In this document: piece by piece, positions 1-64,000 of the stretch
How positions within the stretch are numbered: the first letter of the stretch is position 1
Layout of the letters: each line of letters starts with the position of its first letter
From: Escherichia phage BAU.Micro_ELP-22
Length of the DNA: 64,000 nucleotides
Reading direction: 5' to 3' (one strand)
Sequence record: OR699282.2
Notes under the pieces: model-generated
What the model was told of the DNA's origin: nothing
What the model saw: the letters and a program-made list of their open reading frames with translations, nothing else
Database searches by the model: none
Translations under genes and position numbers: made by a program

Positions 1-1
1 G

Positions 2-160
2 TTCAAACATCTAAATTATTTTTGTAAAGTTGATCGAGATGTTCATGTACACTTCCCGAAAATTGGAGCCGATTTGGGCGGCGGTAACTGGAACGTTATC
101 AAAGAAATCATTGATCACCGACTGGTCAATGCAGAAAAACACTTATACATTCTAAAATAA
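2..160 (+). CDS. 3' end of an upstream gene (partial, product unknown)
   Basis: Frame open from window edge to TAA at 158-160; no start codon inside the window. Confidence 0.3.
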   Translation, partial: FKHLNYFCKVDRDVHVHFPKIGADLGGGNWNVIKEIIDHRLVNAEKHLYILK

Positions 161-179
161 ACAAAAGGACTTGACAAAA

Positions 180-488
180 ATGACTATGACCGTTAAACTA
201 CTAAACATCAATAACATTGGCCCAGTACTAGCAGTTCTACAAACCGATTCTGCTGAAGCTGTTGTAGTTAACTACCCAGCACAACTAGGGACTGACGAAA
301 ATGGTGAAATCATTCTTCGTGATTATCTAGAGTTTGTTAGTATGGAGAAAAATGTTATTTTTTATAAATCCAACATTATTAGTGTTAGTGATGCAAACCC
401 TGCATTAGTTGATGCTTATGTGGATGCTATTAAAGCAATCGAAAACACTCCAAAAGTTTTCGTTCCTGAGAATAAAATCATTCTATAA
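180..488 (+). CDS. hypothetical protein
   Basis: ORF-track start at 171 is TTG; first in-frame ATG is at 180 (MTMTVKL...), with AAGGA upstream. Confidence 0.45.
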   Translation: MTMTVKLLNINNIGPVLAVLQTDSAEAVVVNYPAQLGTDENGEIILRDYLEFVSMEKNVIFYKSNIISVSDANPALVDAYVDAIKAIENTPKVFVPENKIIL

Positions 489-500
489 TAGAGGTATATA

Positions 501-878
501 ATGGCTGCTAATGACGTTAAAGTAAAAACTATCCAAGCTATCGTAGTACTGAAAGATTCTACACCATCCCCTAAAGAATTAGTAATGGCTGGGATGACTA
601 TGTTACATCAATACAACCCTGAATCACCTAACTATGTTCAAGAATACGAAGCTAAGAAGTTTAAAGAACATTGGCAGTCATGGATTAAAGATAATGAAAT
701 GGAGCAGGTAGTTTATGCTGCTGATGACATTTTCGAACTGGAACAAATTGAATATCTAGCTGGTCAGCAATCAGTACCATTGAGCATTTTCGGTAATGGT
801 GAAGAAGTTCTGGTATTGGGACCATTCACTGCTGATGATATCATTCACTTACTGAGTAATTGTAAGAAAATTGAATAA
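501..878 (+). CDS. hypothetical protein
   Basis: ATG start 12 bp after the previous stop; no recognisable motif. Confidence 0.45.
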   Translation: MAANDVKVKTIQAIVVLKDSTPSPKELVMAGMTMLHQYNPESPNYVQEYEAKKFKEHWQSWIKDNEMEQVVYAADDIFELEQIEYLAGQQSVPLSIFGNGEEVLVLGPFTADDIIHLLSNCKKIE

Positions 879-1094
879 AAATTCGAAACTGTCAGGTTAC
901 CGTAACAACACGTTGAAGTACAATGATATTAAGTACTGGGTTGATCCTTACTTAAATAAATCATTGTTAATGTACAGAGATAAATCACGAGATCTATATG
1001 GAATATATGTTACTCAGTTAATATATATAATAGATTCCGAGCATTTTACTCCATTGGTATACCTGTACTGCTTGTATAATTCAAAATAACTATT

Positions 1095-1139
1095 AGCACC
1101 TCTAAATAATGTATATAAACATTAATGAGGTGCTTTTTT
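1095..1139 (+). promoter_or_regulatory. hairpin (8-bp perfect stem AGCACCTC/GAGGTGCT, 24-nt loop, then T-tract) overlapping the SD of the downstream gene
   Basis: Inverted repeat 1095-1102 / 1127-1134 followed by TTTTTT; stem 2 contains the GAGG SD for the ATG at 1140. Confidence 0.4.
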
Positions 1140-1931
1140 ATGTCTTACGATTATATGGGTGGAAACCCTGATGCTCCTAACTTTGACCATCGTGAAAAAC
1201 TGAAAGATGTTATCACTCAAATGTTGGGTGCTGGGGCCGTTGAGGTAGAAATTACTGATGGTCAATTAGAAATTGCAATTGATAATGCGGTATCGAATTA
1301 CAGAGCGTGGAGTTCTGCTTCTAAAGAAGAAGCATTTTTAAATATGAAATTTTATGATTCACAATCTGTATATATGCTACCAACTGAAGTTGAAATTGTT
1401 AAAAAGATTTATCGTTATGGTAATGGTTACTTAAGTTCTGGTAGTGGGAACTCAGTAGATCCGTTTTCTCTAGCATTCACCAACACTTACTTATTGACTT
1501 CAGCACGAAATGCAGGTGGATATGATCTAACTACATATGATTTTAGTTTTCAGTTCCAAGAACTGGTAGGTCGTATGTTTGGTCGTGATATTATATTTCA
1601 ATTTAACCCAATGACCAAAAAATTAATTATAGATCGTGATATTCGCGGTACTGAAGAAGTACTATTACACGTATATCATAATATTCCTGAACCATTGTTG
1701 TTTCAAAGACAGCAAAGTTATCCTTGGCTACGTGATTGGGCATTGTCTGAAGCCATGATTATGTTGGGTCGTAACCGTGCCAAATTTGCTTCTCTTCCAG
1801 GTCCACAGGGAACGTTTTCTATGGATGGTGATACATTACGTAATGAAGGATTACAACTTCAGGAACAGCTTAAAGAGCGTTTGAAACGTTATCAAGATGG
1901 TGCTGAACCACTAGGTATGATTATTGGTTAA
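1140..1931 (+). CDS. hypothetical protein (possible virion protein by position)
   Basis: ORF 1125-1931; ATG at 1140 preferred (GAGGTG 8 nt upstream); no recognised motif. Confidence 0.45.
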   Translation: MSYDYMGGNPDAPNFDHREKLKDVITQMLGAGAVEVEITDGQLEIAIDNAVSNYRAWSSASKEEAFLNMKFYDSQSVYMLPTEVEIVKKIYRYGNGYLSSGSGNSVDPFSLAFTNTYLLTSARNAGGYDLTTYDFSFQFQELVGRMFGRDIIFQFNPMTKKLIIDRDIRGTEEVLLHVYHNIPEPLLFQRQQSYPWLRDWALSEAMIMLGRNRAKFASLPGPQGTFSMDGDTLRNEGLQLQEQLKERLKRYQDGAEPLGMIIG

Positions 1932-1940
1932 ATTAAAAAA

Positions 1941-1962
1941 GACTCCTATATGGAGTCTTTTT
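1941..1962 (+). terminator. rho-independent terminator
   Basis: GACTCC-tatat-GGAGTC stem-loop followed by TTTTT. Confidence 0.55.
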
Positions 1963-1971
1963 CACATTATG

Positions 1972-1980
1972 TGATATAAT
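1972..1980 (+). promoter_or_regulatory. extended -10 element TGnTATAAT
   Basis: GTGATATAAT; the same 10-mer recurs at 14314-14323 and 40171-40180. Confidence 0.4.
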
Positions 1981-2007
1981 GATAATATTAATCTTAAGGA
2001 ACCTAAC

Positions 2008-2277
2008 ATGAATAACAACATAGATGCAATGTATAACAAATATAGTTGTGGTGCACCTACATTAGATTATGAGTCAACTGAAAAATTCTGGAAATTTTTA
2101 AAAGAATCAATCGTTGATGTTTTCGGTAGAGATCGAATAAACGCGTGGGCGAGTATATGTCGTGATGATAATGGAGAAACATTCTACATCACTTATGTTA
2201 CTATATATTATGGGAGCGAGTTTATAGTTCAATTACTTGAATGTTTAGTAGGAAAGGATTTAGTAGTACTTATATAA
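2008..2277 (+). CDS. hypothetical protein
   Basis: 89-aa ORF with ATG start; no motif. Confidence 0.4.
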   Translation: MNNNIDAMYNKYSCGAPTLDYESTEKFWKFLKESIVDVFGRDRINAWASICRDDNGETFYITYVTIYYGSEFIVQLLECLVGKDLVVLI

Positions 2278-2295
2278 TATACATGGAGAAGTATT

Positions 2296-2922
2296 ATGGA
2301 AAGACAAATAATTGCAATTAACGGTACTATTGGAAGTGGTAAAGATACTTTTGGAGAAACTTTTATTAATAATGGTTACACCAGAATGTCATTTGCAACT
2401 AATCTTAAAGATTCCGTTGCTGCTATTTTTGGATGGGATCGTGAAATGCTTGAAGGTTCAACTAAGGAAAGTCGTAAGATTCGTGAAGAACCGGACCAGT
2501 ACTGGTGTGATAAGTTAGGTCGTAGTGATGTATCCCCTCGATGGGTATTGCAGAATTATGGTACTAATATTTTGCGTAAGTATTTTCATAATGATATTTG
2601 GGTATTCAGTTTAGAAAAATCAATGCAAGAAATAGATGGAAATATCATCATCACTGATTGCCGTTTTCCAAATGAATTAAAAATGATTAGATCGCAAAAT
2701 GGGACTATTATTGAAGTTCAACGTGTTCTACCACATTGGTATGGTTTGGCGGCCTCTTATAATAAAGGGGATATTAATATTAAACCAGTTGAACTAGAAT
2801 CAGTACACGAATCTGAGTGGGCTTGGATTGGCATAAACAATCCTGATATAATTGTACAGAATAACAGTACTATTGATGATTTACATAAAAAAGCAATGGA
2901 CATTATTTATTCTAATACATAA
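2296..2922 (+). CDS. P-loop nucleotide kinase, dNMP-kinase-like
   Basis: N-terminal Walker A GTIGSGKDT; size and layout resemble phage deoxynucleoside monophosphate kinases; GGAG SD 7 nt upstream. Confidence 0.5.
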   Translation: MERQIIAINGTIGSGKDTFGETFINNGYTRMSFATNLKDSVAAIFGWDREMLEGSTKESRKIREEPDQYWCDKLGRSDVSPRWVLQNYGTNILRKYFHNDIWVFSLEKSMQEIDGNIIITDCRFPNELKMIRSQNGTIIEVQRVLPHWYGLAASYNKGDINIKPVELESVHESEWAWIGINNPDIIVQNNSTIDDLHKKAMDIIYSNT

Positions 2923-3016
2923 ATTATAAACAATAAGGACTGGACAATTAAATCCTTCAATAAATAAGACTATACGAATATATTTCGAATAACCAATTAT
3001 TTTTGGAGGATTTAAT

Positions 3017-5680
3017 ATGGCAGGAGATCTACTCTCACCTGGCGTTTCCATTTCAGTAACTGATGAAAGTATGAGTACCGCTGCTGCTCCTGGCACTGTA
3101 CCACTATTTGTAATCGCTACTGCTGAAGACAAACTTGTCCCAGGAAGCAGTGCAATAGCTGCGGGAACTACTAAAGCAAACGCTGGAAAACTACAGCTTC
3201 TAACATCACAAAAAAGCTCACTTGATACCTATGGTACACCAATTTTTCAAATGAATAACGGTTCTGTTGTTCAAGGTGATGAACTAAACGAATATGGCCT
3301 ACATGCAGTATATTCTTATCTAGGCATTACTAACCGTGCATATGTAATTCGTGCTGATATCGATCTAGCACAACTAGCACCAAGTGCTGAAGCACCAACT
3401 GGCCCAGTATCCAATGGTACTTTGTGGTTTGATACCGCACAATCACAAGTAGAAGCGTATGTAGCGAAGAAAGATAGTCCAAGCAGTTTTTATGATTGGC
3501 AACTTAAGCCAGTAACTATTGTAAGTGCTGAAGAAGTTGAAGATGTAAGTCTAGTAGGTTTAAATGTTGATGATTTAGTTCTACGTTACAAACCAAGCAA
3601 TGGTCAGATGCTAATGTATAAACGTTCTGCTTCTGGGCTAGTGCAAATGGAAACTTATCTATCACCAATTAACAAAGTTCCAGTTGGCTCAACTGTAGAA
3701 AAAGGTAACATTTGGATTCGTGATGGTTACACCCAAAATGGTTCAAACTATTTTGGTACTCGTTTTGTTATTAAACGTTATGCATCCCTAACTCAAGTTT
3801 GGAATATTGTACCAGCATATACTGGTAATTCATTCCAAGAAATTGAAGCGAAAAGTGGTGTACTAAACAATAGTTATATCGCATCTCGTTTTGATGAAGA
3901 TAGTAAGAGTTTCTCTTTCTATATTCAAAGTGCAAAACTAACAACAATTAGTGCTCCTGCTTTGCCACTTGGTGAAACTATTATTGAACAAGCAGGTGCT
4001 GATAGTTATATGACTTTTGTTTATTTGAATAAATCAGTTAAAGTACTAGCAGTTCCACAAGGCGGTGTTATTAATACCCAAACTATCATCAATAATCTAA
4101 ATGCAAATGCTGAAATTATTAACGATGGTTTTAAATTTAAACGTGAAACTAATGGTGGTTTAGTTGTTTCCAATACAAAAGGTTACAGTTTCAAAATCAC
4201 ACAAAGTGGTGATGATATTTTTGCTGAATCTGAACTACAAAAACTAACAGTAGATAGTAACAACTACTCTCTAATTAACGTGAATAACTTCCGTGTTAGT
4301 TATTCAGTACCACGTAGTGTAGCAAAAGAAGGAACTCTCTGGTATGATTTCGGGAACTCCGATAATCTAACTGTAACTATGTATGTTGCTGATGTTGCTA
4401 ATGATGAATGGGATCTAGTACAAGAAGAAAACAAATATGTACAAGTTGATGAACCAGCGGCTGACCGTTTAATTTGGGTTTGTCCTTTGTCTCAAGGCAT
4501 TGATGGTTATGATTTCTATCGTAACGTTGATGGTGAATGGGTTAAACTTGACAGTACTGATCAAAGTACACTAAATGGTATGATTTTCCAAGACTTTAAT
4601 TTCCCAAGCCAAGTTCCTGCTGCGGCATTGTATCAAAATGGTATGCTTGCAGTTGACCTAGGTAACACTGAAGGTGTTGTTAAGAAAATGGTTAATGGTC
4701 AATGGGAAGTTGTTAGTGGTGTAAGTCTTGATGGTGCTGGCCTATTTGGTCGTGCTGCACAACGTCAACTAGTAGTTGAAGCACTAGCTGCTGTTATTAT
4801 TGGTAATGATGACATTCGTTCTGAATTTATTGATTTTAACCTAATTTGTGTACCTGGTTACGTTGAAACACTTGATGAATGTGTAACTTTAAACACTGAT
4901 CGTAAAGAAACTGCATTTATTGTTACTGACGTTCCAGCACGTTTGAATCCAACTGGAAACGGTAGTGCTGTACAACAATGGGCTACTAATGCTAACAATG
5001 CACCAAGCAACGGTTCAGTTGGTCGTACAACTGCTTATGATTATGCTGCTCAGTATATGGGTTGGTGTCTAAGTACTAACGTTGATGGTGAAGAAGTTGC
5101 AGTTCCTGGTAGTACTATTGCAATGCGTACATATGCATACAGTGATAGTGTTAGTTATGTATGGTATCCACCTGCTGGTACAACTCGTGGTGTTGTAACA
5201 AACGCTGCAAGTACTGGTTTTATCAACAGCGAAGGTGAATATCAACCAGTAGTATACAACCAAGGTCAACGTGACGTTATGTATACTAACAACATTAACC
5301 CAATTGCAATGCGTCCTAACCGTGGTTTGCTTGTTTATGGAGATAAAACTCTATCTGCTAATCAAACTTCTGCACTAAGTCGTGTTAACGTTGCTCGTTT
5401 AGTTGTTTATATTCGTCGTCAACTAGAAATTATTTCCGAACCATTCCTATTCCGTTTGAATACTCCAAGTACTCGTCAGGAATTTAGTGGTGTAGTTAAT
5501 AGCTTCTTGGCTGAAATTGTTCAACAACAGGGTCTTTATAACTTCGCAGTGGTTTGTGATGAAAGTAACAACACCGCAGAGCGTATTGACCGTAATGAAC
5601 TTTGGATGGATATTGCAATTCAACCAACTAAGAGTATTAACTTCATTTACGTACCAATCCGTATCGAGAAAACTCAATAA
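3017..5680 (+). CDS. tail sheath protein (large, 887 aa)
   Basis: N-terminal MAGDLLSPGVSISVTDES... and C-terminal ...RLVVYIRRQLEIISEPFLF... have the character of contractile tail sheath proteins; sits directly upstream of tube-like genes; strong SD. Confidence 0.75.
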   Translation: MAGDLLSPGVSISVTDESMSTAAAPGTVPLFVIATAEDKLVPGSSAIAAGTTKANAGKLQLLTSQKSSLDTYGTPIFQMNNGSVVQGDELNEYGLHAVYSYLGITNRAYVIRADIDLAQLAPSAEAPTGPVSNGTLWFDTAQSQVEAYVAKKDSPSSFYDWQLKPVTIVSAEEVEDVSLVGLNVDDLVLRYKPSNGQMLMYKRSASGLVQMETYLSPINKVPVGSTVEKGNIWIRDGYTQNGSNYFGTRFVIKRYASLTQVWNIVPAYTGNSFQEIEAKSGVLNNSYIASRFDEDSKSFSFYIQSAKLTTISAPALPLGETIIEQAGADSYMTFVYLNKSVKVLAVPQGGVINTQTIINNLNANAEIINDGFKFKRETNGGLVVSNTKGYSFKITQSGDDIFAESELQKLTVDSNNYSLINVNNFRVSYSVPRSVAKEGTLWYDFGNSDNLTVTMYVADVANDEWDLVQEENKYVQVDEPAADRLIWVCPLSQGIDGYDFYRNVDGEWVKLDSTDQSTLNGMIFQDFNFPSQVPAAALYQNGMLAVDLGNTEGVVKKMVNGQWEVVSGVSLDGAGLFGRAAQRQLVVEALAAVIIGNDDIRSEFIDFNLICVPGYVETLDECVTLNTDRKETAFIVTDVPARLNPTGNGSAVQQWATNANNAPSNGSVGRTTAYDYAAQYMGWCLSTNVDGEEVAVPGSTIAMRTYAYSDSVSYVWYPPAGTTRGVVTNAASTGFINSEGEYQPVVYNQGQRDVMYTNNINPIAMRPNRGLLVYGDKTLSANQTSALSRVNVARLVVYIRRQLEIISEPFLFRLNTPSTRQEFSGVVNSFLAEIVQQQGLYNFAVVCDESNNTAERIDRNELWMDIAIQPTKSINFIYVPIRIEKTQ

Positions 5681-5687
5681 AACACTA

Positions 5688-5712
5688 AGGGAACCTTTTG
5701 GTTCCCTTTTTT
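5688..5712 (+). terminator. rho-independent terminator
   Basis: AGGGAACC-tttt-GGTTCCCT then TTTTTT, immediately after the sheath stop. Confidence 0.65.
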
Positions 5713-5759
5713 ATTGATTAAAATTAAATACCTTTATATTGATGTTATAAAGGAACATT

Positions 5760-5885
5760 ATGGATATGGAAGAAATACTAAAAAAAACAATACAAGATGT
5801 CAGTAAAATAGTTTTAACTCAGTTGGAATCAGTACACATACTAAATATATTTTTAAAAAATTTGGAAGATTGTCGGTATAATTGA
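5760..5885 (+). CDS. possible small protein (41 aa)
   Basis: ATG preceded by AAGGAA at 5-6 nt spacing, inside a 380-bp gap between sheath and tube genes; below the ORF-track size cutoff. Confidence 0.25.
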   Translation: MDMEEILKKTIQDVSKIVLTQLESVHILNIFLKNLEDCRYN

Positions 5886-6075
5886 AAAATACGAAGTATA
5901 CACAAATGGAAAATGGTCTATATCAGTAAACTATATTGACCACACTAAACGAAAAAGATACTTATATTGTGTTAATATTAATTGGTTCCCTGTTGATGAC
6001 ACTTTAGTTAATTAAAAATATACTTCCAGATAGATAAATAATATAAAGATGTCATTCCATAATAGGAGAATATAA

Positions 6076-6762
6076 ATGGCTACAATGCTTGATCGATATG
6101 GCGTACCGCTCGCTGGCGGTGGTCGTATCTCTATGAAACAACCAAAAGCAAAATACAAATTTCGTGTTATTTTCTTTGGTTTTGGTACTAATGATGATGG
6201 TAATATGATTACACTAGACACCAATACAGTTGGGGCAGTATCTGTATCACATGAAAATGTCACTGTTCATAGTTACAACAGTTCTGCACACTATAAAGGT
6301 AAGTACACTTGGGATACAATTGATGTTGCTTTCCGTGACTCAGTAGGTAATGCTTCTGCTAAAGCACTATACAACCAAATGCGTAAAGAATTCAACTACT
6401 ACAGTCAAGAATCTCGCATGACTGATTCACAATTTAAATTCGAAATGTGGATTCAAGAACTTGATGGTTCTAATAGTGAAAATACAACAAACTTGTTTGA
6501 AGGAACATTGAGTACTTGGGTATGTCAAGGTTGCTTTATTGAATCCAGCAACTTTGGTGATTGGGATTATTCCTCAAGTGAAGCACAAGTTATTTCAATG
6601 ACTGTTCAACCAGATGGTTGTGCTAAATTGGGTCCAAATGGCGAAGCGTTCGGTGATGAAGTTAGTGGCTTCGGTAATCCATCAACTGCTACCTCTATTT
6701 CTGGTGCACAAACTAATATTAGTAGTACTACTCTACCAGATAGTAACTTCTACGAAAATTAA
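6076..6762 (+). CDS. tail tube-like protein, paralog 1
   Basis: Follows the sheath gene; shares YGVPL..RSM.QPKAKYKFRVI and FRDSVGNASAKAL blocks with the next ORF; AGGAGAA SD. Confidence 0.5.
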   Translation: MATMLDRYGVPLAGGGRISMKQPKAKYKFRVIFFGFGTNDDGNMITLDTNTVGAVSVSHENVTVHSYNSSAHYKGKYTWDTIDVAFRDSVGNASAKALYNQMRKEFNYYSQESRMTDSQFKFEMWIQELDGSNSENTTNLFEGTLSTWVCQGCFIESSNFGDWDYSSSEAQVISMTVQPDGCAKLGPNGEAFGDEVSGFGNPSTATSISGAQTNISSTTLPDSNFYEN

Positions 6763-6783
6763 TTTTATTTAAACTTAATATAT

Positions 6784-6811
6784 AGCCTCGAATCTATTCG
6801 GGGCTTTTTTT
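6784..6811 (+). terminator. rho-independent terminator
   Basis: AGCCTCGAA-tcta-TTCGGGGCT stem (one G-U pair) followed by TTTTTTT. Confidence 0.55.
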
Positions 6812-6857
6812 ATGCTAAATAAAGTATAATGCCTTATAAAATAAAAAAGAGGTTGCT

Positions 6858-7634
6858 ATGGCAAATAACATGATTAATAAATATGGCGTTCCTTTACCAT
6901 CGGGGCGTAATCGTTCAATGCTACAACCGAAAGCAAAATACAAGTTTCGTGTTATTGTGTATAATTTCGGTACTGATATAGATGAACGTGATCACATCGC
7001 ATTAGATGTTGATAAAATTGATAGACCTACTGTAACATTTAGTACTCATAAACTATATCAATTTACTACTAATACTTCCTATATAGGTAGTCATGATTGG
7101 GAACCAATTACAATATCTATCCGTGATTCAGTTGGTAATGCATCAGCAAAAGCATTATCACGCCAATTACAAAAACAACTTGACTTTCAACGCAGAATAA
7201 CTTCAAGAAGTGACCAAGATTATGGTTCTTATAAATTTGGTTTGGTTATACAGATGTTGAGTGGACGTAACTCAGATGATACACTAGGAAATCTAGGAAG
7301 AGATACTCTAGTAGATGCTGCAACTGCTGCAACAAATAATTCTGGCTTAGTAAATGCAGTAGATCAATTTATTGGTGGTTCTTCATATAACAGTGCTGGT
7401 GTTATGGAATACTTTGTTTTAACCGGATGTGTTATTCAAAACATATCATACGATTCATTAGATTATAGCTCAAGTTCTCCAGTTGAAATGGTAGTGACTA
7501 TCAAACCAGATAATTGTATACAATTTGATAATATTGAAGAAATGTATAGTACCAGAATTAATTCACTTTTACCTGAAAATGTCAATCAAGGTTTAGATAT
7601 CATTGATCGTGTTTTTGGTAGTGTAGGATTTTAA
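6858..7634 (+). CDS. tail tube-like protein, paralog 2
   Basis: Paralogous to 6076-6762 (shared N-terminal and central blocks). Confidence 0.5.
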   Translation: MANNMINKYGVPLPSGRNRSMLQPKAKYKFRVIVYNFGTDIDERDHIALDVDKIDRPTVTFSTHKLYQFTTNTSYIGSHDWEPITISIRDSVGNASAKALSRQLQKQLDFQRRITSRSDQDYGSYKFGLVIQMLSGRNSDDTLGNLGRDTLVDAATAATNNSGLVNAVDQFIGGSSYNSAGVMEYFVLTGCVIQNISYDSLDYSSSSPVEMVVTIKPDNCIQFDNIEEMYSTRINSLLPENVNQGLDIIDRVFGSVGF

Positions 7635-7645
7635 GGAGATAATGA

Positions 7646-9753
<2,108 letters not shown>

Positions 9754-9780
9754 CTTAAACGACCTTATGGAGTTATTAAA

Positions 9781-10317
9781 ATGAATAGATTACAACAAAT
9801 CCTAACTGAAAAGAAACCAGTTTATGAATACCGAGTTAAGTTTGCAGTTGAACCAACACCTGAACAACTTAGTAAAGTAACACAGCGACTAATGGATCGC
9901 TATGATGCGTTTGAAATTGGAGCACTAAAGAAAACAATTTTTATGGAAAAACCATTAGATTTCTATGAATTAGATTGTGGTGAAATTTGGATGTTTGACT
10001 TTAAATGTCATCGTGGCGTTCAATCAAATGTACTAATGTATGAAATTGGCAATTTACTAAGCATGACAGAAGCATTGATTCGTGTTCGTAGTAAAGATGA
10101 ACCTCGTCAAATTGAAATGACTGATTTGGAAGATGATATCGATTTTGATGATGTTGATGAACCAGTTATTGGAGTGGATTTTGGCAAACCAGAAGACAGT
10201 TATGACTTAGCTGGACAACAACGTGCAGACACTGCCGTTGATGATGCAATTGAAGCATCGAAAAAAGACAATAAATACTCTCAATATATGAGTGCTGGTT
10301 TTGGTAAAAAGGATTAA
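9781..10317 (+). CDS. hypothetical acidic protein
   Basis: ATG start; acidic DDIDFDDVDE stretch. Confidence 0.4.
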   Translation: MNRLQQILTEKKPVYEYRVKFAVEPTPEQLSKVTQRLMDRYDAFEIGALKKTIFMEKPLDFYELDCGEIWMFDFKCHRGVQSNVLMYEIGNLLSMTEALIRVRSKDEPRQIEMTDLEDDIDFDDVDEPVIGVDFGKPEDSYDLAGQQRADTAVDDAIEASKKDNKYSQYMSAGFGKKD

Positions 10318-10320
10318 CAC

Positions 10321-10863
10321 ATGAGTATACTTAATGAAATGTTAGATTATGAAGACAATGAGTTAAATGAAGCTCGTCCTTATAGTCGTTCACAAAGTGC
10401 AGTTGATAGTGCAAAAGGAAAAGTAAAAGGCTTTTTTGGTAGTGGACAGATTGAACAAGGTGCACAAGAAGTTGGTGCTGAAGCCAACCGCTTATGGGCA
10501 GAGTTTAAACGTTATGTTGGACGTAAATATGGTAAAGCTCAACCATCAGTACCTTACGCTGATGTGGCACAGTTTTTTAAAGGTAACAATCTTGATATTA
10601 AACATTTAGGGAACAATCCTCGTCGTTCTTTTACACCAAAAGATGTAGGTACTGCTCTATTAAATGCTGCTCGTGATATAATGAATGACTACCGTGACCA
10701 ACAAGGTGGCGAAGAAAGTTCAGAATCACAACCATCACAATCGACCTCAACTGAGCAACCAGCACAACAAGAACAACCAAAAGCACAAGGTTCCAGTATC
10801 CCTGATGCTCTACAAAAATTAAGTCCAGAGCAACGCGACCAACTGTTACGTATGCTTTCTTAA
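10321..10863 (+). CDS. hypothetical protein
   Basis: ATG 4 bp after previous stop; Q/E/S-rich tail ending ...QLLRMLS. Confidence 0.4.
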   Translation: MSILNEMLDYEDNELNEARPYSRSQSAVDSAKGKVKGFFGSGQIEQGAQEVGAEANRLWAEFKRYVGRKYGKAQPSVPYADVAQFFKGNNLDIKHLGNNPRRSFTPKDVGTALLNAARDIMNDYRDQQGGEESSESQPSQSTSTEQPAQQEQPKAQGSSIPDALQKLSPEQRDQLLRMLS

Positions 10864-10876
10864 GGAGAATCAACAC

Positions 10877-12394
10877 ATGGATAATTTTTTCAGTACTGAA
10901 ACTACCACAGTTCCTAATGGATATGTATATACGTCACATACTGGTGCAAAATATGTATTTCTTGAAGGATTCTGGTTCAATGACAATAATATGTTAATGG
11001 TAGACCCTAGAAAATACCCATCCATGTACGCAAGTGCTCGACAACAGATTGTCGAGCACAATCTAGCTTCAAATGAATATAAGATTGGTAACAAATATAT
11101 TGTTGAAGGTAAAGAGTGTACATTTATTGGTGAAAACCGTTTCAATTCAAAAGATGGAATTCTATTAACTGAAAGTGAATTCATCACTGAATTAATGGCA
11201 GATGATCATCGAGTATATAATGTTTCTAAAGAAACACTACAAAAAGAATGGAATGCATTAAAATTTTACATTCTTCCACCATATGCTGATGATATATCAA
11301 TTCCAGCAGGTATGGAAGTAAGTGGTTTTAAATTTGTTCCAAAGAATCACCGTTTTGTTGATATGAAATCAGGCCGAGCAGTTGATCCAGCAATGACCCG
11401 TAAACTATCAGATGAAGGTATGCGTATTGCTCGTCAGTTAGCTTCTAAAAATAAACTAATTCCAATCAAATCAACCTTAGTACAAGGCAATACACGTTGT
11501 GAGTGGAATGGTAAAGAATTTTGTGATAATGATGGTAATGTAGTAATTCCAGAACAAAATGCACATGCAATTATTAATGCATATCAGCAATTTGTTAAGA
11601 ATAACCCAAGTGATTTTCCAACATTAACTGGTGAACAAGAACATAGTGAGCAACGTTTTGGTTCAGGTGAAAAGCCACAACAAGCTTCACAACCTGCTAA
11701 ACAGCCAGTATTTGCAACTAAAGAATCAATTAATGAAGCAGATGAAGAAATTGAAGAATTTGAAAGCATTACTGTTCCTGACGGTTATAGAATGACTTCT
11801 TCTAAAGGAAAAACATACGCTAAGAAAAATAACTTGTGGTATGATATCGAAAGTAAAAAGCAACTTAACACAAGTGCTTCTAAAAGTGTTGAACGAGCAG
11901 CACAGCGTGATATTTTCCGTCATAACAATTCCGGTGCTATGAAAATCGGTACAAAAGTTAAATCCAAACAAGGCAAAGAATATTCGTATGTTGGTGGTGA
12001 CAGATTCATTAGTGCTGATGGTAAGTTTATACCAAAAGCAACTGCTGCTAAATTACTTGCCAAATATGAACAAGATAAAGAAGTTAAAAGTGATGAAACA
12101 CCTGAAGTAGACTCTGGTACTGAGCAAATTCAATCAAAAGAAGAACCTAAGAAAGAACCAGAATCTGAACAAAAACCAGACGAAGTTTCTGAACCAGAAA
12201 CTAAATCTGAAACAATTGCTGGTGATGATGTACAATCATTAGCTTCTAAAATTAAAGAGTCACCTTATGCTAAAAAAATCACAGTACTACTAACTCGTGG
12301 TGATGAGGTTTCTCTACTTGCTGCTGACATTTTACTTTCAGGTAAAAAGGATGAAACAGTGCAAATTTTAAAATCATTAAATAATAATGATTGA
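10877..12394 (+). CDS. hypothetical protein with two tandem homologous domains
   Basis: TVPNGYVYTSHTGAKY... and TVPDGYRMTSSKGKTY... open two ~80-aa repeats; AAGGAG SD. Confidence 0.45.
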   Translation: MDNFFSTETTTVPNGYVYTSHTGAKYVFLEGFWFNDNNMLMVDPRKYPSMYASARQQIVEHNLASNEYKIGNKYIVEGKECTFIGENRFNSKDGILLTESEFITELMADDHRVYNVSKETLQKEWNALKFYILPPYADDISIPAGMEVSGFKFVPKNHRFVDMKSGRAVDPAMTRKLSDEGMRIARQLASKNKLIPIKSTLVQGNTRCEWNGKEFCDNDGNVVIPEQNAHAIINAYQQFVKNNPSDFPTLTGEQEHSEQRFGSGEKPQQASQPAKQPVFATKESINEADEEIEEFESITVPDGYRMTSSKGKTYAKKNNLWYDIESKKQLNTSASKSVERAAQRDIFRHNNSGAMKIGTKVKSKQGKEYSYVGGDRFISADGKFIPKATAAKLLAKYEQDKEVKSDETPEVDSGTEQIQSKEEPKKEPESEQKPDEVSEPETKSETIAGDDVQSLASKIKESPYAKKITVLLTRGDEVSLLAADILLSGKKDETVQILKSLNNND

Positions 12395-12416
12395 TAACTA
12401 AAAGGATTTATTTAAA

Positions 12417-13397
12417 ATGGCTAAAAAAATTAATGAAGCACAAGTTAAAATCGATATCGCAGGTTTAGAATCTGATGATTTGGAAACTCTATCACGTATG
12501 TTAGCTCTTGCTGGTCAAGCTGAACGTCAAGACCCAGTAGTTGCTGCTCCAGTACCATCTATGGGGTCTATGACTCCATCTCTTCCACCTATTGCTCCAC
12601 TAGATCTCGATTCTATTGGTGCTGAAGAAGAAATTGGTGGAATTGAAACTTCAGTTGAAGACCCACTAGCAGCGGCAGTTGATGATCTTTCCGCTGATGT
12701 TGGTGATTTTGGTGCTGACACAGATGAAGTTAGTATGGATGCTGAATTTTCAGAACCAGGTGTAGAAGGTGAAGAAGATTTTTCTCTTGACCTTAGTGGT
12801 CAACCTCAACTAGAATCAGTTGAAGAAGACGATGAGGAAGAAGAGGAAATTATTGAAGAAGAATTCGATTTTAGTCGTATGCTATCCCTTGCTGGTATTA
12901 ACGAAGAAGAAGACGAAGATTTTTCCGTAGAGGGTAATCCTGCTACCGATAAAGAAATGAAAGATACCCAATTTCTACCAGATCTAAGTATCTCTGAAGA
13001 TGAAGAACCATCTAACAGTACTGATTATGGTCCATATGAAACAGAAGCTGATGCCGTTCGTGATGGTCAACTAAAGACTAATGGTGTTGAAGGTGACCAT
13101 TTTGTTGTAATTGCAAAAGGCAATCAATTTTATTGGAGACGTGTTGTAGATGAAGATCTTGACAATCGTCCAGAACCTGAGTATTATGATAATGAAGGGA
13201 ACGAAAATCGTGTTCATAAATTTGAACCAAAATTCCCAGGCACTGCATTAGGAGATAACCCACTAAATGTTAATGAAAGTGAAGAAGATGATTCACCTGA
13301 AGGTAACATTGACTTGGAAGATGATTCTGATGAAGAAGTAGAAGATATTTTTGAAAGTCTCCAAGAAAAATACAAGAAATTTTTAGGAGACAAATAA
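12417..13397 (+). CDS. highly acidic low-complexity protein
   Basis: Long D/E runs (EEDDEEEEEIIEEEFDF); repeated SRMLxLAG motif. Confidence 0.45.
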   Translation: MAKKINEAQVKIDIAGLESDDLETLSRMLALAGQAERQDPVVAAPVPSMGSMTPSLPPIAPLDLDSIGAEEEIGGIETSVEDPLAAAVDDLSADVGDFGADTDEVSMDAEFSEPGVEGEEDFSLDLSGQPQLESVEEDDEEEEEIIEEEFDFSRMLSLAGINEEEDEDFSVEGNPATDKEMKDTQFLPDLSISEDEEPSNSTDYGPYETEADAVRDGQLKTNGVEGDHFVVIAKGNQFYWRRVVDEDLDNRPEPEYYDNEGNENRVHKFEPKFPGTALGDNPLNVNESEEDDSPEGNIDLEDDSDEEVEDIFESLQEKYKKFLGDK

Positions 13398-13398
13398 T

Positions 13399-13794
13399 AT
13401 GCAATATAATTATCGTGAACTAGTTGAAGCGTTAGACGAAATTACCGGAAGAGATGAAGACGAAAGTTTTTCAGTTGAAGTTGAATCCGATGTTGTAGCA
13501 GTTGATGTTCTTAAGGATATTACCAAATGTCTTATTGATATTGTTGATAAGATTAAATCTGGTGAAGACCAAAAAGAAATTGTAGATAAACTACAAAAAG
13601 CCTGTGACATTTTGTCTGACATTCGATATAATGATGAAAGTACTGAAGTTGCTGATGAAGAAGTGTTGGAAGCCATTGCAGGTTGTTTTGGAACTGAAGG
13701 TATGGGACCAACAATTGACAAAGAAGGCGTACAACACTATAATGAGCCTGGTGCACCATCTTATGCTGCACGTCAAGGTTTTGTTGGAGACTAA
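13399..13794 (+). CDS. hypothetical acidic protein
   Basis: ATG 2 bp after previous stop. Confidence 0.4.
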   Translation: MQYNYRELVEALDEITGRDEDESFSVEVESDVVAVDVLKDITKCLIDIVDKIKSGEDQKEIVDKLQKACDILSDIRYNDESTEVADEEVLEAIAGCFGTEGMGPTIDKEGVQHYNEPGAPSYAARQGFVGD

Positions 13795-13797
13795 TAT

Positions 13798-14178
13798 ATG
13801 TTTCCAGAACCATCACATAACAGTACTGAATATCAAAATAATGTACTTTCCAAAGTTAGGGAAGTACATGAATCAGATTCAGAAATAACAGACCGTATGC
13901 TTCTGATGTCAATTTTTGAAAATTTCAGAACTGGCGGTGGTTTACGTCTTAGCAAGTTTGGGTATGGAATTTGTAAAGAAAATAATCTTTATGAATTTAC
14001 AAAAATCCCCTTGCAAAGAGAATTTAAAAGTTCTATAATGTTTACATCACTTGACAGAATATGTACTTCACCTTATTATGTTGAAGGTCAGTACATATAT
14101 CTGACAGATGCAATGATAATAACTGAATTAACATTGTGTTGTGATGATTTTAAACAGTTATTTTCTATTCATATGTAA
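13798..14178 (+). CDS. hypothetical protein
   Basis: ATG start; no motif. Confidence 0.4.
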   Translation: MFPEPSHNSTEYQNNVLSKVREVHESDSEITDRMLLMSIFENFRTGGGLRLSKFGYGICKENNLYEFTKIPLQREFKSSIMFTSLDRICTSPYYVEGQYIYLTDAMIITELTLCCDDFKQLFSIHM

Positions 14179-14201
14179 GAAAAATGAATTAAAAATAAAT
14201 G

Positions 14202-14229
14202 TTGACAAGATAGAATGATGTGATACAAT
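14202..14229 (+). promoter_or_regulatory. sigma70-type promoter P1 (TTGACA, 16 nt, TGaTACAAT)
   Basis: -35 TTGACA 14202-14207; extended -10 at 14221-14229. Confidence 0.6.
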
Positions 14230-14295
14230 AAGCATCAGACATAAAGTTTTCAAGCGACACAAGATGTGAGTTTGAAAAAAAAAGAAAAAAAGTGA

Positions 14296-14323
14296 TTGAC
14301 AAGTTGAAACGATGTGATATAAT
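14296..14323 (+). promoter_or_regulatory. sigma70-type promoter P2 (TTGACA, 16 nt, TGaTATAAT), a tandem copy of P1
   Basis: -35 14296-14301; -10 TATAAT 14318-14323 with upstream TG; flanks align with P1 (GTTGACAAG...GATGTGATA). Confidence 0.65.
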
Positions 14324-14492
14324 GTTCACATCAAGACAGCAAAGAGATTTACCTTTTAAACACACGGATGATTCATGAAGTAACAAAGGAACTGATAAGT
14401 TAAATTATTTTAACACAGTTCCTTTACTTTTGCCCACGGATTGGCTATAATAGAAACTTAAACGATTTTATCCAACAAAAGGAAATATATAC

Positions 14493-15818
14493 ATGACTAC
14501 TCAAAACGATATCCTGAACGTTAAACTGACTCCAAAGAAAGCTAAAGAAGCAATGGCACTAGCTGACATGATTCAAGATAGCCTGATGATTTGGGGTAGC
14601 CCAGGTATCGGTAAGTCTGCAATCGCTCGTCAATACGCTGATGAAAATTACCCACTGCGTAAAGATAACGTAGCTAAAATCGAGTTCATGAAACAACAAA
14701 TCGAAGCTGACCCTGAAAATGCTGATCAGCTACGTCGTGAACTGGCTGCATTTGAAGCAAAACTAATCGACCAAGATACTAACTTTATCGATTTCCGTTT
14801 GTCTCAAATCGAACCAAGTGACCTTCGCGGTATTCCAGTACCAGAGAAGCTTTTCCGTAAAACTGACGGTTCTCTTCTGAAAGAATCTGAGCTTGCCGAA
14901 GCAAAAGATTATGTAGCTGAAACTGCGGTAGTATGGGCTGCACCTAAAGTTCTGAAATTGTCCGAAGATTGGAAAGGTGTTATTCTGTTTGACGAAATTA
15001 ACTCTGCAATGCCTATTGTTCAGGCAGCGTCTTATCAGCTAATCCTCGACCGTTGTGTTGGTGAGATGAAGCTACCTAAGACTGCACTGATTCTTGCAGC
15101 AGGTAACCGTGAAACTGATGGCGGTGTAACTTTCTCTCTTGCTACACCACTGCGTGACCGTATGACTCACATTGAGATGATTCCTTATCATCAAGATTGG
15201 ATTAACGATTATGCGATTGCAAAACGTTTGAACCCAGCAACTGTTGCGTTCATCAACAACACTGGTTCTAAGTACTTTAACACACTTAGTCCACAAGATC
15301 CTTCTCACAGTGGTGGTACTTCTCCACGTTCATGGGAAGCAGTAGCACGCTACGAAGATCTCAAGAAAACTAAGACAATTGATAAAGAAGTGTTCCGTGC
15401 AATGATTGCTGGTCGTGTTGGTGAAGGTGTTGCAACTGAATACATTGAGTACGTTGAGAACGTTGCTAAACTACCAGATACTATGTCTATTCTGTCTGGT
15501 GAAATCAAAGAAATCGACGCAACGCTGGATATTTCTGCGAACTACTTTATCACTCTGAACTTGGTTTATAAAATTATCGACCTGTTCAATGAGAAGCAAG
15601 AACAACGTCTACCAGTGGAAGAATGGGGTAAACTGTGTAACAACTTCATCACCTTCCTAGACCATAACTTCTCTGCAACTCAAGCAGAACTGGCAGTACT
15701 GGCAATTCGTACCATCACGCTTCATAAGGTTGCGATTTCCATTAAAGATGTACCAGCGTTTAAAGATTTCATCGCTAAGTACTCTGATCTTGTACGTAAA
15801 GCACGCTCTCTTGGCTAA
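14493..15818 (+). CDS. MoxR-family AAA+ ATPase
   Basis: Walker A GSPGIGKS (14595-14618); Walker B ILFDEINSA; MoxR-like blocks RLSQIEPSDLRGIP and ALILAAGNRETDGG. Confidence 0.8.
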   Translation: MTTQNDILNVKLTPKKAKEAMALADMIQDSLMIWGSPGIGKSAIARQYADENYPLRKDNVAKIEFMKQQIEADPENADQLRRELAAFEAKLIDQDTNFIDFRLSQIEPSDLRGIPVPEKLFRKTDGSLLKESELAEAKDYVAETAVVWAAPKVLKLSEDWKGVILFDEINSAMPIVQAASYQLILDRCVGEMKLPKTALILAAGNRETDGGVTFSLATPLRDRMTHIEMIPYHQDWINDYAIAKRLNPATVAFINNTGSKYFNTLSPQDPSHSGGTSPRSWEAVARYEDLKKTKTIDKEVFRAMIAGRVGEGVATEYIEYVENVAKLPDTMSILSGEIKEIDATLDISANYFITLNLVYKIIDLFNEKQEQRLPVEEWGKLCNNFITFLDHNFSATQAELAVLAIRTITLHKVAISIKDVPAFKDFIAKYSDLVRKARSLG

Positions 15819-15833
15819 TTAACAAAGAGTTGT

Positions 15834-15870
15834 TGACAAGAAGGATGCCTAATGGTATCCTTCTTTTATC
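15834..15870 (+). promoter_or_regulatory. intergenic TTGACA box overlapping a weak hairpin (possible internal promoter or attenuator)
   Basis: GTTGACAAG at 15833-15841; AAGGAT...ATCCTT stem then T-rich tract; -10 candidate TATCCT is weak. Confidence 0.3.
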
Positions 15871-15892
15871 TTAACTAAACGAGGAAATATAC

Positions 15893-17317
15893 ATGTCAGA
15901 TAACAAATCTACTTCAAGATTCAATGAAGTATCTCCGGCACTCCAGAAAGAATGTCAAGAACGTCTGGTTCTGGCTCGTACATCTTTGATGTTAACTGCA
16001 CCATTCTTTGGTGTACTCGCTTCACGTTTACGTCCAGTTCCTAATAATACATGGTGTCGTACTCTAGCAGTGGATGGTAAACATCTATTCTACAACGTAG
16101 AATTTGTAATGGGCATTCAAGACCCATCTAAAAAGAAAGAATATGAAGAAGCTATTCGTGAAAAGCACCCTGAAGTTACAGACGAACAATTAAAAGAAAT
16201 GACTGAAGGTTTGACTGATGAAAACCTTGTTGCTGTAATTTGTCATGAAATTCTACACTGTGCTTACGATCACTTCCTTCGTCGTGGTATGCGTGATCCG
16301 CAACGTTATAACCGTGCAGCGGATTATGCCATTAACCAAATCATCGTTCGTGAGAAAATTGGAAAAATCCAAAGTTCATGGTTGTATGATAAAAAATATG
16401 AAGGTATGACCGCAGAAGAGATTTACATTCTTCTTGAAGAAGAAGAACAAAAAGAAGATGGTGAAGGTGAAGGTCAACCACAAAGTGGTGGTGGCGAAGG
16501 TGAAGGTAAAAATCGCGGTACTTTTGGCGATATTAAAGATGGTAAGGGTAAACCAAAAGGTACTACCATTGACCAGCATGACGTTCCACAAGAAGGTCAA
16601 GAGGGTGGTTCAAGTGAACAGCAAAAACGTGATTACATGGATGATTTCAAAACAGCAATGATGAATGCTGCTCGTGCAGGTGGTACACCAGCAGAAATCG
16701 CTCGTATGATTAACAACTTTAAAGAACCAAAGATTGACTGGCGTTCAAAACTTCAACGTACACTTCGTAGTTGGTTGAAGTCTGATGCAACATATCAAAA
16801 TCCGAATCGTCGTTCTTGGGGTGCAGGTTTTGGTTCTAATGGTTCATTCTATGGTAATCCAATTTACCCAGGGATGAAACCAGATGATGATATTGATATT
16901 GCGATTGCACTAGATGCTTCTGGGTCTATTTCTGAAGATATGCTTCGTGATTTCATTAGTGAAGTTCTTGGCATCACTAAACAATTCAAACAGTTTAAGA
17001 TTCGTATCATGACTTTTGATACTGAAGTTTATACTGTAAAGGATTACAAAACTGGCGAAGAACGTAAGATTCTGGAATATCCAGTAAAAGGTGGTGGTGG
17101 TACTGACTTTGAAGCAGTATGGGTTCATATGAAGAACGACAACTACAAGCCTAAACAGCTTGTAATGTTTACTGATGGTGAACCGTGGCAGTCATGGGGT
17201 GATCCAAACTACTGTAAAACACTGTTCGTGATTCACAGTAACCCAAATAAAGTTGCACCATTTGGTGAGACTGTACACTACGAATATGAAGCTGATAAAA
17301 AGCGTCAACGTAGTTAA
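15893..17317 (+). CDS. VWA-domain protein with an N-terminal HExxH (metallopeptidase-like) domain
   Basis: HEILHCAYDH in the N-terminal half; complete MIDAS in the C-terminal half (DASGS ... GGGTD ... FTDGEP). Confidence 0.75.
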   Translation: MSDNKSTSRFNEVSPALQKECQERLVLARTSLMLTAPFFGVLASRLRPVPNNTWCRTLAVDGKHLFYNVEFVMGIQDPSKKKEYEEAIREKHPEVTDEQLKEMTEGLTDENLVAVICHEILHCAYDHFLRRGMRDPQRYNRAADYAINQIIVREKIGKIQSSWLYDKKYEGMTAEEIYILLEEEEQKEDGEGEGQPQSGGGEGEGKNRGTFGDIKDGKGKPKGTTIDQHDVPQEGQEGGSSEQQKRDYMDDFKTAMMNAARAGGTPAEIARMINNFKEPKIDWRSKLQRTLRSWLKSDATYQNPNRRSWGAGFGSNGSFYGNPIYPGMKPDDDIDIAIALDASGSISEDMLRDFISEVLGITKQFKQFKIRIMTFDTEVYTVKDYKTGEERKILEYPVKGGGGTDFEAVWVHMKNDNYKPKQLVMFTDGEPWQSWGDPNYCKTLFVIHSNPNKVAPFGETVHYEYEADKKRQRS

Positions 17318-17329
17318 GTACTAAATAAT

Positions 17330-17360
17330 GAGAACGGAATTTTCCGTTCTCTTCTTTTAT
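17330..17360 (+). terminator. rho-independent terminator
   Basis: GAGAACGG-aatt-CCGTTCTC stem followed by TTCTTTTAT. Confidence 0.65.
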
Positions 17361-17362
17361 AA

Positions 17363-17392
17363 GTGGGACAACTTATAAAAATATGATATAAT
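17363..17392 (+). promoter_or_regulatory. sigma70-type promoter (GTGGGACAA, 16 nt, TGaTATAAT)
   Basis: -35-like GGGACA 17365-17370; TG 17384-17385; TATAAT 17387-17392; same architecture at 63127-63154. Confidence 0.5.
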
Positions 17393-17411
17393 AGTTAATG
17401 TACCAATATAC

Positions 17412-17672
17412 ATGGAGAGTATTAAAATGGAACAAGAAAATAATCAAATTCAACTAACCCTTCTAGACCTAATCAATGCTGCAAAAATCATGGAAGCTGC
17501 TGTTGCACGAAACACCTTTAAAGTTGAAGAACTTGTCGAGGTTGCTCCAGTTGTATCTAAATTTGTTTCTTTTGCAAATGTCGCTCTTGAAGATATTAAA
17601 GCACAAGAAGATGCAGCTAAAGAAGAAGCTGAATCACAAGATAGTGAAACTCAAGAAGATAAAGGAGAATAA
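17412..17672 (+). CDS. small acidic hypothetical protein
   Basis: ORF from ATG 17412; the ATG at 17427 has a GGAG SD 9 nt upstream and may be the real start. Confidence 0.4.
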   Translation: MESIKMEQENNQIQLTLLDLINAAKIMEAAVARNTFKVEELVEVAPVVSKFVSFANVALEDIKAQEDAAKEEAESQDSETQEDKGE

Positions 17673-17674
17673 TT

Positions 17675-18331
17675 ATGGCAGCTATTCGTCATGTTGGTGT
17701 AATGCGTAATACAGGTTCTCGTGTTTTTGTTGTTTGGCGTTCACTACCAGATGATCCTGAACACTGCCTTATCGTTTATCGTGATTCACTACCAGAAGCA
17801 TATGTTCACGCAGTAACTGATATTGTTATGGGTCATGGTCAATCTAATATTGATTTGTGGGAAGTAATGCATAAAATTGGTTATCTCGATGGACGCAAAA
17901 TGCTAGATGTTCTACACAACATGCAGCATCTACGTCGCGTTCGTACTTGTGACATTGATATGCACACTGGTGGTAATAATAAAATTTCTCTTGATGTTCT
18001 AAACAAAGCATTAGATGAGAATCAAGCGAAAGTACAAGAAGATGGTAAAGTAAAAGACTTTAACCCATTCAATCCACAAGAAGCAGACACTAAAGTAGAA
18101 GAAGCTACTATTGTAGAAAAACTTCTCTCTGATGCACAAAAATTTGAACAACTGGCTAAAGAACATTATGAACGTGCATACAATTTAGAGCCAAGCTTGC
18201 GTCCGCAAACACAAGTTGTTGAACAACCGAAAGATAGTAAAACAATTTATCTAGAAATTCCAGAAGGTATTTCACAGACTAAAGCTATTGAGAAAGTAAA
18301 ACAACTATTTGCAGAACGTAAAGCAAAATAA
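17675..18331 (+). CDS. hypothetical protein
   Basis: ATG 3 bp after previous stop. Confidence 0.4.
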   Translation: MAAIRHVGVMRNTGSRVFVVWRSLPDDPEHCLIVYRDSLPEAYVHAVTDIVMGHGQSNIDLWEVMHKIGYLDGRKMLDVLHNMQHLRRVRTCDIDMHTGGNNKISLDVLNKALDENQAKVQEDGKVKDFNPFNPQEADTKVEEATIVEKLLSDAQKFEQLAKEHYERAYNLEPSLRPQTQVVEQPKDSKTIYLEIPEGISQTKAIEKVKQLFAERKAK

Positions 18332-18334
18332 AAT

Positions 18335-18928
18335 ATGAAAAAGAATGAATTAGATGAAGCAATTAAAGGTTTATCTAATGTATGTTTTAGTGGCGGGGCA
18401 GCAGGTGCTGACCGCCTTTTTTCTATCTATGCAAAAAATAATGGATTTGAAGTTATTAATTTTTCATTCAAAGGTCATGAGCATAGTGTAGATGAAAGTA
18501 CTATATTAGAAATACCATCCAATATTCTATCTGATATTTCTATATTAAATCAACTAAACATTGCATGTTACTCGTTGCAGCGAAAAGTGCCAAAGCCTGG
18601 TTCTTATGTTTACAACTTACTTGCAAGGAATAGTTATCAGATACTTAATACAGAAAGAATATATTGTATTGCAAATATCACATCACCAACTAAGGTAAGT
18701 GGTGGTACTGCATGGGCAGTACAGATGTATATGGATTCAGTTGAAAATCCTGAAATTTATTGTTATGATATGAATTCACGTTCAGTATTTTATTTCGATA
18801 CAGTACTGAAAGAGTTCACACAAACATTCGTCGTTCCAGCACCACATGGTAACTGGACTGGTATTGGTTCACGCAATGCCACAGAAAAACATATGGAACA
18901 TTTTATTACATTTTTCAAGGAAGAATAA
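18335..18928 (+). CDS. Rossmann-like protein with GGAxGxD motif (SLOG/DprA/YpsA-like)
   Basis: N-terminal FSGGAAGADRLF; stop overlaps the thymidylate synthase start. Confidence 0.4.
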   Translation: MKKNELDEAIKGLSNVCFSGGAAGADRLFSIYAKNNGFEVINFSFKGHEHSVDESTILEIPSNILSDISILNQLNIACYSLQRKVPKPGSYVYNLLARNSYQILNTERIYCIANITSPTKVSGGTAWAVQMYMDSVENPEIYCYDMNSRSVFYFDTVLKEFTQTFVVPAPHGNWTGIGSRNATEKHMEHFITFFKEE

Positions 18929-19857
18929 TGAAACAACTACAAGAACTATATCAAAAAATTCTAGATGAAGGCGTAGAAAGCGTTGACCGTACTGGTGTTG
19001 GAACAATCAAACTTATCGGTCAACAAATGCGTTTTGACCTTAAAGATGGTTTCCCAGCAGTGACGACAAAACGTCTAGCTTGGAAAGCAATGACTTCAGA
19101 ATTACTATGGTTTATTGAAGGTTCCCATGATGAGCGTCGCCTTTGTGAAATTTTGCATGGAACTCGTGATACAGAAAAGAAAACTATTTGGACAGATAAT
19201 TACCTAAATCAAGGCGTTGCTCTTGGTTATACTGATGGTGAGTTAGGTCCAGTGTATGGTAAGCAATGGCGTGAATGGGAAGATTATAAATTTAGTTCCA
19301 GTACTGAAGAAATTCAAGAATTAAAAGATAAAGGATACAAAGTTATCGATTATACTGGTTCACATGGTGTTGTTATGAAACGTACAACTGACCAATTACA
19401 GGAACTAATCAATGGTATAAATTCCGATCCATATGGTCGTCGCCATATTCTAAGTGCATGGAACGTTGGTGAGCTTGATGATATGACGTTGCCACCTTGT
19501 CATAGCTTTGTACAATTTTGTGTAGTACAAGGGAAACTAAGCTGCATTCTACATCAAAGATCCGCTGATCTATTTTTGGGAGTTCCATTTAATATCAGTA
19601 GTTATTCACTACTAACTCATATGATTGCACAAATTACGGGTTTAGATGTTGGTGAATTTATTTGGAATGGTGGTGATTGCCACATTTATAAAAACCACGT
19701 TGAACAAGTAAAAGAACAACTACAGAGAAAACCTCGTGAATTACCTGAATTATGGCTTGATCCTACAATTACTAATATTGAAGATTTCACAATGGATTCT
19801 TTCAAATTAATGAATTACAATCCAATGCCAACAATTAAAGCACCGATGGCTGTATAA
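18928..19857 (+). CDS. thyA: thymidylate synthase
   Basis: Hallmark blocks LGPVYGKQWREW, LPPCHSFVQF (catalytic Cys), QRSADLFLGVPFNISSYSLL, GDCHIYKNH; reading frame uninterrupted. Confidence 0.9.
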   Translation: MKQLQELYQKILDEGVESVDRTGVGTIKLIGQQMRFDLKDGFPAVTTKRLAWKAMTSELLWFIEGSHDERRLCEILHGTRDTEKKTIWTDNYLNQGVALGYTDGELGPVYGKQWREWEDYKFSSSTEEIQELKDKGYKVIDYTGSHGVVMKRTTDQLQELINGINSDPYGRRHILSAWNVGELDDMTLPPCHSFVQFCVVQGKLSCILHQRSADLFLGVPFNISSYSLLTHMIAQITGLDVGEFIWNGGDCHIYKNHVEQVKEQLQRKPRELPELWLDPTITNIEDFTMDSFKLMNYNPMPTIKAPMAV

Positions 19858-19864
19858 AAGAAAA

Positions 19865-19890
19865 GGGAGAACTGATGTTCTCCCTTTTTT
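19865..19890. terminator. bidirectional rho-independent terminator between convergent genes
   Basis: GGGAGAAC-tgat-GTTCTCCC flanked by AAAA upstream and TTTTTT downstream. Confidence 0.7.
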
Positions 19891-19891
19891 A

Positions 19892-21856
19892 TTATCTAAT
19901 TGTTACCAATGTTCTTCCGTCGAAACGTACATCAGGTGTTGAAGGTATACTGAACACTACGTTAGTGCCGTTAAACGTCACGCTATCGACCTCAACACGA
20001 GTATAGACACCAGGACTAACCTGTTCCTGTATCTCTGCTGTGACGATGTTTGAGGCTGTTACAGTAAGGGTGTAGTAGTTACCACTTAAGACCCAAGATG
20101 AAATGGTAAAAGCATCGGTTCTCACTGAACCTGAACCAATTGGAACCCATTGACCTTGAACTTTTTGCATTGAAGTACGCTCGGTATTGGAGTATGCAAT
20201 CATACCATCAACGCCAACAGAGTTATCAATAGTAGCTAGTACTGGTAATTGGATACCATATCTATTAAAACGTGTTCTTATAGTTCCATTATCATAGATA
20301 CTTACATCAGCATAATTACCCATTGATAGTTTTAAATCAGAACTAACTAATTGGATTGTACTTTGATTAGTAGCACTTTCTAATGTAATTATACCATTAG
20401 CTAATAGATTTATATTTTTAAATTTATTAGTTGTTCCATTAAAATTAGTATTAGCTGTAAAAGTACTAACACCATTAACTGTAATGGTATCTGATGCAGC
20501 ATCACCTAATGTGGTATTACCTTGAATGTTCAAATTACCACTAGCAGTTATATTACTAGCTGATGTATCCCCAGTTAATGTACTTGTACCATCAACAACA
20601 ATATTACCATGAAACGCACTTTCGCCATTTTTAAATTCAACTTGAACTTTATTCATTGAACTAAATGAAATAATATTACTACTAGCACTTAATCCCACAT
20701 TAGTATTAGTTGCATTATCAAATCTTAGTACTGGCGTTGATGCAGGTGTTGATGTTGATTGATATAATGTTAGTGTTGAATTATTAATTCGAACACGTTC
20801 TGTACCAGCAGTACTGAACCCAATTGCGTCATCGGCTGGATGAAATATACCAGTATTAGCATCGGACCACTTAGTTGGGTCATTACCTGGGTTATTCGTT
20901 GGGTCAAACGGATTATTGTTAAATGTCAATGCTGGTGCTGCTGCACTTCCATACACCACCCCAAAACGCCCAGAGCCGTCTGTTCCATCATTATACATGG
21001 AATCACCAGTTCTACGTAAACACTCAATCACAACGTTATCTATGGATGTTTGAACGGTCCCTGCGTTTGTCCTAAATTGACGATGATTTGCAATCATTAC
21101 AGTATTGTCATATAATACTGAAGCAGCGGAAATGCTTGTTCTTGACTGGCGTAGACGTATGTTTTTATCTTCAGTTATAATAATCCAATCACCATCTGAT
21201 AGTGCGGTTTGGTTCATTGGAACACCTGAAGCAAATGGTTTGGTTAAGTCAGCATCTGTTGCTAAATTTTTAAGACCATCATGACCAGTACTCGGAATAG
21301 ATGCAGGAATAATTCTAGCGAAAGCGTATGTTACTAGTTTAGCACCAGATATATTTGGATTAGAGTCAACATAATATAAAATTTCAATCCAATTACCTTG
21401 TCCAGTTGGATTTGTAGGAGTAAATGTAACAGGACTTGTTTGTGGATTATTTGCTTCATAATGGGCTTGTGCGGCATCCATAATACCACGAACAACATAA
21501 TAATCACCATTTAGTGATGCTGCTGGTGCTGGTAGTGGAGTTTGTGCTAAAGGTGGATCAATATCATCTGGAATAGGATTATATGTACCAACAAATTGTA
21601 AACCACTAGTTACTGAATCTGGTAATTGGGAAGTAAGAAGTTTACCATTTGCATCTAAGTTTGCAAAACGGCGATATGCCATCGTACCATCTTCAAAATC
21701 CAGAACACCTTCAAACGATTTCCATTCCTTATTGTATCTAATCATCCCTGATCTTATTACATCAGCGGTTTCTTTTGATGGTGCTTTCGGTAACTCTAAA
21801 AAAGATTTACTATCAATAATTACACCACCATCACCTCTAATTCGATTTATACTCAT
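19892..21856 (-). CDS. tail fibre protein
   Basis: 654 aa, Thr/Ser/Asn/Gly-rich fibrous composition; GAGGAAA SD. Confidence 0.55.
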   Translation of the reverse strand: MSINRIRGDGGVIIDSKSFLELPKAPSKETADVIRSGMIRYNKEWKSFEGVLDFEDGTMAYRRFANLDANGKLLTSQLPDSVTSGLQFVGTYNPIPDDIDPPLAQTPLPAPAASLNGDYYVVRGIMDAAQAHYEANNPQTSPVTFTPTNPTGQGNWIEILYYVDSNPNISGAKLVTYAFARIIPASIPSTGHDGLKNLATDADLTKPFASGVPMNQTALSDGDWIIITEDKNIRLRQSRTSISAASVLYDNTVMIANHRQFRTNAGTVQTSIDNVVIECLRRTGDSMYNDGTDGSGRFGVVYGSAAAPALTFNNNPFDPTNNPGNDPTKWSDANTGIFHPADDAIGFSTAGTERVRINNSTLTLYQSTSTPASTPVLRFDNATNTNVGLSASSNIISFSSMNKVQVEFKNGESAFHGNIVVDGTSTLTGDTSASNITASGNLNIQGNTTLGDAASDTITVNGVSTFTANTNFNGTTNKFKNINLLANGIITLESATNQSTIQLVSSDLKLSMGNYADVSIYDNGTIRTRFNRYGIQLPVLATIDNSVGVDGMIAYSNTERTSMQKVQGQWVPIGSGSVRTDAFTISSWVLSGNYYTLTVTASNIVTAEIQEQVSPGVYTRVEVDSVTFNGTNVVFSIPSTPDVRFDGRTLVTIR

Positions 21857-21943
21857 TTAAATATTTCCTCAGAATAGATTTATATGATGTATTTATTTTA
21901 GTTAAAAGAAAAGGCCAAGCATAGACTTGACCTTAATATGTTA

Positions 21944-23680
21944 TTAAACTACAGAAACTCCACTCATTGAAGGTGGAACGATTTGTTCAGCAATTAATAA
22001 TAAATTAGTTACTGTAAACTTACCACCATGTGACATTAACGTAATAGGTGTTCCATTAGTTACTAGGTTACCATTTTCATCAACACTTAAAAATGTATTA
22101 AATGAAATAGTATCAACCGTGATAGTTGGTGTTCTAACTTGATTGATATTATTAAATTGAGTATTTGTAAAATTAATAGCAAAACTCATATTAGACGAAC
22201 TAGTAGTCCATGTACCGTATATATTTAATTTGAAATTTAGAGAGGAATTGAAATTATAAACATTTAACTTATTACTTGTTGTATTGAAGAAACTATCTAG
22301 TGTTCCACTAGTGGGTGTGAATGATTTAAGTATTTGAATTAAATTTTGTTCAATTCCATCAGTGAATTGTATATTTAAGTTTGAATAATATAATTCTCTT
22401 TTTCGACGAATTAGGTTAGTAGTATTATTACCATTAACAAATAATCCAGTACTATCTGATGTTAATATATTACCAGAGGTATTACTGATTTTAGATGAAA
22501 TTACATTAGCGTCAATAGATATACCATTTCCCGCAGTATATGAGGATGGCCCAGATGGAACATACAACCCATTTACGTCAGTTGTTAACGTATTTCCTGG
22601 CGTTGTGCTTATTTTAGTTGAAATTGTTTCAGAACTAATAGATATACCAGTACCACCAACGTAATTTATTCTTGTATTAGGTACAAATAATCCAGTACTG
22701 TCAGTAGATAGTATATTACCAGAAGTAGAACTAATTTTAGTACTGATTACTTCACCACTGATAGAAACACCGGAACCAGCACTATAAGATACTGAATTAT
22801 CAGGCACAAATAAACCATTACTTGTAGAAGATAGTATGTTTTCTGATGTCGGGTCAACCTTCACACTTATTACATCATCACTAATTGAAATTCCATTTCC
22901 TCCATTATAAGTAATTGAGCTATTAGGTACGAATAATCCATTAATATCTGATGTTAGTATATTACCAACAGTAGAACTAATTTTAGTACTTATTTGGTCA
23001 TCACTAATAGTAATGCCAGTACCAGCATTATAAGTTATCGAATTATCCGGCACGAATAGACCAGTACTATCAGTTGTAAGGATATTTCCTAAAGATGTGC
23101 TTATTTTTGATGATATAATATTATTATCTATTTTAATACTTTCACTACCTGTATATGTTACGGTATTATCAGGTACATATAAACCATCTTCGGCAATCGT
23201 GAGGATGTTACTAGGTGATGTACTGATTTTAGTTGAGATAGTATTATCACTTATTGATACACCCGTGCCACCAGAATACACAATTGAGGTATTAGGTACA
23301 TATAAACCATTAGCATCAGATATCAGAATATTTCCAGAATTTAAACTCACTTTAGCAGATATAACATTTGTATTAACATCTATACCATTTCCAGCTACAT
23401 AACTTACAGTATTATCAGGAACATACAAACCATTAGAATCATTACTAAGAATATTGCCTTGTGTTGAACTTATTTTTGTGGATATTAAATTAGAAGATAT
23501 TGATATACCAGTTCCACCTTGATAGTTAATAGTATTATCTGGAACATATAAACCATCACTTTCATGAATTAAAATATTTTTATTTTTAGTACTAATATCA
23601 GGCACTGGTATCTTGCCTATTAGTTCGCCGTCATAACTGATATCACCATTTACAATAATATCTGTTCTTATATTATACAT
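21944..23680 (-). CDS. tail fibre protein with about eleven tandem ~35-aa repeats
   Basis: Repeats of ...ISTKISSTxGNILTxDSxGLFVPDNSxxYxxGxGISIS...; ORF-track start 23704 is TTG, first ATG with SD at 23680. Confidence 0.55.
   Translation of the reverse strand: MYNIRTDIIVNGDISYDGELIGKIPVPDISTKNKNILIHESDGLYVPDNTINYQGGTGISISSNLISTKISSTQGNILSNDSNGLYVPDNTVSYVAGNGIDVNTNVISAKVSLNSGNILISDANGLYVPNTSIVYSGGTGVSISDNTISTKISTSPSNILTIAEDGLYVPDNTVTYTGSESIKIDNNIISSKISTSLGNILTTDSTGLFVPDNSITYNAGTGITISDDQISTKISSTVGNILTSDINGLFVPNSSITYNGGNGISISDDVISVKVDPTSENILSSTSNGLFVPDNSVSYSAGSGVSISGEVISTKISSTSGNILSTDSTGLFVPNTRINYVGGTGISISSETISTKISTTPGNTLTTDVNGLYVPSGPSSYTAGNGISIDANVISSKISNTSGNILTSDSTGLFVNGNNTTNLIRRKRELYYSNLNIQFTDGIEQNLIQILKSFTPTSGTLDSFFNTTSNKLNVYNFNSSLNFKLNIYGTWTTSSSNMSFAINFTNTQFNNINQVRTPTITVDTISFNTFLSVDENGNLVTNGTPITLMSHGGKFTVTNLLLIAEQIVPPSMSGVSVV
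22460..23600 (-). repeat. in-frame tandem coding repeats (~105 bp unit, about 11 copies)
   Basis: Periodic peptide repeat visible in the translation of 21944-23680. Confidence 0.6.
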
Positions 23681-23700
23681 ATATTTTTCCTTATAATGAA

Positions 23701-23728
23701 ACAAAAAAAGGTCAACTATTGTTGACCT
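23701..23728 (-). terminator. rho-independent terminator (minus strand)
   Basis: AGGTCAAC-tatt-GTTGACCT with a T-tract on the minus strand. Confidence 0.55.
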
Positions 23729-23735
23729 TTATTAA

Positions 23736-24515
23736 TTAACGTATACGTTCAGGAATATCAATACCTTCATATACCCAAATTGCAGCTTGTTGTGCTTTAT
23801 AAATTGCATCAGGATCTAAATCATCAACCGCATCAATTGCAGAACACTGTTTATCACATTCGGTAAACAATTGCTCAATCATTGCAAATGCTTCAGTATA
23901 TAGTTGTGTCATTTCAGCAGCAGATAATTTAACAATTGCATCATCAAGAAAAATAGAAACACTTTCAGAGCCTGAAGTGACTTGTGTATAATAATTAAGA
24001 AGCATTTGACGACCAGACATATCAGTACTGTAACGATGACCATTGAACATATAACCAGAATTCATACGATTTGTACGTTCTGATATAGTTCTTGCTTTTA
24101 AATCAGCTTTAACATCTGCTATTGGCATATCAATATAATGATATGTTTTAAGAACAGTTAGTGCTTTATATTCTTCGGTAGCGTCTTCTAAAAATTCAAC
24201 AATAGGTTGATTTTCATCTTTTAATTTAATAAACTCCAACGGTTGTTCAATAGCATTAACATTTCCAACATTTTTATACACTAACCACCAAAAACCTTCT
24301 TCTTTTCTAACAGCATCATTAGGTTCTACTGGGGAACCATCTTTACTTGAAATACCATAAAGAGTTCTAATATCACTATAAAGATAACGATAGGTTTGTG
24401 GATCTTCTGGTGTTGCACCAGGACGTTCTTTAAGTCCTTTTACACCAATTGGATTGGAAATAATGTTTCCCAATTCATAATTTTCTTTTGAATTTCCTTT
24501 CACATATGTGAACAT
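23736..24515 (-). CDS. hypothetical protein (within the fibre locus)
   Basis: ATG start with GAGGT SD; no motif. Confidence 0.4.
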   Translation of the reverse strand: MFTYVKGNSKENYELGNIISNPIGVKGLKERPGATPEDPQTYRYLYSDIRTLYGISSKDGSPVEPNDAVRKEEGFWWLVYKNVGNVNAIEQPLEFIKLKDENQPIVEFLEDATEEYKALTVLKTYHYIDMPIADVKADLKARTISERTNRMNSGYMFNGHRYSTDMSGRQMLLNYYTQVTSGSESVSIFLDDAIVKLSAAEMTQLYTEAFAMIEQLFTECDKQCSAIDAVDDLDPDAIYKAQQAAIWVYEGIDIPERIR

Positions 24516-24579
24516 ATAACTACCTCACTTGTTATGATGGTGTCACCCAAAATGAGTGACACCTTTATTATTATAATTA

Positions 24580-27500
24580 TTAAGCTGTACGTTGTGCAAT
24601 AAACATATCTGCTACTGGACTCACACCGTCATAAATGACTTGGTAAATGGTCACACTACCAGCAGTTTTGTTTAGAGTTCCATCAACAACCGCATAAGTA
24701 CCGTCAGTAGTAAAGTTTCTATTACCTGTTGCATCTTGTTTTACATAAATGTATACTGAAGATGCTTTACCACCACCAATTAGACCAGTGATTGGTGCTA
24801 GAGTTGTATCTTGATCTAGAGTGATAAAGTATACGTTGCTAGTACCGTCTGGGGTCCAAGTACCAGTTGGTGCGATAACAGAAGAAGTTACTTGATTAGG
24901 AATAACATCATATTTTTTAGTAGTTACTGTTGTAGTAGTTAGGTCAGCATTAGTAGTTGTTAATTGACCAGTTACAGTTACATCTTTATCAAATACCGCA
25001 TTTTCTTTGAAAGAAGATGTTGCATTGACAGTTAATGTATCAGCAGCAGCGTCACCTAAAACAACACTACCATTTGCAGTCATTAAACCAGTAACAGTTA
25101 AAGTACCACCGATGGTTGCTGCTCCAGTAACAGATGCACTAGCAAGTGTTGCTGCACCAGAAGTAGTAATGGTAGTTACTGAAGTTGCTGCTAGGGTTGC
25201 AGTACCTGTTGCAGAAATATCACCACCAACAGTTAGGTTACCAGAAGTAATTCCAACGGTTCCAGTAATGTTAGCACCACTTGACATTGTTACTGCACCA
25301 CCAAATGAACCAGTAGTAGTTACTTCAAGGGTGTTCCCTTTTAGTAGACCAGTTGCAGTAATACTTGTACCTGCGGTAATGCTAGTACCAGCAGCAACAC
25401 TGTTGGTTGCAGTTAATGATTTAACAGCTACATCAGAGTTTGCTTGGTTTAGTGTTGCGTTTAGAAGACCAGTTACTGTAAAGTTACCGTTGTTAACTAC
25501 GTTACCATTGATTGTTAAGTTGTTGTTTTGTGAACCAACATCACCAATAGTTGCTGATTTGGAAATCAACTCTGCACCAGAAGTAATGTTACCCGCTGCA
25601 CTAATAGTGTCAGCCGCAACAACTGCATAAGGTTCAATTGTTTGACCACTAACGTCAATATCAGCGTTGATACCACCATCTACACGCAAGGAGCCTGCAA
25701 TGTAAGTATTAGGGAAAATCTGAACTGTCTCTGGTTGATCACCAATTTTAGTACCAATAATAACATCAGAACCAGTTTTAACTGCACCAGAGGTTGTTAG
25801 AGAACCTAAAGTTGTAGCACCAGTTACGCCTAATGTTCCACCAATTGTTGCGTTATTGGTAACTGCTAATGCAGCACCTTCACCATTAAGAGCGATTGAT
25901 GGAGCAGATACTGCACCAGTTACGCCTAATGTTCCACCAATTGTTGCGTTGCCATCTGAATGTAGAGTTGTAGCTACAGAAAGACTGTTAGCAACTACAT
26001 CAGTACTAGCTAAATCCAATGCACCTGGGGTTAATGTACCAGTAATGTTAACATTATTACCAAAGGTTGCTGCACCAGTCACATCTAGTGTAGTACTAAA
26101 TGTACCAGAGGTTGCAGAGATTGCACCTGAATCTAGTGATCCAACAGTTGCTTTACCAGTTACACCTAAAGTTCCACCAACAGTTCCATTTGTGGTTACA
26201 TCCAATGTACCAGTACTTAGTTCTTGTGCGGTTACCTTACCGGATGCAGTAACAGTTGAAGTGGAAACGCCACCAGTTAGAGTACTAGCACCAGTAACAC
26301 TTAATGTGGTTGCAGCAGTTACGCTATTTACGCTAAGATCAGCACCGGATAAGTCCAAACCACCTTCAGGAACAAATACACCCTTAACAGTTAGTTTTTG
26401 TACTGTACTATCACCTGTTACATCCAAGGTAGAAGCAGTTAAACCACCATTCATACTTGCTGCACCAGTAACACCTAGTGTAGTGGTTACAGTAGCACTA
26501 TTAAGTGTTGAACTACCAGAAATATTAGCACTAGGAGCAGTAATAGTTCCAGAATCAACTTGTATACCACCTGCAACAACCTGAATTCCACCAGCATTAA
26601 CTGTTAGTTTACCAGCAGTATTCAATGTATTTGAAACTGTTGTTGCACCAGTTAAAGTTGTAGTACCAGTTACACCTAAGTTACCAGAAATAGATGGACT
26701 ACCTGTAATATTACCAGTAGTTAGTATCAAATCAGTACCTACGGTAGTGGAGCCAGTACTTTCTAGTGTTACACCAACGATGTTTGCAGAACTTAGGTTA
26801 ATAGTACCATCAACAGTTAAGTTACCTTGAACGGTTGCATCACCTAGAGAAGTTAATGTCTTCACAGACACATCAGTTGTGCTAAGATCAATAACACCCG
26901 CAGTTAGTGTTCCAGATACTGCTAAATTACCAGTAATCGCGGTATTTTTAGTAATGGATACATTTTCTGCCGCTGAAGTAATAGAACCAACAGTAAGTAC
27001 ACCACCAACAGTTGCGTTATTAGTTACATTTAGAGCAGTTCCAACACCAGATAGTGTTGCTGACCCACCAGTAATTGCACCTGAGATTGAAGCTGTTGCT
27101 GCTGAAACATCACCAGAAACTACTGCATTTGTTGCATTTAGAGCAGACACTGTTACTTCAGTACTTTGAACTTTAGGTAGAACGTTGATACCTTCTGCAC
27201 TACTAACTGTAATAATACCAGTACTTGTTATAGATTTAACAGATACATCAGCACCACTTAAATCAACTGTACCAGAAACAACAAGATCTCCACCAATATT
27301 TGCTCCAGCGGTAGTAGTAATGGATTTTGCACTTACATCAGTTGTGCTCAAATCAATTGCACCTGGTGTTACTGTACCAGAAACTGTTAGGTCACCAGTA
27401 ATAGATGTATTATTGGAAATAGATACACCATCAACGTTACTAATTGTTGGGGTTTCTACAGAAACTGCTTTAACTTTACCTGAAGAAGTTACGTCAGCTA

Positions 27501-30105
27501 CGGTAGATGCACCAGTAACATTCAAATTAGTAATATTTGCAGTTGTTGAACCAAGGGTTGCAATAGTTGCATCAGTACTTTGAAGTTTAGGTAGAACACT
27601 ACTAATTGTGGATTCATTACTAACAATTGCACCAGTACTAGTTAAAGATTTGACAGTAACATCAGCCGTAGTAAGATCTACTGTACCATTAACAGTTAGG
27701 TTACCACCAATAGTTGCACCAGCAGTAGTAGTAATGGATTTAGCATTAACATCAGTTGTTGCTAGATCGATAGAGCCTGGAATAACTGCACCAGTAACGG
27801 TTAGGTCACCAGTTACATTTGTATTATTGGAAATAGTGACACCACTTGCATTTGAAATGGTTGGGGTAACCAACGATGCAGTTGTAGTTTCACCAGTTAC
27901 AGTTAAAGTTGACCCAACTAGAACAGATGAGCTTGAGTAAATTGTACCCAAATTAGCAGATCCGGAAACAGTTATATCATCAGCATTAACAGTAGTTGCC
28001 GTTATGGTAGTACTATTAAGTACTGGAAGTACGTTAGCATTAACAAGATCATTACTTTTAACAATACCAGAAGTAGTTAATGATTTAACATTAAGGTCGG
28101 CTGCTGATAAATCAAAAGAGCCTTGAACTACTAAATCACCACCAATAGTTGCACCAGCAGTAGTAGTGATTGATTTAGCATTAATATCGGTAGTGCTCAA
28201 GTCTAGAGAACCAACAGTTAAGCTACCAGTAATATCAACATTTTCTGTAAAGTTAGTATTACCACTAATAGTTGGTGCAGTCAGAGTTGTTGCACTAATA
28301 TTAGTACCGTTAATTGTTTGCCCACTTACAGTTCCACTCGCAGTGATAGTAGGAGCCGTTACTTCAGTAGATGCACTAATTGTTGGTGCAGATACAGAAG
28401 TTGTACCAGTAATAGAACCAGAACTTACTGAACCAGCGGATAATGCACCAGAAAGAGTTGCAGTTGTACCAGCAATATCACCAGTAACAGTTAGTTTAGC
28501 ACCCACGGTAGTGTTACCAGTACTTTCAAGTGTTGCACCTTTAATATTTGCTGCCGCGACAACAGAATTAGGTGTTAGATCCTGACCACTAACATCAACA
28601 GTTAGTCCAGTTACTGTTCCAGTAAATTCAACATCATTAAGAATTGCTTTACCACCAACTTGTAGGAATGGTGTACCTGGAGCTTGTGTTTCGTTACCAG
28701 TAATAGTTAGGTAATCTAGTTTGTTTAGACCGTTACCAGTAATACCATAAGTGGAAAGAGAAGCGTTACCGAAAGTTGCTGTTTTAAGAACGTTCAATGT
28801 AGAAGGAGAAACAACTTCTGATTGAACTTCGTTAGGTAGAATAACTGTTGGGCGTTGACCTGGTGCAGTATATCCAAAACCTAGTTTCACTGCCGCATCT
28901 TGACTATTTTGACCTAAGCTGATAGCTTTAAAGGATGCAGTACTGTTATAACCAGTAATATTAGAACCAAGAGTAACACCACCAACTAATGAAGTTACAC
29001 CAGTAACGTTCAAAGATACTGCATTGATATCGTCTAGTTGGAACGTTCCACCAAGAAGTCCAGAAACATTAATGTTATTAAAATTAGCAGTACCAGTACT
29101 TTCGATATTTGGAATAGTTGCAGTTCCGGTTACTTCAAAGTCCGCAACTTTAGTTTTGCCTTTTTGAACTTCTAATAGTGGTGTGTCTGGTGATTGTGTA
29201 TTGTTACCAGAAACTGTTAGATAATCTAATTTGTTTAGACCATTACCAGTAATACCATAAGAAGATAATGACGCATTACCAAAAGAAGCAGAGGTCAATA
29301 CTGTCAAGTTTGCAGGTGACATTAGCTCGGACTGAATTTCGTTTTGTAGAATAACAGTTGGGCGTTTACCAGGAGCAGTGTAAGGGAAGCTTAATCTGAA
29401 GGTTTGTGATTCAGAGTTAGAACCAATACGAATGTCTTTAAAAGTAGCAGTACTGTTAATACCAGTTACGTTAGCACCGAAAGTTACTGCACCTTGTTGG
29501 TTAGATGCACCAGTAACGTTCAATGTTACTGCATTTAAGTCAGATAGATTAAACTCACCACCAAGTGTACCACTAATTGTCACATCTTTAAATGTAGCAG
29601 TACCAGTACTACTAATATCTGTTGTACTTACATTAGTAATTTCTGCGGTATTAGCAGTAATTTTATCAAATGCAGCAGTAGTCCCAACATCAGCAGTAAT
29701 ATTACCTTTAAATGCTGTTGTTTCAGCAACTTCTAAGTTTTTAACTTTAGTTGCTTGTAGAGTGGTTGTACCAGCAGTTTGTGTAAAATCAGAACCAACT
29801 GATACAGTACCGTTAAAGGTAGCGTTTGAATTAATTGTTGCTGTATCAGACCCGACAACTGCACTACCGATTGTAGTATTACCCTCAACACCAAGACCAC
29901 CAGAAAGTGTTGCTTTGCCACCTACATCTAAAGTAGATGTAATATTGGCAGTTGATGATTCAATGGCAGTAAAAGTTGCATTTGCAAAAGTTACAGTACC
30001 ATTTACAGTTAGGTTATTATTGAAAACAGCATTTCCTTTGACTAAAAGATCCTTACCAACCGTACCAGCACCAGTAATATCTAAGTCAGTTTTTATTGAG
30101 TACAT
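24580..30105 (-). CDS. giant fibrous protein (1841 aa), probable tail fibre
   Basis: Thr/Gly/Ser/Val-rich beta-rich repeats; GGAGGG SD; internal duplications at two scales. Confidence 0.65.
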   Translation of the reverse strand: MYSIKTDLDITGAGTVGKDLLVKGNAVFNNNLTVNGTVTFANATFTAIESSTANITSTLDVGGKATLSGGLGVEGNTTIGSAVVGSDTATINSNATFNGTVSVGSDFTQTAGTTTLQATKVKNLEVAETTAFKGNITADVGTTAAFDKITANTAEITNVSTTDISSTGTATFKDVTISGTLGGEFNLSDLNAVTLNVTGASNQQGAVTFGANVTGINSTATFKDIRIGSNSESQTFRLSFPYTAPGKRPTVILQNEIQSELMSPANLTVLTSASFGNASLSSYGITGNGLNKLDYLTVSGNNTQSPDTPLLEVQKGKTKVADFEVTGTATIPNIESTGTANFNNINVSGLLGGTFQLDDINAVSLNVTGVTSLVGGVTLGSNITGYNSTASFKAISLGQNSQDAAVKLGFGYTAPGQRPTVILPNEVQSEVVSPSTLNVLKTATFGNASLSTYGITGNGLNKLDYLTITGNETQAPGTPFLQVGGKAILNDVEFTGTVTGLTVDVSGQDLTPNSVVAAANIKGATLESTGNTTVGAKLTVTGDIAGTTATLSGALSAGSVSSGSITGTTSVSAPTISASTEVTAPTITASGTVSGQTINGTNISATTLTAPTISGNTNFTENVDITGSLTVGSLDLSTTDINAKSITTTAGATIGGDLVVQGSFDLSAADLNVKSLTTSGIVKSNDLVNANVLPVLNSTTITATTVNADDITVSGSANLGTIYSSSSVLVGSTLTVTGETTTASLVTPTISNASGVTISNNTNVTGDLTVTGAVIPGSIDLATTDVNAKSITTTAGATIGGNLTVNGTVDLTTADVTVKSLTSTGAIVSNESTISSVLPKLQSTDATIATLGSTTANITNLNVTGASTVADVTSSGKVKAVSVETPTISNVDGVSISNNTSITGDLTVSGTVTPGAIDLSTTDVSAKSITTTAGANIGGDLVVSGTVDLSGADVSVKSITSTGIITVSSAEGINVLPKVQSTEVTVSALNATNAVVSGDVSAATASISGAITGGSATLSGVGTALNVTNNATVGGVLTVGSITSAAENVSITKNTAITGNLAVSGTLTAGVIDLSTTDVSVKTLTSLGDATVQGNLTVDGTINLSSANIVGVTLESTGSTTVGTDLILTTGNITGSPSISGNLGVTGTTTLTGATTVSNTLNTAGKLTVNAGGIQVVAGGIQVDSGTITAPSANISGSSTLNSATVTTTLGVTGAASMNGGLTASTLDVTGDSTVQKLTVKGVFVPEGGLDLSGADLSVNSVTAATTLSVTGASTLTGGVSTSTVTASGKVTAQELSTGTLDVTTNGTVGGTLGVTGKATVGSLDSGAISATSGTFSTTLDVTGAATFGNNVNITGTLTPGALDLASTDVVANSLSVATTLHSDGNATIGGTLGVTGAVSAPSIALNGEGAALAVTNNATIGGTLGVTGATTLGSLTTSGAVKTGSDVIIGTKIGDQPETVQIFPNTYIAGSLRVDGGINADIDVSGQTIEPYAVVAADTISAAGNITSGAELISKSATIGDVGSQNNNLTINGNVVNNGNFTVTGLLNATLNQANSDVAVKSLTATNSVAAGTSITAGTSITATGLLKGNTLEVTTTGSFGGAVTMSSGANITGTVGITSGNLTVGGDISATGTATLAATSVTTITTSGAATLASASVTGAATIGGTLTVTGLMTANGSVVLGDAAADTLTVNATSSFKENAVFDKDVTVTGQLTTTNADLTTTTVTTKKYDVIPNQVTSSVIAPTGTWTPDGTSNVYFITLDQDTTLAPITGLIGGGKASSVYIYVKQDATGNRNFTTDGTYAVVDGTLNKTAGSVTIYQVIYDGVSPVADMFIAQRTA
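27050..28280 (-). repeat. three to four tandem ~135-aa coding repeats inside the giant fibre gene
   Basis: Recurring G(S/A)IDLSTTDV(N/S)AKSITTTAGAxIGGxLxVxG...DLSxADVxVKSxT. Confidence 0.55.
28640..29640 (-). repeat. two tandem ~165-aa coding repeats (~500 bp each) near the N-terminus of the giant fibre
   Basis: DNA around 28690-29160 and 29200-29630 aligns by eye; peptide blocks FGNASLS(S/T)YGITGNGLNKLDYLT and YTAPG(K/Q)RPTVIL repeat. Confidence 0.6.
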
Positions 30106-30194
30106 TTATACCCTCCATTATAACCTTGTTAATATGTATATATTTAGTTTTATTATGCTGTTATCCAACAATTAATATGTTATTTGACAAAAGC

Positions 30195-30240
30195 AAATAT
30201 AATAAAAAACCAGACTTATTTAGAACAAGTCTGGTTAATT
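30195..30240. terminator. hairpin with T-tracts on both strands, just after the 30244-31140 stop
   Basis: AACCAGACTT-9 nt-AAGTCTGGTT. Confidence 0.55.
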
Positions 30241-30243
30241 TTT

Positions 30244-31140
30244 TTACTTACCAGAGATTACAATCTTACCACTGAAAGAAATATCAGAAGTGAAGATTAC
30301 ATCACCAGTACTACTAATTTGTGTATCAGTCACTACCAATTCAAATGGAGATGACGCAACACTCCCAGGTGTTTTATTTGCATAAATTGAAATATACAAA
30401 TTATCTGGTGTTTGATTGTGTTCAGATGCAGGAATAGTGATTGTAAAATCACCAGCACTAGAAACCCAATCTGCTTGGTTTACCAATTTACTATAAGGTA
30501 CTGTCATTGTTGTTGCTCCTATAATGTTTACTTTAACACTTGCATAATCTGTGATTTGACCAATCACATCAATTGTTATATCCCCAATACCACTAACTGT
30601 TACTGTGGTTTGGAATACTGATTCCAATGCAACATTACCTGGGTCACCTTGTAGTTGGATCATAATATCAGAACCTCTACCATGAACTGATTCTGGTAGT
30701 GTGTAAGTATAATGATCAGTAGTATCTGGTACTAATGTAAATGCAGAAACAGGAACTATTTCAGTAGTTACATATGAACTATCAGTCCCAGGTGAGCTAC
30801 CTTTAAATGGTTTCCAAATACCAAGATCTTTAATATAAATTTGAAGAACATTAGTACTATCAACCAAAAAGTAAACGTCACCATCTAGACCGATTGAATC
30901 GGATGGTGCTGTTGTTCCACGTAAGATACCAGAACTACCACCACCACTGTGTGCGTTTAAATATCCCAATGTAACCAAGTGTGTGTTTGCAGTTGGTTCA
31001 CCTGCTGAAATTGGAAGAAGTTGTGTTCCTGAGTAGTTTTGAATTTGCACAACACTACCATTTGTGGTAATCTGTGCACCATTCTTCCCAAGAATGAAGG
31101 ACTTCTTCATGGTTCCTTCTAAATTAGAAAAAACTGCCAT
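30244..31140 (-). CDS. receptor-binding protein (short) sharing an N-terminal domain with the adjacent tailspike
   Basis: N-terminus MAVFSNLEGTMKKSFILGKNGAQI... parallels MAVFSNFEGTMQPKFILGKKGASI... of 31157-33298. Confidence 0.5.
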   Translation of the reverse strand: MAVFSNLEGTMKKSFILGKNGAQITTNGSVVQIQNYSGTQLLPISAGEPTANTHLVTLGYLNAHSGGGSSGILRGTTAPSDSIGLDGDVYFLVDSTNVLQIYIKDLGIWKPFKGSSPGTDSSYVTTEIVPVSAFTLVPDTTDHYTYTLPESVHGRGSDIMIQLQGDPGNVALESVFQTTVTVSGIGDITIDVIGQITDYASVKVNIIGATTMTVPYSKLVNQADWVSSAGDFTITIPASEHNQTPDNLYISIYANKTPGSVASSPFELVVTDTQISSTGDVIFTSDISFSGKIVISGK

Positions 31141-31156
31141 TTTAATATAATCTCCT

Positions 31157-33298
31157 TTATGGTAGGGTTATGTAAGTTACGGGTTGGGCAGCTTTTAATG
31201 CTGCACCAGCGGCAGTTGCTGTTATGATAGGATCTGCAATATCAATTCTATATACGTTGTTTACAACATACACTGCACGAGTTATATACGTTCTCAAATC
31301 ACCACCATTTTCACCAGCACCGGATATAATGATCTCAGTACCAGCAGCTTTTGCATATTGGTTTTCACCCCATGACACACCCAATGCTTCTATGTATGTT
31401 TGTCCTACTACCGTTTGTCTAATTGTGTCATATTTTCCGAAAAAAGAACCACCAACAGTTACAATATATTTTCCACCCGATTGTTTATGAATAATCGTGC
31501 CTTCAGAGAAATAGCGTCCCCCAGGAAAAGTATCGTATGGAATATAATATTGCTCAACTACAGGTATCAGTACTGGGCCACGGTGACCTGTACCATCGAT
31601 TGCAGTTGTAACTTTAAAGTTATTAGATGATTGGTCTATTCTGTCTACATACATTTTAGAAAAACTATATTTTGAAACATTACAATCATCTTGAACAACA
31701 CAGTTAGTCCAATTAGTATAAGTATATTTAGAGCGAGTATAGATACCACCACCTTCGCCTTCGGTAGAGAGGTGTTGACCAATTACATCTAATTCTTTAG
31801 TTCTAATATCACTAAATTTAGATGATGATGGCAAACCACGCCAAAGGATTTTAGAACAGGTGATATTGCTCAATTCTGTATTATTTAACCAATTATCAGA
31901 ACCGGAAGTATAAACAAGTATAGAAGACTCTGGAATATAGAGATTAGAAATTTTAAAGTTTCTAGGTGGTCCAGCAAAACGACCAGAAGTTACACCCCAG
32001 TTTATTGAAACCATTCTATTTGTGATAGAAGGATCATTAAGCAAATGACCAGTCAACCCATCAATAATGAATTCTTTCGAACCATAAGTTATAACACCAG
32101 CAGTGGTTAATCCAGTACCAACAGAAACTAAAGATGATGGATAAACTTCATTATTAAGTATTTTAAAGTCCATTCCTAATTCAACGTGGATACATTGTCT
32201 AACATTATATAGTCTGTTATTTTTAATAACAAAGTTTCTGACATATTGTGTATCTGGTGCATCTAAACCATAAGGTCCAGAACCAGCAACGCCAATACCA
32301 ATACCCCAGTTTGAAAGTGGGATTGGAGCGTTAGAACCATCAACGTTTTCAATTACGTTTCCTTCAATCACAAAACCATCAGGATAATGTGAGTTAATTA
32401 CGTTTAGTTCAATTGCATCACCATAGATATCATGAATATGGTTATATGAATATCTACCAACCTTCATTTTCTCACCAGTACCTTGTTGAAGAACACCATA
32501 CTTACATTGGGTCATTTCATTAAAGCAAAAATCTATTGTTCCTGGTTGTGTCATACCTTGCATTAAAAATGCAGCAGTACTTGTGATGTTTATAAATTTA
32601 TTAAAATAAAACTTACCATCTCCACCGAAGAATTTTAAATAACATCCAGTAAGTGTTGCAAATTGTATTTGGGAATTAATAACGGATACCATAGTACCAC
32701 CATTACCAGTAATAGTTCCCCCAAACCAAGTTACATCTTCCAGGTATATTGCAGTTTTGATACGGTAATTACCACCAGCCTGAATTTGGATTTTATTTTC
32801 TTTAGCATAAGCAGCACATAAATTTACAGCAGCAGTGTCATCAGTTTCGCCATCACCTTTAGCACCAAATTCTTCTGGTGTTATATAAAACTGTGCCTGT
32901 TGAACTGTACCTCCAGTAATAAGTCCGATGAAATCTCCACCATTTTTACTGGATAGAACTTTTTTATTAATGTATAATGATTTTACCCATGTACCATTGC
33001 TTTTTGCAAAAATATCAACAATACCATCTTCATCAATTTGAAAATACGTATTATTGTTCTTTCCTATATCATCTGTAGGTGGTACAACACCAAATAATGC
33101 ATTAGGGTTATCTTCAAGATATTTTACGTTAACTGCTGAATTAGGGTCAGATGAAGTTCCTACCTTCAGTGGTAGGAACTGTTCTCCTAGATAATCTTTT
33201 ATAGAAACTGAATCATTGATAAAATTTATTGAAGCACCTTTTTTCCCCAATATGAATTTGGGCTGCATAGTTCCTTCAAAATTAGAAAATACTGCCAT
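31157..33298 (-). CDS. tailspike with a pectate-lyase-fold polysaccharide depolymerase domain
   Basis: Signature EEFGAKGDGETDDTAAV typical of right-handed beta-helix glycanases; N-terminal domain shared with the neighbour. Confidence 0.7.
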   Translation of the reverse strand: MAVFSNFEGTMQPKFILGKKGASINFINDSVSIKDYLGEQFLPLKVGTSSDPNSAVNVKYLEDNPNALFGVVPPTDDIGKNNNTYFQIDEDGIVDIFAKSNGTWVKSLYINKKVLSSKNGGDFIGLITGGTVQQAQFYITPEEFGAKGDGETDDTAAVNLCAAYAKENKIQIQAGGNYRIKTAIYLEDVTWFGGTITGNGGTMVSVINSQIQFATLTGCYLKFFGGDGKFYFNKFINITSTAAFLMQGMTQPGTIDFCFNEMTQCKYGVLQQGTGEKMKVGRYSYNHIHDIYGDAIELNVINSHYPDGFVIEGNVIENVDGSNAPIPLSNWGIGIGVAGSGPYGLDAPDTQYVRNFVIKNNRLYNVRQCIHVELGMDFKILNNEVYPSSLVSVGTGLTTAGVITYGSKEFIIDGLTGHLLNDPSITNRMVSINWGVTSGRFAGPPRNFKISNLYIPESSILVYTSGSDNWLNNTELSNITCSKILWRGLPSSSKFSDIRTKELDVIGQHLSTEGEGGGIYTRSKYTYTNWTNCVVQDDCNVSKYSFSKMYVDRIDQSSNNFKVTTAIDGTGHRGPVLIPVVEQYYIPYDTFPGGRYFSEGTIIHKQSGGKYIVTVGGSFFGKYDTIRQTVVGQTYIEALGVSWGENQYAKAAGTEIIISGAGENGGDLRTYITRAVYVVNNVYRIDIADPIITATAAGAALKAAQPVTYITLP

Positions 33299-33312
33299 TA
33301 TGACATCCTCCC

Positions 33313-34428
33313 TTAAATATTATCTTGAATCGGTTGGATAGGAGCTTGCCATGAAAGAGTACAAATAATTTCCATTTTTCCATAAGGACTGTTGTTAACA
33401 GAATCGTTGAATACACATGAAATAATTTCATCAACATCGGATGCTGCATGATTAGTTTCATTAACAATAAAACGCATCTGACGATTGATATCAAAGTAGG
33501 AAGTTGGTGCAATTACCGTCCCGCCAATATCTTCTTGTGCTTCACCACCAAAACGTACAAACATATCAGTTACTGGAAGAGAATAAGGTTGTATAACGTT
33601 TACATCAATATTAGAAACTACATATCCAGCAGGACATGTACCAATAACTAATAGTGCGTTAGTCCATGAGCTATCTATGGTATTTCTAATAGAAATTGTA
33701 TCTTTACCTGGTGCACCTGGTTCGCCTTGTATACCTTGAATACCTTGCTGACCTTCTTTACCACGGAATAGAATACCATCACTCCACTCTTTTGAAGGAG
33801 GGGTAGTTGTAGTTACTTCATCAACATAATATAGTTTTCCATCAGTGTTGTTATAAAAACAATAATCAACTGGAAGATTTTCAATACTTGGAAATTGATC
33901 ACCACTGCTATCAATATGGAAACGACCACGCGGACCTTGTTCACCACGGAAAGGTATACCATCACTCCAAGTAGCAGTTACACTTTGATAGAAATAAAGT
34001 TTACCATCTTGAGTATTATAAAATGTATAGTTATTAAAAAGACCAGTTGTTGGGAAAGTAGTTCCAGCACTATCAATGTGGAACGGCTTACCCGCTTCAC
34101 CCGTATCACCTTTACCAAACTCAACACTAATCCATGTACTTGTCGGATCTTGTGCATCATTTGATTTAAAGTATAGAGTACTGGTATTGTTAGCCAAGCT
34201 TAAGTAGCACCACCCAAGTGGTTCACCAACTTTAAATTGTTCGGAAGGAATTTCAAAACCAATCTCATTAGGATAAAAGTTTTTACCATTCTCGCCATTC
34301 TGTCCTACAACAAGACCTAAATCTTGAATTGTGTTATCTGCATAGGTTACAATTAAATGCCCAGCACCATTAATAACTAGACTTTTGATGCCGGAGTTAT
34401 TACATGAACCATTAAATGAAATTGTCAT
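33313..34428 (-). CDS. tail fibre protein with short collagen-like Gly-X-Y runs
   Basis: RGEQGPRG and GKEGQQGIQGIQGEPGAPGKD; ORF-track start 34464 is TTG, first ATG with AAGGGAAA SD at 34428. Confidence 0.5.
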   Translation of the reverse strand: MTISFNGSCNNSGIKSLVINGAGHLIVTYADNTIQDLGLVVGQNGENGKNFYPNEIGFEIPSEQFKVGEPLGWCYLSLANNTSTLYFKSNDAQDPTSTWISVEFGKGDTGEAGKPFHIDSAGTTFPTTGLFNNYTFYNTQDGKLYFYQSVTATWSDGIPFRGEQGPRGRFHIDSSGDQFPSIENLPVDYCFYNNTDGKLYYVDEVTTTTPPSKEWSDGILFRGKEGQQGIQGIQGEPGAPGKDTISIRNTIDSSWTNALLVIGTCPAGYVVSNIDVNVIQPYSLPVTDMFVRFGGEAQEDIGGTVIAPTSYFDINRQMRFIVNETNHAASDVDEIISCVFNDSVNNSPYGKMEIICTLSWQAPIQPIQDNI

Positions 34429-34538
34429 AATATTTCCCTTGTATGAGTTAATGTCATATACCAATATTTATCAGTACAAAATACATTTCGTTATCATTAA
34501 TAAATAAATGAAAGTTCACTACTAAAAGGGCTTAAACA

Positions 34539-35036
34539 ATGGCATTAAGATCAAAAGACTTTCTCTTCAGAAGAAAAACAAAAGATGGTTCATGGCAAGA
34601 TTTTCCTGAATCTGATAGCTGGTATCCAGCTAACTTGGATTATCACTGGAATGAACAAACGTTACCACTCGCAAGTGGTGGCTACTATGGCTGTACTACA
34701 GGTTTACATACTATTTCATTTACACTACGTAATTTTATTGGTAGAATTTATGTATTAGCTACATTAGCTAGTAATCCTACTGATGATGATTGGTTTCCAA
34801 TTAAATTCACTGAAAGTTGTAATTATTATCTTGAATTTACTGATATGGTTATTTTAAATCCAAATGGTGGGGATTTAATTAGACAACAAGGAACTACCGG
34901 AACATTTGCTGAAACAGTAACTGGTAATTTTACTTACCTTAAAGTTGGTATAGACCGTGATTATATTAGTAAGTATCCATCAGATGTCCAAAAAAGTTTA
35001 GCTGGGAAGTTAGAACAAATTTTAATTAACTACTAA
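34539..35036 (+). CDS. hypothetical protein
   Basis: ATG start, divergent from the fibre block. Confidence 0.4.
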   Translation: MALRSKDFLFRRKTKDGSWQDFPESDSWYPANLDYHWNEQTLPLASGGYYGCTTGLHTISFTLRNFIGRIYVLATLASNPTDDDWFPIKFTESCNYYLEFTDMVILNPNGGDLIRQQGTTGTFAETVTGNFTYLKVGIDRDYISKYPSDVQKSLAGKLEQILINY

Positions 35037-35045
35037 GGATTAGAA

Positions 35046-35654
35046 ATGAAATTAGAAACAGAACAACCAAAACTATTTGTTAAAGGTCATGTCCTAATTA
35101 CTGACGTTACTGATCCATCAAATCAAAAAATCGTTTTAGATAAATCTAACGCTATTCACCCTGAAAATATGAGTACTGCCATTGCTAATGCGTTAGCATA
35201 TAATCAAGACAGTACTGGTATTCCTATTGGTTCTATTAGCGAGATGCGTTTTGGTAATGGTGGTACAGTAGTTTTAAGTACTGGTCGTGTTACTTATAAA
35301 AAACCACGTGTTACATCATTCGGTGGTTTGTATTCACAAACATATTTGAAAAAAATCAACCCACGAATTACGGCAGGTATTGATTCACAATACAATAATA
35401 TTACAACTGTACATATACCAGGACAGTCCTATACTGATATTGTATGTATTTGTACTCTAGGGTTAGGTGAACCATCCGACCAAGGTGTAAGCTCAGGGAC
35501 AAGCATGGATGGAACTTATGTATTTGATGAATTGGGATTGTACACGGATGGCGATAGTGGTATTCCTTTAACCCATATCATTTTTCACCCAGTTGAGAAA
35601 AGTGCAAACCGTGTCTTACAAATTAAATACACAGTTCGTGTACAATTACAATAA
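35046..35654 (+). CDS. hypothetical protein (possible baseplate or fibre accessory)
   Basis: ATG start; position only. Confidence 0.4.
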   Translation: MKLETEQPKLFVKGHVLITDVTDPSNQKIVLDKSNAIHPENMSTAIANALAYNQDSTGIPIGSISEMRFGNGGTVVLSTGRVTYKKPRVTSFGGLYSQTYLKKINPRITAGIDSQYNNITTVHIPGQSYTDIVCICTLGLGEPSDQGVSSGTSMDGTYVFDELGLYTDGDSGIPLTHIIFHPVEKSANRVLQIKYTVRVQLQ

Positions 35655-35666
35655 TGGGGACATATA

Positions 35667-36767
35667 ATGAGTGTTAATTATACAATTTATAGAAGTAATG
35701 GTAGTGTTTATGCTACCATTCCAAATAATGTTATTTTAGGACCAAACCAACCCGGAAGTAACCCAGTTCCGTTAAATTTAGTTGGTAGAAATAAAGTAAG
35801 TTACGGTCAAGCATGGAATGAAAACTTTTTACATTTAGTTGAAAATTTCAGTTCAGCATCTGCACCACGTGGCAACGTCAATGGTCAACTTTGGTATAGA
35901 AACACTGGTAGTACTGGTGAGTTATTGATATCATTAGTTGATAATGCTAGACAACCTGCTGATATGGTAAGTGAAGCTGAATGGGCGTCTATCCCTATGA
36001 TTACTGTTTTTAACACAGTACCTGATGGTGAAAATAGTGTTATGGGTCGTATGGTATTAACTAGTAACGGTGATTCTCTTCGTGTGTTAATGAAAAACAA
36101 AGAATGGCGTGAAATTCAAACATCTAGACCAGAAAACAAAGAGTATTCATCATTATTAGATATTAACTATGATAATGGTAAAAAATATATAGAGTTCACA
36201 CAAAGTAATAGTACTAAACCGATTGCGTATTTTAACTTAGGTGGTACTTCACAAGTAGATACAAATAACTGGACAACATTAACTAATGGTACTGGTGTCT
36301 TTGAATTTGGTAGCAACTATTTCTATGAATTAAAAATTATGATTAGAGAAGTAAATGATTCTTCTGGTGAGATAGTTTCTCTTCCATACAATTCCAAAAC
36401 CTTTTTTATAAAAGGGCAATTTTATGTAGATAATCAAGGAACTTTTGTTCCTGGTTCGGTGGGGGCAAGTCAAATGCCAGACCCACGTAGGATTACACAA
36501 TTAGAATCCATTAAAGATGTTATTACCAGTAGTCGCCCAAACTGGGACGTAAATATTGTTATTAATGGTGTAGATCCATCTATCCCAAATCCTAATGGAA
36601 CATCTAAAGCTGATTATGAAAATTGGGTTATCAATTCTCTAAACTCAAATAAAAATTTAGGTTTTCGAGTTGATGGTAGTATTAGTAATCTAACTGCTGG
36701 TGAATCCGTTAAACTACAAGCATCCGTGTTGTTAAATATTACAGGTATTCCGATTATTGGAGTATAA
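35667..36767 (+). CDS. hypothetical protein
   Basis: ATG start; no motif. Confidence 0.4.
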   Translation: MSVNYTIYRSNGSVYATIPNNVILGPNQPGSNPVPLNLVGRNKVSYGQAWNENFLHLVENFSSASAPRGNVNGQLWYRNTGSTGELLISLVDNARQPADMVSEAEWASIPMITVFNTVPDGENSVMGRMVLTSNGDSLRVLMKNKEWREIQTSRPENKEYSSLLDINYDNGKKYIEFTQSNSTKPIAYFNLGGTSQVDTNNWTTLTNGTGVFEFGSNYFYELKIMIREVNDSSGEIVSLPYNSKTFFIKGQFYVDNQGTFVPGSVGASQMPDPRRITQLESIKDVITSSRPNWDVNIVINGVDPSIPNPNGTSKADYENWVINSLNSNKNLGFRVDGSISNLTAGESVKLQASVLLNITGIPIIGV

Positions 36768-36800
36768 AAAAAAAGGAGCCACACGGCTCCTTTTTGTTTT
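36766..36800. terminator. bidirectional rho-independent terminator
   Basis: AAAAAAAA-GGAGCC-acac-GGCTCC-TTTTTGTTTT between convergent genes. Confidence 0.7.
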
Positions 36801-37263
36801 AATATCTATATGGTAAACTGTTGACAAACTGTGTACCTTCACGTATACTTTCCCATAGTGAGTAAAAATCTTTCATTAAGTTTGTGTTAAGTAAAGTATT
36901 TTTAGCACCAGGGTGTAATGGTTTAGGCCAAGAACCAATTCTAACCCAAGCATAACCAGAGCTTTCATGATTTAAAGTTGGTACAAATTCATTCTCAACT
37001 ACAATAACAAATGAATAATATTTAAATTTACCATTTTTTGTACAAAATACATCAAACGGTATAATATCAATAATGTTAGGTATTGAGTTGCCCAACTCTT
37101 CTTTAATTTCTCTCATCAGACCTTGTAGTGGTGTTTCGTTATGTTCAAGCTTTCCACCAACAAATGCCCAGTTGTTAGAATAGGTACTTCTTTCAGAACG
37201 CAAGTTTAACATCATATGTCCAGTACTTTTTGATAAAAATATAGCACCAACCGCTTCATTCAT
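36799..37263 (-). CDS. Nudix hydrolase
   Basis: Canonical Nudix box GGKLEHNETPLQGLMREIKEELG (Gx5Ex7REUxEExGU); AGGAGG SD. Confidence 0.8.
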   Translation of the reverse strand: MNEAVGAIFLSKSTGHMMLNLRSERSTYSNNWAFVGGKLEHNETPLQGLMREIKEELGNSIPNIIDIIPFDVFCTKNGKFKYYSFVIVVENEFVPTLNHESSGYAWVRIGSWPKPLHPGAKNTLLNTNLMKDFYSLWESIREGTQFVNSLPYRY

Positions 37264-37276
37264 AACAACACCTCCT

Positions 37277-38620
37277 TTATTTGTCAGTGAAAGTTATTTT
37301 CCAATATCCCTGACGATACACAGGCATGATACTTTTATGCCATTTAAATTTGTCATTATATCTATAATAACCATTGTCTTCTTTATTATAAATGTAATTT
37401 CGTACAGTAGATGGTTCAATTAATTGTGCACCGTCATTTGTAATTTTAAACAAATAATTTGATGGGATTTCGGTTTCTTTATAAATGATGTTATGTATAC
37501 TGTTATTTACATAATATTGTTCAGGTAATGCACTTGAAAGTACTGAATCTTTCTGCACAAACCCATGTATAGTGTAATCAACAGTATAATTGGTATTATC
37601 AAGCTGTACTATAATTTTGTTGGCATCTTCATTTTCACCATACGACGCTATATGACCTTTTAGTGGGTTGTCTTCTTCAATAGATTGTTGAAATTTAATC
37701 CCTACTTTTTTGTCATCAAAATTTGGTTCTAGATATTTAAGATATTTTTCCCATGAATATATTCCACCGTTGGGAGAAACCGCAGATAGCGATTGGCTAA
37801 CCAAGGTAAGTTGGTATGTATCAGGTAAATTATACTTGGAATTAGTAATTTCTTCAACTTTAATGCATAAATTCTTGGGTGTAAAAACATCTGTTATTAT
37901 ATCTGAATAATTTCCCATTTCAAAATCAAATTCGTCACGAGCACCTTTAATATTTGTAGTAATCTGTTGGATTAATTTGGGTTTTTCAACAATAGCTGGT
38001 AAAGAAAACCATATTGTCGTTTCAAATGTTAAAACCATTATATCCAAATCTGGGTCAGTTCCTTGTGGAAAACCACGAGTAGAAAACTGACAATCTATTA
38101 GTTCAACATCACTAAGCGATGTCCAATCTAACGGGTTATCAGATAATTGAAGTTGTATACTAGGTGCAAACAAAGTTGAGATTTGTTCGAATAATTCCAT
38201 TTTAGTTTGAGTTTGAGTTACCCAAATATTCAAATCAAACGTAAAAGTCCAAGGTACTGGGTTATGTCTTACAATTTTGTATTGTGTGTCAAGATCTTTT
38301 GTGTACTCATTAATAGCAGGGGACTTGTTAGACCCCATTACTATAGTTTCGTTGGCATTAGAACGAATATTTTTACGATCCAACTTTAGTTGATTAACAC
38401 TTATGGTCATTATAGGTGCTGATGGGAGAACATTTTCACTATTCCCATTTATAATTGCTGCTGCCATTCTTGAAATATCGGCATAGCGACATGGAACCTT
38501 TTTGTATTTTGGGTTTCCATTAGCATCAATACCATTTTGTACTTGAAATTCACCAAAAACTCTGATAAGATGTTTCAGTACTCTGCGAAATTGACCGTCA
38601 TAATAATAATCTATTTTCAT
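37277..38620 (-). CDS. hypothetical protein
   Basis: ATG start overlaps the upstream stop (ATGA). Confidence 0.45.
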   Translation of the reverse strand: MKIDYYYDGQFRRVLKHLIRVFGEFQVQNGIDANGNPKYKKVPCRYADISRMAAAIINGNSENVLPSAPIMTISVNQLKLDRKNIRSNANETIVMGSNKSPAINEYTKDLDTQYKIVRHNPVPWTFTFDLNIWVTQTQTKMELFEQISTLFAPSIQLQLSDNPLDWTSLSDVELIDCQFSTRGFPQGTDPDLDIMVLTFETTIWFSLPAIVEKPKLIQQITTNIKGARDEFDFEMGNYSDIITDVFTPKNLCIKVEEITNSKYNLPDTYQLTLVSQSLSAVSPNGGIYSWEKYLKYLEPNFDDKKVGIKFQQSIEEDNPLKGHIASYGENEDANKIIVQLDNTNYTVDYTIHGFVQKDSVLSSALPEQYYVNNSIHNIIYKETEIPSNYLFKITNDGAQLIEPSTVRNYIYNKEDNGYYRYNDKFKWHKSIMPVYRQGYWKITFTDK

Positions 38621-40110
38621 TCTGTGTCCTTATGTATGCGATAAACAGTATTAGGCTTAACTGCGTCATGTAATGGAACTTTGTTATCACTATTTACAAA
38701 CTGTGTAAGTGCTAAGTCTGCACCTTCCCACGGTTTTCTTCCACCATAATCAAAAATAACCCATGAATTCTTAGTTGCATTGAATTCCCATAACGTAACT
38801 GGAGTATAATCGGTGCGATAGAAATAGTCACCATCTACTGCATCAGTTGGGAACATATTTCCTTCAGGGACTGTACCTCGTGCTGGTGGAATTTTAGGAC
38901 GATAATCTTGTTGCGAATCAATATTACCATATACACAATTGGACGTGAATGGTTCATTGACATAAGTTACCTTTGGTTCCCCCCACTTGTCATCATTATA
39001 CTGATAAATGTGTGGTTCTTTATAAAAAATACAAAAATCTTCCACATCTTCTGGTGGAACATCACTGGTAGTATATTCTACATCACAATTTAACCATTTT
39101 TTAGCACTTTTATCATATTGATACAACGTATAACCTGTCACATCTGCGTCATTTTCTTTAAAGAAGAAGTCACCATCCATTGGTTTTCTGGGAAAGATGG
39201 TTCCACGCTTGACTTCCACAGAAATCCATGTATCATTAACAAACTCTTTGAGTACTGGGTATGTTTTTTTCAAAAAATACATTCCATTGGCAGGTTCTTC
39301 TGGAAAATCATAACCGTTAAGCATATATTTTGATAAATCTACTGTATCAGGTCGATCATCATACAAATGTTCATTTGTATAATGAATATAGGGTACTTCA
39401 TCATCAGCTTGCATGATGATACGGTTCATGATATCCATTTCATTGCCATAGTTACTGTTTTCCGACGAACCATCATCGGTATTTCCATTACCATTATTAG
39501 GGTCATCTGGATTATCAGGATAATTATTGTTACCGAGTAAATCGGAGTACTCAGGTGAGTCGGTTAGCGGTTTAACTCTAAGTTTATAAATGTGATGTTG
39601 CCACGTAACCGAGTATCCCTCAGATGTACGAAATGCATCTTGGACGACATAGAAGCGGTTTAGACCTGTATCTTTACCCAATACATCAAAATCACGTAAA
39701 TTTGGTAGTTCTATCACATCCCCTGGCATGATTTTTCTACCTAAACGCTGCATCATTGTATTATAATGGATTGTGATGTCCATAGTGTTGAAATTAAAGA
39801 ACAATCCTGGGATTTTCAAGTCTGGAGTTGCTTCTTGAACTTGATAGACACAACTAAGTGTGATAGCTTCAAGGTTGTAGTTTCTGTTTGGTGTGTCACC
39901 AAAAATTAAATCGCCAATACTTGACACAACTGATCCTGAAGATGTATAATCACCTCCATAGGATAAGTCAGTGTTGTCAGCAACTTGTTTTGGACCGACA
40001 TATGCATAAAGCCACATGTCAACTCCACCAATGTTGTATTGTTCAGCAATGGCAGAATCAATGAACTTGTAATCATTGGTTCTACCTTTTTTCCACATTC
40101 TATATGTCAT
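38617..40110 (-). CDS. hypothetical protein
   Basis: ORF-track start 40122 is TTG; first ATG with GGAGA SD at 40110; D/N/G-rich low-complexity segment. Confidence 0.45.
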   Translation of the reverse strand: MTYRMWKKGRTNDYKFIDSAIAEQYNIGGVDMWLYAYVGPKQVADNTDLSYGGDYTSSGSVVSSIGDLIFGDTPNRNYNLEAITLSCVYQVQEATPDLKIPGLFFNFNTMDITIHYNTMMQRLGRKIMPGDVIELPNLRDFDVLGKDTGLNRFYVVQDAFRTSEGYSVTWQHHIYKLRVKPLTDSPEYSDLLGNNNYPDNPDDPNNGNGNTDDGSSENSNYGNEMDIMNRIIMQADDEVPYIHYTNEHLYDDRPDTVDLSKYMLNGYDFPEEPANGMYFLKKTYPVLKEFVNDTWISVEVKRGTIFPRKPMDGDFFFKENDADVTGYTLYQYDKSAKKWLNCDVEYTTSDVPPEDVEDFCIFYKEPHIYQYNDDKWGEPKVTYVNEPFTSNCVYGNIDSQQDYRPKIPPARGTVPEGNMFPTDAVDGDYFYRTDYTPVTLWEFNATKNSWVIFDYGGRKPWEGADLALTQFVNSDNKVPLHDAVKPNTVYRIHKDTE

Positions 40111-40152
40111 GATTGTCTCCAAAATAAATCGGGTATATCTTTATTTACCTTG

Positions 40153-40180
40153 TAGACAAACCGTAAGAATGTGATATAAT
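40153..40180 (+). promoter_or_regulatory. sigma70-type promoter (TAGACA, 16 nt, TGaTATAAT)
   Basis: -35-like 40153-40158; TG 40172-40173; TATAAT 40175-40180. Confidence 0.55.
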
Positions 40181-40220
40181 GTTTATTAATTAGAGTGACG
40201 TGAATCACATAGGAGAATAC

Positions 40221-42509
40221 ATGAATCTTACTCAATTGTTCAAAAAAAGCGACGAACTGGCAACATCTCTAGGTCATACATTCTTGACTATTGACCACGT
40301 AAGTGCCACAGTACTGACTATTGATAGCATCAAGAACGTATTTGAAGATATGAACATTGATGCAGACAAACTGCACAACCGCCTGATGAACTATCTTAAA
40401 AATACAACAGTTCCACATGCACCAAAAAGTGTTAAAGATGAAGACGCGAATCGCACTTCACTTCTAGTGAATCGCGTTGTACATGAGCTTTCTAAAAAAT
40501 CAGTTATTGAACAACTAAAAAGTGATGATTTTTCGATTGATGCATATTTTGTTCTATTCGAATGTCTGTCTTTCCCTAACACAGCACTAGAAGCTGCGTT
40601 AAAAGAAGAAGGTGTTAGCTGTACTGAAGCTGCACGTGCATTACAGAAACATGTTGAGTCACTTGATAAGGGTATCAACTTACAAAGTATTAATGACGAA
40701 CCGATTGGAGATAAAAAAGTGGCCCAACAGCAGCAATCATCTAAACAAAAAGGTTTGGAAGACTATACAACGAATCTAACTGCTCTTGCAAAAGAAGGCA
40801 AACTAGATCCTATGATTGGTCGCCAGAAAGAATTGTCTGCATTGATTGAGACTCTTGCTCGCAAAACCAAAAAGAATGCTATTCTCACTGGTGAAGCTGG
40901 TGTAGGTAAAACACAAATCATCGACGGGCTTGCACAAGCTATTGCTGATGGTAACGTACCTGAACACTTGAAAGACGTTGAAATTCTTTCACTAAATGTT
41001 GGTGCATTGACTGCTGGTACTAAGTATCGTGGTGAGTTTGAAGAACGCATCGACAATTTGCTAAAAGAACTAAAGAAACGTGAAAATACTATTGTTTTCA
41101 TTGATGAAATTCATATTATGGTTGGGGCTGGTTCCGCAAGTAATGGTTCTATGGACATGAGCAATATGCTTAAGCCAGCACTTTCACGTGGTGAGATTCG
41201 TGTAATTGGTGCAACAACATATGATGAATATCGTAAAAATATCGAGAAAGATAGTGCATTAACTCGTCGTTTTATGAAAATTGACGTAGTTGAGCCGACA
41301 ATTGATGAAACTCGTGCAATTGTTAATGGTTTGAAACCAACGTATGAAAAATTCCATAATGTTGAGTTCACATCTGATGCAATGGATGCTGTAATTTCTC
41401 TCAGTGATAAATTCCTGAAGAATAAGCACTTCCCAGATAAAGCAATTGATCTAATGGATGCTGCTGCGGCTAAAGTTCGTTCACGTGACAACAATAGTAA
41501 GCTTATTACTGCCAATTTGATTCAAGAAGTTGTTGCTGGTATTGCCAATTTGGATATCAACGTGGTTGCATGTACTGAAAGTGATCGTATGCGTAATCTA
41601 CCAGATGCACTACGCTCACGTGTATACGGTCAAGAGGAAGCTATTCAAAAATTAGTTGATAACGTGATGGTAGCTCGTGCAGGACTGCGTGACAAATCTA
41701 GTGTTCAGGGTGCATTTATGTTTGTTGGACCATCTGGTACTGGTAAAACAGAAATTACCAAAGCATTAGCAGACGCAACTGGTGCGGAACTCATTCGCTT
41801 TGATATGTCAGAATTTTCACAAGAACATACTGTTTCTAAACTAATTGGTTCACCTCCAGGTTATGTTGGTCATGATTCTGGTAACGGTTTACTGTTGGAT
41901 AAAATTGAGCAGTTCCCTAATGCAGTACTGTTACTTGATGAAATTGAAAAAGCAGATCGTAAAGTACTACTAACCTTCCTACAGGTTTTGGATGAAGGTC
42001 GTCTGACTGGTTCTCAAGGTAAAACTGTATATTTTAATAACGTAACTGTTATTATGACTACAAACCTTGGTGCGGCTGATTCAACAAAGCGTAGCATTGG
42101 TATGAGCGGTAGTGACACTGCACAGGACAAGGCAATTAAAGCATTCTTGCCACCAGAGTTTATTAACCGTATTGATAGTATCGTTACGTTTAAAGACCTA
42201 AGCAGTGAAGCTATTGACAGCATCATTGATAAGTTCATGGGTGGTTTGAATGAACAAGTCAAAGACCGTAATGTTAAAGTTACATTGACAAAAGCTGCAC
42301 GTGAATGGCTTGCGAAAAATGGGGTAAAAGTTGGTATGGGTGCACGTCCAATGAAACGTACCATTGAACAAAACATTCGTGTGCCACTAGCTAAAGAAAT
42401 GTTGTGTGGTTCACTTGTGAATGGTGGTAACATTACATTTGATGTTATTGATGGTAAAATCGGTATTAAGCCGAAACGTACCAAAGCTGTAGATAAAGCA
42501 CTAGTATAA
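40221..42509 (+). CDS. ClpA-like double AAA+ unfoldase
   Basis: D1 Walker A GEAGVGKT and Walker B IVFIDEIH; D2 Walker A GPSGTGKT and Walker [10 protein letters not shown]; C-terminal [13 protein letters not shown]; IGM tripeptide in the D2 loop; ORF-track start 40200 is GTG, ATG with AGGAG SD at 40221. Confidence 0.85.
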
Positions 42510-42546
42510 AAAAAAGAAAAGGAGAGCATTATGCTCTCCTTTTTTA
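42508..42546. terminator. bidirectional rho-independent terminator
   Basis: A-run, GGAGAGC-attat-GCTCTCC, then TTTTTTATT between convergent genes. Confidence 0.7.
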
Positions 42547-45500
42547 TTACTTAACTAATAATATATTTTTAATATCATTACCACTAACTTGTAGACTATC
42601 AGTGTATACTGAAAGATCTATAGTGTAACTATTTTGTGTGTAACGTTTTAACATATCATAATTACCTAAATTAATTCCATTGAAAGAATATGTAGTATTA
42701 AGTTTAAAATCATGTTCTGCACTATACATTACACCACGGAGTAAATTATTTGCATTTCTAACTTCAACTTTTTCATATCCAATCGATATAATATCATTCA
42801 TGTTCGCGGCTGAACCGGATAAAACATTATTTCTAATACTATAAGGACTTATTGATTTAGGTTGAGAAACATAGGTTGTATTTTCTTCACTAATGGTTGT
42901 GATGTTAGTAACAGTACCCCCAACAACACCGATATACATACCGTCAACCATTGGGAATCCATAAACCCATATCCCTTCATTATTTCTAAACGGTTGAATA
43001 ACACTTGAATCATATTCGATAACGTTGATTTCTAAACTATCAGTCATTTTAGTTCTTGCCAATTCACTAAGAACTCCCGCACCCGTAATTGGTAAGTTAT
43101 AACCGTTATCGATAGTAATTCCATCAACATCAAATATTTCATTGGAGATTATCCAAACGTCAACGTCATCTGGTGTTATTCCGTCATTGTACTTACCACC
43201 ATTTAAAGTAGTATCGTAGAAAACATCATAATTAATTACATCAATGGTGTAATTTCTATTTTGTTCATACAATTTAATACCATTCTTGACAAATTCAGGG
43301 TCAGCAAATGTTCTAACACGAACAATGTTCAATGCTAGAGGCTGTACTGGCTCATTTTGTTGTGCAAGAGTGATGTTATCATAACGGAGAACTGCACCAG
43401 TACTCTCATCAATCAATTCAATCGTTTCCTTACCTGTATTTCTTACAGTGAATAGGATCGGAGTTGTATTGTTTTTGATGTTAGATACACGCAAGATTGT
43501 TTCCCATGTGTGATTTTGATATCTCACAAAATCTTCACCATCAGGAGTGAAAATCATCACCTTATCACCATCAGATAGGTCATTGTCAACTATTTCTGCT
43601 TCAGTTAAGCTATTAATAGATCTCACACGATAGAAATATTTTTCATCAAACTTCGATGTTGTTTTATTAATATCATTTTCAATCTTAGCATATGAAGGAA
43701 TACTTACAATTGCTTCTGTATGTTTATATGGATTGATAATTGCCATACCTTCAGTTTGATATCTGCTGTTATCACGTAATTGTACAAGAGATACATTGTC
43801 AAACCCATATCCATCAACTGTAAATCTAATTTGTCCAACATCACGCCCAGAAGGGTTTATGTCAGATATATCCACAATATAAGGATCAACTTCATCATCT
43901 TTAACTTCCCATTTTATTGAAGAAGTTTGAGATTCCAATGCTAGGTTATCAAATGCATTCATATCATTGAAGTACTTAGCTTCAGTAATACTATCAAGTA
44001 TATATTGATAATCAGAATACATTGGATTATTTTGATCTAGTGGTAAATCATCAAGATTTATTTCAGCTAGTTCAACCATTTCACCATTTGTGATAAAATA
44101 ATCTTCCATGAAATCATCAATACTTTGTTCATCAGGTATACTTTGATATACACCGTTAACATTTAAGTAAACATATTTTCGTGGAATCATTGTAATTGCA
44201 TAGATATCAATTGGGGTCTTACTAAGAATCTCTTCAGCTTTTTCGTACTTATCAGTAGCGTCTTTGTCGAATAACCCTCTCATACCTGCTAATACGTGAA
44301 TAGCATCAGTATAGAAACGGGTATCACCACCTACTTCATCATAACGATAAACATATACACCATACTCAACTTCAAGTTTAACTTTTACTTCATAGTCTGA
44401 TGCGTCAGGATTTTTATCTTTAATTAATGAAATGTATTTTTGATACAATTCACTGCTTATTTCAAAATATCCATAGTTATAATCATTACTAGAAGAAAAG
44501 CCTAATGGAAGTCTAGTACTAGGATTGTCATTATAAGTAAGTCCACTAAATCCACATCCAACTTCATCGTGAATTTTCTCATCACTTATATCTTTATAAA
44601 GTTTCAAACGGTTTGCCAATGTGTTATACTGAACATATTGTCTAAGGTCAGTAAACATATCGTTATGCGTTGATTCTTTATAAACACGTTCCAATGTAGC
44701 AGTGAATTCATCAGTTGCTTCTAAATCTTCCGCATGGTCTTTATACCACTGGTTAACGCCATATGCTGTTCCTAGTGTTACATCCAATTCTGGATAGTAG
44801 ATTTGCATTTGATAAGCAATAAGAAGATCGAAAGTTTCTTCACTATATTCTGGGAAAGAATATATATAACGTTGTAATTCATAGTTACTAACAGCATCCT
44901 TTTCATTGGATTGATATTTGTTATTAACACTTACTAATTCATTTATGCTTGCCAAATCTTCATTTGGTTTACACTGAATATTATCATAATGCATAATAAT
45001 ATCAATTTCTTGGAATCTTCTATTTGGTGTAACGAAATCACTTGGTAGTGAACCTACCTGTTCCCATTTTTGGGTAATTTCATTAAATTGAGCGTACTCA
45101 TAATCCCAAATATCTTTTTCAGTTTTGATCCAAGAACTGTCAACGAAAATATATCCATTAGGATCTAAATCATTACATAGACCTTTTATTAAATCATCAT
45201 CAGATGTCTTTTGCTCTATTTGTGAACGAATTTTAGTTCTATAAGGTTTAACTTCTTCAAAATATTCAACAATTTGATTAATCAAATTATCGTTTGAATA
45301 GTTTTGAACTAATGATTGTTCCAAACCAACAATATAGATATATGATGTTTTAAATACCCAATCCACAACACTTTGTTCAACATGTACATATTTGACCATA
45401 TCAAAAACAATTTCGCTTTGATGTAAATCGAAAGAATTTTTGAGTAAAGCTAGTGCTTTACGAACGTTGATTTCACGATTGCTTAGTGAACCATTATCAT

Positions 45501-48500
45501 TATGAACACTATAATCTGCGTAAAGCATATCATTGAGTTCAACTGTACTGTTTTCACGACCAATCGCTTTCCAATAAATTGAATCGCGTGATTGTGATTT
45601 AATATACAATGTCCAAATGTTTTCACTATCGGTAACTCTGATAATATCGCCAACTTGGTAGTTTTTAGTATTAGCATCTTCTAAGCTTGACTCTTGAGTA
45701 TAAGTCGTGTTACTATCATATCCAACATCATACCAATCAGCATATGACCAGTACTGAGTCATGTCTAATGAGGTTCCTAGTGATTCAACATAATCAGATT
45801 GTTTAATCATTTTATGTTGTCCCTCACCTTTGTTTTCTAACGTTATAGTAACAACACTACCCGCGTTTGCTGGACTATTCATTAACTGAATATATCCATT
45901 TTCGTCGAAGTGAATAAAATAAACAGCACTAGAAGTTAATGGATTTGGTAGATATCCACTAGTACTTAAAATAACAGCGTCATTTTCTTTAAATTTATCA
46001 CTTTCAACTGCAATAACTAATTCATTATTGTAAGACAACACACGGAAAGAAACTTCATTAGGGTTAACTTCAGTGGTTTTAACATTAAACACATCTTCCA
46101 TAACAACACTATTAGTGGTTATGTTTTGTGACCTATAATAATTATTAGCACTTTCTACAAAGTTTCTACGAGCTTCTATAACATTTTGGAACCAAGTTTT
46201 GTTTGATCCTAAACCGTTATCAACATCTGGATATAATAAATTAATCACAGAACCTGATTCAGTTGTTTCTTGACCAATTAGTGAGTTCCACATTGAATCC
46301 CAAATTAGTGGGTTAAAGTTATAGCTGTCACCTTCTTTACATAGTTGATACTGGTCATGTTTAACAACTTCAGTACTATCCATGTAATAAGAAACAGTTA
46401 AAATACTGGTATCATCATTCACTTTAAATTGCATATTACTAAGAATAAACGAGTTTTCATTTATTGGAGCGAACCAAGGAATGTTTAGCTGTGTTGGATC
46501 TTTAATAATACGAGCAATGTCAGTACATGATTTCGTTCTGGTATGTAGTGGTGGTACATAAATTGTATCACGTACCCAGAAATAGTATTTTGTCACATAA
46601 CTATCAGTTGAACTATCATATTCCAAAAATGTACTATAATTATCTTCAAGTGCAGTTCCACTTGGTAGATACATAGTATTATTTTTGTTTTTCTTAGCAA
46701 CATCTTTACAGTATTTGTCCCAGTTATATGGCTCAACTGGTGAACAAACCCACTCTAACACATCAATGGTACTATGTGGCAACAAACGGCCCCAGTTGTA
46801 ACGTTTGTATTCATTGGTTGCATCAATATCAACATTACCGTCTGCGTCATAAATTGCACGAGTATAATCCAAATAAAATGCAGTGCTAGTGTTCCACCAT
46901 ACTTGACCAACTTTATCAGCACCCCAAGCCTGGATTAACTCTCCATTACTATTATACTGTGCAGGATCAACTGGTGAAGTATATGTTACGTTTTGCATAG
47001 CCGCACCTGGAATAACACCATTAATTGGGTCATAAACATTTAGATATAGCTCAGTAATGTTAGTACGTTCATCATATGTCGTTGGACGATCAAATAAAGT
47101 ACTTTGTGGTGCTTTAAAACTATATTTCTTGTCAATGTAAGCTTGACGTTCATCAGTACTGGCAAAACGTGATACATAACGATACAAACGTGGACGTGTA
47201 TCTGGATCAGTAAATTCAATATCAATAGAAGTGTCAAATGGAACTACCATAACTTTAGGATCAGAACCAGCAGTATAATATTGACTTTCTACTGTTAAAG
47301 TATCTGGCATAAAGTTAGTTTCATCAACAAAATAATAATAATCACCATCTTCAAGTGGTACATTATCAGTTAAAGTTACTTTACAAAATTGTTCAGCATA
47401 CACATCGGTATTTTCAATAGGTGTTATAGAAACCATTTGCACATTAGTATCAACCAATTCAAAAATGTTCCACAAACCATTACCGTCTTTAAACATCCAC
47501 ACAGATTCAGGATTTTCACCTTTACCATTAGTATAAGTTATGCGGTCATTATATGCAGTACTGAAATCTTTTGTTGTGTACGATACTTCATCCAATGTTA
47601 CTGGACCAATATCTGGAAGTTGGATGTTTTCACTTCTTCCACTACGCATTGGGAATGAGAACTTACCATTTGGACGTGTAATCCAACGAGGATCTTTACC
47701 TTGCTCACCGAAGTATACAATATGATTACCATTACCATTTGAAGTTGCATTTACATCAAAAGAAACCATTTGAGGTTGTTGTTTAAATTGGTCATTGATT
47801 AGTTTAAATTGAAGGTTTTTCTTACCATCAATATTACCATATGTACCAATTTTAAATGCCCATTCTTGTAATGCTTTATATTCATCAGTGTCATATGATT
47901 TAGAAACACGAAGTACACGTTCTAAAACTTGGTTAGTACCTTTATCGTGAATGAATCCTTTATAGAAATCAACACGACTAACATCACTACTAATCATACG
48001 CTGTAGATAATCACGAGATTGATAACCAATCAAATGGTTTGACAACTCTTGTAATTGTACATCACTTACTGGAGTTTCACTATCATAATAATGTTGGAAA
48101 TCCGACACTAATTTTTCAAATGATGGTAGTGTTCCAGCTTCCAAGATAATAAATCCAGGAGCTTGTAGGCGACCAGTCCATGAACCAGTAATATATCCAT
48201 ACATTTTAATTAGTTCTTGAATAGAACCATATGTTGGCTGATAAATGTAATCACCAAAAATAGTTTTATCATCAAAAATAACAGCATGTTCATATGAACA
48301 CAAACTTAAACGAATCAATGCAATGCGTTTATTAGATTCTAAAGTTCTAACAGTGAAGATATTTCCAATACGAGAAGTTTCAATTTCATATTGGCGAATA
48401 CCTTGGTTATTATCATCAAGTAATGACCATACACCACCATTATTTTGCGTAATAGATTGTACTGAACCAAAGTCTGCCCCAAATTTAGCGTTTGCAGCAC

Positions 48501-51500
48501 TTGGGGTACAAGAAATAAATTCACCAGTTACTAGAGAATTCTGACTCCAGATCACGAAATCTTTAGCAATAGTGTTCCAATCTTGTTGAGCACCACTATC
48601 ATTTACATCTTCAAAAATCCAACCATGTTCTTTAAGATATTCACCATATCCACAAATAAAAGTATAAACTTCTTGGTAACTATTGAAAACTTTACCATAT
48701 TCAATTGAAGCTTCAGACTTCCATTCATTATAATGAACAACATTACGGTTTTCCAATTTAAGAGTTACTTTTCTACCATTTTTTACTGGAAGTTTATATT
48801 TAAATTTAGCACCAACTAGATCATATCCATCAATCTGATATGCACTACCATTCCAAGTAATTTTGATCGCACTCATTTGCTCATCACGGATATTATTAGA
48901 ACGAACAAGACCAATGGTTTGGTTTTCTTGTGAAATAAGACCGAAAGATTTAGCATTGAATGTTAGCTGATCTGCTTTAGTAAATCCTCCAATTTTATGA
49001 CCAACATTTATATAAGAAGAACGAACTACATCCCCATACTTGGTAGTAATATTTTTATTTTGATACATCAAATGGTCACTTACAAACATTTGATAACCAA
49101 TTGTTCTTGTGCTATTTTCACCATGAACTACTGTATTTTTATCAAAATTAATACGCTTACGTGTATCACCATAAAGGAATTGTGAACCATCAGTGAATAC
49201 TTCTTTTAAGTTATCGTTGCGGGTATCCCAGAAATAGTTAGCAAATTGTGCTGGTTTAGCTTTATACAAAAGCATCATTTGGTCATATGCAAACAATGTA
49301 GTGTTCATGTATGTAAATTCCATGTCACCCATATCACCATATGTCCAAGGTTCTGCTCTATGATTTAAAGATCCAGACACTAAACCTAAAATTTCAGGTG
49401 CAATATATTCAACCACACAAATATCAATACCAGAAGATGTTTTATTTCCAGTTTTTGTAATTTTGAATGGCTGTACACCAAATCTTTTATATTTGTCATA
49501 TTGACCACGACGATCACCAAATAAAATAGTTCCAGTACTGCTATCGCCAATAGTTCCGTCAATATCCCAAAGACCACTAGGAACTAAATCACCTTGCTCA
49601 TTCATAACAAGTGCTTCATATACATATACAACATCACTATCACGTTCACCAACTTGAACAGCCGTTGGTTCGTATTCTTGGTTCCACCAAGTTGGACGTT
49701 GTGTAAAGCCAAACATTTCCCACGGATGGGTAGCTGGGCGATATGTACCATATTGGTCAGTGTAAATGGCACGCCATGAACCACGTGCAGGAATTTCAGT
49801 ACTTTGACCATTAACTACATAATAAGTGCCAGTATAGTTCCAAGTTCTCCAATTGTTAGGATCATAATCATGTGTACTATTACTGATACCATTAGTTGCG
49901 GTGAAGTTAATGTATCCACGTAGTAATAATGTTTGTTTCTCTTCAGCACTATATTCAGTTTTAGTGAAATATGGTGTAGGGAAAAGGTCATCACTATTCA
50001 ATACTGGTACGTAATCAACATCTTTGAATTTATTATCAATACTATTAAAAATTCTATTTTCTAATTCATATACAACATCATCCATTTTATCAACACCATT
50101 GATAACACGGTATGCTTTGGAAATAATACCAGTATGACTGATGTTATAACAGCTTGGTTTACTACCAGCAGTGAGGAATGTCGCTTTTTCTGGTACATAT
50201 GCTTGAAGAATACCTAAGAACTGTGGTGTTGGTGGTATAAATGCACGAATGAATCCAGAAGTACTTCCAACATTATCATAATAGAATGGGAATGAACTAT
50301 CACGTCCCATATTAATAGTAGTTAAAATTGCATCAACAATGTTTGCAGCACTATTTTGTAAAAAGTCTGATGGATTTTCATCATACATACGAAGCATTTG
50401 TGTATTAAATTTATTAATGAATCTAAAATATTCAGATTGCATAAACATAGTTGCTTCAAACAAATCAATATCTTCATTTGCAGTATGTGCCATCAATGGA
50501 AGCATAGATGCTTCATTTTGGATAATTTTAGTACCTACGCCATTATTAACCAATCCTTTAGCCAAACGTTCTTCATAGTCATTGAAATCATCAGAAGAAC
50601 CACGTGTAATGTTCTTTTGAATAATATCCTGAAAATGTAAAGTGTAGTCACCTTGGTTAATGTATATAATATTAGAATTATATGGGTTATTTTGTAGGTT
50701 GATTGGAACTTCATATGCACCTAATTCTTTATTAGGAGTTACAGTACTGCTATAAGTTCTAATTTGAATAACAGAATCTTCATCCAATTCTACAGTACTA
50801 TCTAGAGTGATGCTTTGTACTTGACCTTTTGAAACATTTTTGGTATATTTGGACACATCAACACCATCAACCACAACTTCAATAATATCAGAATCATTAT
50901 CTAAAACTTTTTGTGCCAATTCGAATGTATGGTCATATTTTACAATCTGAACACCATCACCAGTAATTGGATGCCAATCTAGATAAGTTTCACGGTCAGC
51001 TTTATAGTACTGATATGTTCTATCAACTTCAATAACATATGCATACATACCATCAACTGGTTCTTTAAAAACTTCCATATCATAAACAGTACTGAATACA
51101 CGATACATATCAGTACGTTGGACTTGTGGAGTTTGTTTTACAAATTGTTTAGAGTACTCTTCTGAACGAACCCAATCGGTTTGAAGATTCATTTCATTAT
51201 TTTCATCAATAATGTTATAATAGTATAAACCATCAATTTCAACTTCTTTTCCAAGATGGTCATAGGTATAACGTTGGGATTGTAAAAAGTTTTCATAAAT
51301 GTAATAATTATAATCACCAAGTTCAATGTTATATCCATATACACTATCAGTTGCATAGTTGTAATTTATTTTAAAACCAAACAACTCTGAACCTTTAAAG
51401 TTACTTGATGGATATGTAGTACTGTTGTCAAGTTTGATACCATTACGATCATAAAGTTGGAATTTAGGGAATACGTTAACACTAGTTTTTGATTGTGCAC

Positions 51501-52548
51501 GAACCCACAAAGATCCATTCCAGTACATAGAACTATTACCATACTCATTACCTTTAGTGATTAGAACAACATCACCATCTTGAGGTTCACCACTTGGGCG
51601 TGATTCGGTTTCTTCTTCTGGATCTAGTGCTAAACCATAAACACGAGTACCATCTTGCATTTTTTTCACATATACATTATAAATTCTATTGTTTTCACCA
51701 TTGTTACCAATACTGGTGAATAGAATACGCATTCCATCTTGCGGAATAATACCATCAATACGTATACCACTATTAATATCTTTTTGAACGATATCTTCAG
51801 GTTTAATAATATCAGAGAACAGATCAACAGTTCCACGGAATTTTGTACCGTAGTTAATTAGCTCAATATTTTTATTATATTCAATAATTGGTGCACGTGC
51901 ACGAATAAAACGTGAATCTTGCATTAATTCTTCAGTTAATATTGAGCCATCTTCTAATGTTTCACCTAAAGTATACCAAAAGTTTTGTAGTGACCATGTA
52001 TTACCATTAAGTGCTCCACGTTCCATTACAATGTAATCAGGTGAAGTAATATTATAAGAGTTTTTAGTATCCCAAAGATATGAGCTAAAATTGTTCATTT
52101 TATTTGGGTTAATAGCTGGAGTCCATGCATAAAACTTACCGTTGAACAAACGGCTTTCATTATCGGTTAGTGCTCCATAATGATTCATGTATCCAACTAG
52201 ATCATCATAAAATTGAATTGAACGAATTGTCGAATCATCATTTTTTGAGACGTAAGCAGTGGACAACTGATAAAGTTGACGTGCTACAGTACTTTCATGT
52301 AAGAAGATATTACCAGCAGCGGCAGGAGAACCCATATCACCAATATAGCCGTCAACTAATTCGTTTTCAGCCGGATTAAACCATTGTTGAATAACATCAT
52401 CACTGACTTTTTGAATATCTTCTAAGCCTTGCATCCACTCAGGCAATCTTTTAATAAAAAGCTTCTTCTGTACTGCTTCAGCCATCTGTGTAGGTTGAAA
52501 CTTAAAATTATTAGTCATTTTTGGACTCCATATAATTCGTTCATTCAT
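42547..52548 (-). CDS. giant protein (3333 aa), probable baseplate or tail component
   Basis: Uninterrupted 10 kb frame directly downstream of the baseplate-J-like gene; alternative ATG at 52518 has a GGAG SD. Confidence 0.65.
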   Translation of the reverse strand: MNERIIWSPKMTNNFKFQPTQMAEAVQKKLFIKRLPEWMQGLEDIQKVSDDVIQQWFNPAENELVDGYIGDMGSPAAAGNIFLHESTVARQLYQLSTAYVSKNDDSTIRSIQFYDDLVGYMNHYGALTDNESRLFNGKFYAWTPAINPNKMNNFSSYLWDTKNSYNITSPDYIVMERGALNGNTWSLQNFWYTLGETLEDGSILTEELMQDSRFIRARAPIIEYNKNIELINYGTKFRGTVDLFSDIIKPEDIVQKDINSGIRIDGIIPQDGMRILFTSIGNNGENNRIYNVYVKKMQDGTRVYGLALDPEEETESRPSGEPQDGDVVLITKGNEYGNSSMYWNGSLWVRAQSKTSVNVFPKFQLYDRNGIKLDNSTTYPSSNFKGSELFGFKINYNYATDSVYGYNIELGDYNYYIYENFLQSQRYTYDHLGKEVEIDGLYYYNIIDENNEMNLQTDWVRSEEYSKQFVKQTPQVQRTDMYRVFSTVYDMEVFKEPVDGMYAYVIEVDRTYQYYKADRETYLDWHPITGDGVQIVKYDHTFELAQKVLDNDSDIIEVVVDGVDVSKYTKNVSKGQVQSITLDSTVELDEDSVIQIRTYSSTVTPNKELGAYEVPINLQNNPYNSNIIYINQGDYTLHFQDIIQKNITRGSSDDFNDYEERLAKGLVNNGVGTKIIQNEASMLPLMAHTANEDIDLFEATMFMQSEYFRFINKFNTQMLRMYDENPSDFLQNSAANIVDAILTTINMGRDSSFPFYYDNVGSTSGFIRAFIPPTPQFLGILQAYVPEKATFLTAGSKPSCYNISHTGIISKAYRVINGVDKMDDVVYELENRIFNSIDNKFKDVDYVPVLNSDDLFPTPYFTKTEYSAEEKQTLLLRGYINFTATNGISNSTHDYDPNNWRTWNYTGTYYVVNGQSTEIPARGSWRAIYTDQYGTYRPATHPWEMFGFTQRPTWWNQEYEPTAVQVGERDSDVVYVYEALVMNEQGDLVPSGLWDIDGTIGDSSTGTILFGDRRGQYDKYKRFGVQPFKITKTGNKTSSGIDICVVEYIAPEILGLVSGSLNHRAEPWTYGDMGDMEFTYMNTTLFAYDQMMLLYKAKPAQFANYFWDTRNDNLKEVFTDGSQFLYGDTRKRINFDKNTVVHGENSTRTIGYQMFVSDHLMYQNKNITTKYGDVVRSSYINVGHKIGGFTKADQLTFNAKSFGLISQENQTIGLVRSNNIRDEQMSAIKITWNGSAYQIDGYDLVGAKFKYKLPVKNGRKVTLKLENRNVVHYNEWKSEASIEYGKVFNSYQEVYTFICGYGEYLKEHGWIFEDVNDSGAQQDWNTIAKDFVIWSQNSLVTGEFISCTPSAANAKFGADFGSVQSITQNNGGVWSLLDDNNQGIRQYEIETSRIGNIFTVRTLESNKRIALIRLSLCSYEHAVIFDDKTIFGDYIYQPTYGSIQELIKMYGYITGSWTGRLQAPGFIILEAGTLPSFEKLVSDFQHYYDSETPVSDVQLQELSNHLIGYQSRDYLQRMISSDVSRVDFYKGFIHDKGTNQVLERVLRVSKSYDTDEYKALQEWAFKIGTYGNIDGKKNLQFKLINDQFKQQPQMVSFDVNATSNGNGNHIVYFGEQGKDPRWITRPNGKFSFPMRSGRSENIQLPDIGPVTLDEVSYTTKDFSTAYNDRITYTNGKGENPESVWMFKDGNGLWNIFELVDTNVQMVSITPIENTDVYAEQFCKVTLTDNVPLEDGDYYYFVDETNFMPDTLTVESQYYTAGSDPKVMVVPFDTSIDIEFTDPDTRPRLYRYVSRFASTDERQAYIDKKYSFKAPQSTLFDRPTTYDERTNITELYLNVYDPINGVIPGAAMQNVTYTSPVDPAQYNSNGELIQAWGADKVGQVWWNTSTAFYLDYTRAIYDADGNVDIDATNEYKRYNWGRLLPHSTIDVLEWVCSPVEPYNWDKYCKDVAKKNKNNTMYLPSGTALEDNYSTFLEYDSSTDSYVTKYYFWVRDTIYVPPLHTRTKSCTDIARIIKDPTQLNIPWFAPINENSFILSNMQFKVNDDTSILTVSYYMDSTEVVKHDQYQLCKEGDSYNFNPLIWDSMWNSLIGQETTESGSVINLLYPDVDNGLGSNKTWFQNVIEARRNFVESANNYYRSQNITTNSVVMEDVFNVKTTEVNPNEVSFRVLSYNNELVIAVESDKFKENDAVILSTSGYLPNPLTSSAVYFIHFDENGYIQLMNSPANAGSVVTITLENKGEGQHKMIKQSDYVESLGTSLDMTQYWSYADWYDVGYDSNTTYTQESSLEDANTKNYQVGDIIRVTDSENIWTLYIKSQSRDSIYWKAIGRENSTVELNDMLYADYSVHNDNGSLSNREINVRKALALLKNSFDLHQSEIVFDMVKYVHVEQSVVDWVFKTSYIYIVGLEQSLVQNYSNDNLINQIVEYFEEVKPYRTKIRSQIEQKTSDDDLIKGLCNDLDPNGYIFVDSSWIKTEKDIWDYEYAQFNEITQKWEQVGSLPSDFVTPNRRFQEIDIIMHYDNIQCKPNEDLASINELVSVNNKYQSNEKDAVSNYELQRYIYSFPEYSEETFDLLIAYQMQIYYPELDVTLGTAYGVNQWYKDHAEDLEATDEFTATLERVYKESTHNDMFTDLRQYVQYNTLANRLKLYKDISDEKIHDEVGCGFSGLTYNDNPSTRLPLGFSSSNDYNYGYFEISSELYQKYISLIKDKNPDASDYEVKVKLEVEYGVYVYRYDEVGGDTRFYTDAIHVLAGMRGLFDKDATDKYEKAEEILSKTPIDIYAITMIPRKYVYLNVNGVYQSIPDEQSIDDFMEDYFITNGEMVELAEINLDDLPLDQNNPMYSDYQYILDSITEAKYFNDMNAFDNLALESQTSSIKWEVKDDEVDPYIVDISDINPSGRDVGQIRFTVDGYGFDNVSLVQLRDNSRYQTEGMAIINPYKHTEAIVSIPSYAKIENDINKTTSKFDEKYFYRVRSINSLTEAEIVDNDLSDGDKVMIFTPDGEDFVRYQNHTWETILRVSNIKNNTTPILFTVRNTGKETIELIDESTGAVLRYDNITLAQQNEPVQPLALNIVRVRTFADPEFVKNGIKLYEQNRNYTIDVINYDVFYDTTLNGGKYNDGITPDDVDVWIISNEIFDVDGITIDNGYNLPITGAGVLSELARTKMTDSLEINVIEYDSSVIQPFRNNEGIWVYGFPMVDGMYIGVVGGTVTNITTISEENTTYVSQPKSISPYSIRNNVLSGSAANMNDIISIGYEKVEVRNANNLLRGVMYSAEHDFKLNTTYSFNGINLGNYDMLKRYTQNSYTIDLSVYTDSLQVSGNDIKNILLVK

Positions 52549-52563
52549 TTGATTTATTTATGA

Positions 52564-52590
52564 TATAAAAAAGGCGTTCCGAAGAACGCC
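52564..52590 (-). terminator. rho-independent terminator with UUCG tetraloop (minus strand)
   Basis: GGCGTTC-cgaa-GAACGCC; T-tract on the minus strand; lies between the J-like gene and the giant ORF. Confidence 0.55.
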
Positions 52591-52597
52591 CGTTATA

Positions 52598-55500
52598 TTA
52601 AGAACCGATATTAATATTACTTTTAGCTAGTGAGTTAACAATTTGAACATTTTCAACAGATGCAGTACTCAAAAATATTTGGTCTGAACGTGAAGGGATT
52701 TCAAATAGAGAGCCAAATTTTGAATTTGGATTTTGTGCAACTATAACAATGGTACTAATATGCCTACCTAACTGTGAGTGTATGTAAGTACACAAATCAG
52801 TATAATAGAAACTTTCACCGAAATCCCAGTTATCAACATTGAAGTATTCATTAGTTAATGCTATGACATTTTGACGAATTTCATCATCACTCATTGTGCT
52901 GTTTGGTAATTTCACTACTTTAAAATCAGCTTTGTAATCTTCAGCAGCACTGTTGCCAAATAAAGGTAAGTACTCAGCACTATGCCAAATAATACTATCA
53001 CTAATGACTATTTTTTGTTCAACATCTTTGAACATATCTTTCAATTCAACAGATGTAGGTGGTTTAGGAATACTACCAACAGCATTATTTTTCAACCAAA
53101 CGTCAACTTCAGTTTTATATGAATTGGTTAATACATACATATCAATTAAGTTTGTTCTACTAGGATCAATGCGATTGTCGTCAGGTGCATAGTGTTTCCA
53201 ATGGAAGTCTATACTAGTACGTGCATTAGTTTTAACAGTGTACTGTGAAGTAACATCTTTGTATCCATAATAATCTAGCTTCTGATTCTCGTCAGCATTA
53301 GTTCCCATGTTATTAATTGCACGATAAAAAGCCAATTCAGGACTAACAGTGCCAGTATCATCGGAATAAGTTAAATTACTAATTAGCTGTCCTAAACGAT
53401 CATTGTTATTACCAACTGTTTGTTCAATAAAATAATATTTACCATCATAGTTAAAACCAACTAAAAATCCAGAACCTTTACTATATAATCCACTCAATGT
53501 GGTTGAACGAATTGCGTTATTTCTAACAAATTCAGTTCTTTTATATGCATTCGGCTCTGCCAAGGCTTGTTCCATTGTATAAGACCACGATGAATCAAGA
53601 AGTGTGAAGGTATCATTTGGTAACGACAGTACTGATATAGTGAAATCACTATTTTCCTGAAATACCAAAATACCACCATATTTTAATGCATCGGTTCCAG
53701 TCCAAGTAGGAACAATTTCTTTAAATTGGTTTGGTTCCAATGGTATACCATTACTATCTACTTTCCTAGATGTAACAATAACACGAGAACCATCTAGATA
53801 GCCATTCTCTTGTTGAATTGTGTCATAAATTTGAAAATCTATATTACTTGTCAATCCTGAATTACTACTACTAGTAGTGTTAGATGATAAAATTTCAATC
53901 TTATCACTTTGAACTGTACCAGTACTAATATCAGTAATTTTTTTAGATGATACAAAGTAAAATCTTACTTTTTCTCCACCCACAAAAATATATTCAATAC
54001 CGTTAGCATCAAATTCCCAAGTTTCTGCTGTATATTTTACATTAATTATAATTAAAACTTCATTGCCATTATATACAATAGTATCATCGTTGGTACTTAC
54101 TTCAATAGGAACCCATGATGTCGTTTCTTTGTCATGTACAATAACAAAATCAGTTTTTTTATCTAGCATAGCAGAAATTGCTTGAACTTCAACCGAGTTA
54201 AATCTAGTTCTATATGGTAAAATGTACTCTATGGCTTGCATTCCACTTGGAACCGATGTACTCAGTACATAAAATCCATTATCCAATACACTAACTACAC
54301 TAGCCCATATAGTAGTTCCAGAATTAGAAAATTTAATTAGAGTACCAACCTGATATGAACCATAAACTGTACCAGATGAACCCAAAATTCTACCATATGT
54401 GTTAGTTGTATAATTTGAATTGTATACCGGAGTCCATGCTTGTTGTATTTCAATACCAATTGTATTTGATGGAAACGCTTGGTAACGTTGTATTACCGCA
54501 TTTTCACCAATCAATGGTTGAATATTGTCAATAACAATACTAGCATTTGTTTTTGTAGTTGGTAGCAATAATGACCTATTAAATTGTGTGTTTTCTTGAT
54601 ATAATGCACCATCATCACTAAAAACATCGGTATTTTGATACTTACCAGTAGGATCATTAATATCAATAAATCTTGATTGTCCACTATAAATTCTATTAAT
54701 AGCTTTAGATTTAAGTACAGTATTGCCTAAACTAAGTGGTGCAATATTATAATCTTCACCATTGACAAAACGGTTTTGTGTATAGTACATTTGTGGTGCA
54801 CGTGCTTTAATCTGCTCAATAGTCTCTGCACTTTGTGCACGGTCGGACTCATATTGTAATGAAAAACGTATATCCAATGTACTAGATTCATAACTTGACT
54901 GTGTTTTTGTACGATATGTATATTTTACGCTTTTGTTTTGAATTTCAGAAGTTTTAATGTTATATGTTTTACCATTACTAACACGATACCATACGCGGAA
55001 CGTCCCACGGGGAACAACACCACTTCTTGAGTCTGGATACTTAATTGTTATTTGATCTTTATCACGAGTAGTAACAGCAAAAATTGTTTTTAATTGACGA
55101 TTAACAGTGTTATATGCAATACTTTCCATTGATGGAACTTTTGTCCATTTGGTACGAACAATACCATCTTCATTTATTTCTTGAACCCATACATCAGTTT
55201 CGTTGATATTATCAACGTTAATATCTTGTATACGGTTCTCTTCACGGATAGCATATTGATAATCTTGATATGTCAATGTACCTTGTACGAAATATACAAA
55301 AAAACCAGTATTTGGTGAGCTAAATCCATTACCATCATTTTGATAAACAATATATTTTTGCTCTTGTGGTTCTGGATGTCGTTCTTCAACACCAACAGAC
55401 GTAATATCAGGATTCACTACTTCAAATGTCATAGATTCACCATTGACAGTTGCAATAAATGGAATACTGGGTGCTGTCATTGGGATTGTGTTCATTCGAT

Positions 55501-56059
55501 ATAGTTGACGGGAGACACCATTAACATCAATACGCTTGACTGGATTACCAAATTGGTTAGTACTGACAAATGAACTGTTCATTACTAGAATGAAGTTTTC
55601 ATACCAGTTAGCATCCATCGGGTCATTCCAACGAATGATTTTATCTTTTAATGATTCATTAAAACTATTACGAACATCTTGGTTTGTTTTAATTTCGGTT
55701 AATTTAGCAACTGCACGACCTGGATATGAGCGGCGTGGTGAGTAAGAAATCATTTTAGCTAGTTTTAGTACTGATGCACGACGAGTTGCAGTATCTAAAA
55801 AGTTTTCACGTGTGTTCAAATCCATACGAAATGCCAAGTTCTGCCCTAGCATAGAAATCGTATCTAAAATAAAAATAAACTGGTCGTTTTCGATCCAGTC
55901 GTTGAATGAGTCTGGGTAAGTTGCACGTAGATAATCAATCATACTCTGACGGATAGTATCGAAGTCATAAGCTGTAAGATTGATTTTATAAAAACTTTCA
56001 TATACTTGAGTCCAATCCTCACCAGCGTATAAATTTGATTGCCTTTTTTGTTGTGACAT
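52598..56059 (-). CDS. baseplate wedge protein, baseplate-J-like
   Basis: N-terminal pattern YDFDTIRQSMIDYLRATYPD...RENFLDTATRRASVLKLAK resembles baseplate-J family N-termini; synteny with a gp25-like gene. Confidence 0.55.
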   Translation of the reverse strand: MSQQKRQSNLYAGEDWTQVYESFYKINLTAYDFDTIRQSMIDYLRATYPDSFNDWIENDQFIFILDTISMLGQNLAFRMDLNTRENFLDTATRRASVLKLAKMISYSPRRSYPGRAVAKLTEIKTNQDVRNSFNESLKDKIIRWNDPMDANWYENFILVMNSSFVSTNQFGNPVKRIDVNGVSRQLYRMNTIPMTAPSIPFIATVNGESMTFEVVNPDITSVGVEERHPEPQEQKYIVYQNDGNGFSSPNTGFFVYFVQGTLTYQDYQYAIREENRIQDINVDNINETDVWVQEINEDGIVRTKWTKVPSMESIAYNTVNRQLKTIFAVTTRDKDQITIKYPDSRSGVVPRGTFRVWYRVSNGKTYNIKTSEIQNKSVKYTYRTKTQSSYESSTLDIRFSLQYESDRAQSAETIEQIKARAPQMYYTQNRFVNGEDYNIAPLSLGNTVLKSKAINRIYSGQSRFIDINDPTGKYQNTDVFSDDGALYQENTQFNRSLLLPTTKTNASIVIDNIQPLIGENAVIQRYQAFPSNTIGIEIQQAWTPVYNSNYTTNTYGRILGSSGTVYGSYQVGTLIKFSNSGTTIWASVVSVLDNGFYVLSTSVPSGMQAIEYILPYRTRFNSVEVQAISAMLDKKTDFVIVHDKETTSWVPIEVSTNDDTIVYNGNEVLIIINVKYTAETWEFDANGIEYIFVGGEKVRFYFVSSKKITDISTGTVQSDKIEILSSNTTSSSNSGLTSNIDFQIYDTIQQENGYLDGSRVIVTSRKVDSNGIPLEPNQFKEIVPTWTGTDALKYGGILVFQENSDFTISVLSLPNDTFTLLDSSWSYTMEQALAEPNAYKRTEFVRNNAIRSTTLSGLYSKGSGFLVGFNYDGKYYFIEQTVGNNNDRLGQLISNLTYSDDTGTVSPELAFYRAINNMGTNADENQKLDYYGYKDVTSQYTVKTNARTSIDFHWKHYAPDDNRIDPSRTNLIDMYVLTNSYKTEVDVWLKNNAVGSIPKPPTSVELKDMFKDVEQKIVISDSIIWHSAEYLPLFGNSAAEDYKADFKVVKLPNSTMSDDEIRQNVIALTNEYFNVDNWDFGESFYYTDLCTYIHSQLGRHISTIVIVAQNPNSKFGSLFEIPSRSDQIFLSTASVENVQIVNSLAKSNINIGS

Positions 56060-56123
56060 AATTTATTCCTTTAAATCAGTAAAGTACTAGTTCAGTACTG
56101 GGAATTATATATAGAAATATTTA

Positions 56124-56156
56124 TTCAAAAAGAAAAGCACTCCGAAGAGTGCTTTT
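56124..56156 (-). terminator. rho-independent terminator with UUCG tetraloop (minus strand)
   Basis: GCACTC-cgaa-GAGTGC with flanking A/T runs. Confidence 0.55.
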
Positions 56157-56160
56157 GTAA

Positions 56161-56556
56161 TTATAAAGACGATACTGAATATGTTGCCATTCTGTTATTA
56201 CTTCTTGCATCGAATACAATAGTAAGTTCTTCTAATGTATCCAATACTACGTACTGTAATACAATATTCATTTGGTATCCATATTCTATTCTTGAAATTT
56301 GCAATTTCTTAAGATTTAAGCGTGGATCTAAGCTAATTATTCTACGGGCATCTGCTTCCAAAAGGTTGATAGTATTATAACCTTCCAATTCAAACAGCAA
56401 ATCCCATGCAATAAAACCATAGTCAGCATCAAATGCTCTTTCGCCTTTTTTTGTATTGAAATGATTCATTAAATCTTGGCGAACCAATTCACTATCATAC
56501 AATGTTTCAGTTCTACCCACTACTGGGGTAGAAAAACCTTTAAAAACAACTGCCAT
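56161..56556 (-). CDS. baseplate wedge protein, gp25-like
   Basis: 131 aa; KGERAFDADYGFIAWDLLFE block of the kind found in gp25-family proteins, by recollection only; AAGGAAA SD. Confidence 0.55.
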   Translation of the reverse strand: MAVVFKGFSTPVVGRTETLYDSELVRQDLMNHFNTKKGERAFDADYGFIAWDLLFELEGYNTINLLEADARRIISLDPRLNLKKLQISRIEYGYQMNIVLQYVVLDTLEELTIVFDARSNNRMATYSVSSL

Positions 56557-56571
56557 TGACTATTTCCTTTA

Positions 56572-57060
56572 TTATACGGATTCAACAATACGTGCCATCT
56601 TTTCCGCTCTTGAAGTGGTTTGTTTATACCATGTACTATCACGCAATTCCTTACCAGCAGTTTTATAATCAGCCTTACCTAATGCGGTCATTGCTTTTTT
56701 AAATTTTAAAACTTTGGTTTTGCCCATCTGGAATACCATCAACCATAATACACGTTGAACCTGTACAGGTGCGGTCATACCAAATTGTTCATAAATTGAT
56801 TTTGCATCATTGTACGCAGTTTGAGCATCTTTAAGAAGAAGTTGGTCAGCTTGTGCTTCTGTTAAACCATTCTTGAAATTTTCACCAGGTAAAACTAGGT
56901 GACCATAGCCAATAGTATCAAGACCTAAGCTGTCTTTATATACCCAAAACTTATCATTTTTAAAATAACCAAGTTTTTTCTGATAAGCAATAGTTCCTTC
57001 AAATTCTTTAATTTCCTTAAAAAATTGCTCATCTGTATTTTTAATTTCCCATTTACTCAT
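56572..57060 (-). CDS. GH24 (T4-lysozyme-type) lysozyme
   Basis: EFEG...YKDSLGLDTIGYGH...LWLMVFQMGKTKVLKF...STWYKQTTSRAEKM matches T4 lysozyme blocks, with catalytic Glu/Asp/Thr positions conserved. Confidence 0.85.
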   Translation of the reverse strand: MSKWEIKNTDEQFFKEIKEFEGTIAYQKKLGYFKNDKFWVYKDSLGLDTIGYGHLVLPGENFKNGLTEAQADQLLLKDAQTAYNDAKSIYEQFGMTAPVQVQRVLWLMVFQMGKTKVLKFKKAMTALGKADYKTAGKELRDSTWYKQTTSRAEKMARIVESV

Positions 57061-57076
57061 AAAGATATCCTCGTTT

Positions 57077-57084
57077 TATTTATA
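57077..57084 (-). promoter_or_regulatory. T4-type late promoter box TATAAATA (minus strand)
   Basis: Exact TATAAATA 16 nt upstream of the lysozyme ATG, followed by GAGGA SD. Confidence 0.5.
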
Positions 57085-57096
57085 GTACTAAAATAT

Positions 57097-59760
57097 TTAT
57101 TGACATGCCTCTAAACGACGAGCCATTAACTCAGCACGGCGAGTAGTTTGGCGATACCAAGCTGAATTACGTATTTGAGCAGCAGCTTGTTTATAATTAC
57201 CTTTAGCTAATTCAGACAACATAGTTTTAAATTTAAGTACCCCACCTTTACCCATCTGGAATACCATTTGGCATAGTACTTGTTGAGCCAAATAAGGTGT
57301 TTTCATGTTGTATGAAGCATAAATTGATTTAGCATCATATATAGCTTTACTACTATCACGAACTAACATATCGTTGGCTTGCTGTTCAGTTATTCCATCT
57401 GAAAAGTTTTCACCACTAATAATTAAGTGACCATAACCAATAGTTGGATACCCACGACTATCCAAATAACGCCAGAATTTACCATTACGATAATATCCTT
57501 TTGCTTGTTGGTATTGTAATGTACCTTCATATTCTTTTAATTCAGAAATAAATTGTGCATCACCTGGAACAACTTTCCAATCGATTGCAGTTTTATCAAC
57601 ATTTCCAATATTATAGGTAGGTTGCTCCACCGGAGTTGTTGAAGCTCCACTTCTCTGTGTTCTTCTCCTACGAGGCACATGACGAGAACCACGTTGAGAA
57701 TATCCAGTACCTATCGTTTTGATTTTTGTTGTAACTACCAATTCATCACTATCAACTGAAGGTTGTACAACTGCTTTTGGAGCAGATTGATTAGTTGCTT
57801 GACCACCAATTAATGTTTTATTCGCCGCATCAGACCCTGTTCCTGTTTGTGAAGCATAAAATAATCCTGGGTCAACAGAACCACTGAATCCAAGAACATT
57901 TGCTGATGTAACACGAATTTCAAACTGTATGACACCATTTGCTTTTCCAACAACTTGACCTTTTTGAACAACATCTTTGTTTAATAAATCAGATTGAATA
58001 TTATAAAAAATAGATTTATATCCAGACTTATGTTGTATTAAAAGAGCACCATTAGTAATTACTACCACACCACCATCTGGTGCAACTACATCACCTTTAC
58101 ATTGTATTTCCCAACCTGAACGGTCTGCCTTTCCTCCACTTTGTGTTGGAACACCTTTCCCCCAGTAACCATATTGTCGAATAGTGCCGCTACATGGCAT
58201 TAACATATGTAAACCTTCATATGTAATACTATATCCAGTCATCCCAGGATCAGATGTCATCAAATCTTGTGATTGAACTTGTTCAGTTTCTGATGTATAG
58301 TTAACAAACTGAACAGCTTCAGTGTCTTGTGCTACGGGTAATTCTGGTGATACATCATTTGCTGGTTGTGGTTGTACTGGTGATTCACTAGAACCACTTC
58401 CACCACCTTGTCTTGGTGGTTCAACATAACTACCATGATTTTCAGCGTTAACCCATGCAGCAATATCATGAATGTGTTCATTAAGACCAGCAGATGGTGT
58501 TCTAAAGTTTGGTGCAGTAAATTCAGCAGTACCGCTATTACCACCACTATTAACTGTTAATGTTTGACCACCACCACTAATAATTGCTGATGATGATCCA
58601 ATTAGGTTTGCAGATGTTGCGGCAGAAATAGAAGCATTTGAACCAGCCGTAATATCAGTACTGCTACCACTTTGCATACGTAATGATGCAGCAGTAACTA
58701 AACGAAGGTCTGCCCCAGAATTAACAACAACTTGTCCACCAACTTTTGCATCAAGAGCACCAATTAGATCTAATTTAGTATTTGCACCAACTCGTGCATT
58801 GAAATCTTGTCCGGTTTCAATATTATATGAACGTCCAGCAGTAATATTAATATCTTGACCAGCACGAATATTAATATTCTTATCACAGTGCATGTCAATA
58901 TCACCTTCACCAGTGAATTTTATACGTGCAGTTCCATCACGGTTAATTAAAAGAACATCACCAGTAGCTTCTGATAAAAGAAGTTGTGCACCACTACGTG
59001 TTTTTATTACGACACCTTCATTTTTACGAGAACCAACACGTGTATCGTTTACTGGGTTATTAAATTGTGTATCTTGATATCCATCTGGGTCTTGATCCCA
59101 CGTTGGTGCTGTTAATTCCTCTTCAGTATATCCATCATCAATAATAAAACTATTACCACGTGGCGAAGACATACCATATACAGTACTGGTGGTTTGTCGA
59201 GTACTACTACGATTCGCCAACCCAGCTTCTTCGTCATATAAAAGGTTTTGCTTTTTAAGACCTGCGATAATTGGAACGTTAGCATATTTGTCTTGCATAT
59301 CGGTAGTGATAGTGTTACGATCATAGTCAGTAACAGGAAGTGGCATATCAGTTCCACCATAATTACTTACTTCAGTTGCCATACCTGGAACCATAGTATT
59401 CATACGCTGGTCATATACACAACCAATCCAATATGCTTGGAATGTACGGGCTTGTGCAAAAATTACAACAACTGTACACCCTACGTCTGGTGGTACTGCC
59501 CAAAAACCGTATCCTTTTGGATATTGACCATATGCATCAGCACTTGGAATACCTGGTGTTTTACCAGCAAAAGGAGACATGTAAGATGCTTCTATCCATG
59601 ATTCTTTTGAGTTTTTATCACTTTGAGAACCTTGTATCCAAACTTTCAGTTTTCCTGATTTAGTTGGATCTCTGTTATCCATAACAGTTGCTAACTGCGG
59701 ATAAGATGGGTCAAAACGACCCAACTGCTGTTGTGCATACTTTTTACTTGTATCTGCCAT
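57097..59760 (-). CDS. baseplate central spike protein with C-terminal GH24 lysozyme domain
   Basis: Central NINIRAGQDINITAGRSYNIETGQDFNARVGANTKLDL-type beta-helical repeats; M23/LytM-like region lacking obvious HxxxD and HxH; C-terminal YEGT...YLDSRGYPTIGYGH...CQMVFQMGKGGVLKF...SAWYRQTTRRAELM. Confidence 0.75.
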   Translation of the reverse strand: MADTSKKYAQQQLGRFDPSYPQLATVMDNRDPTKSGKLKVWIQGSQSDKNSKESWIEASYMSPFAGKTPGIPSADAYGQYPKGYGFWAVPPDVGCTVVVIFAQARTFQAYWIGCVYDQRMNTMVPGMATEVSNYGGTDMPLPVTDYDRNTITTDMQDKYANVPIIAGLKKQNLLYDEEAGLANRSSTRQTTSTVYGMSSPRGNSFIIDDGYTEEELTAPTWDQDPDGYQDTQFNNPVNDTRVGSRKNEGVVIKTRSGAQLLLSEATGDVLLINRDGTARIKFTGEGDIDMHCDKNINIRAGQDINITAGRSYNIETGQDFNARVGANTKLDLIGALDAKVGGQVVVNSGADLRLVTAASLRMQSGSSTDITAGSNASISAATSANLIGSSSAIISGGGQTLTVNSGGNSGTAEFTAPNFRTPSAGLNEHIHDIAAWVNAENHGSYVEPPRQGGGSGSSESPVQPQPANDVSPELPVAQDTEAVQFVNYTSETEQVQSQDLMTSDPGMTGYSITYEGLHMLMPCSGTIRQYGYWGKGVPTQSGGKADRSGWEIQCKGDVVAPDGGVVVITNGALLIQHKSGYKSIFYNIQSDLLNKDVVQKGQVVGKANGVIQFEIRVTSANVLGFSGSVDPGLFYASQTGTGSDAANKTLIGGQATNQSAPKAVVQPSVDSDELVVTTKIKTIGTGYSQRGSRHVPRRRRTQRSGASTTPVEQPTYNIGNVDKTAIDWKVVPGDAQFISELKEYEGTLQYQQAKGYYRNGKFWRYLDSRGYPTIGYGHLIISGENFSDGITEQQANDMLVRDSSKAIYDAKSIYASYNMKTPYLAQQVLCQMVFQMGKGGVLKFKTMLSELAKGNYKQAAAQIRNSAWYRQTTRRAELMARRLEACQ

Positions 59761-59773
59761 AATATTTTATTCC

Positions 59774-62023
59774 TTAATCAACTATACTATCGTGACGTTT
59801 GAGTGCACGAATTACAATTGCAGCTTGAATTTGTTGTGTAAAAGAACCACCTGCACCAAAATCATGAACAATTTTATTAACACGATAAATTGTTTGGTTA
59901 AATGTGGTTGGTGTATTAATATCCAAAACACCAGTGTTATCATTTATTGATATTACTGGTTGTAATTTTAGTAATAGATACGCTTCAGATGTTATATAAT
60001 TTGCTACATGATAATCATCTGGGTTAATTTCCATATCTTCACCATTAATTACTTGTTCTAGATATTGTAAGTAAGAGTAATCACTCCACCCTAACCAGTA
60101 CGGGTCACCTACTACACGCATATCGAGTTTACACAAAAAAGGTCTATTGTAATAGTTGTCACGTATTTTACGTCTATCCATTTCATATGTGCTGCTGTTA
60201 TCGTTTAACGAAGCGGATAAAGTTGTTTCATTGTTAGTTGCTTCGGTTGGCATTGTGAACACTTCACCATAACGGTGACCAACACCATCAGTGCCACCAT
60301 CGTTTTCTTCATAAGTGGTTACATAATCTTCAATATATTGAGGTAAAACATTGACTTGATAGTTATTATAACGGTCTTGTTCTTCTGCGTTACCAACCTG
60401 CATTTGATTTTTTGCTAAAGTTTCAACTTCAGTTAACAATTGTTGTTGGGCTTGTGTTAACATCCCTCCTAAATCACGAGTTACACGTAAATCACTTGTT
60501 TTTGCCCATGCGTCTGGTATACTATTGTATTGTACACCTTGAATATTGAGTTCTTGGGATGTATGTGTACCTGCATGGTTCGCTACATCTTGTATCGGAC
60601 CAGGGTTACGTGTAGTGGCTACGAAAAATTGCTGATCAAATTTCAAATCCAAATCAAGTATCTCACTATTAAGCCCACTAAATTGATAATTATAAGTTTT
60701 CATGTTTATTTTTGGTTTTTGATCATTAGGATCTACGTATTTTTCTGCGTTCTCAAAAAAGTACTCAAATGTGAAATTTTCAGGTTGTAAATCCGATTCA
60801 TGAACAATATCACCTATTTTAAATCTAACAATATAAAAAATTACTTTATAAACAGAAGTATTACGATAATTATCAAAACCAACGTATTGTTTAACTGGTA
60901 TAATGTTTACAAATTGACGCACACTAGTACTATCATCGGCTTGTACAGTACATGTATCAATAACGTCATCAATAATTCGAGATATAGGAGTACTTGGGTT
61001 CCATGAAAAGTTTTTAGAACCTTGTGCACCACTTTTAGTTGTTCCGGCCTCTGCCATTTGTTTAGAATCATAGTTTATAAACAAATCTTGCAAATCAGGT
61101 GCTACTTTAAATTCGAAAAATTTACCTTCGGATAATTCACCAAATTTATATCTAAGATAACCATATTGTTGGTCAGCCATCTGATTTAATTTATCTTCTA
61201 AATCAAAGCAGAAGTCACCAAAGTTTTCAGCAGTACAATTGAATGGTTCTTTTAAGGTCCATTCAATGTTATCAACTAAAGCTGCTCTATTATGAACTAA
61301 GTTCATAGTATACATCATAGTACTACCACTTTGTGAAGCACTTGCAGTAACACTATTAATTTTAACTGACCAGCGTCTTGTTGTTTCTGGGATAATTTCA
61401 GGTATTCCATTTTTATTAAAGCCAATAAACTTTAATTCCAAGATCAATGGCAAGTCCATAAATTTATGATATCTAAGTTTGTTACTTAACGAAATTAATT
61501 CATCATATAGACTCATACTATTATTTTCAGACATATTAAGTACTGCTGTATTAAAACAATAGTTTGTTGTCATTCCTGGTGTTGAAGGTCCAGCTTGTGT
61601 CATTTGTACACTAGTGATATTATATTTGCCAGTAACACCACTTTCTGATATCACATGTCGTTGCACTTCTGCATCTGGGTAAAGCCAAAAGTTTTTAAAA
61701 TCATCTTTATCTAAGGCAAATAAACAAAAGTGCCAAGTTGGGTTATCATATTTCAATAATTTATTGTCATACGGTATTACAAACTGACTTAAATCGAGAT
61801 CTTCATAAACTTGATCAACACTAGCACTTTGTTTTGGTAATGATACTACATTACTTACATTTGCTTTGTAATTATTTTTTGTAATAGTTTTTACATCATT
61901 TTGTAATGTATTTGCTGTAGCTTTCAAACTATCAAGTGCATTAGATGTGGTGGTTTTAGCCTTACCAGTAATACTTGTAATATCATTTTGAAAATTATCA
62001 ACTGTACTTCGTAAATCTGCCAT
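59774..62023 (-). CDS. hypothetical baseplate protein (possibly hub-associated)
   Basis: 749 aa directly upstream of the spike gene; ATG with GGAG SD; position only. Confidence 0.4.
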   Translation of the reverse strand: MADLRSTVDNFQNDITSITGKAKTTTSNALDSLKATANTLQNDVKTITKNNYKANVSNVVSLPKQSASVDQVYEDLDLSQFVIPYDNKLLKYDNPTWHFCLFALDKDDFKNFWLYPDAEVQRHVISESGVTGKYNITSVQMTQAGPSTPGMTTNYCFNTAVLNMSENNSMSLYDELISLSNKLRYHKFMDLPLILELKFIGFNKNGIPEIIPETTRRWSVKINSVTASASQSGSTMMYTMNLVHNRAALVDNIEWTLKEPFNCTAENFGDFCFDLEDKLNQMADQQYGYLRYKFGELSEGKFFEFKVAPDLQDLFINYDSKQMAEAGTTKSGAQGSKNFSWNPSTPISRIIDDVIDTCTVQADDSTSVRQFVNIIPVKQYVGFDNYRNTSVYKVIFYIVRFKIGDIVHESDLQPENFTFEYFFENAEKYVDPNDQKPKINMKTYNYQFSGLNSEILDLDLKFDQQFFVATTRNPGPIQDVANHAGTHTSQELNIQGVQYNSIPDAWAKTSDLRVTRDLGGMLTQAQQQLLTEVETLAKNQMQVGNAEEQDRYNNYQVNVLPQYIEDYVTTYEENDGGTDGVGHRYGEVFTMPTEATNNETTLSASLNDNSSTYEMDRRKIRDNYYNRPFLCKLDMRVVGDPYWLGWSDYSYLQYLEQVINGEDMEINPDDYHVANYITSEAYLLLKLQPVISINDNTGVLDINTPTTFNQTIYRVNKIVHDFGAGGSFTQQIQAAIVIRALKRHDSIVD

Positions 62024-62034
62024 ACGTTACTCCA

Positions 62035-62349
62035 TTAGCCTATGTTTCGAGTACCATTAAGATAATTCTGTACTCTTTGATTTGCTGGTATTCTAATTGT
62101 TACTCCACTTTTAAAATTATATATAGGATCTTCTCCTAGTATGTCTGGATTTAACAATGCGAAAATATAATATAAGCGTTCATTACCATACATTTCGTAT
62201 GCTAAACGCCAAGGTTGATATTCATATTTCAATGGGATCTCATAAAAATCATCAGTATCAGCCGGAACAATATCACGTGGTAAATTATACCCAAGATACC
62301 ATGTTTGTTTCACCTTAGCGTAAGGTGAGTATTGACTATAGTTGGACAT
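62035..62349 (-). CDS. hypothetical protein
   Basis: Start overlaps the upstream stop (TAATG). Confidence 0.4.
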   Translation of the reverse strand: MSNYSQYSPYAKVKQTWYLGYNLPRDIVPADTDDFYEIPLKYEYQPWRLAYEMYGNERLYYIFALLNPDILGEDPIYNFKSGVTIRIPANQRVQNYLNGTRNIG

Positions 62350-63080
62350 TAAATGAATCCTCCTTTACGTAATAGTTCACCACGTTTGAATGCATTGAGG
62401 TTGAACGTTTTAGTCATATAATCCGATGTTGGTTGTTCTTCAAGTTGTAACATAACTGAGATTTTTTGTGGAACCCAAACTTCATCTTGTGGGTTCATAT
62501 ATCCAGTACTTCTAAGTTGTTCGAAGAATTTTCTACTATCCATGTCGGATAAATTAAAAGTACTATCGCTACTATTCAACGGAACTTGAATATAAGAAAC
62601 ATCATTTGGGTAAGTAAAATTATAAGATTTTAAAATAACAGGAATATCATTATATGTATAACGACCATATCCACTTAGAAGTAAGATTGGTGGTGGTGCA
62701 CCTGCAATTGCGAGTTCGGGGTTATTAGCCGAAGCAGCTTGTCTACCAAAATCCATCAACGAAACAGAACGTATAAAATGAACACATGCCAACGCATACA
62801 TAGCTTCTGCTGCGGTATTCGCATAAAATTCACCCTGAATCGTGAAAACTGTATTAGTAGTGTTCTTATAGTTGTTATAGTTACTGTTAGTATGTATAGG
62901 GGACTGTGTTTCATACTGAATTGACCTTTGTTCAGTAATTGTTGGTGTTACAGTCCAAACCAACCCATTAGTTGGACGCAGAAACGAAAGTAGAGTTGGT
63001 TCGGAGCTATCTCCAAAATCACCATATACATAGTTAGCACCTGCGGCTTTAGGTCGTAATCGAATTCTACGATCAATCAT
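62349..63080 (-). CDS. hypothetical protein
   Basis: ORF-track start 63170 is TTG; first ATG with GGAGAA SD at 63080. Confidence 0.4.
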   Translation of the reverse strand: MIDRRIRLRPKAAGANYVYGDFGDSSEPTLLSFLRPTNGLVWTVTPTITEQRSIQYETQSPIHTNSNYNNYKNTTNTVFTIQGEFYANTAAEAMYALACVHFIRSVSLMDFGRQAASANNPELAIAGAPPPILLLSGYGRYTYNDIPVILKSYNFTYPNDVSYIQVPLNSSDSTFNLSDMDSRKFFEQLRSTGYMNPQDEVWVPQKISVMLQLEEQPTSDYMTKTFNLNAFKRGELLRKGGFI

Positions 63081-63126
63081 CTTTTTGATTCTCCATAATA
63101 AGGGAACATTTGATGTATTTATACGT

Positions 63127-63154
63127 GGGACAAACTGCTTTTTGGTGCTATAAT
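63127..63154 (+). promoter_or_regulatory. sigma70-type promoter (GTGGGACAA, 16 nt, TGcTATAAT)
   Basis: GGGACA 63127-63132; TG 63146-63147; TATAAT 63149-63154; palindrome GGTACAAGGATTGTACC at 63164-63180 follows. Confidence 0.5.
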
Positions 63155-63211
63155 AACATTGATGGTACAAGGATTGTACCTATTGGATTTAAACATGGAG
63201 AGTAAAATACA

Positions 63212-64000
63212 ATGACAAATAGACCAAAGCGTAAAAAGTATCTCAATAATGCTGATTTACTTCGTGAAATACAAAAAAGTAAAATTTCATATTGCTGGTT
63301 ATTAGACAAATCATATAGTATGTATGATTATATTGTTTTTCATGAGTCAGAAATTACTGCTGAGTTACTAGAAAAAGCTAAGGCAGCACGAATTAAACGA
63401 CTGAACAATGAAATGCTTGATAGTATTCGTGAAAAGGAAAATATGAGTGCTAAAAAAGCTAAAGAATATGCAGATGAACACAATTTAGTTATCACTGACG
63501 TTCCAATTGATGAAGTTGTTATTCGTGTTATTACAGATGAACATATTCCACCAGATACTAGAGTTAACTTTGAACCATTCAAGCATTATATTGTAGATAA
63601 TGAAGGTATTCTCTATGAAGTTTGTCGTTCTCACTGGAAAGGCGACCTTGAAACTGGTGAATTCAGTACTGTTCATGGTAAAATTACAAATGAACTTGGG
63701 AAGATGTTCATTAAACTTGCAGAGGAAATCTCACACAAATCTAATTACAGAAACTATACATACTTAGATGAAATGATGGGTGATGCAAGAATACAATTAG
63801 TTAAAAACGCACTTCTCTTTAAAGAGAGCATTCTTTATAAAAAAGATAAACCAGCAGTTCAGCTAAATCCTTTCTCTTACTATACATCATTCGTAAACAA
63901 TAGTTTTCGTTCTATATTGAATAGTGAGAAAAATGTTCGAAATATACGTGATGATTTACTTGAAATGCATGGCTTTACGCCATCACATACACGTCAAATT
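63212..64000 (+). CDS. gp55-like late-transcription sigma factor (5' part; runs off the window)
   Basis: Frame open from ATG 63212 to the window end, not in the ORF track because no stop is present; KKYLNNADLLREIQ, GKMFIKLAEEISHKSNYRNYT and NPFSYYTSFVNNSFRSI resemble T4 gp55 regions. Confidence 0.55.
   Translation, partial: MTNRPKRKKYLNNADLLREIQKSKISYCWLLDKSYSMYDYIVFHESEITAELLEKAKAARIKRLNNEMLDSIREKENMSAKKAKEYADEHNLVITDVPIDEVVIRVITDEHIPPDTRVNFEPFKHYIVDNEGILYEVCRSHWKGDLETGEFSTVHGKITNELGKMFIKLAEEISHKSNYRNYTYLDEMMGDARIQLVKNALLFKESILYKKDKPAVQLNPFSYYTSFVNNSFRSILNSEKNVRNIRDDLLEMHGFTPSHTRQI

What the first reader, a model, noticed from the sequence alone, without database searches (positions are those of the whole stretch)
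6076..7634. Tandem paralogous tail-tube-like genes after the sheath gene
Two adjacent ORFs (228 and 258 aa) share blocks (YGVPL..G..RSM.QPKAKYKFRVI; FRDSVGNASAKAL) but diverge elsewhere. A duplicated tube subunit could mean a heteromeric tube, or one paralogue acting as tube initiator or terminator. The unusually large 887-aa sheath protein may be related.
Basis: partly seen in the sequence, partly recalled or inferred. Interest (0 to 1): 0.45.

Follow-up and report, generated by a model that had tools for sequence, protein, structure and literature searches.

The report
Three tail-tube paralogues after sheath gene
In this known E. coli jumbo phage, the two similar genes after the tail sheath gene are tail-tube-fold proteins, one of them probably the tube itself, and a third, more distant copy follows them; this layout is ordinary for contractile tails and is already annotated in public records.

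Summary
ORF1 (6076-6762, 228 aa) and ORF2 (6858-7634, 258 aa) are true paralogues (41% identity over 147 aa, E 4e-35).

The window is 99.7-99.9% identical to Asteriusvirus jumbo coliphages (PBECO4, 121Q, phAPEC6, JP4). Their RefSeq and newer GenBank records already label all three genes "tail tube protein".

ORF1 and ORF2 belong to PHROG 4542, which T4 gp19 also matches. The AlphaFold models of ORF1 and ORF3 match tube, tube-initiator and tube-terminator proteins of contractile systems. All three proteins were found in virions of near-identical or related phages.

ORF1 is most likely the major tube subunit:
- it has its own promoter-like motif and its own terminator, a layout repeated in five relatives;
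- it is the most conserved of the three and has a constant length;
- it is the most completely detected by mass spectrometry.

ORF2 and ORF3 are translationally coupled and lie in one unit with the gp4-like head-completion gene. They are most likely minor ring proteins at the tube ends, like T4 gp54, gp48 or gp3. Which end each one occupies is not resolved. A mixed ORF1/ORF2 tube is unlikely.

This is a known kind of arrangement and of low interest.

The parts
3017..5680 (+). Tail sheath gene (887 aa), with a TAAATA promoter-like motif at 2961-2966
   Evidence: Pfam PF17482 at E 2e-14 and phrog_10581 at E 0. It is 99.7-99.9% identical to the annotated sheath of PBECO4, 121Q and phAPEC6. phAPEC6 Gp277 gave 36 peptides and builds 25 hexameric rings (PMC7247149).
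5687..5714 (+). Intrinsic-terminator-like hairpin plus T-run directly after the sheath gene
   Evidence: A 9-bp stem with 5 GC pairs followed by TTTTTT. An equivalent hairpin follows the sheath gene in RaK2, CBB, PA5oct and Vibrio phage 2.275.O.
6035..6040 (+). TAAATA promoter-like motif 42 nt upstream of ORF1
   Evidence: The motif lies within 100 nt upstream of 17 of 36 genes (for about ten of them 35-57 nt from the start codon), against a background of 0.37 per kb per strand. Its function is inferred.
6076..6762 (+). ORF1, 228 aa: tube-fold protein and most likely the major tail tube subunit
   Evidence: phrog_4542 at E 5e-86. The AF2 model (core pLDDT 70-80) matches Afp/Pvc/A-1(L)/KP1 tube proteins and T4 gp19 and gp3 by Foldseek at E 5e-7 to 1e-5. 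It is 80% identical to RaK2 gp042, the most conserved of the three. It was detected in phAPEC6, RaK2 and CBB virions.
6784..6812 (+). Intrinsic-terminator-like hairpin plus T7 run after ORF1
   Evidence: AGCCTCGAATCTATTCGGGGCT followed by TTTTTTT. Hairpins of different sequence sit at the same place in RaK2, CBB, Vibrio 2.275.O, PA5oct and XacN1.
6816..6821 (+). TAAATA promoter-like motif 43 nt upstream of ORF2
   Evidence: A comparable (C)TAAATA sits after the ORF1 terminator in RaK2 and CBB.
6858..7634 (+). ORF2, 258 aa: lineage-specific duplicate of ORF1, most likely a minor tube-end ring protein
   Evidence: phrog_4542 at E 7e-80 and 41% identity to ORF1. It carries a conserved 32-aa insertion and a different C-terminal tail. 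The ORF2 clade has 100% bootstrap support. It was detected in phAPEC6 and RaK2 virions but not in CBB.
7646..8740 (+). ORF3, 364 aa: older, diverged tube-fold paralogue with N- and C-terminal extensions, most likely a tube-end ring protein (initiator favoured). It starts 11 nt after ORF2, with a GGAG in the gap.
8740..9168 (+). gp4-like head-completion gene, whose start overlaps the ORF3 stop (ATGA). It lies in the same unit as ORF2 and ORF3.
   Evidence: PF08722 at E 2e-16 and phrog_218 'head closure' at E 2e-40. It follows the ORF3-like gene, directly or after one short ORF, in RaK2, CBB, PA5oct, Atu_ph07, XacN1, SCTP-2 and apparently the Vibrio phage, whose gene 384 was not scanned.

Best explanation
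The locus is a three-gene set of tail-tube-fold paralogues downstream of the sheath gene of an Asteriusvirus (PBECO4/121Q-type) jumbo coliphage.

ORF1 (228 aa) is the major tube subunit. It would polymerise as stacked hexamers inside the 25-ring sheath. It is made in bulk from its own promoter-terminator unit, as the sheath gene is.

ORF2 (258 aa) arose by duplication of the tube gene within the RaK2-like lineage. ORF3 (364 aa) is an older paralogue present throughout the wider clade. ORF2 and ORF3 are translated from one coupled message together with the gp4-like head-completion gene. Each would form a low-copy hexameric ring that adapts one end of the tube:
- at the baseplate hub, as tube initiators like T4 gp54/gp48, Pvc5 or phiKZ gp88; and/or
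- under the gp15-like tail terminator, as a tube terminator like T4 gp3.

**Shown:** paralogy, the tube fold, presence in virions, and the promoter/terminator/coupling layout with its conservation.

**Inferred:** which protein is the bulk subunit, and the position of ORF2 and ORF3. I favour ORF3 as the baseplate-side initiator. ORF2 as a second initiator ring or as the terminator is about even.
For: **Fold and family.**
- ORF1 and ORF2 are in phrog_4542; ORF3 is in phrog_13438 and weakly in phrog_4542 and phrog_45.
- T4 gp19 hits phrog_4542 at E 5e-10. phrog_45 unites T4 gp19, gp54 and gp3.
- The ORF1 model hits tube proteins by Foldseek. The ORF3 model hits gp3, gp54, Pvc5 and gp19.

**Virion presence (published mass spectrometry).**
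- phAPEC6 (99.8% identical over the sheath-to-gp4 region searched, window 3000-9200): gp275c, gp274c and gp273c have masses of 25.07, 28.76 and 40.42 kDa, equal to ORF1, ORF2 and ORF3. They gave 2, 3 and 7 peptides (masses).
- RaK2: gp042 gave 5 peptides, gp043 gave 3.
- CBB: CBB_205 gave 6 peptides, CBB_207 gave 9.

**ORF1 as the bulk subunit.**
- It is flanked by terminator hairpins and has its own TAAATA motif. ORF2|ORF3 are 11 nt apart with a GGAG, and the ORF3 stop overlaps the gp4-like start.
- The same terminator placement occurs with unrelated hairpin sequences in RaK2, CBB, Vibrio 2.275.O, PA5oct and XacN1.
- ORF1 is the most conserved: 80% identity to RaK2, against 74% for ORF2 and 77% for ORF3.
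- ORF1-type proteins keep a length of 190-231 aa, while ORF3-type proteins range from 209 to 1310 aa.
- ORF1 has only 7 observable tryptic peptides (maximum 27% coverage), yet reached 20-23% coverage in RaK2 and CBB.

**ORF2 as a non-essential addition.**
- PA5oct, Atu_ph07 and XacN1 have one ORF1-like gene in this cluster. In PA5oct and Atu_ph07 the next gene is ORF3-like; XacN1's next gene was not compared.

**ORF3 at an end of the tube.**
- Long family members carry C-terminal discoidin domains, which cannot fit between tube and sheath.

**Precedent.** T4 gp3, gp54 and gp48 (PMC12929629) and phiKZ gp88 and gp182 (PMC13250141).
Against: - Neither stoichiometry nor position was measured for any of the three proteins.
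- Raw peptide counts in phAPEC6 and CBB are higher for ORF3 than for ORF1. My correction for tryptic observability is rough.
- The AF2 models are of moderate quality: mean pLDDT 63 for ORF1 and 57 for ORF3.
- ORF2 was not modelled, because only two prediction jobs were allowed.
- Atu_ph07 and SCTP-2 lack the terminator after the tube gene.
- The promoter motif and the terminators are sequence predictions, not transcript data.
- A gp48-type protein (phrog_230) was not found, so a further unrecognised ring protein may exist.
Confidence: 0.7

Rival explanations
1. ORF3 (364 aa) is the major tube subunit, and ORF1 and ORF2 are the minor end rings. Jumbo phages with large sheath proteins often have large tube proteins.
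For: - ORF3 gave the most peptides and the highest coverage in phAPEC6 (7 peptides, 29.9%) and CBB (9 peptides, 37.1%).
- The phiKp24 and phiKZ tube proteins are about 290 aa with long extensions (PMC9700779).
- The RaK2 authors expected a tube protein larger than T4 gp19.
Against: - ORF3 has 18 observable tryptic peptides against 7 for ORF1, which explains the raw counts.
- ORF3 was not detected at all in RaK2 virions.
- It has no promoter motif or terminator of its own and is coupled to ORF2 and the gp4-like gene.
- Family length varies from 209 to 1310 aa, with discoidin domains on long members. That is incompatible with a lattice enclosed by a sheath.
Confidence: 0.12
2. ORF1 and ORF2 co-polymerise into a heteromeric tube, either as alternating or mixed rings or as a distinct ORF2 segment of several rings.
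For: - Both proteins are in virions of phAPEC6 and RaK2, with similar peptide counts.
- The N-terminal arm and the RDSVGNASAKAL block are conserved between them, which would permit shared contacts.
- SCTP-2 carries three ORF1-like copies.
Against: - The two genes are in separate transcription units, with a conserved terminator between them.
- ORF2 is absent from PA5oct, Atu_ph07 and XacN1.
- ORF2 was not detected in CBB virions.
- ORF2 evolves faster than ORF1.
- ORF2 has a 32-aa insertion and a diverged beta-hairpin relative to ORF1.
- None of the solved contractile tails among the structural matches listed is described as having a mixed tube.
Confidence: 0.07
3. None of the three is the bulk tube protein. 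The true tube subunit is encoded elsewhere, for example by the orthologues of RaK2 gp106w/gp107w, as proposed in 2013.
For: RaK2 gp106w and gp107w are abundant, beta-rich paralogues of 21-25 kDa. The RaK2 authors proposed them as the tube. Their coverage was 55% and 54%.
Against: - gp106w and gp107w fall in phrog_9326, in the 'head and packaging' category, with no tube-family hit.
- ORF1, ORF2 and ORF3 do have the tube fold and sit next to the sheath gene.
- No other ORF in the window matches the tube profiles.
- The gp106w/gp107w fold was not modelled here.
Confidence: 0.04

Closest known systems
T4 tail tube set: gp19 (tube), gp54 and gp48 (baseplate-tube junction rings), gp3 (tube terminator)
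   Same: - Several paralogous tube-fold proteins, of which one is polymeric and the others form single hexameric rings at the tube ends (PMC12929629).
- T4 gp19 matches the ORF1/ORF2 PHROG at E 5e-10.
- The tube gene follows the sheath gene, as T4 gene 19 follows gene 18.
- The gp1-like kinase and the gp4-like gene flank the cluster, recalling the T4 gene order 1-3-2-4.
   Different: - Here the paralogues are clustered in tandem, whereas in T4 they lie at three separate loci.
- There is no detectable gp48-type (phrog_230) member.
- Sequence identity to the T4 proteins is at or below profile-detection level.
- ORF2 is a much closer copy of the tube gene (35-41% identity) than gp3 is of gp19 (about 22%).
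- ORF3 has a 95-residue Gly/Ala/Ser/Ile-rich C-terminal tail predicted with low confidence.
Afp/PVC extracellular contractile injection systems: Afp1/Pvc1 (tube), Afp5/Pvc5 (tube initiator), Afp7/Pvc7
   Same: - A graded series of tube paralogues: the tube itself, a close copy and a divergent copy with extras.
- The ORF1 model's top Foldseek hits are the AFP and PVC tube chains.
   Different: - Gene order differs.
- ORF3 has no LysM-type domain (Pfam found nothing).
- Those systems are not phage tails.
Orthologous genes in RaK2-like jumbo phages (121Q 552-554, RaK2 gp042-044, CBB_205-207, phAPEC6 gp275c-273c), in PHROGs 4542 and 13438
   Same: - The same genes: 100% identical proteins occur in PBECO4, 121Q, phAPEC6 and JP4.
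- They are already labelled 'tail tube protein (x3)' in RefSeq and in recent GenBank records.
   Different: Nothing differs in sequence. In the papers I could read, none assigns the three proteins to tube, initiator or terminator. The 2013 RaK2 paper could not identify the tube protein at all.
phiKp24 gp119 and phiKZ gp30 (jumbo-phage tube proteins of about 290 aa) with phiKZ gp88 and gp182 (initiator and spacer rings)
   Different: There is no sequence-level relationship: phmmer and profile searches of the PDB found nothing. Structural scores are lower than to the T4 and PVC proteins.

Membership tests
Contractile-tail tube protein superfamily (T4 gp19 / Pvc1 / Hcp fold; PHROGs 4542 and 45) | Sequence-profile match to a tube family that also contains a structurally proven tube protein | tested here: met
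   ORF1 hits phrog_4542 at E 5e-86, ORF2 at E 7e-80 and ORF3 at E 1e-5, with 60 of 60 ORF3-family members also hitting it. T4 gp19 hits phrog_4542 at E 5e-10.
Contractile-tail tube protein superfamily (T4 gp19 / Pvc1 / Hcp fold; PHROGs 4542 and 45) | Beta-sandwich core with one flanking alpha-helix and a long beta-hairpin | tested here: met
Contractile-tail tube protein superfamily (T4 gp19 / Pvc1 / Hcp fold; PHROGs 4542 and 45) | Encoded next to the sheath gene and present in virions | tested here: met
   Gene order is shown. Published mass spectrometry of phAPEC6, RaK2 and CBB virions detected the proteins.
Contractile-tail tube protein superfamily (T4 gp19 / Pvc1 / Hcp fold; PHROGs 4542 and 45) | Assembles as stacked hexameric rings with the sheath's helical symmetry (major subunit, about 150 copies for 25 rings) | not testable with these tools
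   This needs a cryo-EM map or absolute quantification. Peptide counts corrected for observability favour ORF1 but are not stoichiometry.
T4 gp3-type tube terminator | Tube-fold hexamer sitting between the last tube ring and the gp15-type tail terminator | tested here: inconclusive
T4 gp54-type tube initiator | Profile match to the gp54 family, and a tube-fold core with N- and C-terminal extensions | tested here: inconclusive
T4 gp48-type baseplate tail tube cap (phrog_230) | Profile match to phrog_230 / gp48 | tested here: not met
   None of ORF1, ORF2 or ORF3 hits phrog_230, whereas T4 gp48 does at E 1e-100. hhalign of the ORF3 family against gp48 gives E 0.56. None of ten other tail or baseplate ORFs in the window hits it either.

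The most novel reading that the evidence does not exclude
ORF2 is not a conventional end ring. It would be incorporated at defined internal levels of the tube, or as a multi-ring segment, giving a segmented heteromeric tube. Such a tube might be related to the three annular rings of 'hairy' fibres seen along the phAPEC6 tail. Repeated independent duplications of the tube gene in this clade (RaK2-like phages, the Vibrio phage, three copies in SCTP-2) would then reflect selection for tube heterogeneity.
Probability: 0.05. Interest if true: 0.6.

Novelty: already known. Interest (0 to 1): 0.15.

Why it matters
It matters little beyond annotation. The three genes are already labelled as tail tube proteins in public records of identical phages, and tube-fold paralogues serving as initiator or terminator rings are textbook for T4-type and other contractile tails.

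The useful by-products are these:
- a reasoned nomination of ORF1 (121Q gp552, RaK2 gp042) as the real tube subunit, which the original RaK2 paper could not identify;
- the point that raw peptide counts mislead here, because ORF1 has very few observable tryptic peptides;
- the observation that the tube gene has been duplicated more than once in this jumbo-phage clade.

These points would help anyone building atomic models into RaK2-like or Asteriusvirus tail maps.

Tried and rejected
- **Direct sequence searches of the PDB.** Searches with ORF1, ORF2 and ORF3, and with the profiles A1, A3 and A5, found nothing meaningful. Even the phiKp24 tube (8BFK) is reachable only by fold.
- **Profile comparison with single T4 sequences.** hhalign of the family profiles against T4 gp19, gp54 and gp48 was insignificant. 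My own hhalign run, with a wrong flag, gave nothing usable. The link to gp19 came from PHROG 4542 instead.
- **Modelling ORF2 and ORF3 together.** I built a concatenated query to model both in one job. MAFFT aligned the ORF2 homologues onto the ORF3 half, so I abandoned it without submitting. ORF2 therefore has no model.
- **The exact T4 late promoter.** TATAAATA is not enriched: 2 matches against about 10 expected. The shorter TAAATA motif is the one that tracks gene starts.
- **RaK2 gp106w/gp107w as the tube.** They are placed in a PHROG of the head-and-packaging category, so I rejected this as unlikely.
- **Mapping the ORF2 insertion onto gp3.** Linear interpolation through phrog_45 coordinates places the ORF2 insertion near the gp3 loop 117-121, which faces gp15 in T4. 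I could not verify this without model coordinates, so I did not use it in the verdict.
- **PA5oct proteome supplements.** They are not held in the library.
Full report
**Where the window comes from.** Positions 3000-9200 are 99.7-99.9% identical over their full length to Escherichia jumbo phages JP4, UB, PBECO4, phAPEC6, SP27 and 121Q (genus Asteriusvirus). They are 60-90% identical, by megablast identity band, to the wider RaK2-like group. In those records the three genes after the sheath are annotated 'tail tube protein (x3)' (RefSeq, JP4, SHEFM2K, E9.1). Older GenBank entries call them 'structural protein' or 'hypothetical protein'.

**The observation.** ORF1 (6076-6762, 228 aa) and ORF2 (6858-7634, 258 aa) exist as described, downstream of an 887-aa sheath gene at 3017-5680.
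- BLASTP gives 41% identity over 147 aa, E 4e-35. Global identity is 35%, with a 32-residue insertion in ORF2 and unrelated C-terminal tails.
There are 39 columns conserved in common and 11 fixed family-specific differences.
- At DNA level only the N-terminal block is still similar (79% over 70 nt). The RDSVGNASAKAL block is not, so the duplication is old and maintained by selection on the protein.

**The third paralogue.**
- It hits phrog_13438 'tail tube protein' at E 8e-227, phrog_4542 at E 1e-5 and phrog_45 at E 7e-4.
- hhalign of the ORF1 family against the ORF3 family gives 96.5% probability, E 8e-10 over 170 columns.
- All 60 sampled members of the ORF3 family hit phrog_4542, with a best E of 2e-19.
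- HMMs of the three families find only these three genes among all ORFs of the window.

**Are they tube proteins?**
- ORF1 and ORF2 fall in phrog_4542 at E 5e-86 and 7e-80.
- T4 gp19 matches the same PHROG at E 5e-10. phrog_45 holds T4 gp19, gp54 and gp3. T4 gp48 is in a separate family, phrog_230.
- Pfam has no model for any of the three. Sequence or profile searches of the PDB find nothing.
- The AlphaFold2 model of ORF1 (mean pLDDT 63, core 70-80) has the strand, hairpin and helix order of a tube protein. Its Foldseek hits are AFP and PVC tube chains, the cyanophage A-1(L) and Klebsiella KP1 tubes, T4 gp3, T4 gp19 and the phiKp24 tube, at E 5e-7 to 5e-5.
The genes are tube-fold proteins.

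**Virion presence.** Published mass spectrometry covers three phages.
- phAPEC6: its table lists gp275c, gp274c and gp273c at 25.07, 28.76 and 40.42 kDa with 2, 3 and 7 unique peptides (PMC7247149). These masses equal ORF1, ORF2 and ORF3.
- RaK2: gp042 gave 5 peptides (23.3% coverage), gp043 gave 3 (17.1%), and gp044 is not listed (PMC3622015 supplement; gene map).
- CBB: CBB_205 gave 6 peptides (20.1%), CBB_207 gave 9 (37.1%), and CBB_206 is not listed (PMC5259590).
- The PA5oct record marks both of its homologues 'ESI-MS/MS'.

Raw counts mislead here. ORF1 has only 7 tryptic peptides of 7-30 residues (maximum 27% coverage), against 12 (54%) for ORF2 and 18 (75%) for ORF3. Relative to what can be seen, ORF1 is the most completely detected in RaK2 and CBB.

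**Expression layout.**
- A strong hairpin plus T-run follows the sheath gene (5687-5708) and another follows ORF1 (6784-6805 plus T7).
- ORF2 and ORF3 are 11 nt apart with a GGAG in the gap. The ORF3 stop overlaps the start of the gp4-like head-completion gene (ATGA).
- Hairpins of unrelated sequence sit directly after the sheath gene in RaK2, CBB, PA5oct and Vibrio phage 2.275.O, and directly after the ORF1-like gene in those four phages and XacN1. The ORF2|ORF3 spacer is 9-11 nt in RaK2 and CBB and 3 nt in the Vibrio phage. Atu_ph07 and SCTP-2 lack the terminator.
- A TAAATA motif lies within 100 nt upstream of 17 of 36 genes checked, and for about ten of them 35-57 nt from the start codon. 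These include the sheath gene, ORF1 (6035-6040) and ORF2 (6816-6821), but not ORF3 or the gp4-like gene. Background is 0.37 per kb per strand.
- I infer that the sheath gene and ORF1 are each a stand-alone, high-output unit, and that ORF2, ORF3 and the gp4-like gene form a coupled unit.

**Evolution.**
- Synteny is conserved across the clade: sheath, ORF1-like tube gene, zero to two further ORF1-like copies, an ORF3-like gene (not verified for XacN1), sometimes a short ORF, then the gp4-like gene.
- PA5oct, Atu_ph07 and XacN1 have a single ORF1-like gene of 193-206 aa. PA5oct and Atu_ph07 also have an ORF3-like gene of 492 and 328 aa. The Vibrio phage has two ORF1-like genes and SCTP-2 has three.
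- In a neighbour-joining tree the ORF2 clade and the ORF1 clade each have 100% support and group together at 79%. The second Vibrio copy groups on the ORF1 side at 98%. The single-copy phages lie outside, on poorly supported basal branches (3-46%). The tube gene has therefore been duplicated more than once.
- Conservation runs ORF1 > ORF3 > ORF2: 80%, 77% and 74% identity to RaK2, with the sheath at 70.5%.

**Interpretation.**
- T4 uses four tube-fold proteins: gp19 (polymer), gp54 and gp48 (rings between hub and tube) and gp3 (a ring that stops tube growth under gp15). gp3 is 'very similar to gp19 despite about 22% identity' (PMC12929629).
- phiKZ likewise has an initiator ring (gp88) and a spacer ring (gp182) (PMC13250141).
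- The simplest reading here is that ORF1 is the tube and that ORF2 and ORF3 are single rings at its ends. A gp15-like terminator is present at 37277-38620 on the minus strand (phrog_227). No gp48-type protein was recognised.
- I lean to ORF3 as the baseplate-side initiator. It is present throughout the clade, as tube-fold initiators are in the contractile systems cited above, and it has gp54-like N- and C-terminal extensions and exposed C-terminal domains in relatives.
- ORF2 could be a second initiator ring or a gp3-like terminator. The evidence does not separate these.
- The adjacency of ORF3 to the gp4-like gene, and the gp1-like kinase upstream, recall the T4 gene order 1-3-2-4. That would instead favour ORF3 as the terminator, so I leave the position open.

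**Rivals.**
- *ORF3 as the bulk tube.* The higher raw peptide counts and the large tube proteins of other jumbo phages support it. The observability correction, non-detection in RaK2, the coupled expression and the length variability argue against it.
- *A heteromeric ORF1/ORF2 tube.* The terminator between the genes, the absence of ORF2 from related phages, its faster evolution and its non-detection in CBB argue against it.
- *RaK2 gp106w/gp107w as the tube (the 2013 proposal).* These proteins fall in a PHROG of the head-and-packaging category.

**The large sheath.** RaK2-like sheaths are about 888 aa. PA5oct has a sheath of similar size but no ORF2. I see no link between sheath size and the duplication.

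**Novelty and verdict.** The genes, their family assignment and their virion presence are already in public records and papers, and the arrangement is a standard one for contractile tails. What is not published, as far as the held literature shows, is which of the three is the tube. The 2013 RaK2 paper could not identify it, and the phAPEC6 paper does not mention a tube protein. The evidence here nominates ORF1. The finding is real but ordinary.

Noticed in passing
window 2961-2966, 6035-6040, 6816-6821, and upstream of the genes starting at 9781, 10321, 12417, 34539, 35667, 30105(-) and 57060(-): A TAAATA(A/T) motif lies within 100 nt upstream of 17 of 36 genes checked, and for about ten of them 35-57 nt from the start codon. 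Background is 0.37 per kb per strand. It looks like a late promoter related to T4's TATAAATA, but the exact T4 octamer is not enriched.
   Followed up: partly
window 37277-38620 (-): This 447-aa protein is labelled 'tail sheath' in the JP4 record. It matches phrog_227 'tail sheath stabilizer' (T4 gp15 type) over residues 3-229. It is probably the tail terminator and not a second sheath protein.
   Followed up: partly
window 8740-9168 (+): The gp4-like head-completion protein has a TnsA-like endonuclease N-terminal fold (PF08722, E 2e-16). Its start codon overlaps the ORF3 stop (ATGA). It follows the ORF3-like gene, directly or after one short ORF, in every relative examined.
   Followed up: partly
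window 5681-6075: The spacer between the sheath gene and ORF1 is 395 nt here, against 121 nt in RaK2 and 106 nt in CBB. It contains a 41-codon ORF (5760-5885) that is annotated as a CDS in JP4.
   Followed up: no
homologues P0238 and P0257 of ORF3 (metagenomic): Very long ORF3-family members (1310 and 1098 aa) carry C-terminal F5/8 type C (discoidin) carbohydrate-binding domains. One also has an NCTSP_N 'non-contractile tail sheath' domain. The family has 2017 cluster representatives at E <= 1e-3.
   Followed up: partly
L008 2796-4412 (PA5oct); L009 6775-9657 (Vibrio phage 2.275.O); L010 5001-7283 (SCTP-2): The sheath-tube cluster accepts insertions. PA5oct has a Hef-like homing endonuclease between sheath and tube. 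The Vibrio phage has a pectin-lyase-fold gene plus a reverse-strand gene between its two ORF1-like genes. SCTP-2 has three ORF1-like copies in tandem.
   Followed up: partly
L007 14012-15331 (RaK2 ORF106w/ORF107w): This is an abundant pair of distantly related 21-25 kDa virion proteins that was proposed in 2013 as the RaK2 tail tube. Both fall in phrog_9326, in the 'head and packaging' category. It is another tandem paralogue pair, probably capsid-associated, and lies outside the window.
   Followed up: partly
window 42547-52548 (-): A single 3333-aa ORF, annotated 'virion structural protein' in JP4, lies just upstream of the baseplate module at 52598-63170.
   Followed up: no
window about 14000-34500: Window coordinates run about 2.4 kb ahead of JP4 from about 34 kb onward, so the window carries an indel relative to JP4 somewhere between 14 and 34 kb, the span that holds the large tail-fibre gene.
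   Followed up: no

Follow-up and report, generated by a model that had tools for sequence, protein, structure and literature searches.

The cassette described here is a real two-gene unit that encodes an ATP-driven remodelling enzyme (ORF A) and a predicted adaptor-protease (ORF B). It lies in a window of 64,000 nt (the whole stretch of DNA that was analysed), which is Asteriusvirus jumbo coliphage sequence with 99.8% identity to slurp01/PBECO4/121Q. The pair is of the N4 gp24/gp25 type and thus not new, i.e., the records of the relatives RaK2, Muenster and phAPEC6 already carry an N4 gp24/gp25-type annotation of both proteins, and Iyer et al. 2021 (Viruses 13:63) reported a MoxR-vWA-metallopeptidase pair for group 2.2 jumbo phages. 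As far as we could find, three features have no earlier description, namely the promoter class that the cassette has in common with a phage ClpA-like gene, a conserved hairpin in the leader and the intergenic terminator-like hairpin. With regard to function, we give an even chance to the reading that the pair is an accessory machine that remodels and cleaves its targets in the service of counter-defence or host takeover, acting in early or mid-infection, and neither a virion building block nor an obligatory assembly factor.

Table 1. Features of the cassette and their positions in the window.
Feature	Position	Strand	Description
Promoter P1 (predicted)	14181..14229	+	A-rich upstream tract, TTGACA (14202), 16 nt, TGTGATACAAT; -10 end 14229
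Promoter P2 (predicted)	14275..14323	+	A-rich tract, TTGACA (14296), 16 nt, TGTGATATAAT; 12/12 match
5' leader	14331..14492	+	ends in RBS AAGGA
Leader hairpin	14377..14430	+	outer arms 14385-14394 / 14416-14425, then UUUACUUUUG
Promoter-like site P3	14423..14451	+	TTTACT-17-TATAAT, 10/12 match, weaker; overlaps 3' side of leader hairpin
ORF A	14493..15818	+	MoxR-clade AAA+ ATPase (motifs and model), 441 aa, N4 gp24 homologue, phrog_1297
Intergenic hairpin	15838..15865	+	12 bp, then UUUUAUCUU; terminator-like; -18.6 kcal/mol, z = -6.9
ORF B	15893-17317	+	DUF2201_N zincin + DUF2201 VWA (by profile), 474 aa, phrog_1314
Zincin-like metallopeptidase domain	15893..16462	+	residues 1-190; PF13203 E 2e-35
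Linker and helical middle	16463..16879	+	residues ~191-329; linker Gly/Glu-rich, mostly disordered
C-terminal VWA domain	16880..17317	+	complete MIDAS (D341, S343, S345, T404, D428)
Terminator-like hairpin	17330..17351	+	9-bp stem, 5 G-C, then T-run UUCUUUUAU; -14.4 kcal/mol, z -5.3
Thymidylate synthase	18928-19857		downstream of cassette

The inventory given by the first-pass annotation, i.e., two ORFs with all their motifs, tandem promoters, a structured leader and a terminator, is entirely present in the sequence. Its placement of the cassette between structural and nucleotide-metabolism genes holds as well: the upstream neighbours have homologues in RaK2 that are virion structural proteins, and the thymidylate synthase gene follows downstream.

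ORF A contains the Walker A (GSPGIGKS, residues 35-42), Walker B (ILFDEINSA, 164-172), sensor 1 and sensor 2/arginine set of an active AAA+ ATPase. The residues of its named motifs are invariant in 46 homologues, in which G38, K41, S42, D167/E168, N205, R223 and P278-R279 vary little or not at all. Its signatures DEINSA, PLRDRM and SPRSW resemble DEINRA, LxDRF and GxSPRA, which we take to be the respective MoxR motifs. In the AlphaFold model (pLDDT 85), a beta-hairpin is inserted after helix 2; the order is strand 98-102, short helix 108-112, beta-hairpin 114-123/140-149 and Walker B strand 163-167, and a conserved DxRLSQxEPxDLRGIP motif flanks the hairpin. Two insertions are lineage-specific, namely a helical hairpin (~53-95) and the long helix-2 beta-hairpin (~114-149).

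For ORF A itself, Pfam scores are sub-threshold (AAA_3 16.7 bits with cut-off 27; AAA_5 15.6 bits with cut-off 22). Among its 46 aligned homologues, 25 match AAA_5 (best 3e-11), 20 match AAA_3 (best 2e-10), 11 match bpMoxR weakly and 9 match Mg_chelatase. The best PDB match of the family profile is midasin (E 2e-4), and the structures closest to ORF A are clade members; for the pair, NorQ, CbbQ and NorD are among the nearest structural neighbours. Judged by its motifs, the modelled helix-2 beta-hairpin and the AAA_3/AAA_5 matches of 20-25 of the 46 family members, ORF A is a member of the MoxR (helix-2-insert) AAA+ clade, as had been proposed; the profile searches did not place it outside this clade. 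The ATPase presumably forms a hexameric ring. Its gene has the top fraction of E. coli-optimal codons among 42 ORFs of the window, from which high expression is predicted.

ORF B begins 75 nt downstream of the ATPase gene. It had been described as combining an HExxH motif with a complete MIDAS-bearing VWA domain, and the respective elements were all found: HEILH (118-122), DASGS (341-345), GGGGT ending at T404 and TDG (427-429, with D428). These motif residues, including the MIDAS, are invariant in 48 homologues, and so are H118, E119, H122, R130, R134, N140, D144 and N148 of the zincin domain, with H127 conserved in at least 90%. Both domain families score above their gathering thresholds in N-to-C order (PF13203 123.2 bits, cut-off 23.2; PF09967 75.1 bits, cut-off 26.4), an architecture that is identical in the 120 homologues listed. 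On this profile evidence, ORF B is a member of the DUF2201 family (COG 'predicted metal-dependent peptidase'), which agrees with the suggested metallopeptidase-VWA assignment, and the VWA fold is retained. The zincin domain profile aligns with the strand and HExxH helix of the M. jannaschii peptidase MJ1213 (4qhf; E 0.002), which we take to be the minigluzincin 'selecase', and weakly matches M48/HtpX; the zincin helix-strand topology is seen in the predicted model. The pLDDT falls below 50 at residues 192-218, 233-237 and 297-329, and linker length differs among homologues.

The two near-identical sigma70 promoters that had been reported are recovered as the tandem TG-extended sites P1 and P2. 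Their cores, identified by consensus match only, are TTGACA-16-TACAAT (P1, 14202-14229) and TTGACA-16-TATAAT (P2, 14296-14323). P2 lies 94 bp downstream as a tandem copy of P1, both being within a 49-nt direct repeat of 71% identity. The pattern TTGACAAG-N7-GATGTGATAYAAT common to both has 3 matches in 64 kb versus 0 expected. The sole further promoter of this class in the window (TTGACA-16-TGTGATAYAAT) drives a ClpA-like unfoldase gene (40221-42509). P1 and P2 are kept across Asteriusvirus, with P2 conserved in five Asteriusvirus genomes; in Klebsiella phage Muenster P1 is present and P2 absent. These host-type consensus promoters sit inside an otherwise late structural region. P3 is conserved too, with TATCAT in the Muenster version; that it acts as a third promoter is speculative from its sequence. 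Neither P3 nor the intergenic hairpin was part of the first-pass annotation.

Between the P2 start (about 14331) and the ATG extends a leader of ~162 nt (~257 nt from P1), which folds with -28.3 kcal/mol (z = -3.3) and so bears out the earlier claim of a ~160-nt structured leader. The leader sequence occurs once in the window, and an Rfam search with it matched no family. Its core hairpin folds with -17.6 kcal/mol (z = -4.3). In Muenster the counterpart takes a similar fold (-14.4, z -3.1); its inner stem differs, and both outer arms are one base shorter through deletions that compensate each other. A role of this hairpin as attenuator or stabiliser is possible. The hairpin between the two genes is stronger than the one that ends the cassette, and the Muenster record annotates a terminator at the same place; it may lower the output of the second gene compared with that of the ATPase gene. 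The strong terminator ascribed to the cassette's end corresponds to the 9-bp stem with T-run in Table 1, is annotated as a terminator in the Muenster and G17 records, and also reads as a minus-strand terminator.

The pair is present in about 700-800 phage genomes (815 records with the ATPase, 684 with the partner) with counts that nearly coincide for each host genus. Its carriers include N4-like podoviruses as well as myoviruses of very different architecture. The genes are direct or close neighbours in N4, in RaK2-like phages and on four metagenomic phage contigs that are unrelated, and in rV5-like phages and Deifobo they are no more than ~3-4 kb apart. N4 gp24 and gp25 are middle genes that belong to the 14 core genes of N4-like phages and sit among nucleotide-metabolism genes. 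Genes for thymidylate synthase or dCTP deaminase are repeatedly linked to the pair (in the window, N4 and roseophages), and metagenomic contigs link it to ThyX or DHFR. One metagenomic phage contig holds it between ClpX/ClpS and ClpP genes (ClpX-ClpS-(pair)-AAA-ClpP).

Compared with N4 gp24/gp25, BLASTP gives 29% identity (E 1e-28) for the ATPase and 26% (E 7e-31) for the partner, and both sets fall into the same PHROGs (window: phrog_1297 E 3e-107, phrog_1314 E 7e-128; N4: 2e-136, 1e-135). Gene order, the zincin N-domain followed by a VWA with MIDAS, and nearby nucleotide-metabolism genes are shared. The jumbo-phage ATPase is ~90 aa longer (the 53-95 helical hairpin and a longer helix-2 beta-hairpin), and the zincin domain has a ~35-aa helical insert (69-104) plus the Gly/Glu-rich linker. 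While the window's cassette has sigma-70-type promoters, the N4 middle genes are served by phage RNAPII. The pair of Iyer et al. 2021 (ASV44729.1, ASV44728.2) is likened to ours by phage type (RaK2/121Q/GAP32) and architecture; the virion-assembly role proposed there differs from the one now best supported.

Helix-2-insert AAA+ proteins that work with a MIDAS VWA are also known from CbbQ-CbbO, NorQ-NorD, RavA-ViaA, BchI-BchD and midasin, to which similarity exists at profile level only. These cellular partners are without the zincin peptidase domain that the window's partner has, and what they are known to bring about is the activation of enzymes, the insertion of metals or the release of ribosome factors, not proteolysis. 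CobS/CobT families, which had been named as a candidate assignment, gave no match for the window proteins in Pfam, NCBIfam or PHROGs; N4 gp24 has a secondary match to the CobS-like phrog_249 'porphyrin biosynthesis' (E 7e-7). A MoxR-vWA couple in virus-host conflict also occurs in the ternary systems of Kaur et al. 2020 (eLife 9:e52696), which are bacterial defence, whereas the window's pair is on the phage side. Membership in those systems depends on a third component (VMAP, an inactive STAND NTPase, FtsH or a beta-propeller). None was found in the flanking ORFs, ORF B consists of zincin and VWA only, and a PADLOC search gave no significant matches; lacking the third core component, the cassette is not a member of these systems.

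The only family members with a phenotype are the orthologues of Bas54 (phage MaxBurger), an rV5-like Vequintavirus, where bas54_0063 is the MoxR ATPase and bas54_0055 the metallopeptidase-VWA protein (10.1101/2025.11.20.689424). They belong to the same PHROG families, and comparison with the window proteins gives 24-28% identity, with E 5e-33 for the ATPase and E 5e-54 for the VWA-zincin protein, whose similarity extends to the zincin insert; the Bas54 ATPase is without the 53-95 insert, and rV5-like phages carry the two genes on opposite strands with ~3.6 kb between them. In the 2025 transposon-screen preprint HIDEN-SEQ (10.1101/2025.11.20.689424), both are non-essential on K-12, with insertions at 60/64 (bas54_0063) and 81/86 (bas54_0055) TA sites. 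On the clinical isolate CFE311, insertions are depleted in bas54_0063 (log2FC -7.23, adjusted p < 1e-5) and in bas54_0055 (log2FC -2.20, adjusted p 0.009), and 27 Bas54 genes turn conditionally important there (10.1101/2025.11.20.689424). A clean bas54_0063 knockout is reported to be specifically sensitive to cloned two-gene DS-28, a predicted defence system (10.1101/2025.11.20.689424). The metallopeptidase phenotype falls far short of the ATPase phenotype (-2.2 vs -7.2), and these data therefore do not establish an obligate coupling between the proteins. The first-pass annotation had called the role in a phage unknown, which is now partly outdated: counter-defence, among its candidates, is backed by the Bas54 orthologue experiment, and an essential assembly role is contradicted there. 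We infer that the Bas54 phenotype transfers to the window's jumbo phage.

Given these observations, the two proteins of the cassette would work together as an N4 gp24/gp25-type machine. In the most likely mode, the VWA domain would capture a specific target, its MIDAS gripping an acidic residue on the model of CbbQ-CbbO, NorQ-NorD, RavA-ViaA and midasin, the ATPase would remodel the target with ATP and the zincin would cleave it. A host protein, particularly an anti-phage defence component, would thereby be neutralised or reprogrammed early or mid-infection. That is, we infer ring formation, physical coupling, proteolysis, target identity and expression timing. The two TG-extended sigma-70 promoters, the middle-gene status in N4 and the host-adapted codon usage of the ATPase speak for this counter-defence or takeover reading, and the shared promoter class and the Clp-flanked contig point to a proteostasis theme. 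Against it stand membership in the 14-gene N4-like core, which one would rarely expect of an anti-defence gene that is purely accessory, functional data that come from a preprint on orthologues of 24-28% identity, and ATPase peptides in phAPEC6 virions along with the adjoining virion genes. A more elaborate version is tentative, and we hold it to be less probable than its negation: a split, ATP-dependent, MIDAS-targeted counter-immunity metalloprotease (MoxR ring, VWA clamp, zincin blade) that would unfold and cleave a particular host defence protein, and would belong, with the ClpA-like unfoldase, to a small early proteostasis regulon under a promoter class of its own, where leader hairpin and intercistronic terminator would set the ATPase-to-protease ratio.

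The same data can be read as general proteostasis or host takeover together with the ClpA-like unfoldase, not specific to defence, such that the DS-28 phenotype would be indirect. The common promoter class, the ClpX-ClpS-(pair)-AAA-ClpP cluster and the presence in the N4-like core fit this, and the 27 genes that become conditionally important on CFE311 imply broad host-dependent effects. Given the reported sensitivity of the clean ATPase knockout to specifically one cloned two-gene system, and no fitness cost on K-12, we consider it unlikely. Metal-cofactor insertion or activation of thymidylate synthase, dCTP deaminase or ribonucleotide reductase, in the manner of NorQ-NorD, CbbQ-CbbO, CobS-CobT or BchI-BchD, is very improbable. 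It could draw on the recurrent linkage to thymidylate synthase/dCTP deaminase, ThyX or DHFR genes, the NorQ, CbbQ and NorD neighbours and the weak phrog_249 match of N4 gp24, but a common middle-gene module explains the linkage too. Moreover, the invariant HExxH zincin core indicates hydrolysis and not chelation, a CobT- or NorD-specific region is absent, and the pair is dispensable on K-12, yet nucleotide metabolism is required everywhere.

A further alternative takes the pair as an assembly chaperone with a processing protease, such that structural proteins would be folded or assembled by MoxR-vWA and trimmed by the fused peptidase. This was proposed for exactly the group 2.2 jumbo phages, modelled on the MoxR-like p618 / VWA p892 pair of Acidianus two-tailed virus (Iyer et al. 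2021). The cassette directly follows genes with RaK2 virion structural homologues, predicted ATPase expression is high, and the phAPEC6 ATPase homologue gp265c was detected in CsCl-purified virions (6 peptides, 19% coverage). However, on K-12 both Bas54 orthologues can be saturated with transposon insertions, which means that infective virions are made in the absence of the pair. The partner gp264c is absent from the phAPEC6 virion proteome, where thymidylate synthase was detected, such that this list includes non-structural proteins. It is the neighbours ORF049-051 that the RaK2 record labels 'virion structural protein', not the Gp24/Gp25 homologues. The occurrence in N4-like podoviruses and architecturally very different myoviruses, the middle-gene position of the N4 versions among nucleotide-metabolism genes and the host-type promoters in an otherwise late structural region also count against assembly, which we rate as rather improbable. 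The two proteins did not both prove to be virion structural components, the peptides in one virion preparation being a loose end.

Few unexplained modules of large virulent phages that infect Gram-negative bacteria are shared as widely as this pair, which ranges over N4-like, rV5-like, RaK2-like and other phages. Should the counter-defence role suggested by Bas54 hold, targeted ATP-driven proteolysis would be a new enzymatic route of immune evasion, and would bear on the choice of therapeutic phages against strains with the cognate defence system. The practical value of the window is modest: the common mis-annotations 'HNH endonuclease' and 'anti-sigma factor' are corrected, and it also gives a defined transcription unit.

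The region 14196-17360, for which the first-pass annotation had proposed a MoxR-type AAA+ ATPase gene followed by a gene for an HExxH/VWA protein, indeed holds this gene pair. Both ORFs were found, and all motifs claimed for their products are present and invariant in alignments of 46 ATPase and 48 partner homologues, which extend to about 30-40% identity. The observation is confirmed and its structural interpretation supported. The region is 99.2-99.8% identical to the Asteriusvirus jumbo coliphages (slurp01, PBECO4, 121Q, phAPEC6 and others; about 350 kb) and 80-90% identical to a second Escherichia phage group.

The pair is the gp24/gp25 pair of coliphage N4. The ATPase shares 29% identity with gp24 (E 1e-28) and the partner 26% with gp25 (E 7e-31), an archetypal DUF2201 protein. 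The records of Klebsiella phage Muenster and of the jumbo phages RaK2 and phAPEC6 already state homology to N4 gp24 and gp25. Since the pair is thus known and annotated, its novelty is low. In N4-like phages, gp24 and gp25 are middle genes and two of the 14 core genes. A tblastn search over 50,697 phage records gave 815 with the ATPase and 684 with the partner, and the per-genus counts match. Positive groups include RaK2-like jumbo phages, rV5-like Vequintavirinae, PVP-SE1/GAP31 relatives and Schitoviridae; Pseudomonas phage Deifobo (288 kb) is among the positive records. In N4, RaK2-like phages and four unrelated metagenomic phage contigs, the two genes are direct or near neighbours; in rV5-like phages and Deifobo, a few kb separate them. 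Going by source names ('similar to S. coel. protein 1/2', 'Sll7028/Sll7029'), adjacent homologues also occur in cellular genomes, such as those of S. coelicolor and Synechocystis. A further lead is the 'TM0930 subfamily' described by Snider and Houry (2006), reportedly the MoxR group associated with such peptidase-VWA genes.

Labels of the pair vary across records and comprise 'ATPase', 'MoxR ATPase', 'HNH endonuclease', 'Zn-dependent hydrolase', 'N4 gp25-like protein' and 'hypothetical protein'. We reject the 'HNH endonuclease' label (phrog_1314 and many GenBank records), as no HNH domain was detected in the partner; it is a mis-annotation passed between records. Among the GenBank entries, nine 'Campylobacter phage' records (MG065635, MG065654, MG065655, MG065659, MG065662, MG065666, MG065672, MG065674, MG065677; phages C2, C5, C12, C15, A12a, A13b and A140-A142) are 97-99% identical to rV5-like coliphages over the ATPase gene. 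Their host labels look wrong, or the samples contaminated.

Predicted features of the cassette and of the ClpA-like locus
Feature	Coordinates	Strand	Details
Promoter P1	14202-14229	+	11/12 consensus match, TG-extended -10
Promoter P2	14296-14323	+	12/12 consensus match, TG-extended -10
Weaker promoter-like site P3	14423-14451	+	TTTACT-17-TATAAT
ATPase ORF	14493-15818	+	441 aa
Intergenic hairpin	15838-15865	+	-18.6 kcal/mol, z -6.9; terminator annotated in Muenster record
Partner ORF	15893-17317	+	474 aa
Terminator	17330-17351		
Third promoter, P1/P2 class	40153-40180	+	TAGACA-16-TGTGATATAAT
ClpA-like two-ring AAA+ unfoldase	40221-42509	+	Clp_N, AAA, AAA_lid_9, AAA_2, ClpB_D2-small

Taken alone, the window ATPase barely reaches Pfam AAA; it matches phrog_1297 at 3e-107. 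AAA_3 and AAA_5 are carried by its more distant homologues, and among the 46 aligned members we find matches to AAA_5 (25/46), AAA_3 (20/46), bpMoxR (11/46) and Mg_chelatase (9/46). The AlphaFold model (pLDDT 85) shows an unusually long beta-hairpin (114-149) inserted after helix 2, i.e., the clade-defining feature, as well as a short pre-sensor-1 hairpin. The best PDB match of the family profile is midasin. Given the helix-2 hairpin, the AAA_3/AAA_5 matches within the family and the midasin match, we accept the protein as a far diverged MoxR-clade AAA+ ATPase. Compared to N4 gp24 and the 360-aa relatives, the jumbo-phage ATPase carries one more helical hairpin (about 53-95), and its helix-2 insert is longer.

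For the partner, the proposed combination of an HExxH motif and a complete MIDAS-bearing VWA domain holds. It matches PF13203 (DUF2201_N, 'putative metallopeptidase'; 2e-35) and PF09967 (DUF2201, VWA-like; 7e-21), and within the 48-homologue alignment the HExxH, several more residues of the N-terminal domain and 5/5 MIDAS residues are invariant. The two domains are separated by a helical segment and a disordered linker rich in Gly and Glu. A profile built from the N-terminal domain only aligns, over its strand and the helix with the active site, to MJ1213, a small peptidase from an archaeon (4qhf, E 0.002), and less convincingly to M48/HtpX peptidases, which supports a predicted zincin catalytic core. 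NCBIfam, PADLOC and single-sequence PDB searches with the cassette proteins gave no significant match.

In the MoxR-VWA systems of cells, the MIDAS site engages the client through an acidic residue, and the AAA+ ring provides the force. Because the VWA adaptor carries an added zincin domain here, the pair might form a split ATP-dependent protease that would capture, remodel and cut its client.

The regulatory layout of the cassette, as predicted from sequence, also agrees with the first-pass annotation. P1 and P2, claimed as near-identical sigma70 promoters, lie within a 49-nt direct repeat with a spacing of 94 bp, each preceded by an A-rich tract. The 64 kb contain three instances of the pattern they share, against zero expected. 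When the window was scanned in full, P1, P2 and the one at 40153 were the only strong promoters with a TG extension (3/3 intergenic); the remaining strong matches are located within or overlap ORFs. An alignment of the upstream region with five further phages shows both P1 and P2 kept across Asteriusvirus, and only P1 present in Muenster. The expected structured leader of some 160 nt measures about 162 nt from P2 and is more stable than its shuffles (z -3.3), and a terminator is present at the cassette's end. At the core of the leader, a hairpin (-17.6 kcal/mol, z -4.3) precedes UUUACUUUUG. This hairpin is retained in Muenster, where the inner stem differs and a one-base deletion in each outer arm compensates. 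An Rfam scan of 13700-17700 (E up to 5) returned chance-level matches only (mir-239, sR52) and thus no known RNA family for the leader, and no second leader copy was found elsewhere in the window. We also considered an 11-codon micro-ORF at 14368-14403 (MIHEVTKELIS) as leader peptide and rejected it, as the equivalent site in Muenster reads MNY-stop.

The intergenic hairpin and P3 are additions to the first-pass annotation. The conserved leader hairpin (within 14377-14451) overlaps P3 and has a U-rich tract behind it. A short leader RNA (about 100-200 nt) could thus arise from P1/P2, the mRNA then starting from P3. Alternatively, the leader hairpin could serve as an attenuator of transcription, or it could stabilise the mRNA. 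The intergenic hairpin would yield more ATPase than partner, which is what one would expect for a ring with a sub-stoichiometric adaptor.

Codon usage sets the cassette apart. With an E. coli-optimal codon fraction of 0.653, the ATPase gene ranks first among the 42 ORFs of the window, and the partner gene ranks third (0.585). CTG accounts for 41% of the ATPase gene's Leu codons vs. about 0% elsewhere, and its GC3 is 0.32 vs. about 0.16. The G+C content of the cassette is raised (0.40-0.435; flanks about 0.35), and the excess sits in E. coli-preferred codons (CTG, CGT, GGT), which makes adaptation to high expression no less likely an explanation than horizontal transfer. The cassette has host-type consensus promoters within a late structural region.

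The promoter at 40153 is predicted to drive the ClpA-like gene and is the only other one of the P1/P2 class in the window. As it would serve this gene, all three intergenic TG-extended sigma-70 promoters in 64 kb are predicted to drive AAA+ proteostasis genes. A ten-residue stretch in the D2 domain of the ClpA-like protein resembles the ClpP-docking IGL loop of ClpA. In a metagenomic phage contig of 154 kb (L017), positions 1-11113 encode ClpX, ClpS, a MoxR-like ATPase, a DUF2201 protein, another AAA protein and ClpP, which places the pair inside a proteolysis-themed cluster.

As for function, Iyer et al. have already described the pair from computational analysis; the role proposed there is virion assembly with proteolytic processing. 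This fits the genes preceding the cassette, whose RaK2 homologues are virion proteins, and the six ATPase peptides obtained from CsCl-purified phAPEC6. However, the partner is absent from the same phAPEC6 list, and thymidylate synthase is also among the proteins of that virion preparation. The most informative functional evidence on the pair is the HIDEN-SEQ preprint on the rV5-like phage Bas54 (MaxBurger; 10.1101/2025.11.20.689424). Its 'MoxR ATPase' bas54_0063 belongs to phrog_1297 and shares 99.1% DNA identity with the gene of the related phage Bas52, whose product (bas52_0063) is a true orthologue of the window ATPase (E 5e-33). The Bas54 metallopeptidase is bas54_0055; here the comparison with the window partner was made through its Bas52 orthologue, bas52_0055 (E 5e-54).

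On K-12, both genes are classified as 'non-essential', with insertions at 60/64 (bas54_0063) and 81/86 (bas54_0055) TA sites. On CFE311, a clinical isolate, ATPase-gene insertions disappear (log2FC -7.23) and those in the metallopeptidase gene drop four- to five-fold (log2FC -2.20, adjusted p 0.009). For a clean ATPase knockout in Bas54, the authors report specific sensitivity to DS-28, a two-gene system that they had cloned (all from 10.1101/2025.11.20.689424), a predicted defence system on whose mechanism we found nothing in the literature. Dispensability on K-12, combined with the requirement on CFE311 and against DS-28, speaks for counter-defence and against a necessary role in assembly, at least within that lineage. 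Context that supports this reading comes from the host-type promoters, from the E. coli-adapted codon usage, from the shared promoter class of the ClpA-like gene and from the Clp cluster around the pair in the 154-kb contig. On the other hand, accessory genes seldom belong to a core set, as the pair does in N4-like phages, which counts against counter-defence. Given the much weaker phenotype of the Bas54 peptidase-VWA gene, the ATPase may also act without its partner.

We considered bas52_0056, which adjoins the metallopeptidase gene in rV5-like phages, as another candidate partner of the ATPase and rejected it. This gene (L011 5984-6961) and its homologues are widely labelled 'anti-sigma factor' and show neither a Pfam match nor similarity to the ATPase; the Bas54 counterpart is non-essential and unaffected on CFE311. 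Concerning the supplementary data of the preprint (Extended Data Table 8, Data S6/S7), the command line of sheet 'resampling_K-12_vs_CFE303' names the CFE311 library, and the next resampling sheet has identical numbers, such that the CFE303 comparison, which would bear on the strain specificity of the Bas54 phenotype, seems to be missing.

Some neighbouring ORFs are also worth recording. The three ORFs immediately upstream of the cassette (10877-13794) are without Pfam matches, and the one at 12417-13397 combines low complexity with an extreme acidic composition; their RaK2 counterparts (ORF049-051) are annotated as virion structural proteins. Between the cassette and the thymidylate synthase gene, an ORF of 197 aa (18335-18928) weakly matches the YAcAr (YspA/SLOG-related) family (E 5e-4; 20 bits, below the cut-off of 28). 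Finally, the minus strand encodes an ORF of 3333 aa (42547-52548), and phAPEC6 virions contain a 382-kDa hypothetical protein (gp245) that is similar to its product when compared by size alone.

Follow-up and report, generated by a model that had tools for sequence, protein, structure and literature searches.

Tandem promoter-like sites and a conserved structured leader upstream of a MoxR-type ATPase gene in an Asteriusvirus jumbo coliphage

The gap before the ATPase gene

The window, that is, the whole stretch of 64,000 nucleotides analysed here (Escherichia phage BAU.Micro_ELP-22, OR699282.2), originates from a PBECO4/121Q-like Asteriusvirus jumbo coliphage with a genome of about 350 kb and about 35% GC, and is 99.8% identical to PBECO4 and 99.7% identical to 121Q. 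A 314-bp gap separates the last gene of a structural block from a MoxR-type AAA ATPase / VWA gene pair, in which the gene for the AAA protein is followed by that for a DUF2201_N/VWA-like (VWA-metallopeptidase-like) protein. The gap and its borders contain the following features.

14176-14178, + strand: stop codon TAA of the upstream gene
14180-14201, + strand: A/T-rich UP-like tract of P1, beginning 2 nt past the upstream-gene stop, within 49-nt repeat D1
14202-14229, + strand: putative promoter P1; TTGACA at 14202-14207, 16 nt, TACAAT at 14224-14229, with extended -10 TGTGA; predicted start ~14236
14247-14278, + strand: hairpin in the P1 transcript (RNAfold), UUUUCAAGC..CACA-AGA-UGUG..GUUUGAAAA, reaching the A tract
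14274-14292, + strand: A9-G-A7 tract, UP-like, for P2; conserved in Asteriusvirus
14296-14323, + strand: putative promoter P2; TTGACA at 14296-14301, 16 nt, TATAAT at 14318-14323, with extended -10 TGTGA; predicted start ~14330
14360-14371, + strand: GGA site 1, ACACACGGAUGA, including the first CACGGAT; unpaired, 14 nt before HP1
14385-14432, + strand: hairpin HP1; outer stem 14385-94/14416-25, inner stem 14399-04/14409-14, tail ACUUUUG at 14426-32
14423-14451, + strand: putative promoter P3; TTTACT, 17 nt, TATAAT (10/12), overlapping the HP1 tail and HP2; predicted start ~14458
14432-14445, + strand: hairpin HP2, GCCCA-CGGA-UUGGC, including the second CACGGAT, with GGA in the loop
14477-14495, + strand: Shine-Dalgarno region AAAAGGAAA and the ATPase ATG
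14493-15818, + strand: AAA ATPase gene, 441 aa, with ATG at 14493

The tandem pair that a sequence-only reading had placed at 14202-14323 is present as it was described, and the duplication of the promoter module was also confirmed: P1 and P2 lie in a 49-nt direct repeat, the copies of which are 71% identical and 94 nt apart. This 94-bp duplication is retained across Asteriusvirus, and SP27 has three copies through a further duplication of 96 nt. P1 matches the sigma-70 consensus at 11 and P2 at all 12 of the 12 positions, and P2 is one of just three intergenic sites of 121Q that combine perfect hexamers with TGn. In six other Asteriusvirus genomes, which are 81-97% identical across a 701-nt stretch, the hexamers and TG of both promoters are constant and the spacers variable. 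The hexamers and TG of P1 are retained in UE-S1, ph0011, TH47, CMSTMSU, JNE01, A4 and RaK2; P2 is conserved in Asteriusvirus and degenerate in RaK2. The sequence block of the hairpin at 14247-14278 is conserved in the Asteriusvirus alignment, and the A/T tracts upstream of P1 and P2 probably act as UP elements. P2 could serve synthetic biology as a compact promoter predicted to be strong and near-ideal, combining UP element, perfect -35 and extended -10. The third candidate, P3, has a weak -35, and its conservation is limited to Asteriusvirus and Hallingskeid; Hallingskeid and JNE01 have TGGTATAAT at this position, RaK2 and Munch carry degenerate versions of P3, and the CBB-like group lacks it.

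A probable promoter family at non-structural loci

Sites related to P1 and P2 are found at other places of the window.

1969-1980, + strand: extended -10 only, ATGTGATATAAT, immediately following a terminator hairpin, upstream of gene 549 and the dNMP kinase gene
17365-17392, + strand: class B site GGGACA, 16 nt, TATAAT with TGA, after a terminator hairpin (17330-51) and before genes 565-568 (DprA-like, ThyA)
40153-40180, + strand: family member TAGACA, 16 nt, TATAAT with TGTGA, in a divergent intergenic region before a ClpA/ClpB-like gene (40221)
63127-63154, + strand: class B site GGGACA, 16 nt, TATAAT with TGC, before the gp55-like late sigma gene (ATG 63212)

The five sites with a GACA-type -35 had been divided into two architectures, class A (P1, P2 and a variant at 40153-40180) and class B, a division that we do not retain, since all belong to one family, NNGACA(A)-16-TGnTATAAT, and differ only at the first two positions of the -35. 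At the 16-bp spacing the -35 is TTGACA (6/6) in P1 and P2 and GGGACA or TAGACA (4-5/6, with TT, normally the best-conserved part, replaced) elsewhere, and the -10 is TACAAT in P1 and TATAAT at P2, 17387, 40175 and 63149. The proposed class A variant is present, but its TAGACA is intermediate and nearer to class B; the class B element GTGGGACAA is found at 17363-17371, but its second copy lies at 63125-63133 and not from 63127. The extended -10 ascribed to both classes is seen at all five sites as TGn, and G precedes this TG at 14 of 22 sites in the genome. The 10-mer GTGATATAAT recurs at 1971-1980, 14314-14323 and 40171-40180, as had been noticed, and occurs also at 8571 and 10673, within genes; at 1969-1980 no -35 match is present.

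Hexamer matches alone prove little, because the genome is AT-rich and promoter-like pairs are common: such pairs are near background (42 versus 33.9 expected in 10 kb), and a 12/12 consensus match lies inside a gene at 13715-13743. The motif search that had been proposed for the two 9-mers showed neither of them to be enriched alone; with up to one mismatch, GTTGACAAG gave 13 matches versus 20 expected and GTGGGACAA 10 versus 12.6, and the third exact GTTGACAAG, at 15832, is within a terminator stem. On these grounds one might suppose that nothing here is functional and that the sites are chance consensus in AT-rich intergenic DNA or remnants of duplication. This supposition is already disfavoured and we find it hardly credible, because the joint pattern GACA-N13-TGNTANAAT has five matches in the window, the very five sites of the sequence-only reading, versus 0.12 expected (0 of 100 shuffles), and 31 in the 121Q genome versus 4.05 +/- 2.7, with a bias of strand and position (all 31 on the + strand, 24 intergenic), because core elements are conserved where spacers have diverged, and because both hairpins of the leader covary, as described below. 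The 10-mer GTGATATAAT with up to one mismatch is enriched as well (23 versus 12.9 expected, 0 of 100 shuffles). The genome-wide promoter counts were made on 121Q as a proxy, with a simple ORF map of our own. Enrichment, location on the coding strand and between genes, and conservation while spacers drift support the view that the sites act as a real promoter family. Within it P1 and P2 are unusual members, having a true TTGACA -35, A-tract upstream elements and the 94-bp duplication.

The five window sites are all intergenic, on the + strand and 20-270 nt upstream of a non-structural gene, inside the structural module. In 121Q, sites of the family are found before genes of replication and nucleotide metabolism, before a tRNA and before the late sigma gene, the genes served including ssb, primase, exonuclease, topoisomerase II, DNA polymerase, nudix hydrolase and late sigma; tandem class B promoters also precede the ssb and nudix genes. 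The non-structural genes within the structural module, namely ATPase/VWA, thyA/dprA, the Clp-like ATPase, late sigma and dNMP kinase, would carry their own family promoters; four of these five loci have a GACA-type -35, and that at 1969-1980 has the extended -10 only. A separate type, TTGACA-N9-AGTACTG-TATAAT, is predicted to constitute the main early promoters of the phage, and the strict T4-type late motif TATAAATA is found only twice in the window, both times on the - strand before structural genes. About 25 NNGACA(A)-16-TGnTATAAT sites together with this separate early class can serve as a working model of promoters in the Asteriusvirus jumbo coliphages, a group considered for use in phage therapy and biocontrol. 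In the literature searched, we found no published transcription signals for these phages, nor transcript start or end data, transcriptome or promoter map for Asteriusvirus; for RaK2, likewise, we found no transcriptome or promoter map.

Strong tandem promoters, A tracts and short non-coding transcripts also recall origins at which replication is primed by transcription. The T7 primary origin and the T4 middle-promoter origins oriF and oriG have tandem promoters near A/T tracts. That the region is such an origin is nevertheless very improbable: GC skew tracks gene orientation and shows nothing particular at 14.2 kb, what is conserved in the leader is RNA structure, and tandem promoters are not special to this locus, being present also at ssb and nudix.

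Which polymerase reads the family can be asked separately for its two kinds of members. The term "host-type", used for both in the sequence-only reading, suits P1 and P2 with their 11/12 and 12/12 matches, but is less secure for class B, because its upstream element is specific to the clade and the phage encodes a sigma-70-family protein. It is possible, though less than probable, that the class B sites (17365, 40155, 63127 and about 20 more) are read by polymerase carrying the phage sigma of gene 167, or that a phage factor redirects host sigma-70 to them in the manner of T4 MotA/AsiA at middle promoters, and that P1 and P2 are factor-independent versions that have gained TTGACA. The start of the -35 points in this direction, as G is first at 15 and G or A second at 19 of the 22 genome sites, away from the TT preferred by sigma-70. 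So does the switch of the upstream element by clade at fixed geometry, TG(G/A)GACA(A) in Asteriusvirus and TGAAACG in CBB, as do the downstream genes, which are of replication, nucleotide-metabolism and late-sigma type as in CBB. Gene 167 of 121Q is a member of the sigma-70 family with regions 2, 3 and 4, of which region 3 passes the Pfam cut-off, whereas regions 2 and 4 narrowly miss it. On the other hand, the sigma-70 -35 consensus itself ends in GACA, and a tRNA gene and the late sigma gene, the latter needed before the late genes, would each be driven by a class B site, both compatible with host polymerase; moreover, extended -10 promoters function with host sigma-70 despite poor -35 boxes.

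A conserved structured leader

The order of promoter, hairpin and gene is kept in 19 of 19 distinct relatives, and in the CBB-like group the only recognisable promoter is the one upstream of the hairpin. The leader hairpin that had been reported with a 9-bp stem does exist, AAAGGAACTG (14385-14394) pairing with CAGTTCCTTT (14416-14425), but this outer stem has 10 bp, four of them G-C pairs, and is accompanied by an inner stem of 6 bp. Its dG is -15.2 kcal/mol with a z of -4.4; RNAalifold across the relatives recovers it; the relatives have stems of 9-11 bp and loops of 4-6 nt; and compensatory changes are found at three stem pairs among 19 sequences, in at least five phage lineages. The U-rich tail is present on the + strand only, the opposite strand having no U tract, and HP1 is annotated as an ARNold terminator in the record of phage G17. 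We read HP1 as intrinsic-terminator-like, with a probable role as an attenuator, although it could equally be merely the terminator of the upstream late operon. Termination may be inefficient, because the tail is interrupted in the studied phage (UUUACUUUUG, where relatives have CUCUUUUG or UUUUCUUUUU) and the loop region is 21 nt.

At the place of HP2, RNAfold gives a small GGA-loop hairpin in 17 of 19 relatives, with covariation at three of the five stem pairs. The GGA never varies; it lies in loops of the form (A)UGGA(U) or (A)CGGA(U), which an A-U pair closes. In the covariation test, 88.6% of cells are paired versus 77.9% in shuffles, double changes occur in 33 cells versus 11.1, and the covariation score of 0.28 (versus 0.10) was reached by none of 500 shuffles and was far lower in slid controls. 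The hairpin and the heptamers belong to one conserved structured leader. HP2 covaries though it lies beyond the U tract, which argues that read-through RNA matters.

A contrary idea is that P1 and P2 serve to make a small non-coding RNA, some 100 nt long here and some 60-70 nt long in CBB-like phages, the ATPase being expressed mainly via P3 or read-through. In every lineage examined a promoter is followed after 30-100 nt by a canonical terminator, the hairpin with U tail is like that of Hfq-type sRNAs, and the 5' segment (UUAAGA(G/C)A...A-N-GGA) is conserved across genera; the strength of P1 and P2 would exceed the apparent need of an accessory operon, and RNA-seq alone uncovered the ncRNAs expressed by PA5oct, a distant relative. 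We consider this unlikely, however, as the covariation of HP2, 3' of the terminator, would be unexplained if transcripts ended at HP1, CBB-like phages lack an obvious second promoter for the ATPase, and no Rfam family matches. Searched against Rfam, the region (E up to 10) and the whole window (gathering thresholds) returned microRNA/snoRNA noise only.

Several other elements were examined in the leader and rejected. An 11-codon ORF starting at ATG 14367 and crossing the left arm of HP1 is not conserved as a leader peptide, A4 and RaK2 having a stop after three codons and several relatives no ATG, and the two-codon ORF ATGAAGTAA is not conserved either. The U tail (14423-32) is 90% complementary to the Shine-Dalgarno region (14476-85), but RNAalifold does not support this pairing across relatives, and purine and pyrimidine runs pair trivially; pairing of GGAU with AUCC at ~14469 is confined to Asteriusvirus. 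The leader yielded neither an antiterminator nor an alternative antiterminator fold, and neither a nut/qut-like site nor a leader peptide.

The heptamer CACGGAT is repeated in the leader as had been stated, at 14363-14369 and 14435-14441. This pair by itself says little, because the window holds eight copies versus 3.6 expected. Together with the Shine-Dalgarno GGA at ~14481, about 40 nt 3' of HP2, the copies make three leader GGA motifs (14366 and 14438 being the others), and 18 of 19 related leaders have site 1 as an A(U/C/A)GGA motif 10-25 nt 5' of the hairpin. The two copies are conceivable CsrA sites, through which the ATPase operon or the fate of the leader RNA would be coupled to the Csr state of the host, an idea compatible with an attenuator that we nevertheless hold doubtful. 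The named hosts in the compared set are all Enterobacterales, which presumably all carry CsrA. HP2 suits the idea as a short covarying hairpin with an invariant apical-loop GGA in A-N-GGA context, and the late-sigma leader has a similar hairpin, GGUACA-AGGAU-UGUACC, at 63164-63181; but the other class B leaders have none, so that we discarded GGA-loop hairpins as a general rule of class B leaders. CsrA binds dual sites at 10-63 nt spacing, and the two sites here are 72 nt apart, beyond this range. We know of no comparable phage target of CsrA.

The argument for CsrA is one of motif resemblance. The SELEX consensus of CsrA is RUACARGGAUGU, and its invariant ACA and GGA are both present in site 1 (PMC4347634); AUGGA/ANGGA in apical loops is the in vivo motif in Salmonella CLIP-seq (PMC5207318). 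Targets and decoys of CsrA/RsmA have an apical-loop GGA and often a second GGA at the Shine-Dalgarno sequence (PMC4347634, PMC5207318), and the leader resembles them in the 4-6-bp HP2 with its (A)YGGA(U) loop, in the ACA-N-GGA-UG of site 1 and, in the studied phage, in the Shine-Dalgarno GGA. It differs in that the first loop base is a pyrimidine here and a purine in the SELEX consensus, and in that the Shine-Dalgarno GGA is not universal among relatives, being absent from the CBB-like group. GGA also resembles a Shine-Dalgarno sequence itself: most intergenic matches to ACANGGAT in 121Q are ribosome-binding sites, and ACANGGAT is not enriched genome-wide there (36 versus 32.5 expected). The motifs would be explained just as well by an RNA-binding protein of the phage or by a purely structural role; a tblastn search of 121Q with an approximate query sequence found no CsrA homologue (E > 2).

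Proposed control of the operon and comparison with known systems

Taken as a whole, the gap is ordinary phage gene-control sequence with a conserved leader not described before. We read it, with a probability of roughly 0.6, as the control region (promoter, attenuator and leader) of the MoxR-ATPase/VWA operon. Unmodified host RNA polymerase with sigma-70 would transcribe strongly from P1 and P2, and the resulting transcripts would enter a leader consisting of the unpaired A-N-GGA, HP1 with its U-rich tail, HP2 and then the ribosome-binding site. Acting as an attenuator, HP1 would stop most transcription from P1 and P2, and any late transcription arriving from upstream, yielding short RNAs of about 100 and 195 nt. 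The ATPase mRNA would derive from read-through and from the weaker P3 overlapping HP2. The other three window sites would be ordinary members of NNGACA(A)-16-TGnTATAAT, used about 25 times by the phage, a class of middle type that has already been predicted in relatives.

A more elaborate and quite improbable version makes the leader a riboregulatory module of Rak2-like jumbo phages of Enterobacterales, composed of A-N-GGA, terminator hairpin and GGA-loop hairpin, in which CsrA or a phage RNA-binding protein would set termination, read-through, stability or translation of the operon, and the short P1/P2 RNA might be an sRNA or a CsrA decoy. If this were true, the hairpin of the late-sigma leader would link the late switch of the phage to host physiology. 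The covarying leader with its invariant GGA loop is new, and through it attenuation or control by host factors might come to light in jumbo phages.

Strong early promoters of lytic coliphages such as T4 and T5 have sigma-70 consensus hexamers, A-rich UP elements and extended -10. P1 and P2 are alike in having an A tract at about -40 to -60, TTGACA, TGn and TATAAT, and by this analogy should compete very well for unmodified host polymerase. Unlike them, P1 and P2 lie inside a late structural module with a terminator-like hairpin downstream, and the bulk of early promoters of the studied phage have AGTACTG directly before TATAAT. In T4 middle promoters a MotA box replaces the -35 next to a sigma-70 -10, and the AsiA/MotA-modified polymerase reads them. 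The family shares with these a good or extended -10, a phage-specific upstream element and an association with replication, nucleotide-metabolism and late-sigma genes; it differs in having TGGGACA at -37 to -31, where T4 has the MotA box TGCTTtA at about -30, and the studied phage has a sigma-70-family gene. In lambda pR'-tR', a strong constitutive promoter is followed by a promoter-proximal terminator and a short 6S transcript is made by default. The present arrangement appears analogous, with a strong promoter and an intrinsic-type terminator within about 100-200 nt, before genes, whereas regulated read-through is purely hypothetical here, the leader showing neither a nut/qut-like site nor an antiterminator.

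The closest comparison is with the Rak2-like jumbo phages CBB and GAP32 of the same clade, for which Buttimer et al. (2017; PMC5259590) predicted "RpoD-like with UP element" promoters and a "Promoter 1 / divergent RpoD-like" class, TG(A/G)AAC(G)-N-TGnTATAAT; these promoters are predictions, as are those in the studied phage. That paper describes neither a tandem pair with TTGACA nor the conserved hairpins and GGA motifs of the leader, and among the promoters listed Porf_193 is followed by Porf_218, so that a promoter of CBB_216 (the ATPase) is apparently unlisted. The orthologous ATPase promoter is GTGAAACG-..-TGGTATAAT in CBB and TTGGGACAA-..-TGTGATATAAT in Munch-like phages; in CBB and Yersinia-phage-like genomes it takes the form GTGAAAC-..-TGGTATAAT, matching "Promoter 1" as given there. 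The CBB motif TGAAACG also occurs in the P2 spacer (14305-11), which we take for a coincidence, the copy being at the wrong distance from the -10 and variable among Asteriusvirus. The geometry is alike, with TGn and a hexamer that precedes TATAAT by 17 nt in the TGxxAC frame or by 16 nt in the xxGACA frame: CBB has TGAAAC, 17 nt and TATAAT where Asteriusvirus has TGGGAC, 17 nt and TATAAT. The genes downstream are likewise comparable, including DNA-metabolism genes and the gp55-like late sigma gene, before the CBB counterpart of which lies an equivalent site, Porf_244 (PMC5259590). The motif itself differs, Asteriusvirus having TG(G/A)GACA(A), and TTGACAAG in P1 and P2, not TGAAACG, and the Asteriusvirus sites are therefore a lineage variant of the Promoter 1 class and not an identical motif.

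The duplicated promoters before the AAA ATPase gene

Along the 3-kb stretch round the promoters, identity is 99.8% to Escherichia phage PBECO4 and 99.7% to phage 121Q, both of them Asteriusvirus jumbo myoviruses of ~350 kb from the Rak2-like clade; window position 1 is equivalent to ~259,835 in 121Q. A 578-codon ORF at 21944-23680 (-), which stands in the tail-fibre region between the gene 569 and gene 570 homologues, is missing from 121Q at the matching position, and later coordinates are therefore offset by ~1.8 kb. The region studied is a 314-bp gap between genes.

Features of the gap and its borders
14176-14178, stop of hypothetical gene 562, upstream of the gap, the final gene in a run of virion genes
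14202-14229, promoter P1: TTGACA (14202-14207), 16 nt, TACAAT (14224-14229), TGTGA immediately before the latter hexamer
14296-14323, promoter P2: TTGACA (14296-14301), 16 nt, TATAAT (14318-14323), TGTGA immediately before the latter hexamer
14360-14371, site 1, the first GGA motif
14363-14369 and 14435-14441, the two copies of CACGGAT
14385-14432, HP1, a terminator-like stem-loop
14423-14451, P3, promoter-like: TTTACT, 17 nt, TATAAT, overlapping the HP1 tail and HP2
14432-14445, HP2, a small hairpin with GGA in its loop
14493-15818, AAA ATPase gene (441 aa), downstream of the gap

The ATPase, named N4 gp24-like in the RaK2 record, precedes a terminator-like hairpin, after which comes a 474-aa protein whose domains are DUF2201_N metallopeptidase-like and VWA-like, and the two proteins are a MoxR-type ATPase/VWA pair. 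A third exact GTTGACAAG overlaps the 12-bp terminator hairpin at 15832-15865, by which the two genes are parted.

The sequence-only reading had proposed a duplicated promoter module here, with a hairpin and a CACGGAT repeat in the leader. All elements that it listed are present in their places with small corrections only, the hairpin HP1 having a stem of 10 bp (14385-14394 with 14416-14425) plus an inner 6-bp stem instead of 9 bp (dG = -15.2 kcal/mol, z = -4.4). The promoter-type signals are real and P1/P2 form a true duplicated module, in which a 49-nt direct repeat (71% identity, 94 nt apart) holds both promoters together with the A-rich tracts that precede their -35 boxes. Because the likeness reaches the first transcribed bases, CATCA(A)GAC, duplication is supported over convergence on the consensus.

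Both promoters are kept in six other Asteriusvirus genomes (81-97% identity over the compared 701-nt stretch), with hexamers, TGTG and A tracts unchanged and spacers drifting; RaK2 retains P1, and its P2 has decayed to TTGAAT, 17 nt, CATAAT. In SP27 (LC494302.1, about 480-575 in the piece used), the A tract and P2 together with 45 nt of leader are duplicated in tandem once more (96 nt), with the junction within the first CACGGAT, and three promoters stand in a row; this extra copy may be recent or may be an artefact of assembly.

One promoter family in the 121Q genome

Neither of the two 9-mers put forward for a genome-wide search is enriched by itself (GTGGGACAA starts at 17363 and 63125). 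Matches to GACA-N13-TGNTANAAT are exactly the five sites of the sequence-only reading (expected 0.12; at least five in 0 of 100 shuffles), which had divided them into class A (P1, P2 and a variant at 40153-40180) and class B (17363-17392 and 63127-63154). We put together the 121Q genome from nine pieces and scanned it for the pattern NNGA(C/T)A, 12-14 nt, TGnTAnAAT, obtaining 31 sites where Markov controls gave 4.05 +/- 2.7. Every site is on the + strand, a 16-bp spacer is seen in nearly all, and 24 are intergenic on our own ORF map, intergenic DNA being 9% of the genome. The first position of the -35 hexamer is G in 15 and T in 7 of 22 sites, and the second is G in 12, A in 7 and T in 3; A directly follows the hexamer in 18/22, and the DNA upstream is A-rich. 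Since TT at the first two positions occurs in only 3/22 sites (P1, P2 and one other) and the 40153 site, with TAGACA, is intermediate between the types, classes A and B are variants of a single architecture: the sites stand, and their separation into two classes does not.

Tandem family sites precede ssb and, in another pair, a nudix hydrolase gene. The family also serves genes for primase, an exonuclease, topoisomerase II and DNA polymerase, as well as tRNA-Ser, a ClpP-like protease, a Clp ATPase, thyA/dprA and the gp55-like late sigma gene, which by analogy with T4 would be a middle or delayed-early set. P2 is one of three intergenic 121Q sites with perfect hexamers and TGn. Judged by sequence, P1 and P2 agree fully with the host consensus, and the term "host-type" fits them; for class B it is unproven, because the product of 121Q gene 167 belongs to the sigma-70 family and has its regions 2, 3 and 4, and either a host or a phage-type holoenzyme may read this class.

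The conserved leader

We compared 19 distinct homologous leader regions drawn from phages in GenBank and contigs in IMG/VR, whose ATPase identity ranges from 100% to 54%. The order of elements is constant: promoter, A(U/C/A)GGA segment, HP1-type hairpin, second GGA, ribosome-binding site and ATPase gene. A(U/C/A)GGA lies in the short segment after the promoter in 18/19. The HP1-type hairpin is terminator-like with a U-rich tail, and its stem varies in a compensatory manner (GGAACUG/CAGUUCC in the window, GGCACUG/CAGUGCC, GACACUG/CAGUGUC, AGCACUG/CAGUGCU), with one pair deleted in RaK2. RNAfold places the second GGA in a small-hairpin loop in 17 of the 19 leaders, for example CAAA-UGGA-UUUG, CAGA-UGGA-UCUG, GCUUA-UGGA-UAAGC and CCAAA-CGGA-UUUGG; that of the window is GCCCA-CGGA-UUGGC, with a single C-U mismatch. 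Pairs were counted on a MAFFT alignment of the leaders against shuffled and slid controls.

Pairing in the aligned leaders
Cells paired: observed 88.6%, shuffled controls 77.9%
Cells with double-sided changes: observed 33, shuffled controls 11.1 +/- 2.3
Covariation score: observed 0.28, shuffled controls 0.10

The observed values were reached by 0/500 shuffles, and slid controls were 19-53% paired. Covarying pairs number four in helix 1 (core stem 3) and 3/5 in helix 2. RNAalifold on full leaders recovers HP1 alone, and the register of HP2 differs from lineage to lineage. The U tract of HP1 is on the + strand only, and in the phage G17 record the corresponding hairpin is annotated as an ARNold terminator. 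In CBB-like phages the sole recognisable promoter lies upstream of a canonical 11-bp terminator, so the ATPase there must rely on read-through. HP2 lies beyond the U tract yet evolves as an RNA structure, indicating that the read-through RNA matters. Asteriusvirus phages keep P3; in Hallingskeid and JNE01 it carries a proper TGn, and CBB-like phages lack it.

From this anatomy and conservation, we propose, with a probability of about 60%, that P1 and P2 would be strong promoters readable by host polymerase, and that HP1 would attenuate their transcription to RNAs of ~100 and ~195 nt and also terminate late transcription coming in from the structural genes, the ATPase/VWA operon being fed by read-through and P3. 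One of the two main alternatives, that the short P1/P2 RNA is itself the product, is compatible with this attenuator mechanism and appears unlikely. The other, equally compatible and to be regarded with doubt, is the idea that the GGA motifs are candidate sites for host CsrA. The CsrA SELEX consensus is RUACARGGAUGU, with ACA and GGA invariant and GGA favoured in hairpin loops (PMC4347634), and the Salmonella CLIP-seq motif is (A/C)UGGA/ANGGA in apical loops (PMC5207318). Site 1 (ACACACGGAUGA) and HP2 match both descriptions; however, the GGA motif overlaps Shine-Dalgarno sequences and lacks genome-wide enrichment, its intergenic matches being mostly ribosome-binding sites, and comparable hairpins are missing from other class B leaders. 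The conserved leader is the sole part that would surprise a specialist, mildly so before testing.

Other elements and comparison with known promoters

The leader of the late sigma gene starts with a hairpin, GGUACA-AGGAU-UGUACC (63164-63181), whose sequence GUACAAGGAU matches positions 1-10 of the SELEX consensus, and continues with UUGGAU and the Shine-Dalgarno sequence AUGGAGAG. The exact T4-type late motif TATAAATA occurs only twice in the window, at 63116 (-), back to back with the class B promoter of this gene, and at 57077 (-), both intergenic and before - strand structural genes. Near-consensus sigma-70 hexamer pairs at 13159-13187, 13604-13632, 13715-13743 and 14051-14079 (+) fall in the three structural genes that immediately precede P1; TGn is found in 0/4, one is a perfect TTGACA-17-TATAAT, and four in 0.9 kb looks dense for coding DNA.

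Most early-region promoters in 121Q carry a different signature, TTGACA-N9-AGTACTG-TATAAT (>25 copies at about 135-155 kb and 74-97 kb), in which a ScaI-like palindrome directly adjoins the -10; no CBB promoter in Table S5 of the CBB paper has this signature. 121Q has four copies of a composite module, AAAGGGTTGACTTCGGTCAGCCCTTTTTGCTATAAT (98,727, 109,308, 110,590 and 112,758), with the next promoter's -35 box inside a terminator hairpin.

We also found in 121Q (NC_025447.1) a family of four unannotated elements of about 470-540 nt (about 90,330-90,783, 192,840-193,310, 247,505-248,040 and 326,675-327,150; pairwise identity 70-74%), at least three of them downstream of GACA-N13-TGnTATAAT promoters, with zero copies within the window. 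With the four copies as input, RNAalifold predicts 83 pairs, of which 33 show compensatory double changes, and the one copy searched had no family match in Rfam at E up to 0.1. Blastn detects the element, mostly unannotated, at 1-5 copies a genome (in most, 4-5) in 70 Rak2-like phage records of Escherichia, Salmonella, Klebsiella, Erwinia, Serratia, Pectobacterium, Cronobacter, Yersinia and Xanthomonas. We regard the element as a candidate for a new large structured RNA in jumbo phages.

Terminator-then-promoter junctions at 1941-1961 with 1969-1980 and at 17330-17351 with 17365-17392 mark non-structural genes inserted among structural ones. This is the usual order, whereas 14202-14432 is reversed, with the promoter first and the terminator after.

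Our literature search on Asteriusvirus and RaK2 found neither transcript mapping nor promoter analysis. For CBB, Buttimer et al. (PMC5259590) predicted three promoter classes: RpoD-like promoters with UP elements; a "divergent RpoD-like" class, found in GAP32 too, in which TGAAACG replaces the -35 and which precedes DNA-synthesis genes and a gp55-like sigma gene; and a late ATAAATA motif. The orthologous ATPase promoter is GTGAAACG..TGGTATAAT in CBB, Yersinia-phage and Serratia-phage genomes and TTGGGACAA..TGTGATATAAT in Salmonella phage Munch and relatives. In their Table S6 the pattern is TG(A/G)AAC(G/A)-N-TGnTATAAT, and class B, TGGGAC plus 17 nt plus TATAAT, has exactly its geometry. Shared geometry and orthologous promoters thus make class B the Asteriusvirus version of an already predicted class, of which P1 and P2 are, on their motifs, members with the -35 turned canonical TTGACA.

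Follow-up and report, generated by a model that had tools for sequence, protein, structure and literature searches.

Codon usage in the operon of a divergent MoxR-class AAA+ ATPase and its VWA-like partner in Escherichia phage BAU.Micro_ELP-22 (OR699282.2) deviates strongly from that of most other phage genes. Probably, this operon is an old core module that has been inherited vertically, and its codon profile results from sustained translational selection on genes that are driven by sigma70 promoters and tuned to the tRNAs of the uninfected host. The stretch of 64,000 nucleotides that was analysed, hereafter the window, belongs to an Asteriusvirus (PBECO4/121Q/slurp01-type) jumbo coliphage, and whole-genome scoring was performed on the closest complete genome, that of slurp01 (348 kb). 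The features of the operon are listed in Table 1.

Table 1 Features of the ATPase/VWA operon and of its flanks, in coordinates of the window.
Feature	Position	Strand	Description
Promoter P1	14202..14229	+	TTGACA-16-TACAAT, extended -10 TG, 11/12 match; tandem duplicate of P2
Promoter P2	14296..14323	+	Perfect sigma70 consensus TTGACA-16-TATAAT, extended -10 (TGTGATATAAT), 12/12 match
Leader hairpin	14385..14431	+	Conserved; AAAGGAACTG ... CAGTTCCTTT, then a U-rich run; between P2 and the start codon
Possible promoter P3	14423..14451	+	TTTACT-17-TATAAT, 10/12 match; overlaps the 3' arm of the leader hairpin
ATPase gene	14493..15818	+	MoxR-class AAA+ ATPase, 441 aa; codon-usage outlier (CTG-rich, NNC-rich, rare codons absent)
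Intercistronic hairpin	15838..15865	+	12 bp, weak T-run; overlaps the -35-like box TTGACAAG
Partner gene	15893..17317	+	474 aa; DUF2201_N (putative metallopeptidase) fused to VWA-like DUF2201; PF13203 123 bits, PF09967 75 bits
Terminator-like hairpin	17330..17351	.	Bidirectional, 9 bp (5 G-C), at the end of the two-gene unit

The first-pass annotation had described the ATPase gene as favouring CTG, CGT, ATC, AAC and GGT and as shunning TTA and ATA, and its coordinates and counts agree with ours. Leucine is encoded by CTG in 17 of 41 cases and never by TTA, isoleucine by ATC (17) and ATT (20) and never by ATA, and asparagine by AAC (17) rather than AAT (3); CGT accounts for 17 of the 20 arginine codons and GGT for 17 of the 19 glycine codons, with neither AGA nor GGA present. 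The rare codons ATA, AGA, AGG, GGA, CGA and CGG are all absent from the 441 codons of the gene, along which the bias is evenly spread. Its GC3 (0.342) is the highest among the 46 ORFs of the window, and its GC content (0.42) is also the window maximum. With E. coli ribosomal-protein/EF weights, and with a null model in which the protein sequence is fixed and the codons are drawn from genome-wide usage, the gene reaches z = +11.9 in the window, far beyond chance, and z = +13.2 in slurp01, where it ranks first of the 236 genes that have 150 codons or more. A comparison of codon adaptation, gene by gene, as the annotation had proposed, shows it to be the most host-adapted of these long genes. The CAI is 0.562 for the ATPase gene, 0.516 for the VWA gene and 0.49 for the major capsid gene; the genome averages 0.348 (sd 0.065). 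When the value expected from GC3s is subtracted from Nc, a measure that does not depend on the host, the ATPase gene ranks 2 of 139; raw Nc, which is non-discriminating in an AT-rich genome, was set aside in favour of this measure.

The VWA gene is biased in the same direction, but more weakly, with CTG at 4 of 26 leucine codons, CGT at 25 of 27 arginine codons, GGT at 33 of 41 glycine codons, no ATA and a GC3 of 0.253 (z = +8.5, rank 4 of 236 in slurp01). The ATPase gene is far more biased than its partner despite their common transcription unit, which is a point against the selective reading favoured here. The contrast drawn earlier with the tail sheath and nucleotide-metabolism genes applies to thyA and the dNMP kinase gene, which favour TTA/CTA, ATT and AAT, but not to most preferences of the tail sheath gene. 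The latter uses CGT for 33 of 33 arginines, GGT for 46 of 64 glycines, ATA only once, and AAC slightly more than AAT (35 versus 31), and it differs from the ATPase gene chiefly in leucine (CTA 35, CTG 0), as well as in ATC, TTC and TAC. More generally, the ATPase gene is distinguished from the highly expressed late genes mainly by leucine, with CTG in the former and CTA in the latter; in the other families these late genes obey the same preferences, and for leucine they exclude CTG.

Both Walker motifs are present in the ATPase (Walker A, GxxGxGK[ST]; Walker B, hhhhDE), and residues G35, G38, I39, G40, K41, S42, D167 and E168 are invariant among 16 homologues, down to 37% identity. The Pfam models of the MoxR group remain below threshold (AAA_3, PF07726, 16.7 bits for a cut-off of 27; AAA_5, PF07728, also sub-threshold), the generic AAA model (PF00004) being the only one to reach its cut-off (21.3 versus 21.2), and NCBIfam and PDB sequence searches returned no match. 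Nevertheless, homologues detected at E-values of 1e-43 to 1e-48, with identities of 28-33%, contain PF07726, PF07728 or both, which indicates a transitive homology to MoxR. A Foldseek search with the ATPase model (pLDDT 80.9) gave NorQ as top match (E ~1e-4, probability 1.0) and also listed CbbQ, with TM scores of only 0.2-0.37 and similar values for other AAA+ clades; the model shows an additional insertion made of helices and, at the C-terminus, ~200 aa that are likewise helical. The VWA partner gene adjoins the ATPase gene, and the pair is kept in 18 of 18 lineages. The arrangement, an AAA+ ATPase followed by a VWA-like protein with an N-terminal metallopeptidase domain, is that of the MoxR/vWA pair of the 'group 2.2' jumbo phages, predicted to be an assembly chaperone (Iyer et al. 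2021, PMC7824862), whose cellular counterparts are NorQ-NorD and CbbQ-CbbO. In contrast to this known pair, the ATPase studied here is highly divergent, with no Pfam MoxR model above threshold, and its function is a predicted one, that of a MoxR-vWA chaperone to which a metallopeptidase is fused. Mass spectrometry of phAPEC6 virions detected the syntenic ATPase gp265c (49.52 kDa) through 6 peptides, for a coverage of 19% (PMC7247149). In the literature searched, we found no earlier description of the codon bias of this ATPase gene or of its promoter.

The first-pass annotation had considered a recent acquisition from a bacterial source, in which case the operon would stem from a bacterial donor whose codon usage is similar to that of E. 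coli and would not yet have ameliorated to the AT-richness of the phage. The GC and GC3 of the ATPase gene, the frequency of MoxR/VWA pairs in bacteria and two homologue matches labelled Salmonella enterica are in line with this, but these two matches sit on contigs of 350-370 kb with full jumbo-phage synteny. Among 5.8 billion proteins searched, the nearest ATPase homologues are all jumbo-phage proteins, and bacterial-type AAA_3/AAA_5 proteins appear only at ~33% identity or less; the relatives found in an IMG/VR scan are mostly at ~30% identity. The pair occupies the same syntenic slot in the 18 lineages, from 94% down to 48% identity, the latter in a Vibrio phage, and it diverges at the pace of its neighbours: the identities to four relatives are 93.7, 79.3, 59.9 and 58.4%, for neighbour-gene medians of 88.9, 69.7, 59.3 and 58.4%. 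The non-coding DNA that flanks the operon is ordinary AT-rich phage DNA, with an intergenic GC of 0.27-0.32. Compositional islands due to horizontal transfer also stand out from their neighbours in GC3 and codon usage, but the phyletic patchiness, discordant divergence, closer foreign homologue and atypical flanks that characterize such islands are all missing here. Instead, the pair has descended vertically, as a module of the core that jumbo phages of the RaK2/121Q/GAP32 type have in common.

The composition of the bias also argues against an acquisition. The ATPase gene has an excess of 46 G/C-ending codons, distributed over leucine (+11.5), asparagine (+10.6), isoleucine (+10.2), phenylalanine (+5.3), aspartate (+4.9) and tyrosine (+4.0), with no such excess in the proline (CCG 0 of 19), glutamine, threonine, valine, glycine, serine and alanine families. 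Its codon shift goes along with the shifts of the phage capsid gene (rho = 0.66) and of the ribosomal-protein genes of E. coli (r = 0.59), but no correlation is seen for E. coli genes of the ordinary kind (r = 0.19, with a partial coefficient of -0.67). Moreover, synonymous sites are saturated between the lineages that have the bias in common. Compared with the window, conserved residues keep the same codon at a frequency of 0.62 in RaK2 and of 0.51 in meta55, both CTG-type, for 0.51 expected in each case, and the ATPase gene of SE_PL exhibits CTA at 35 of 37 conserved leucine positions, 15 of which are CTG in the window. The near-independence of codon identity between CTG-type lineages and this directional replacement by CTA show that the bias is kept despite synonymous turnover. 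Selection is therefore supported ahead of a foreign origin, as the shift parallels that of ribosomal-protein and capsid genes and persists across saturated synonymous sites, and the recent acquisition, contradicted by synteny, matched divergence, phage-only close homologues, ordinary flanks and a codon-specific GC3 excess, appears highly improbable.

We give equally little credence to a local mutational or transcription-associated bias that would have raised third-position C and G in a heavily transcribed gene without any selection. Strong promoters do lie upstream, and the GC skew is slightly negative (C > G) over positions 15001-16000, but a bias of this kind should affect all codon families and the adjacent non-coding DNA, whereas only six amino acids show the excess and GC stays low between the genes. 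In the Salmonella phage Munch/SE_PL, which has a degraded -35 box, the ATPase gene now encodes leucine by CTA, a codon that ends in A, in 96% of cases. In addition, deamination of the non-template strand would lower C on the coding strand and not raise it, which is opposite to the rise in C observed here.

The selection that we favour would act through the host tRNA pool. The codons of the ATPase gene would fit the pool of the uninfected host: leucine takes CTG, asparagine, isoleucine, phenylalanine, tyrosine and aspartate take C-ending codons, the four-fold families take CGT, GGT, ACT and TCT, and ATA, AGA and GGA, which are codons of the phage's own tRNAs, are avoided altogether. The most biased genes shun codons to which phage tRNAs correspond, namely those of Arg-UCU, Gly-UCC, Ser-UGA and Thr-UGU and of a tRNA with a CAU anticodon. 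Cowe and Sharp (1991) reportedly found that early and late phage genes differ in their codons and that phage tRNAs provide for codons seldom used by the host. The present case resembles the temporal classes of codon usage known from T4 and other phages in that codon choice splits the genes of one genome by promoter or time class, and it resembles the T4-type supply of tRNAs for host-rare codons in that the phage tRNAs correspond to codons avoided by the most biased genes. It differs from the T4 type in that the sharpest split is between CTG and CTA, with a host-rare codon, CTA, preferred late and no phage tRNA found that reads it, and in that the outlier gene sits within the late structural block. 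Temporal-class codon usage in phages is also the subject of a comparative study (PMC5683454).

In the Asteriusvirus lineage, P1 and P2, two sigma70 promoters of consensus type arranged in tandem, would drive the operon; promoters of this class serve the early genes of the phage group. Three promoter classes have been described for CBB and GAP32 (PMC5259590). The late motif ATAAATA is found upstream of the capsid, sheath, tube, scaffold and baseplate genes and is absent upstream of the ATPase gene, which, with TTGACA-N16-18-TATAAT upstream, falls in the RpoD-like (early) promoter class of RaK2-like phages (PMC5259590). Near-perfect sigma70 sites number 110 on the + strand and 11 on the - strand of the genome, for ~17 expected per strand, and slurp01 has 11 copies of the P2 motif TGTGATATAAT, all of them on the + strand. 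The leader alignment shows P1 only in the Asteriusvirus and WPEC3 lineages. The -10 element of P2 is homologous in all aligned lineages, while its -35 box depends on the lineage; the TATAAT of P3 is present in the window and in WPEC3, with near variants in meta68 (CATAAT) and in RaK2-like phages (TATCAT). The leader hairpin shows paired substitutions in a conserved block and folds in 9 of 9 lineages tested (-13 to -18 kcal/mol, z from -2.6 to -5.8). It is apparent from single-sequence folds and inspection of the alignment, whereas RNAalifold gave no structure on the MAFFT leader alignment, in which the stems were out of register owing to loops of 4-22 nt; the leader has no match in Rfam. This hairpin resembles an intrinsic terminator or attenuator and, being located between P2 and the gene, could limit P2-driven expression. 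The intercistronic hairpin may similarly be a partial terminator between the ATPase gene and its partner.

Leucine codon choice follows promoter class. Genes close to sigma70-type promoters use CTG for a fraction of 0.142 of their leucines, versus 0.063 elsewhere (p = 7e-5), and genes with classic promoters differ from those with late promoters in both CTG (0.121 versus 0.031) and CTA (0.101 versus 0.283; p ~0.013). In the late genes, CTG is depleted (O/E 0.34) and CTA enriched in the reading frame only; CTG being abundant out of frame, an avoidance of this trinucleotide at the DNA level was ruled out. A profile common to most early genes, which the first-pass annotation had named as the outcome that would speak against its reading, is not found: in the early region, CTG, TTA and ATA represent 9%, 36% and 25% of the relevant families, and only a small subset of early genes, located behind consensus sigma70 promoters, exhibits an ATPase-like profile. 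CTA is also the rarest leucine codon of the E. coli ribosomal-protein genes (2 of 384). A phage tRNA-Leu(UAG) was considered as the basis of the CTA preference and rejected, as it is absent from slurp01 and as the 38 kb of Munch that were scanned contain tRNA-Leu(UAA) only. Sharanji likewise has no tRNA-Leu(UAG) (PMC11895373).

Among the 18 lineages, the three with a TTGACA -35 box have a CTG-type ATPase gene (0.41-0.76), the five of the same clade with a degraded -35 box have a CTA-type gene (0.65-1.00), and in the five of the TGAAAC class CTG does not exceed 0.08. In the ATPase orthologues, leucine choice flips along with the -35 box; as the lineages are related by descent, this association has only a few independent transitions behind it, on an unbootstrapped NJ tree. 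A single origin of CTG on the branch of Asterius and RaK2 was withdrawn, as wider sampling shows the CTG and CTA states to be interspersed.

High expression alone, with no role for timing, would account for part of these observations if CTG and CTA were near-equivalent good leucine codons between which the choice drifts or is lineage-specific, independently of the promoter. In 10 of 14 lineages, the ATPase gene ranks first or second in bias among the long genes, regardless of its leucine codon, TTA is at or near zero in the ATPase gene of most of the 18 lineages, the protein is found in virions (PMC7247149), and meta68, meta60, meta55 and meta50 are of the CTG type although no strong sigma70 promoter can be recognised in them. 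Nonetheless, CTG and CTA are partitioned by promoter class within one genome and CTG is nearly excluded from highly expressed late genes, so that the two codons are not equivalent in the same cell; moreover, the eight upper-clade lineages sort perfectly (8/8) by the quality of the -35 box. We therefore regard an effect of abundance alone as unlikely.

The sustained, sigma70-linked translational selection proposed above is close to the very high early expression that had been suggested as the other explanation of the codon profile. Several independent computations support efficient translation on host tRNAs, and for the early timing the evidence is that of the promoters. That the ATPase gene is among the most codon-selected genes in nearly every lineage points to high or time-critical expression. 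From the sequence, we infer that the promoters probably fire early, that the protein is probably abundant and that tRNA supply is the probable selective agent. A late expression would also fit the position of the operon among the late structural genes, the virion-assembly role predicted for it and the presence of the ATPase in virion preparations, and sigma70-type promoters may be active throughout infection.

A more specific reading, which we put forward tentatively and consider rather unlikely, is that the temporal programme of the phage comprises two leucine-codon 'dialects'. CTG would be translatable only early, as long as tRNA-Leu(CAG), the major leucine tRNA of the host, lasts, CTA would be efficient later, and the ATPase gene would have been re-timed repeatedly. 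Infection would in this case alter the supply of leucine tRNAs, for instance by the loss of the CUG reader, whereupon CTA would become the efficient codon. A loss of the CUG-reading leucine tRNA in T-even infection is said to have been described by Kano-Sueoka and Sueoka and by Yudelevich (1971). If this reading is true, the leucine codons of a gene help to set when its protein can be made, and the MoxR ATPase has been re-timed in evolution by coupled changes of its -35 box and its leucine codons.

The operon provides an example of codon bias linked to expression and time in a phage, and it warns against taking an atypical GC3 as a sign of horizontal transfer. It also places a little-studied MoxR-vWA-peptidase module among the most strongly selected genes of a jumbo-phage clade, above the capsid gene, which argues for a protein that is abundant or made very fast rather than for the catalytic amounts expected of a chaperone. 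Finally, the most abundant late proteins prefer CTA, the rarest leucine codon of the host, with no matching phage tRNA found, and the split between CTG and CTA offers a testable handle on whether leucine decoding is rewired by infection.

The counts bear out the codon profile that the first-pass annotation had claimed for the ATPase gene. Leucine is encoded by CTG at 17 of 41 positions and never by TTA, isoleucine by ATC 17 times and never by ATA, asparagine by AAC (17) versus AAT (3), arginine by CGT (17/20) and glycine by GGT (17/19). The six rare codons are absent from its 441 codons, the bias is even over the full gene length, and GC3 (0.342) is the highest within the window, while the intergenic DNA flanking the operon is ordinary (GC 0.27-0.32). 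For genome-wide statistics, 589 ORFs were called in slurp01, the closest complete genome, and 236 long genes were ranked by CAI, the weights being derived from E. coli K-12 (30 genes for ribosomal proteins and elongation factors). The ATPase ranks third (0.562) and its VWA partner fourth (0.516), the mean being 0.348 (sd 0.065) and the capsid value 0.49. When codons were drawn according to genome-wide usage with the protein sequence fixed, the ATPase reached z = +13.2 (rank 1 in slurp01) and the VWA gene z = +8.5 (rank 4). A host-independent measure, Nc minus the GC3s expectation, places the ATPase first or second in bias among long genes for 10 of 14 lineages, and in mid-rank only for the GAP32/Eneladus/Yersinia clade. 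The same annotation had named a shared profile in most early genes as the outcome that would refute it; the bulk of the early region, with CTG at 9%, TTA at 36% and ATA at 25%, shows no such profile. Host adaptation on a par with that of the ATPase is seen in just one other gene (CAI 0.57, z = +12, GC3 0.44), which encodes a further, small AAA-type P-loop ATPase (PHROG 1250) and lies immediately downstream of a near-perfect sigma70 promoter.

The operon region is 99.2-99.9% identical to Asteriusvirus jumbo coliphages with ~348-kb genomes (slurp01, PBECO4, 121Q, phAPEC6 and Sharanji). The gene pair was interpreted in 'group 2.2' jumbo phages as a chaperone and cochaperone of MoxR-vWA type, to which a peptidase is fused, and a role in virion assembly was proposed for it (Iyer et al. 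2021, PMC7824862). The ATPase scored below threshold against MoxR sequence models; AAA_3/AAA_5 domains are present in its homologues at 28-33% identity, and its AlphaFold model (pLDDT 80.9) has NorQ and CbbQ as top structural matches, with low TM-scores.

Coordinates of the features discussed (window positions unless a genome or locus is named)
Feature	Position	Strand	Remarks
Divergent AAA+ ATPase ORF	14493-15818	+	
DUF2201_N (putative metallopeptidase) + DUF2201 (VWA-like) domain protein	15893-17317	+	
P1	14202-14229	+	11/12 positions, extended -10
P2	14296-14323	+	12/12 positions, extended -10
Four further sigma70-like sites	13604-13632, 13715-13743, 14011-14039, 14051-14079	+	10-12/12
Leader hairpin with U-run	14385-14431		between extended -10 promoter and ATPase start; conserved
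12-bp hairpin, weak T-run, overlapping TTGACAAG box	15838-15865		between ATPase and VWA gene
Most biased late genes	slurp01 275782-276957 (capsid), 273004-273864, 287013-288316, 293863-294915; window 3017-5680 (sheath)		CTA 55-80% of Leu, CTG ~none; effect in-frame only
ClpA-like ATP-dependent protease gene	40200-42509		promoters near 39920-40180
586-aa ORF	21944-23704	-	GC 0.30, Asn/Ile-rich
Small P-loop ATPase gene	slurp01 51731-52501 (L002:1731-2501)		
tRNA-Ser (ACT)	slurp01 L001 15634-15725; Munch L105 4655-4745		long variable arm (ARAGORN)
Split thymidylate synthase gene	L099 15207-17150; L098 15271-16517		metagenomic relatives

Two explanations had been offered for the ATPase profile, namely recent acquisition from a bacterial source and selection for translation on host tRNAs. 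Homologues of the ATPase were found in 815 phage records and 598 IMG/VR stretches. Among 5.8 billion proteins searched, all matches from 94% to ~35% identity are on jumbo-phage-sized contigs or phage-named, and bacterial-type MoxR domains appear only at ~33% identity or lower. Gene order (sheath ... structural genes - ATPase - DUF2201 ... thyA) is kept in 18 of 18 lineages, as far as a 48%-identity Vibrio phage. The identities of the ATPase and VWA genes to four relatives equal the median of the neighbouring genes, and hence there was no gene replacement. The ATPase excess of 46 G/C-ending codons is restricted to Leu, Asn, Ile, Phe, Asp and Tyr; CCG accounts for 0 of 19 prolines. Taken against the phage background, the codon shift tracks E. 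coli ribosomal-protein genes (r = 0.59) and the capsid gene of the phage (rho = 0.66); for ordinary E. coli genes there is no such correlation (r = 0.19, partial coefficient negative). Between lineages whose ATPase is CTG-type, i.e., prefers CTG for leucine, synonymous sites have reached saturation or come near it, the same codon being kept at a fraction of 0.62 of conserved residues for RaK2 and 0.51 for meta55 (0.51 expected for both). In the SE_PL lineage, 35 of 37 conserved Leu positions are now CTA. Taken together, synteny, neighbour-like divergence, codon-specific excess and saturated synonymous sites rule out a recent or an ancient unameliorated transfer, and support sustained translational selection as the force that shaped the ATPase codons. 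The proposal of selection on host tRNAs is supported by the codon shift and the saturation; the early timing attached to it is suggested by the promoter class.

With regard to the late structural genes, avoidance of ATA, AGA and GGA and preference for CGT, GGT, ACT and TCT are common to capsid, sheath and ATPase, and the ATPase and capsid are alike in preferring AAC and ATC. What sets the ATPase apart is its Leu codon choice, with 41% CTG, compared with 0 in both the capsid (CTA 80%) and the sheath (CTA 55%). The contrast with the tail sheath drawn initially holds chiefly for leucine, but not for CGT and GGT preference or ATA avoidance. Genes with a strong bias (TTA below 10%) fall into two types. 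The capsid, scaffold/core, sheath and several replication-region genes are CTA-type, and the ATPase, g82375 and g155300 are CTG-type; the CTG type is represented in the 200-348 kb half of slurp01 by the ATPase alone. In late genes, CTG is depleted (O/E 0.34) and CTA enriched (O/E 3.08) in the reading frame only, so the pressure is on decoding and not on DNA. CTA is the rarest Leu codon of E. coli ribosomal-protein genes (2/384), and yet it is favoured by the most strongly biased late genes. Seven tRNAs, with none for leucine, are encoded by slurp01 and likewise by Sharanji (PMC11895373). Phage Munch, which carries an SE_PL-type ATPase, has a tRNA-Leu with anticodon UAA within the 38 kb scanned; despite this, its ATPase uses TTA at 0% and CTA at 96%. 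One possibility is that an infection-driven shift of Leu-tRNA supply underlies the CTA preference; in T-even infection, the host CUG-reading tRNA-Leu is reportedly cleaved. slurp01 and Munch each have a tRNA with a long variable arm that is assigned by ARAGORN as tRNA-Ser (ACT); A34 is unusual for an anticodon in bacteria-type decoding.

The predicted promoters P1 and P2 lie in tandem inside the 314-nt gap 5' of the ATPase. The four further sites fall in small structural ORFs just 5' of the operon, and one is kept in the WPEC3 and RaK2-like lineages. The near-perfect sigma70 sites of slurp01 are split 110 to 11 between the + and - strands (~17 expected for each), the perfect sites 29 to 0, and TGTGATATAAT 11 to 0. 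This extreme asymmetry implies that transcription by the host polymerase would proceed almost wholly along one strand. The distant relative PA5oct is host RNA polymerase-dependent, with sigma70-like promoters and early genes transcribed from nearly one strand only (PMC7318152); a literature search for an Asteriusvirus transcriptome found none. Among ten + strand sites in the slurp01 stretch matching the window, six are within 1.3 kb 5' of the ATPase, three precede the ClpA-like gene and one is elsewhere. Strong sigma70/extended -10 promoters precede one other non-structural gene of the late block, the ClpA-like gene, whose codon adaptation is raised (z ~+6 to +7; CTG 14%). The CBB study described three promoter classes in the clade, RpoD-like (early), divergent with -35 TGAAACG (chiefly 5' of DNA-synthesis genes; GAP32 has it too) and late ATAAATA (PMC5259590). 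The T4-like ATAAATA motif is found at late genes and is lacking at the ATPase, whose promoter class points to early expression. Across slurp01, genes directly behind strong sigma70 sites have more CTG (0.142 vs 0.063, p = 7e-5) and higher CAI, and classic- and late-promoter genes differ in CTG (0.121 vs 0.031) and CTA (0.101 vs 0.283; each p ~0.013). In phAPEC6, the 49.52-kDa ATPase gp265c, encoded between thymidylate synthase and sheath, was detected in purified virions by 6 peptides (19% coverage), and the VWA partner is absent from the list (PMC7247149). This fits an abundant protein and says nothing on timing.

Promoters and Leu codons were compared over 18 related lineages. The extended -10 element 5' of the ATPase is homologous in every aligned lineage, and the -35 box is variable. 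The three TTGACA lineages (window, WPEC3 and RaK2-like) are all CTG-type (0.41-0.76), and five others in this clade, whose -35 box is degraded, are all CTA-type (0.65-1.00): meta82 (TTGAGA-18), the sister of window and WPEC3, meta77 (GAGACA), and meta75, SE_PL and meta73 (GGGACA). In the five TGAAAC-class lineages, CTG is at most 0.08. Exceptions are meta68, meta60, meta55 and meta50, which are CTG-type with no clear strong promoter. As the lineages are related and the NJ tree is unbootstrapped, these represent a few independent transitions, not 18. A single derived branch for the CTG profile was dropped after CTG/CTA states were compared over more lineages.

The leader hairpin has homologues in loci L009-L012 and L093-L097 of related lineages, with paired substitutions in the stems and a loop that measures 4-8 nt in GAP32-type phages and is enlarged in the Asterius/RaK2/SE_PL clade (15-22 nt). 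Its role could be that of an attenuator, or it may form a small-RNA 3' end; an Rfam search with it gave no match. The intergenic hairpin could cause partial termination, which may be the reason why the ATPase codons are more optimised than those of the VWA gene. The thymidylate synthase gene, which lies 3' of the operon, is interrupted in L099 by a gene for a homing endonuclease of GIY-YIG/I-TevI-like type, located between its two halves. The 586-aa ORF, with a C-terminal tail-needle-knob domain (PF16532), has no counterpart in slurp01 or at the four diverged loci used for comparison, and resembles an exchangeable cassette for the tail tip or receptor binding.

The link of phage codon bias to expression and time is an already known phenomenon. 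The ATPase as the most host-adapted gene, the CTG/CTA Leu dialects and the switching of dialect with the -35 box are new details of it rather than a new category.
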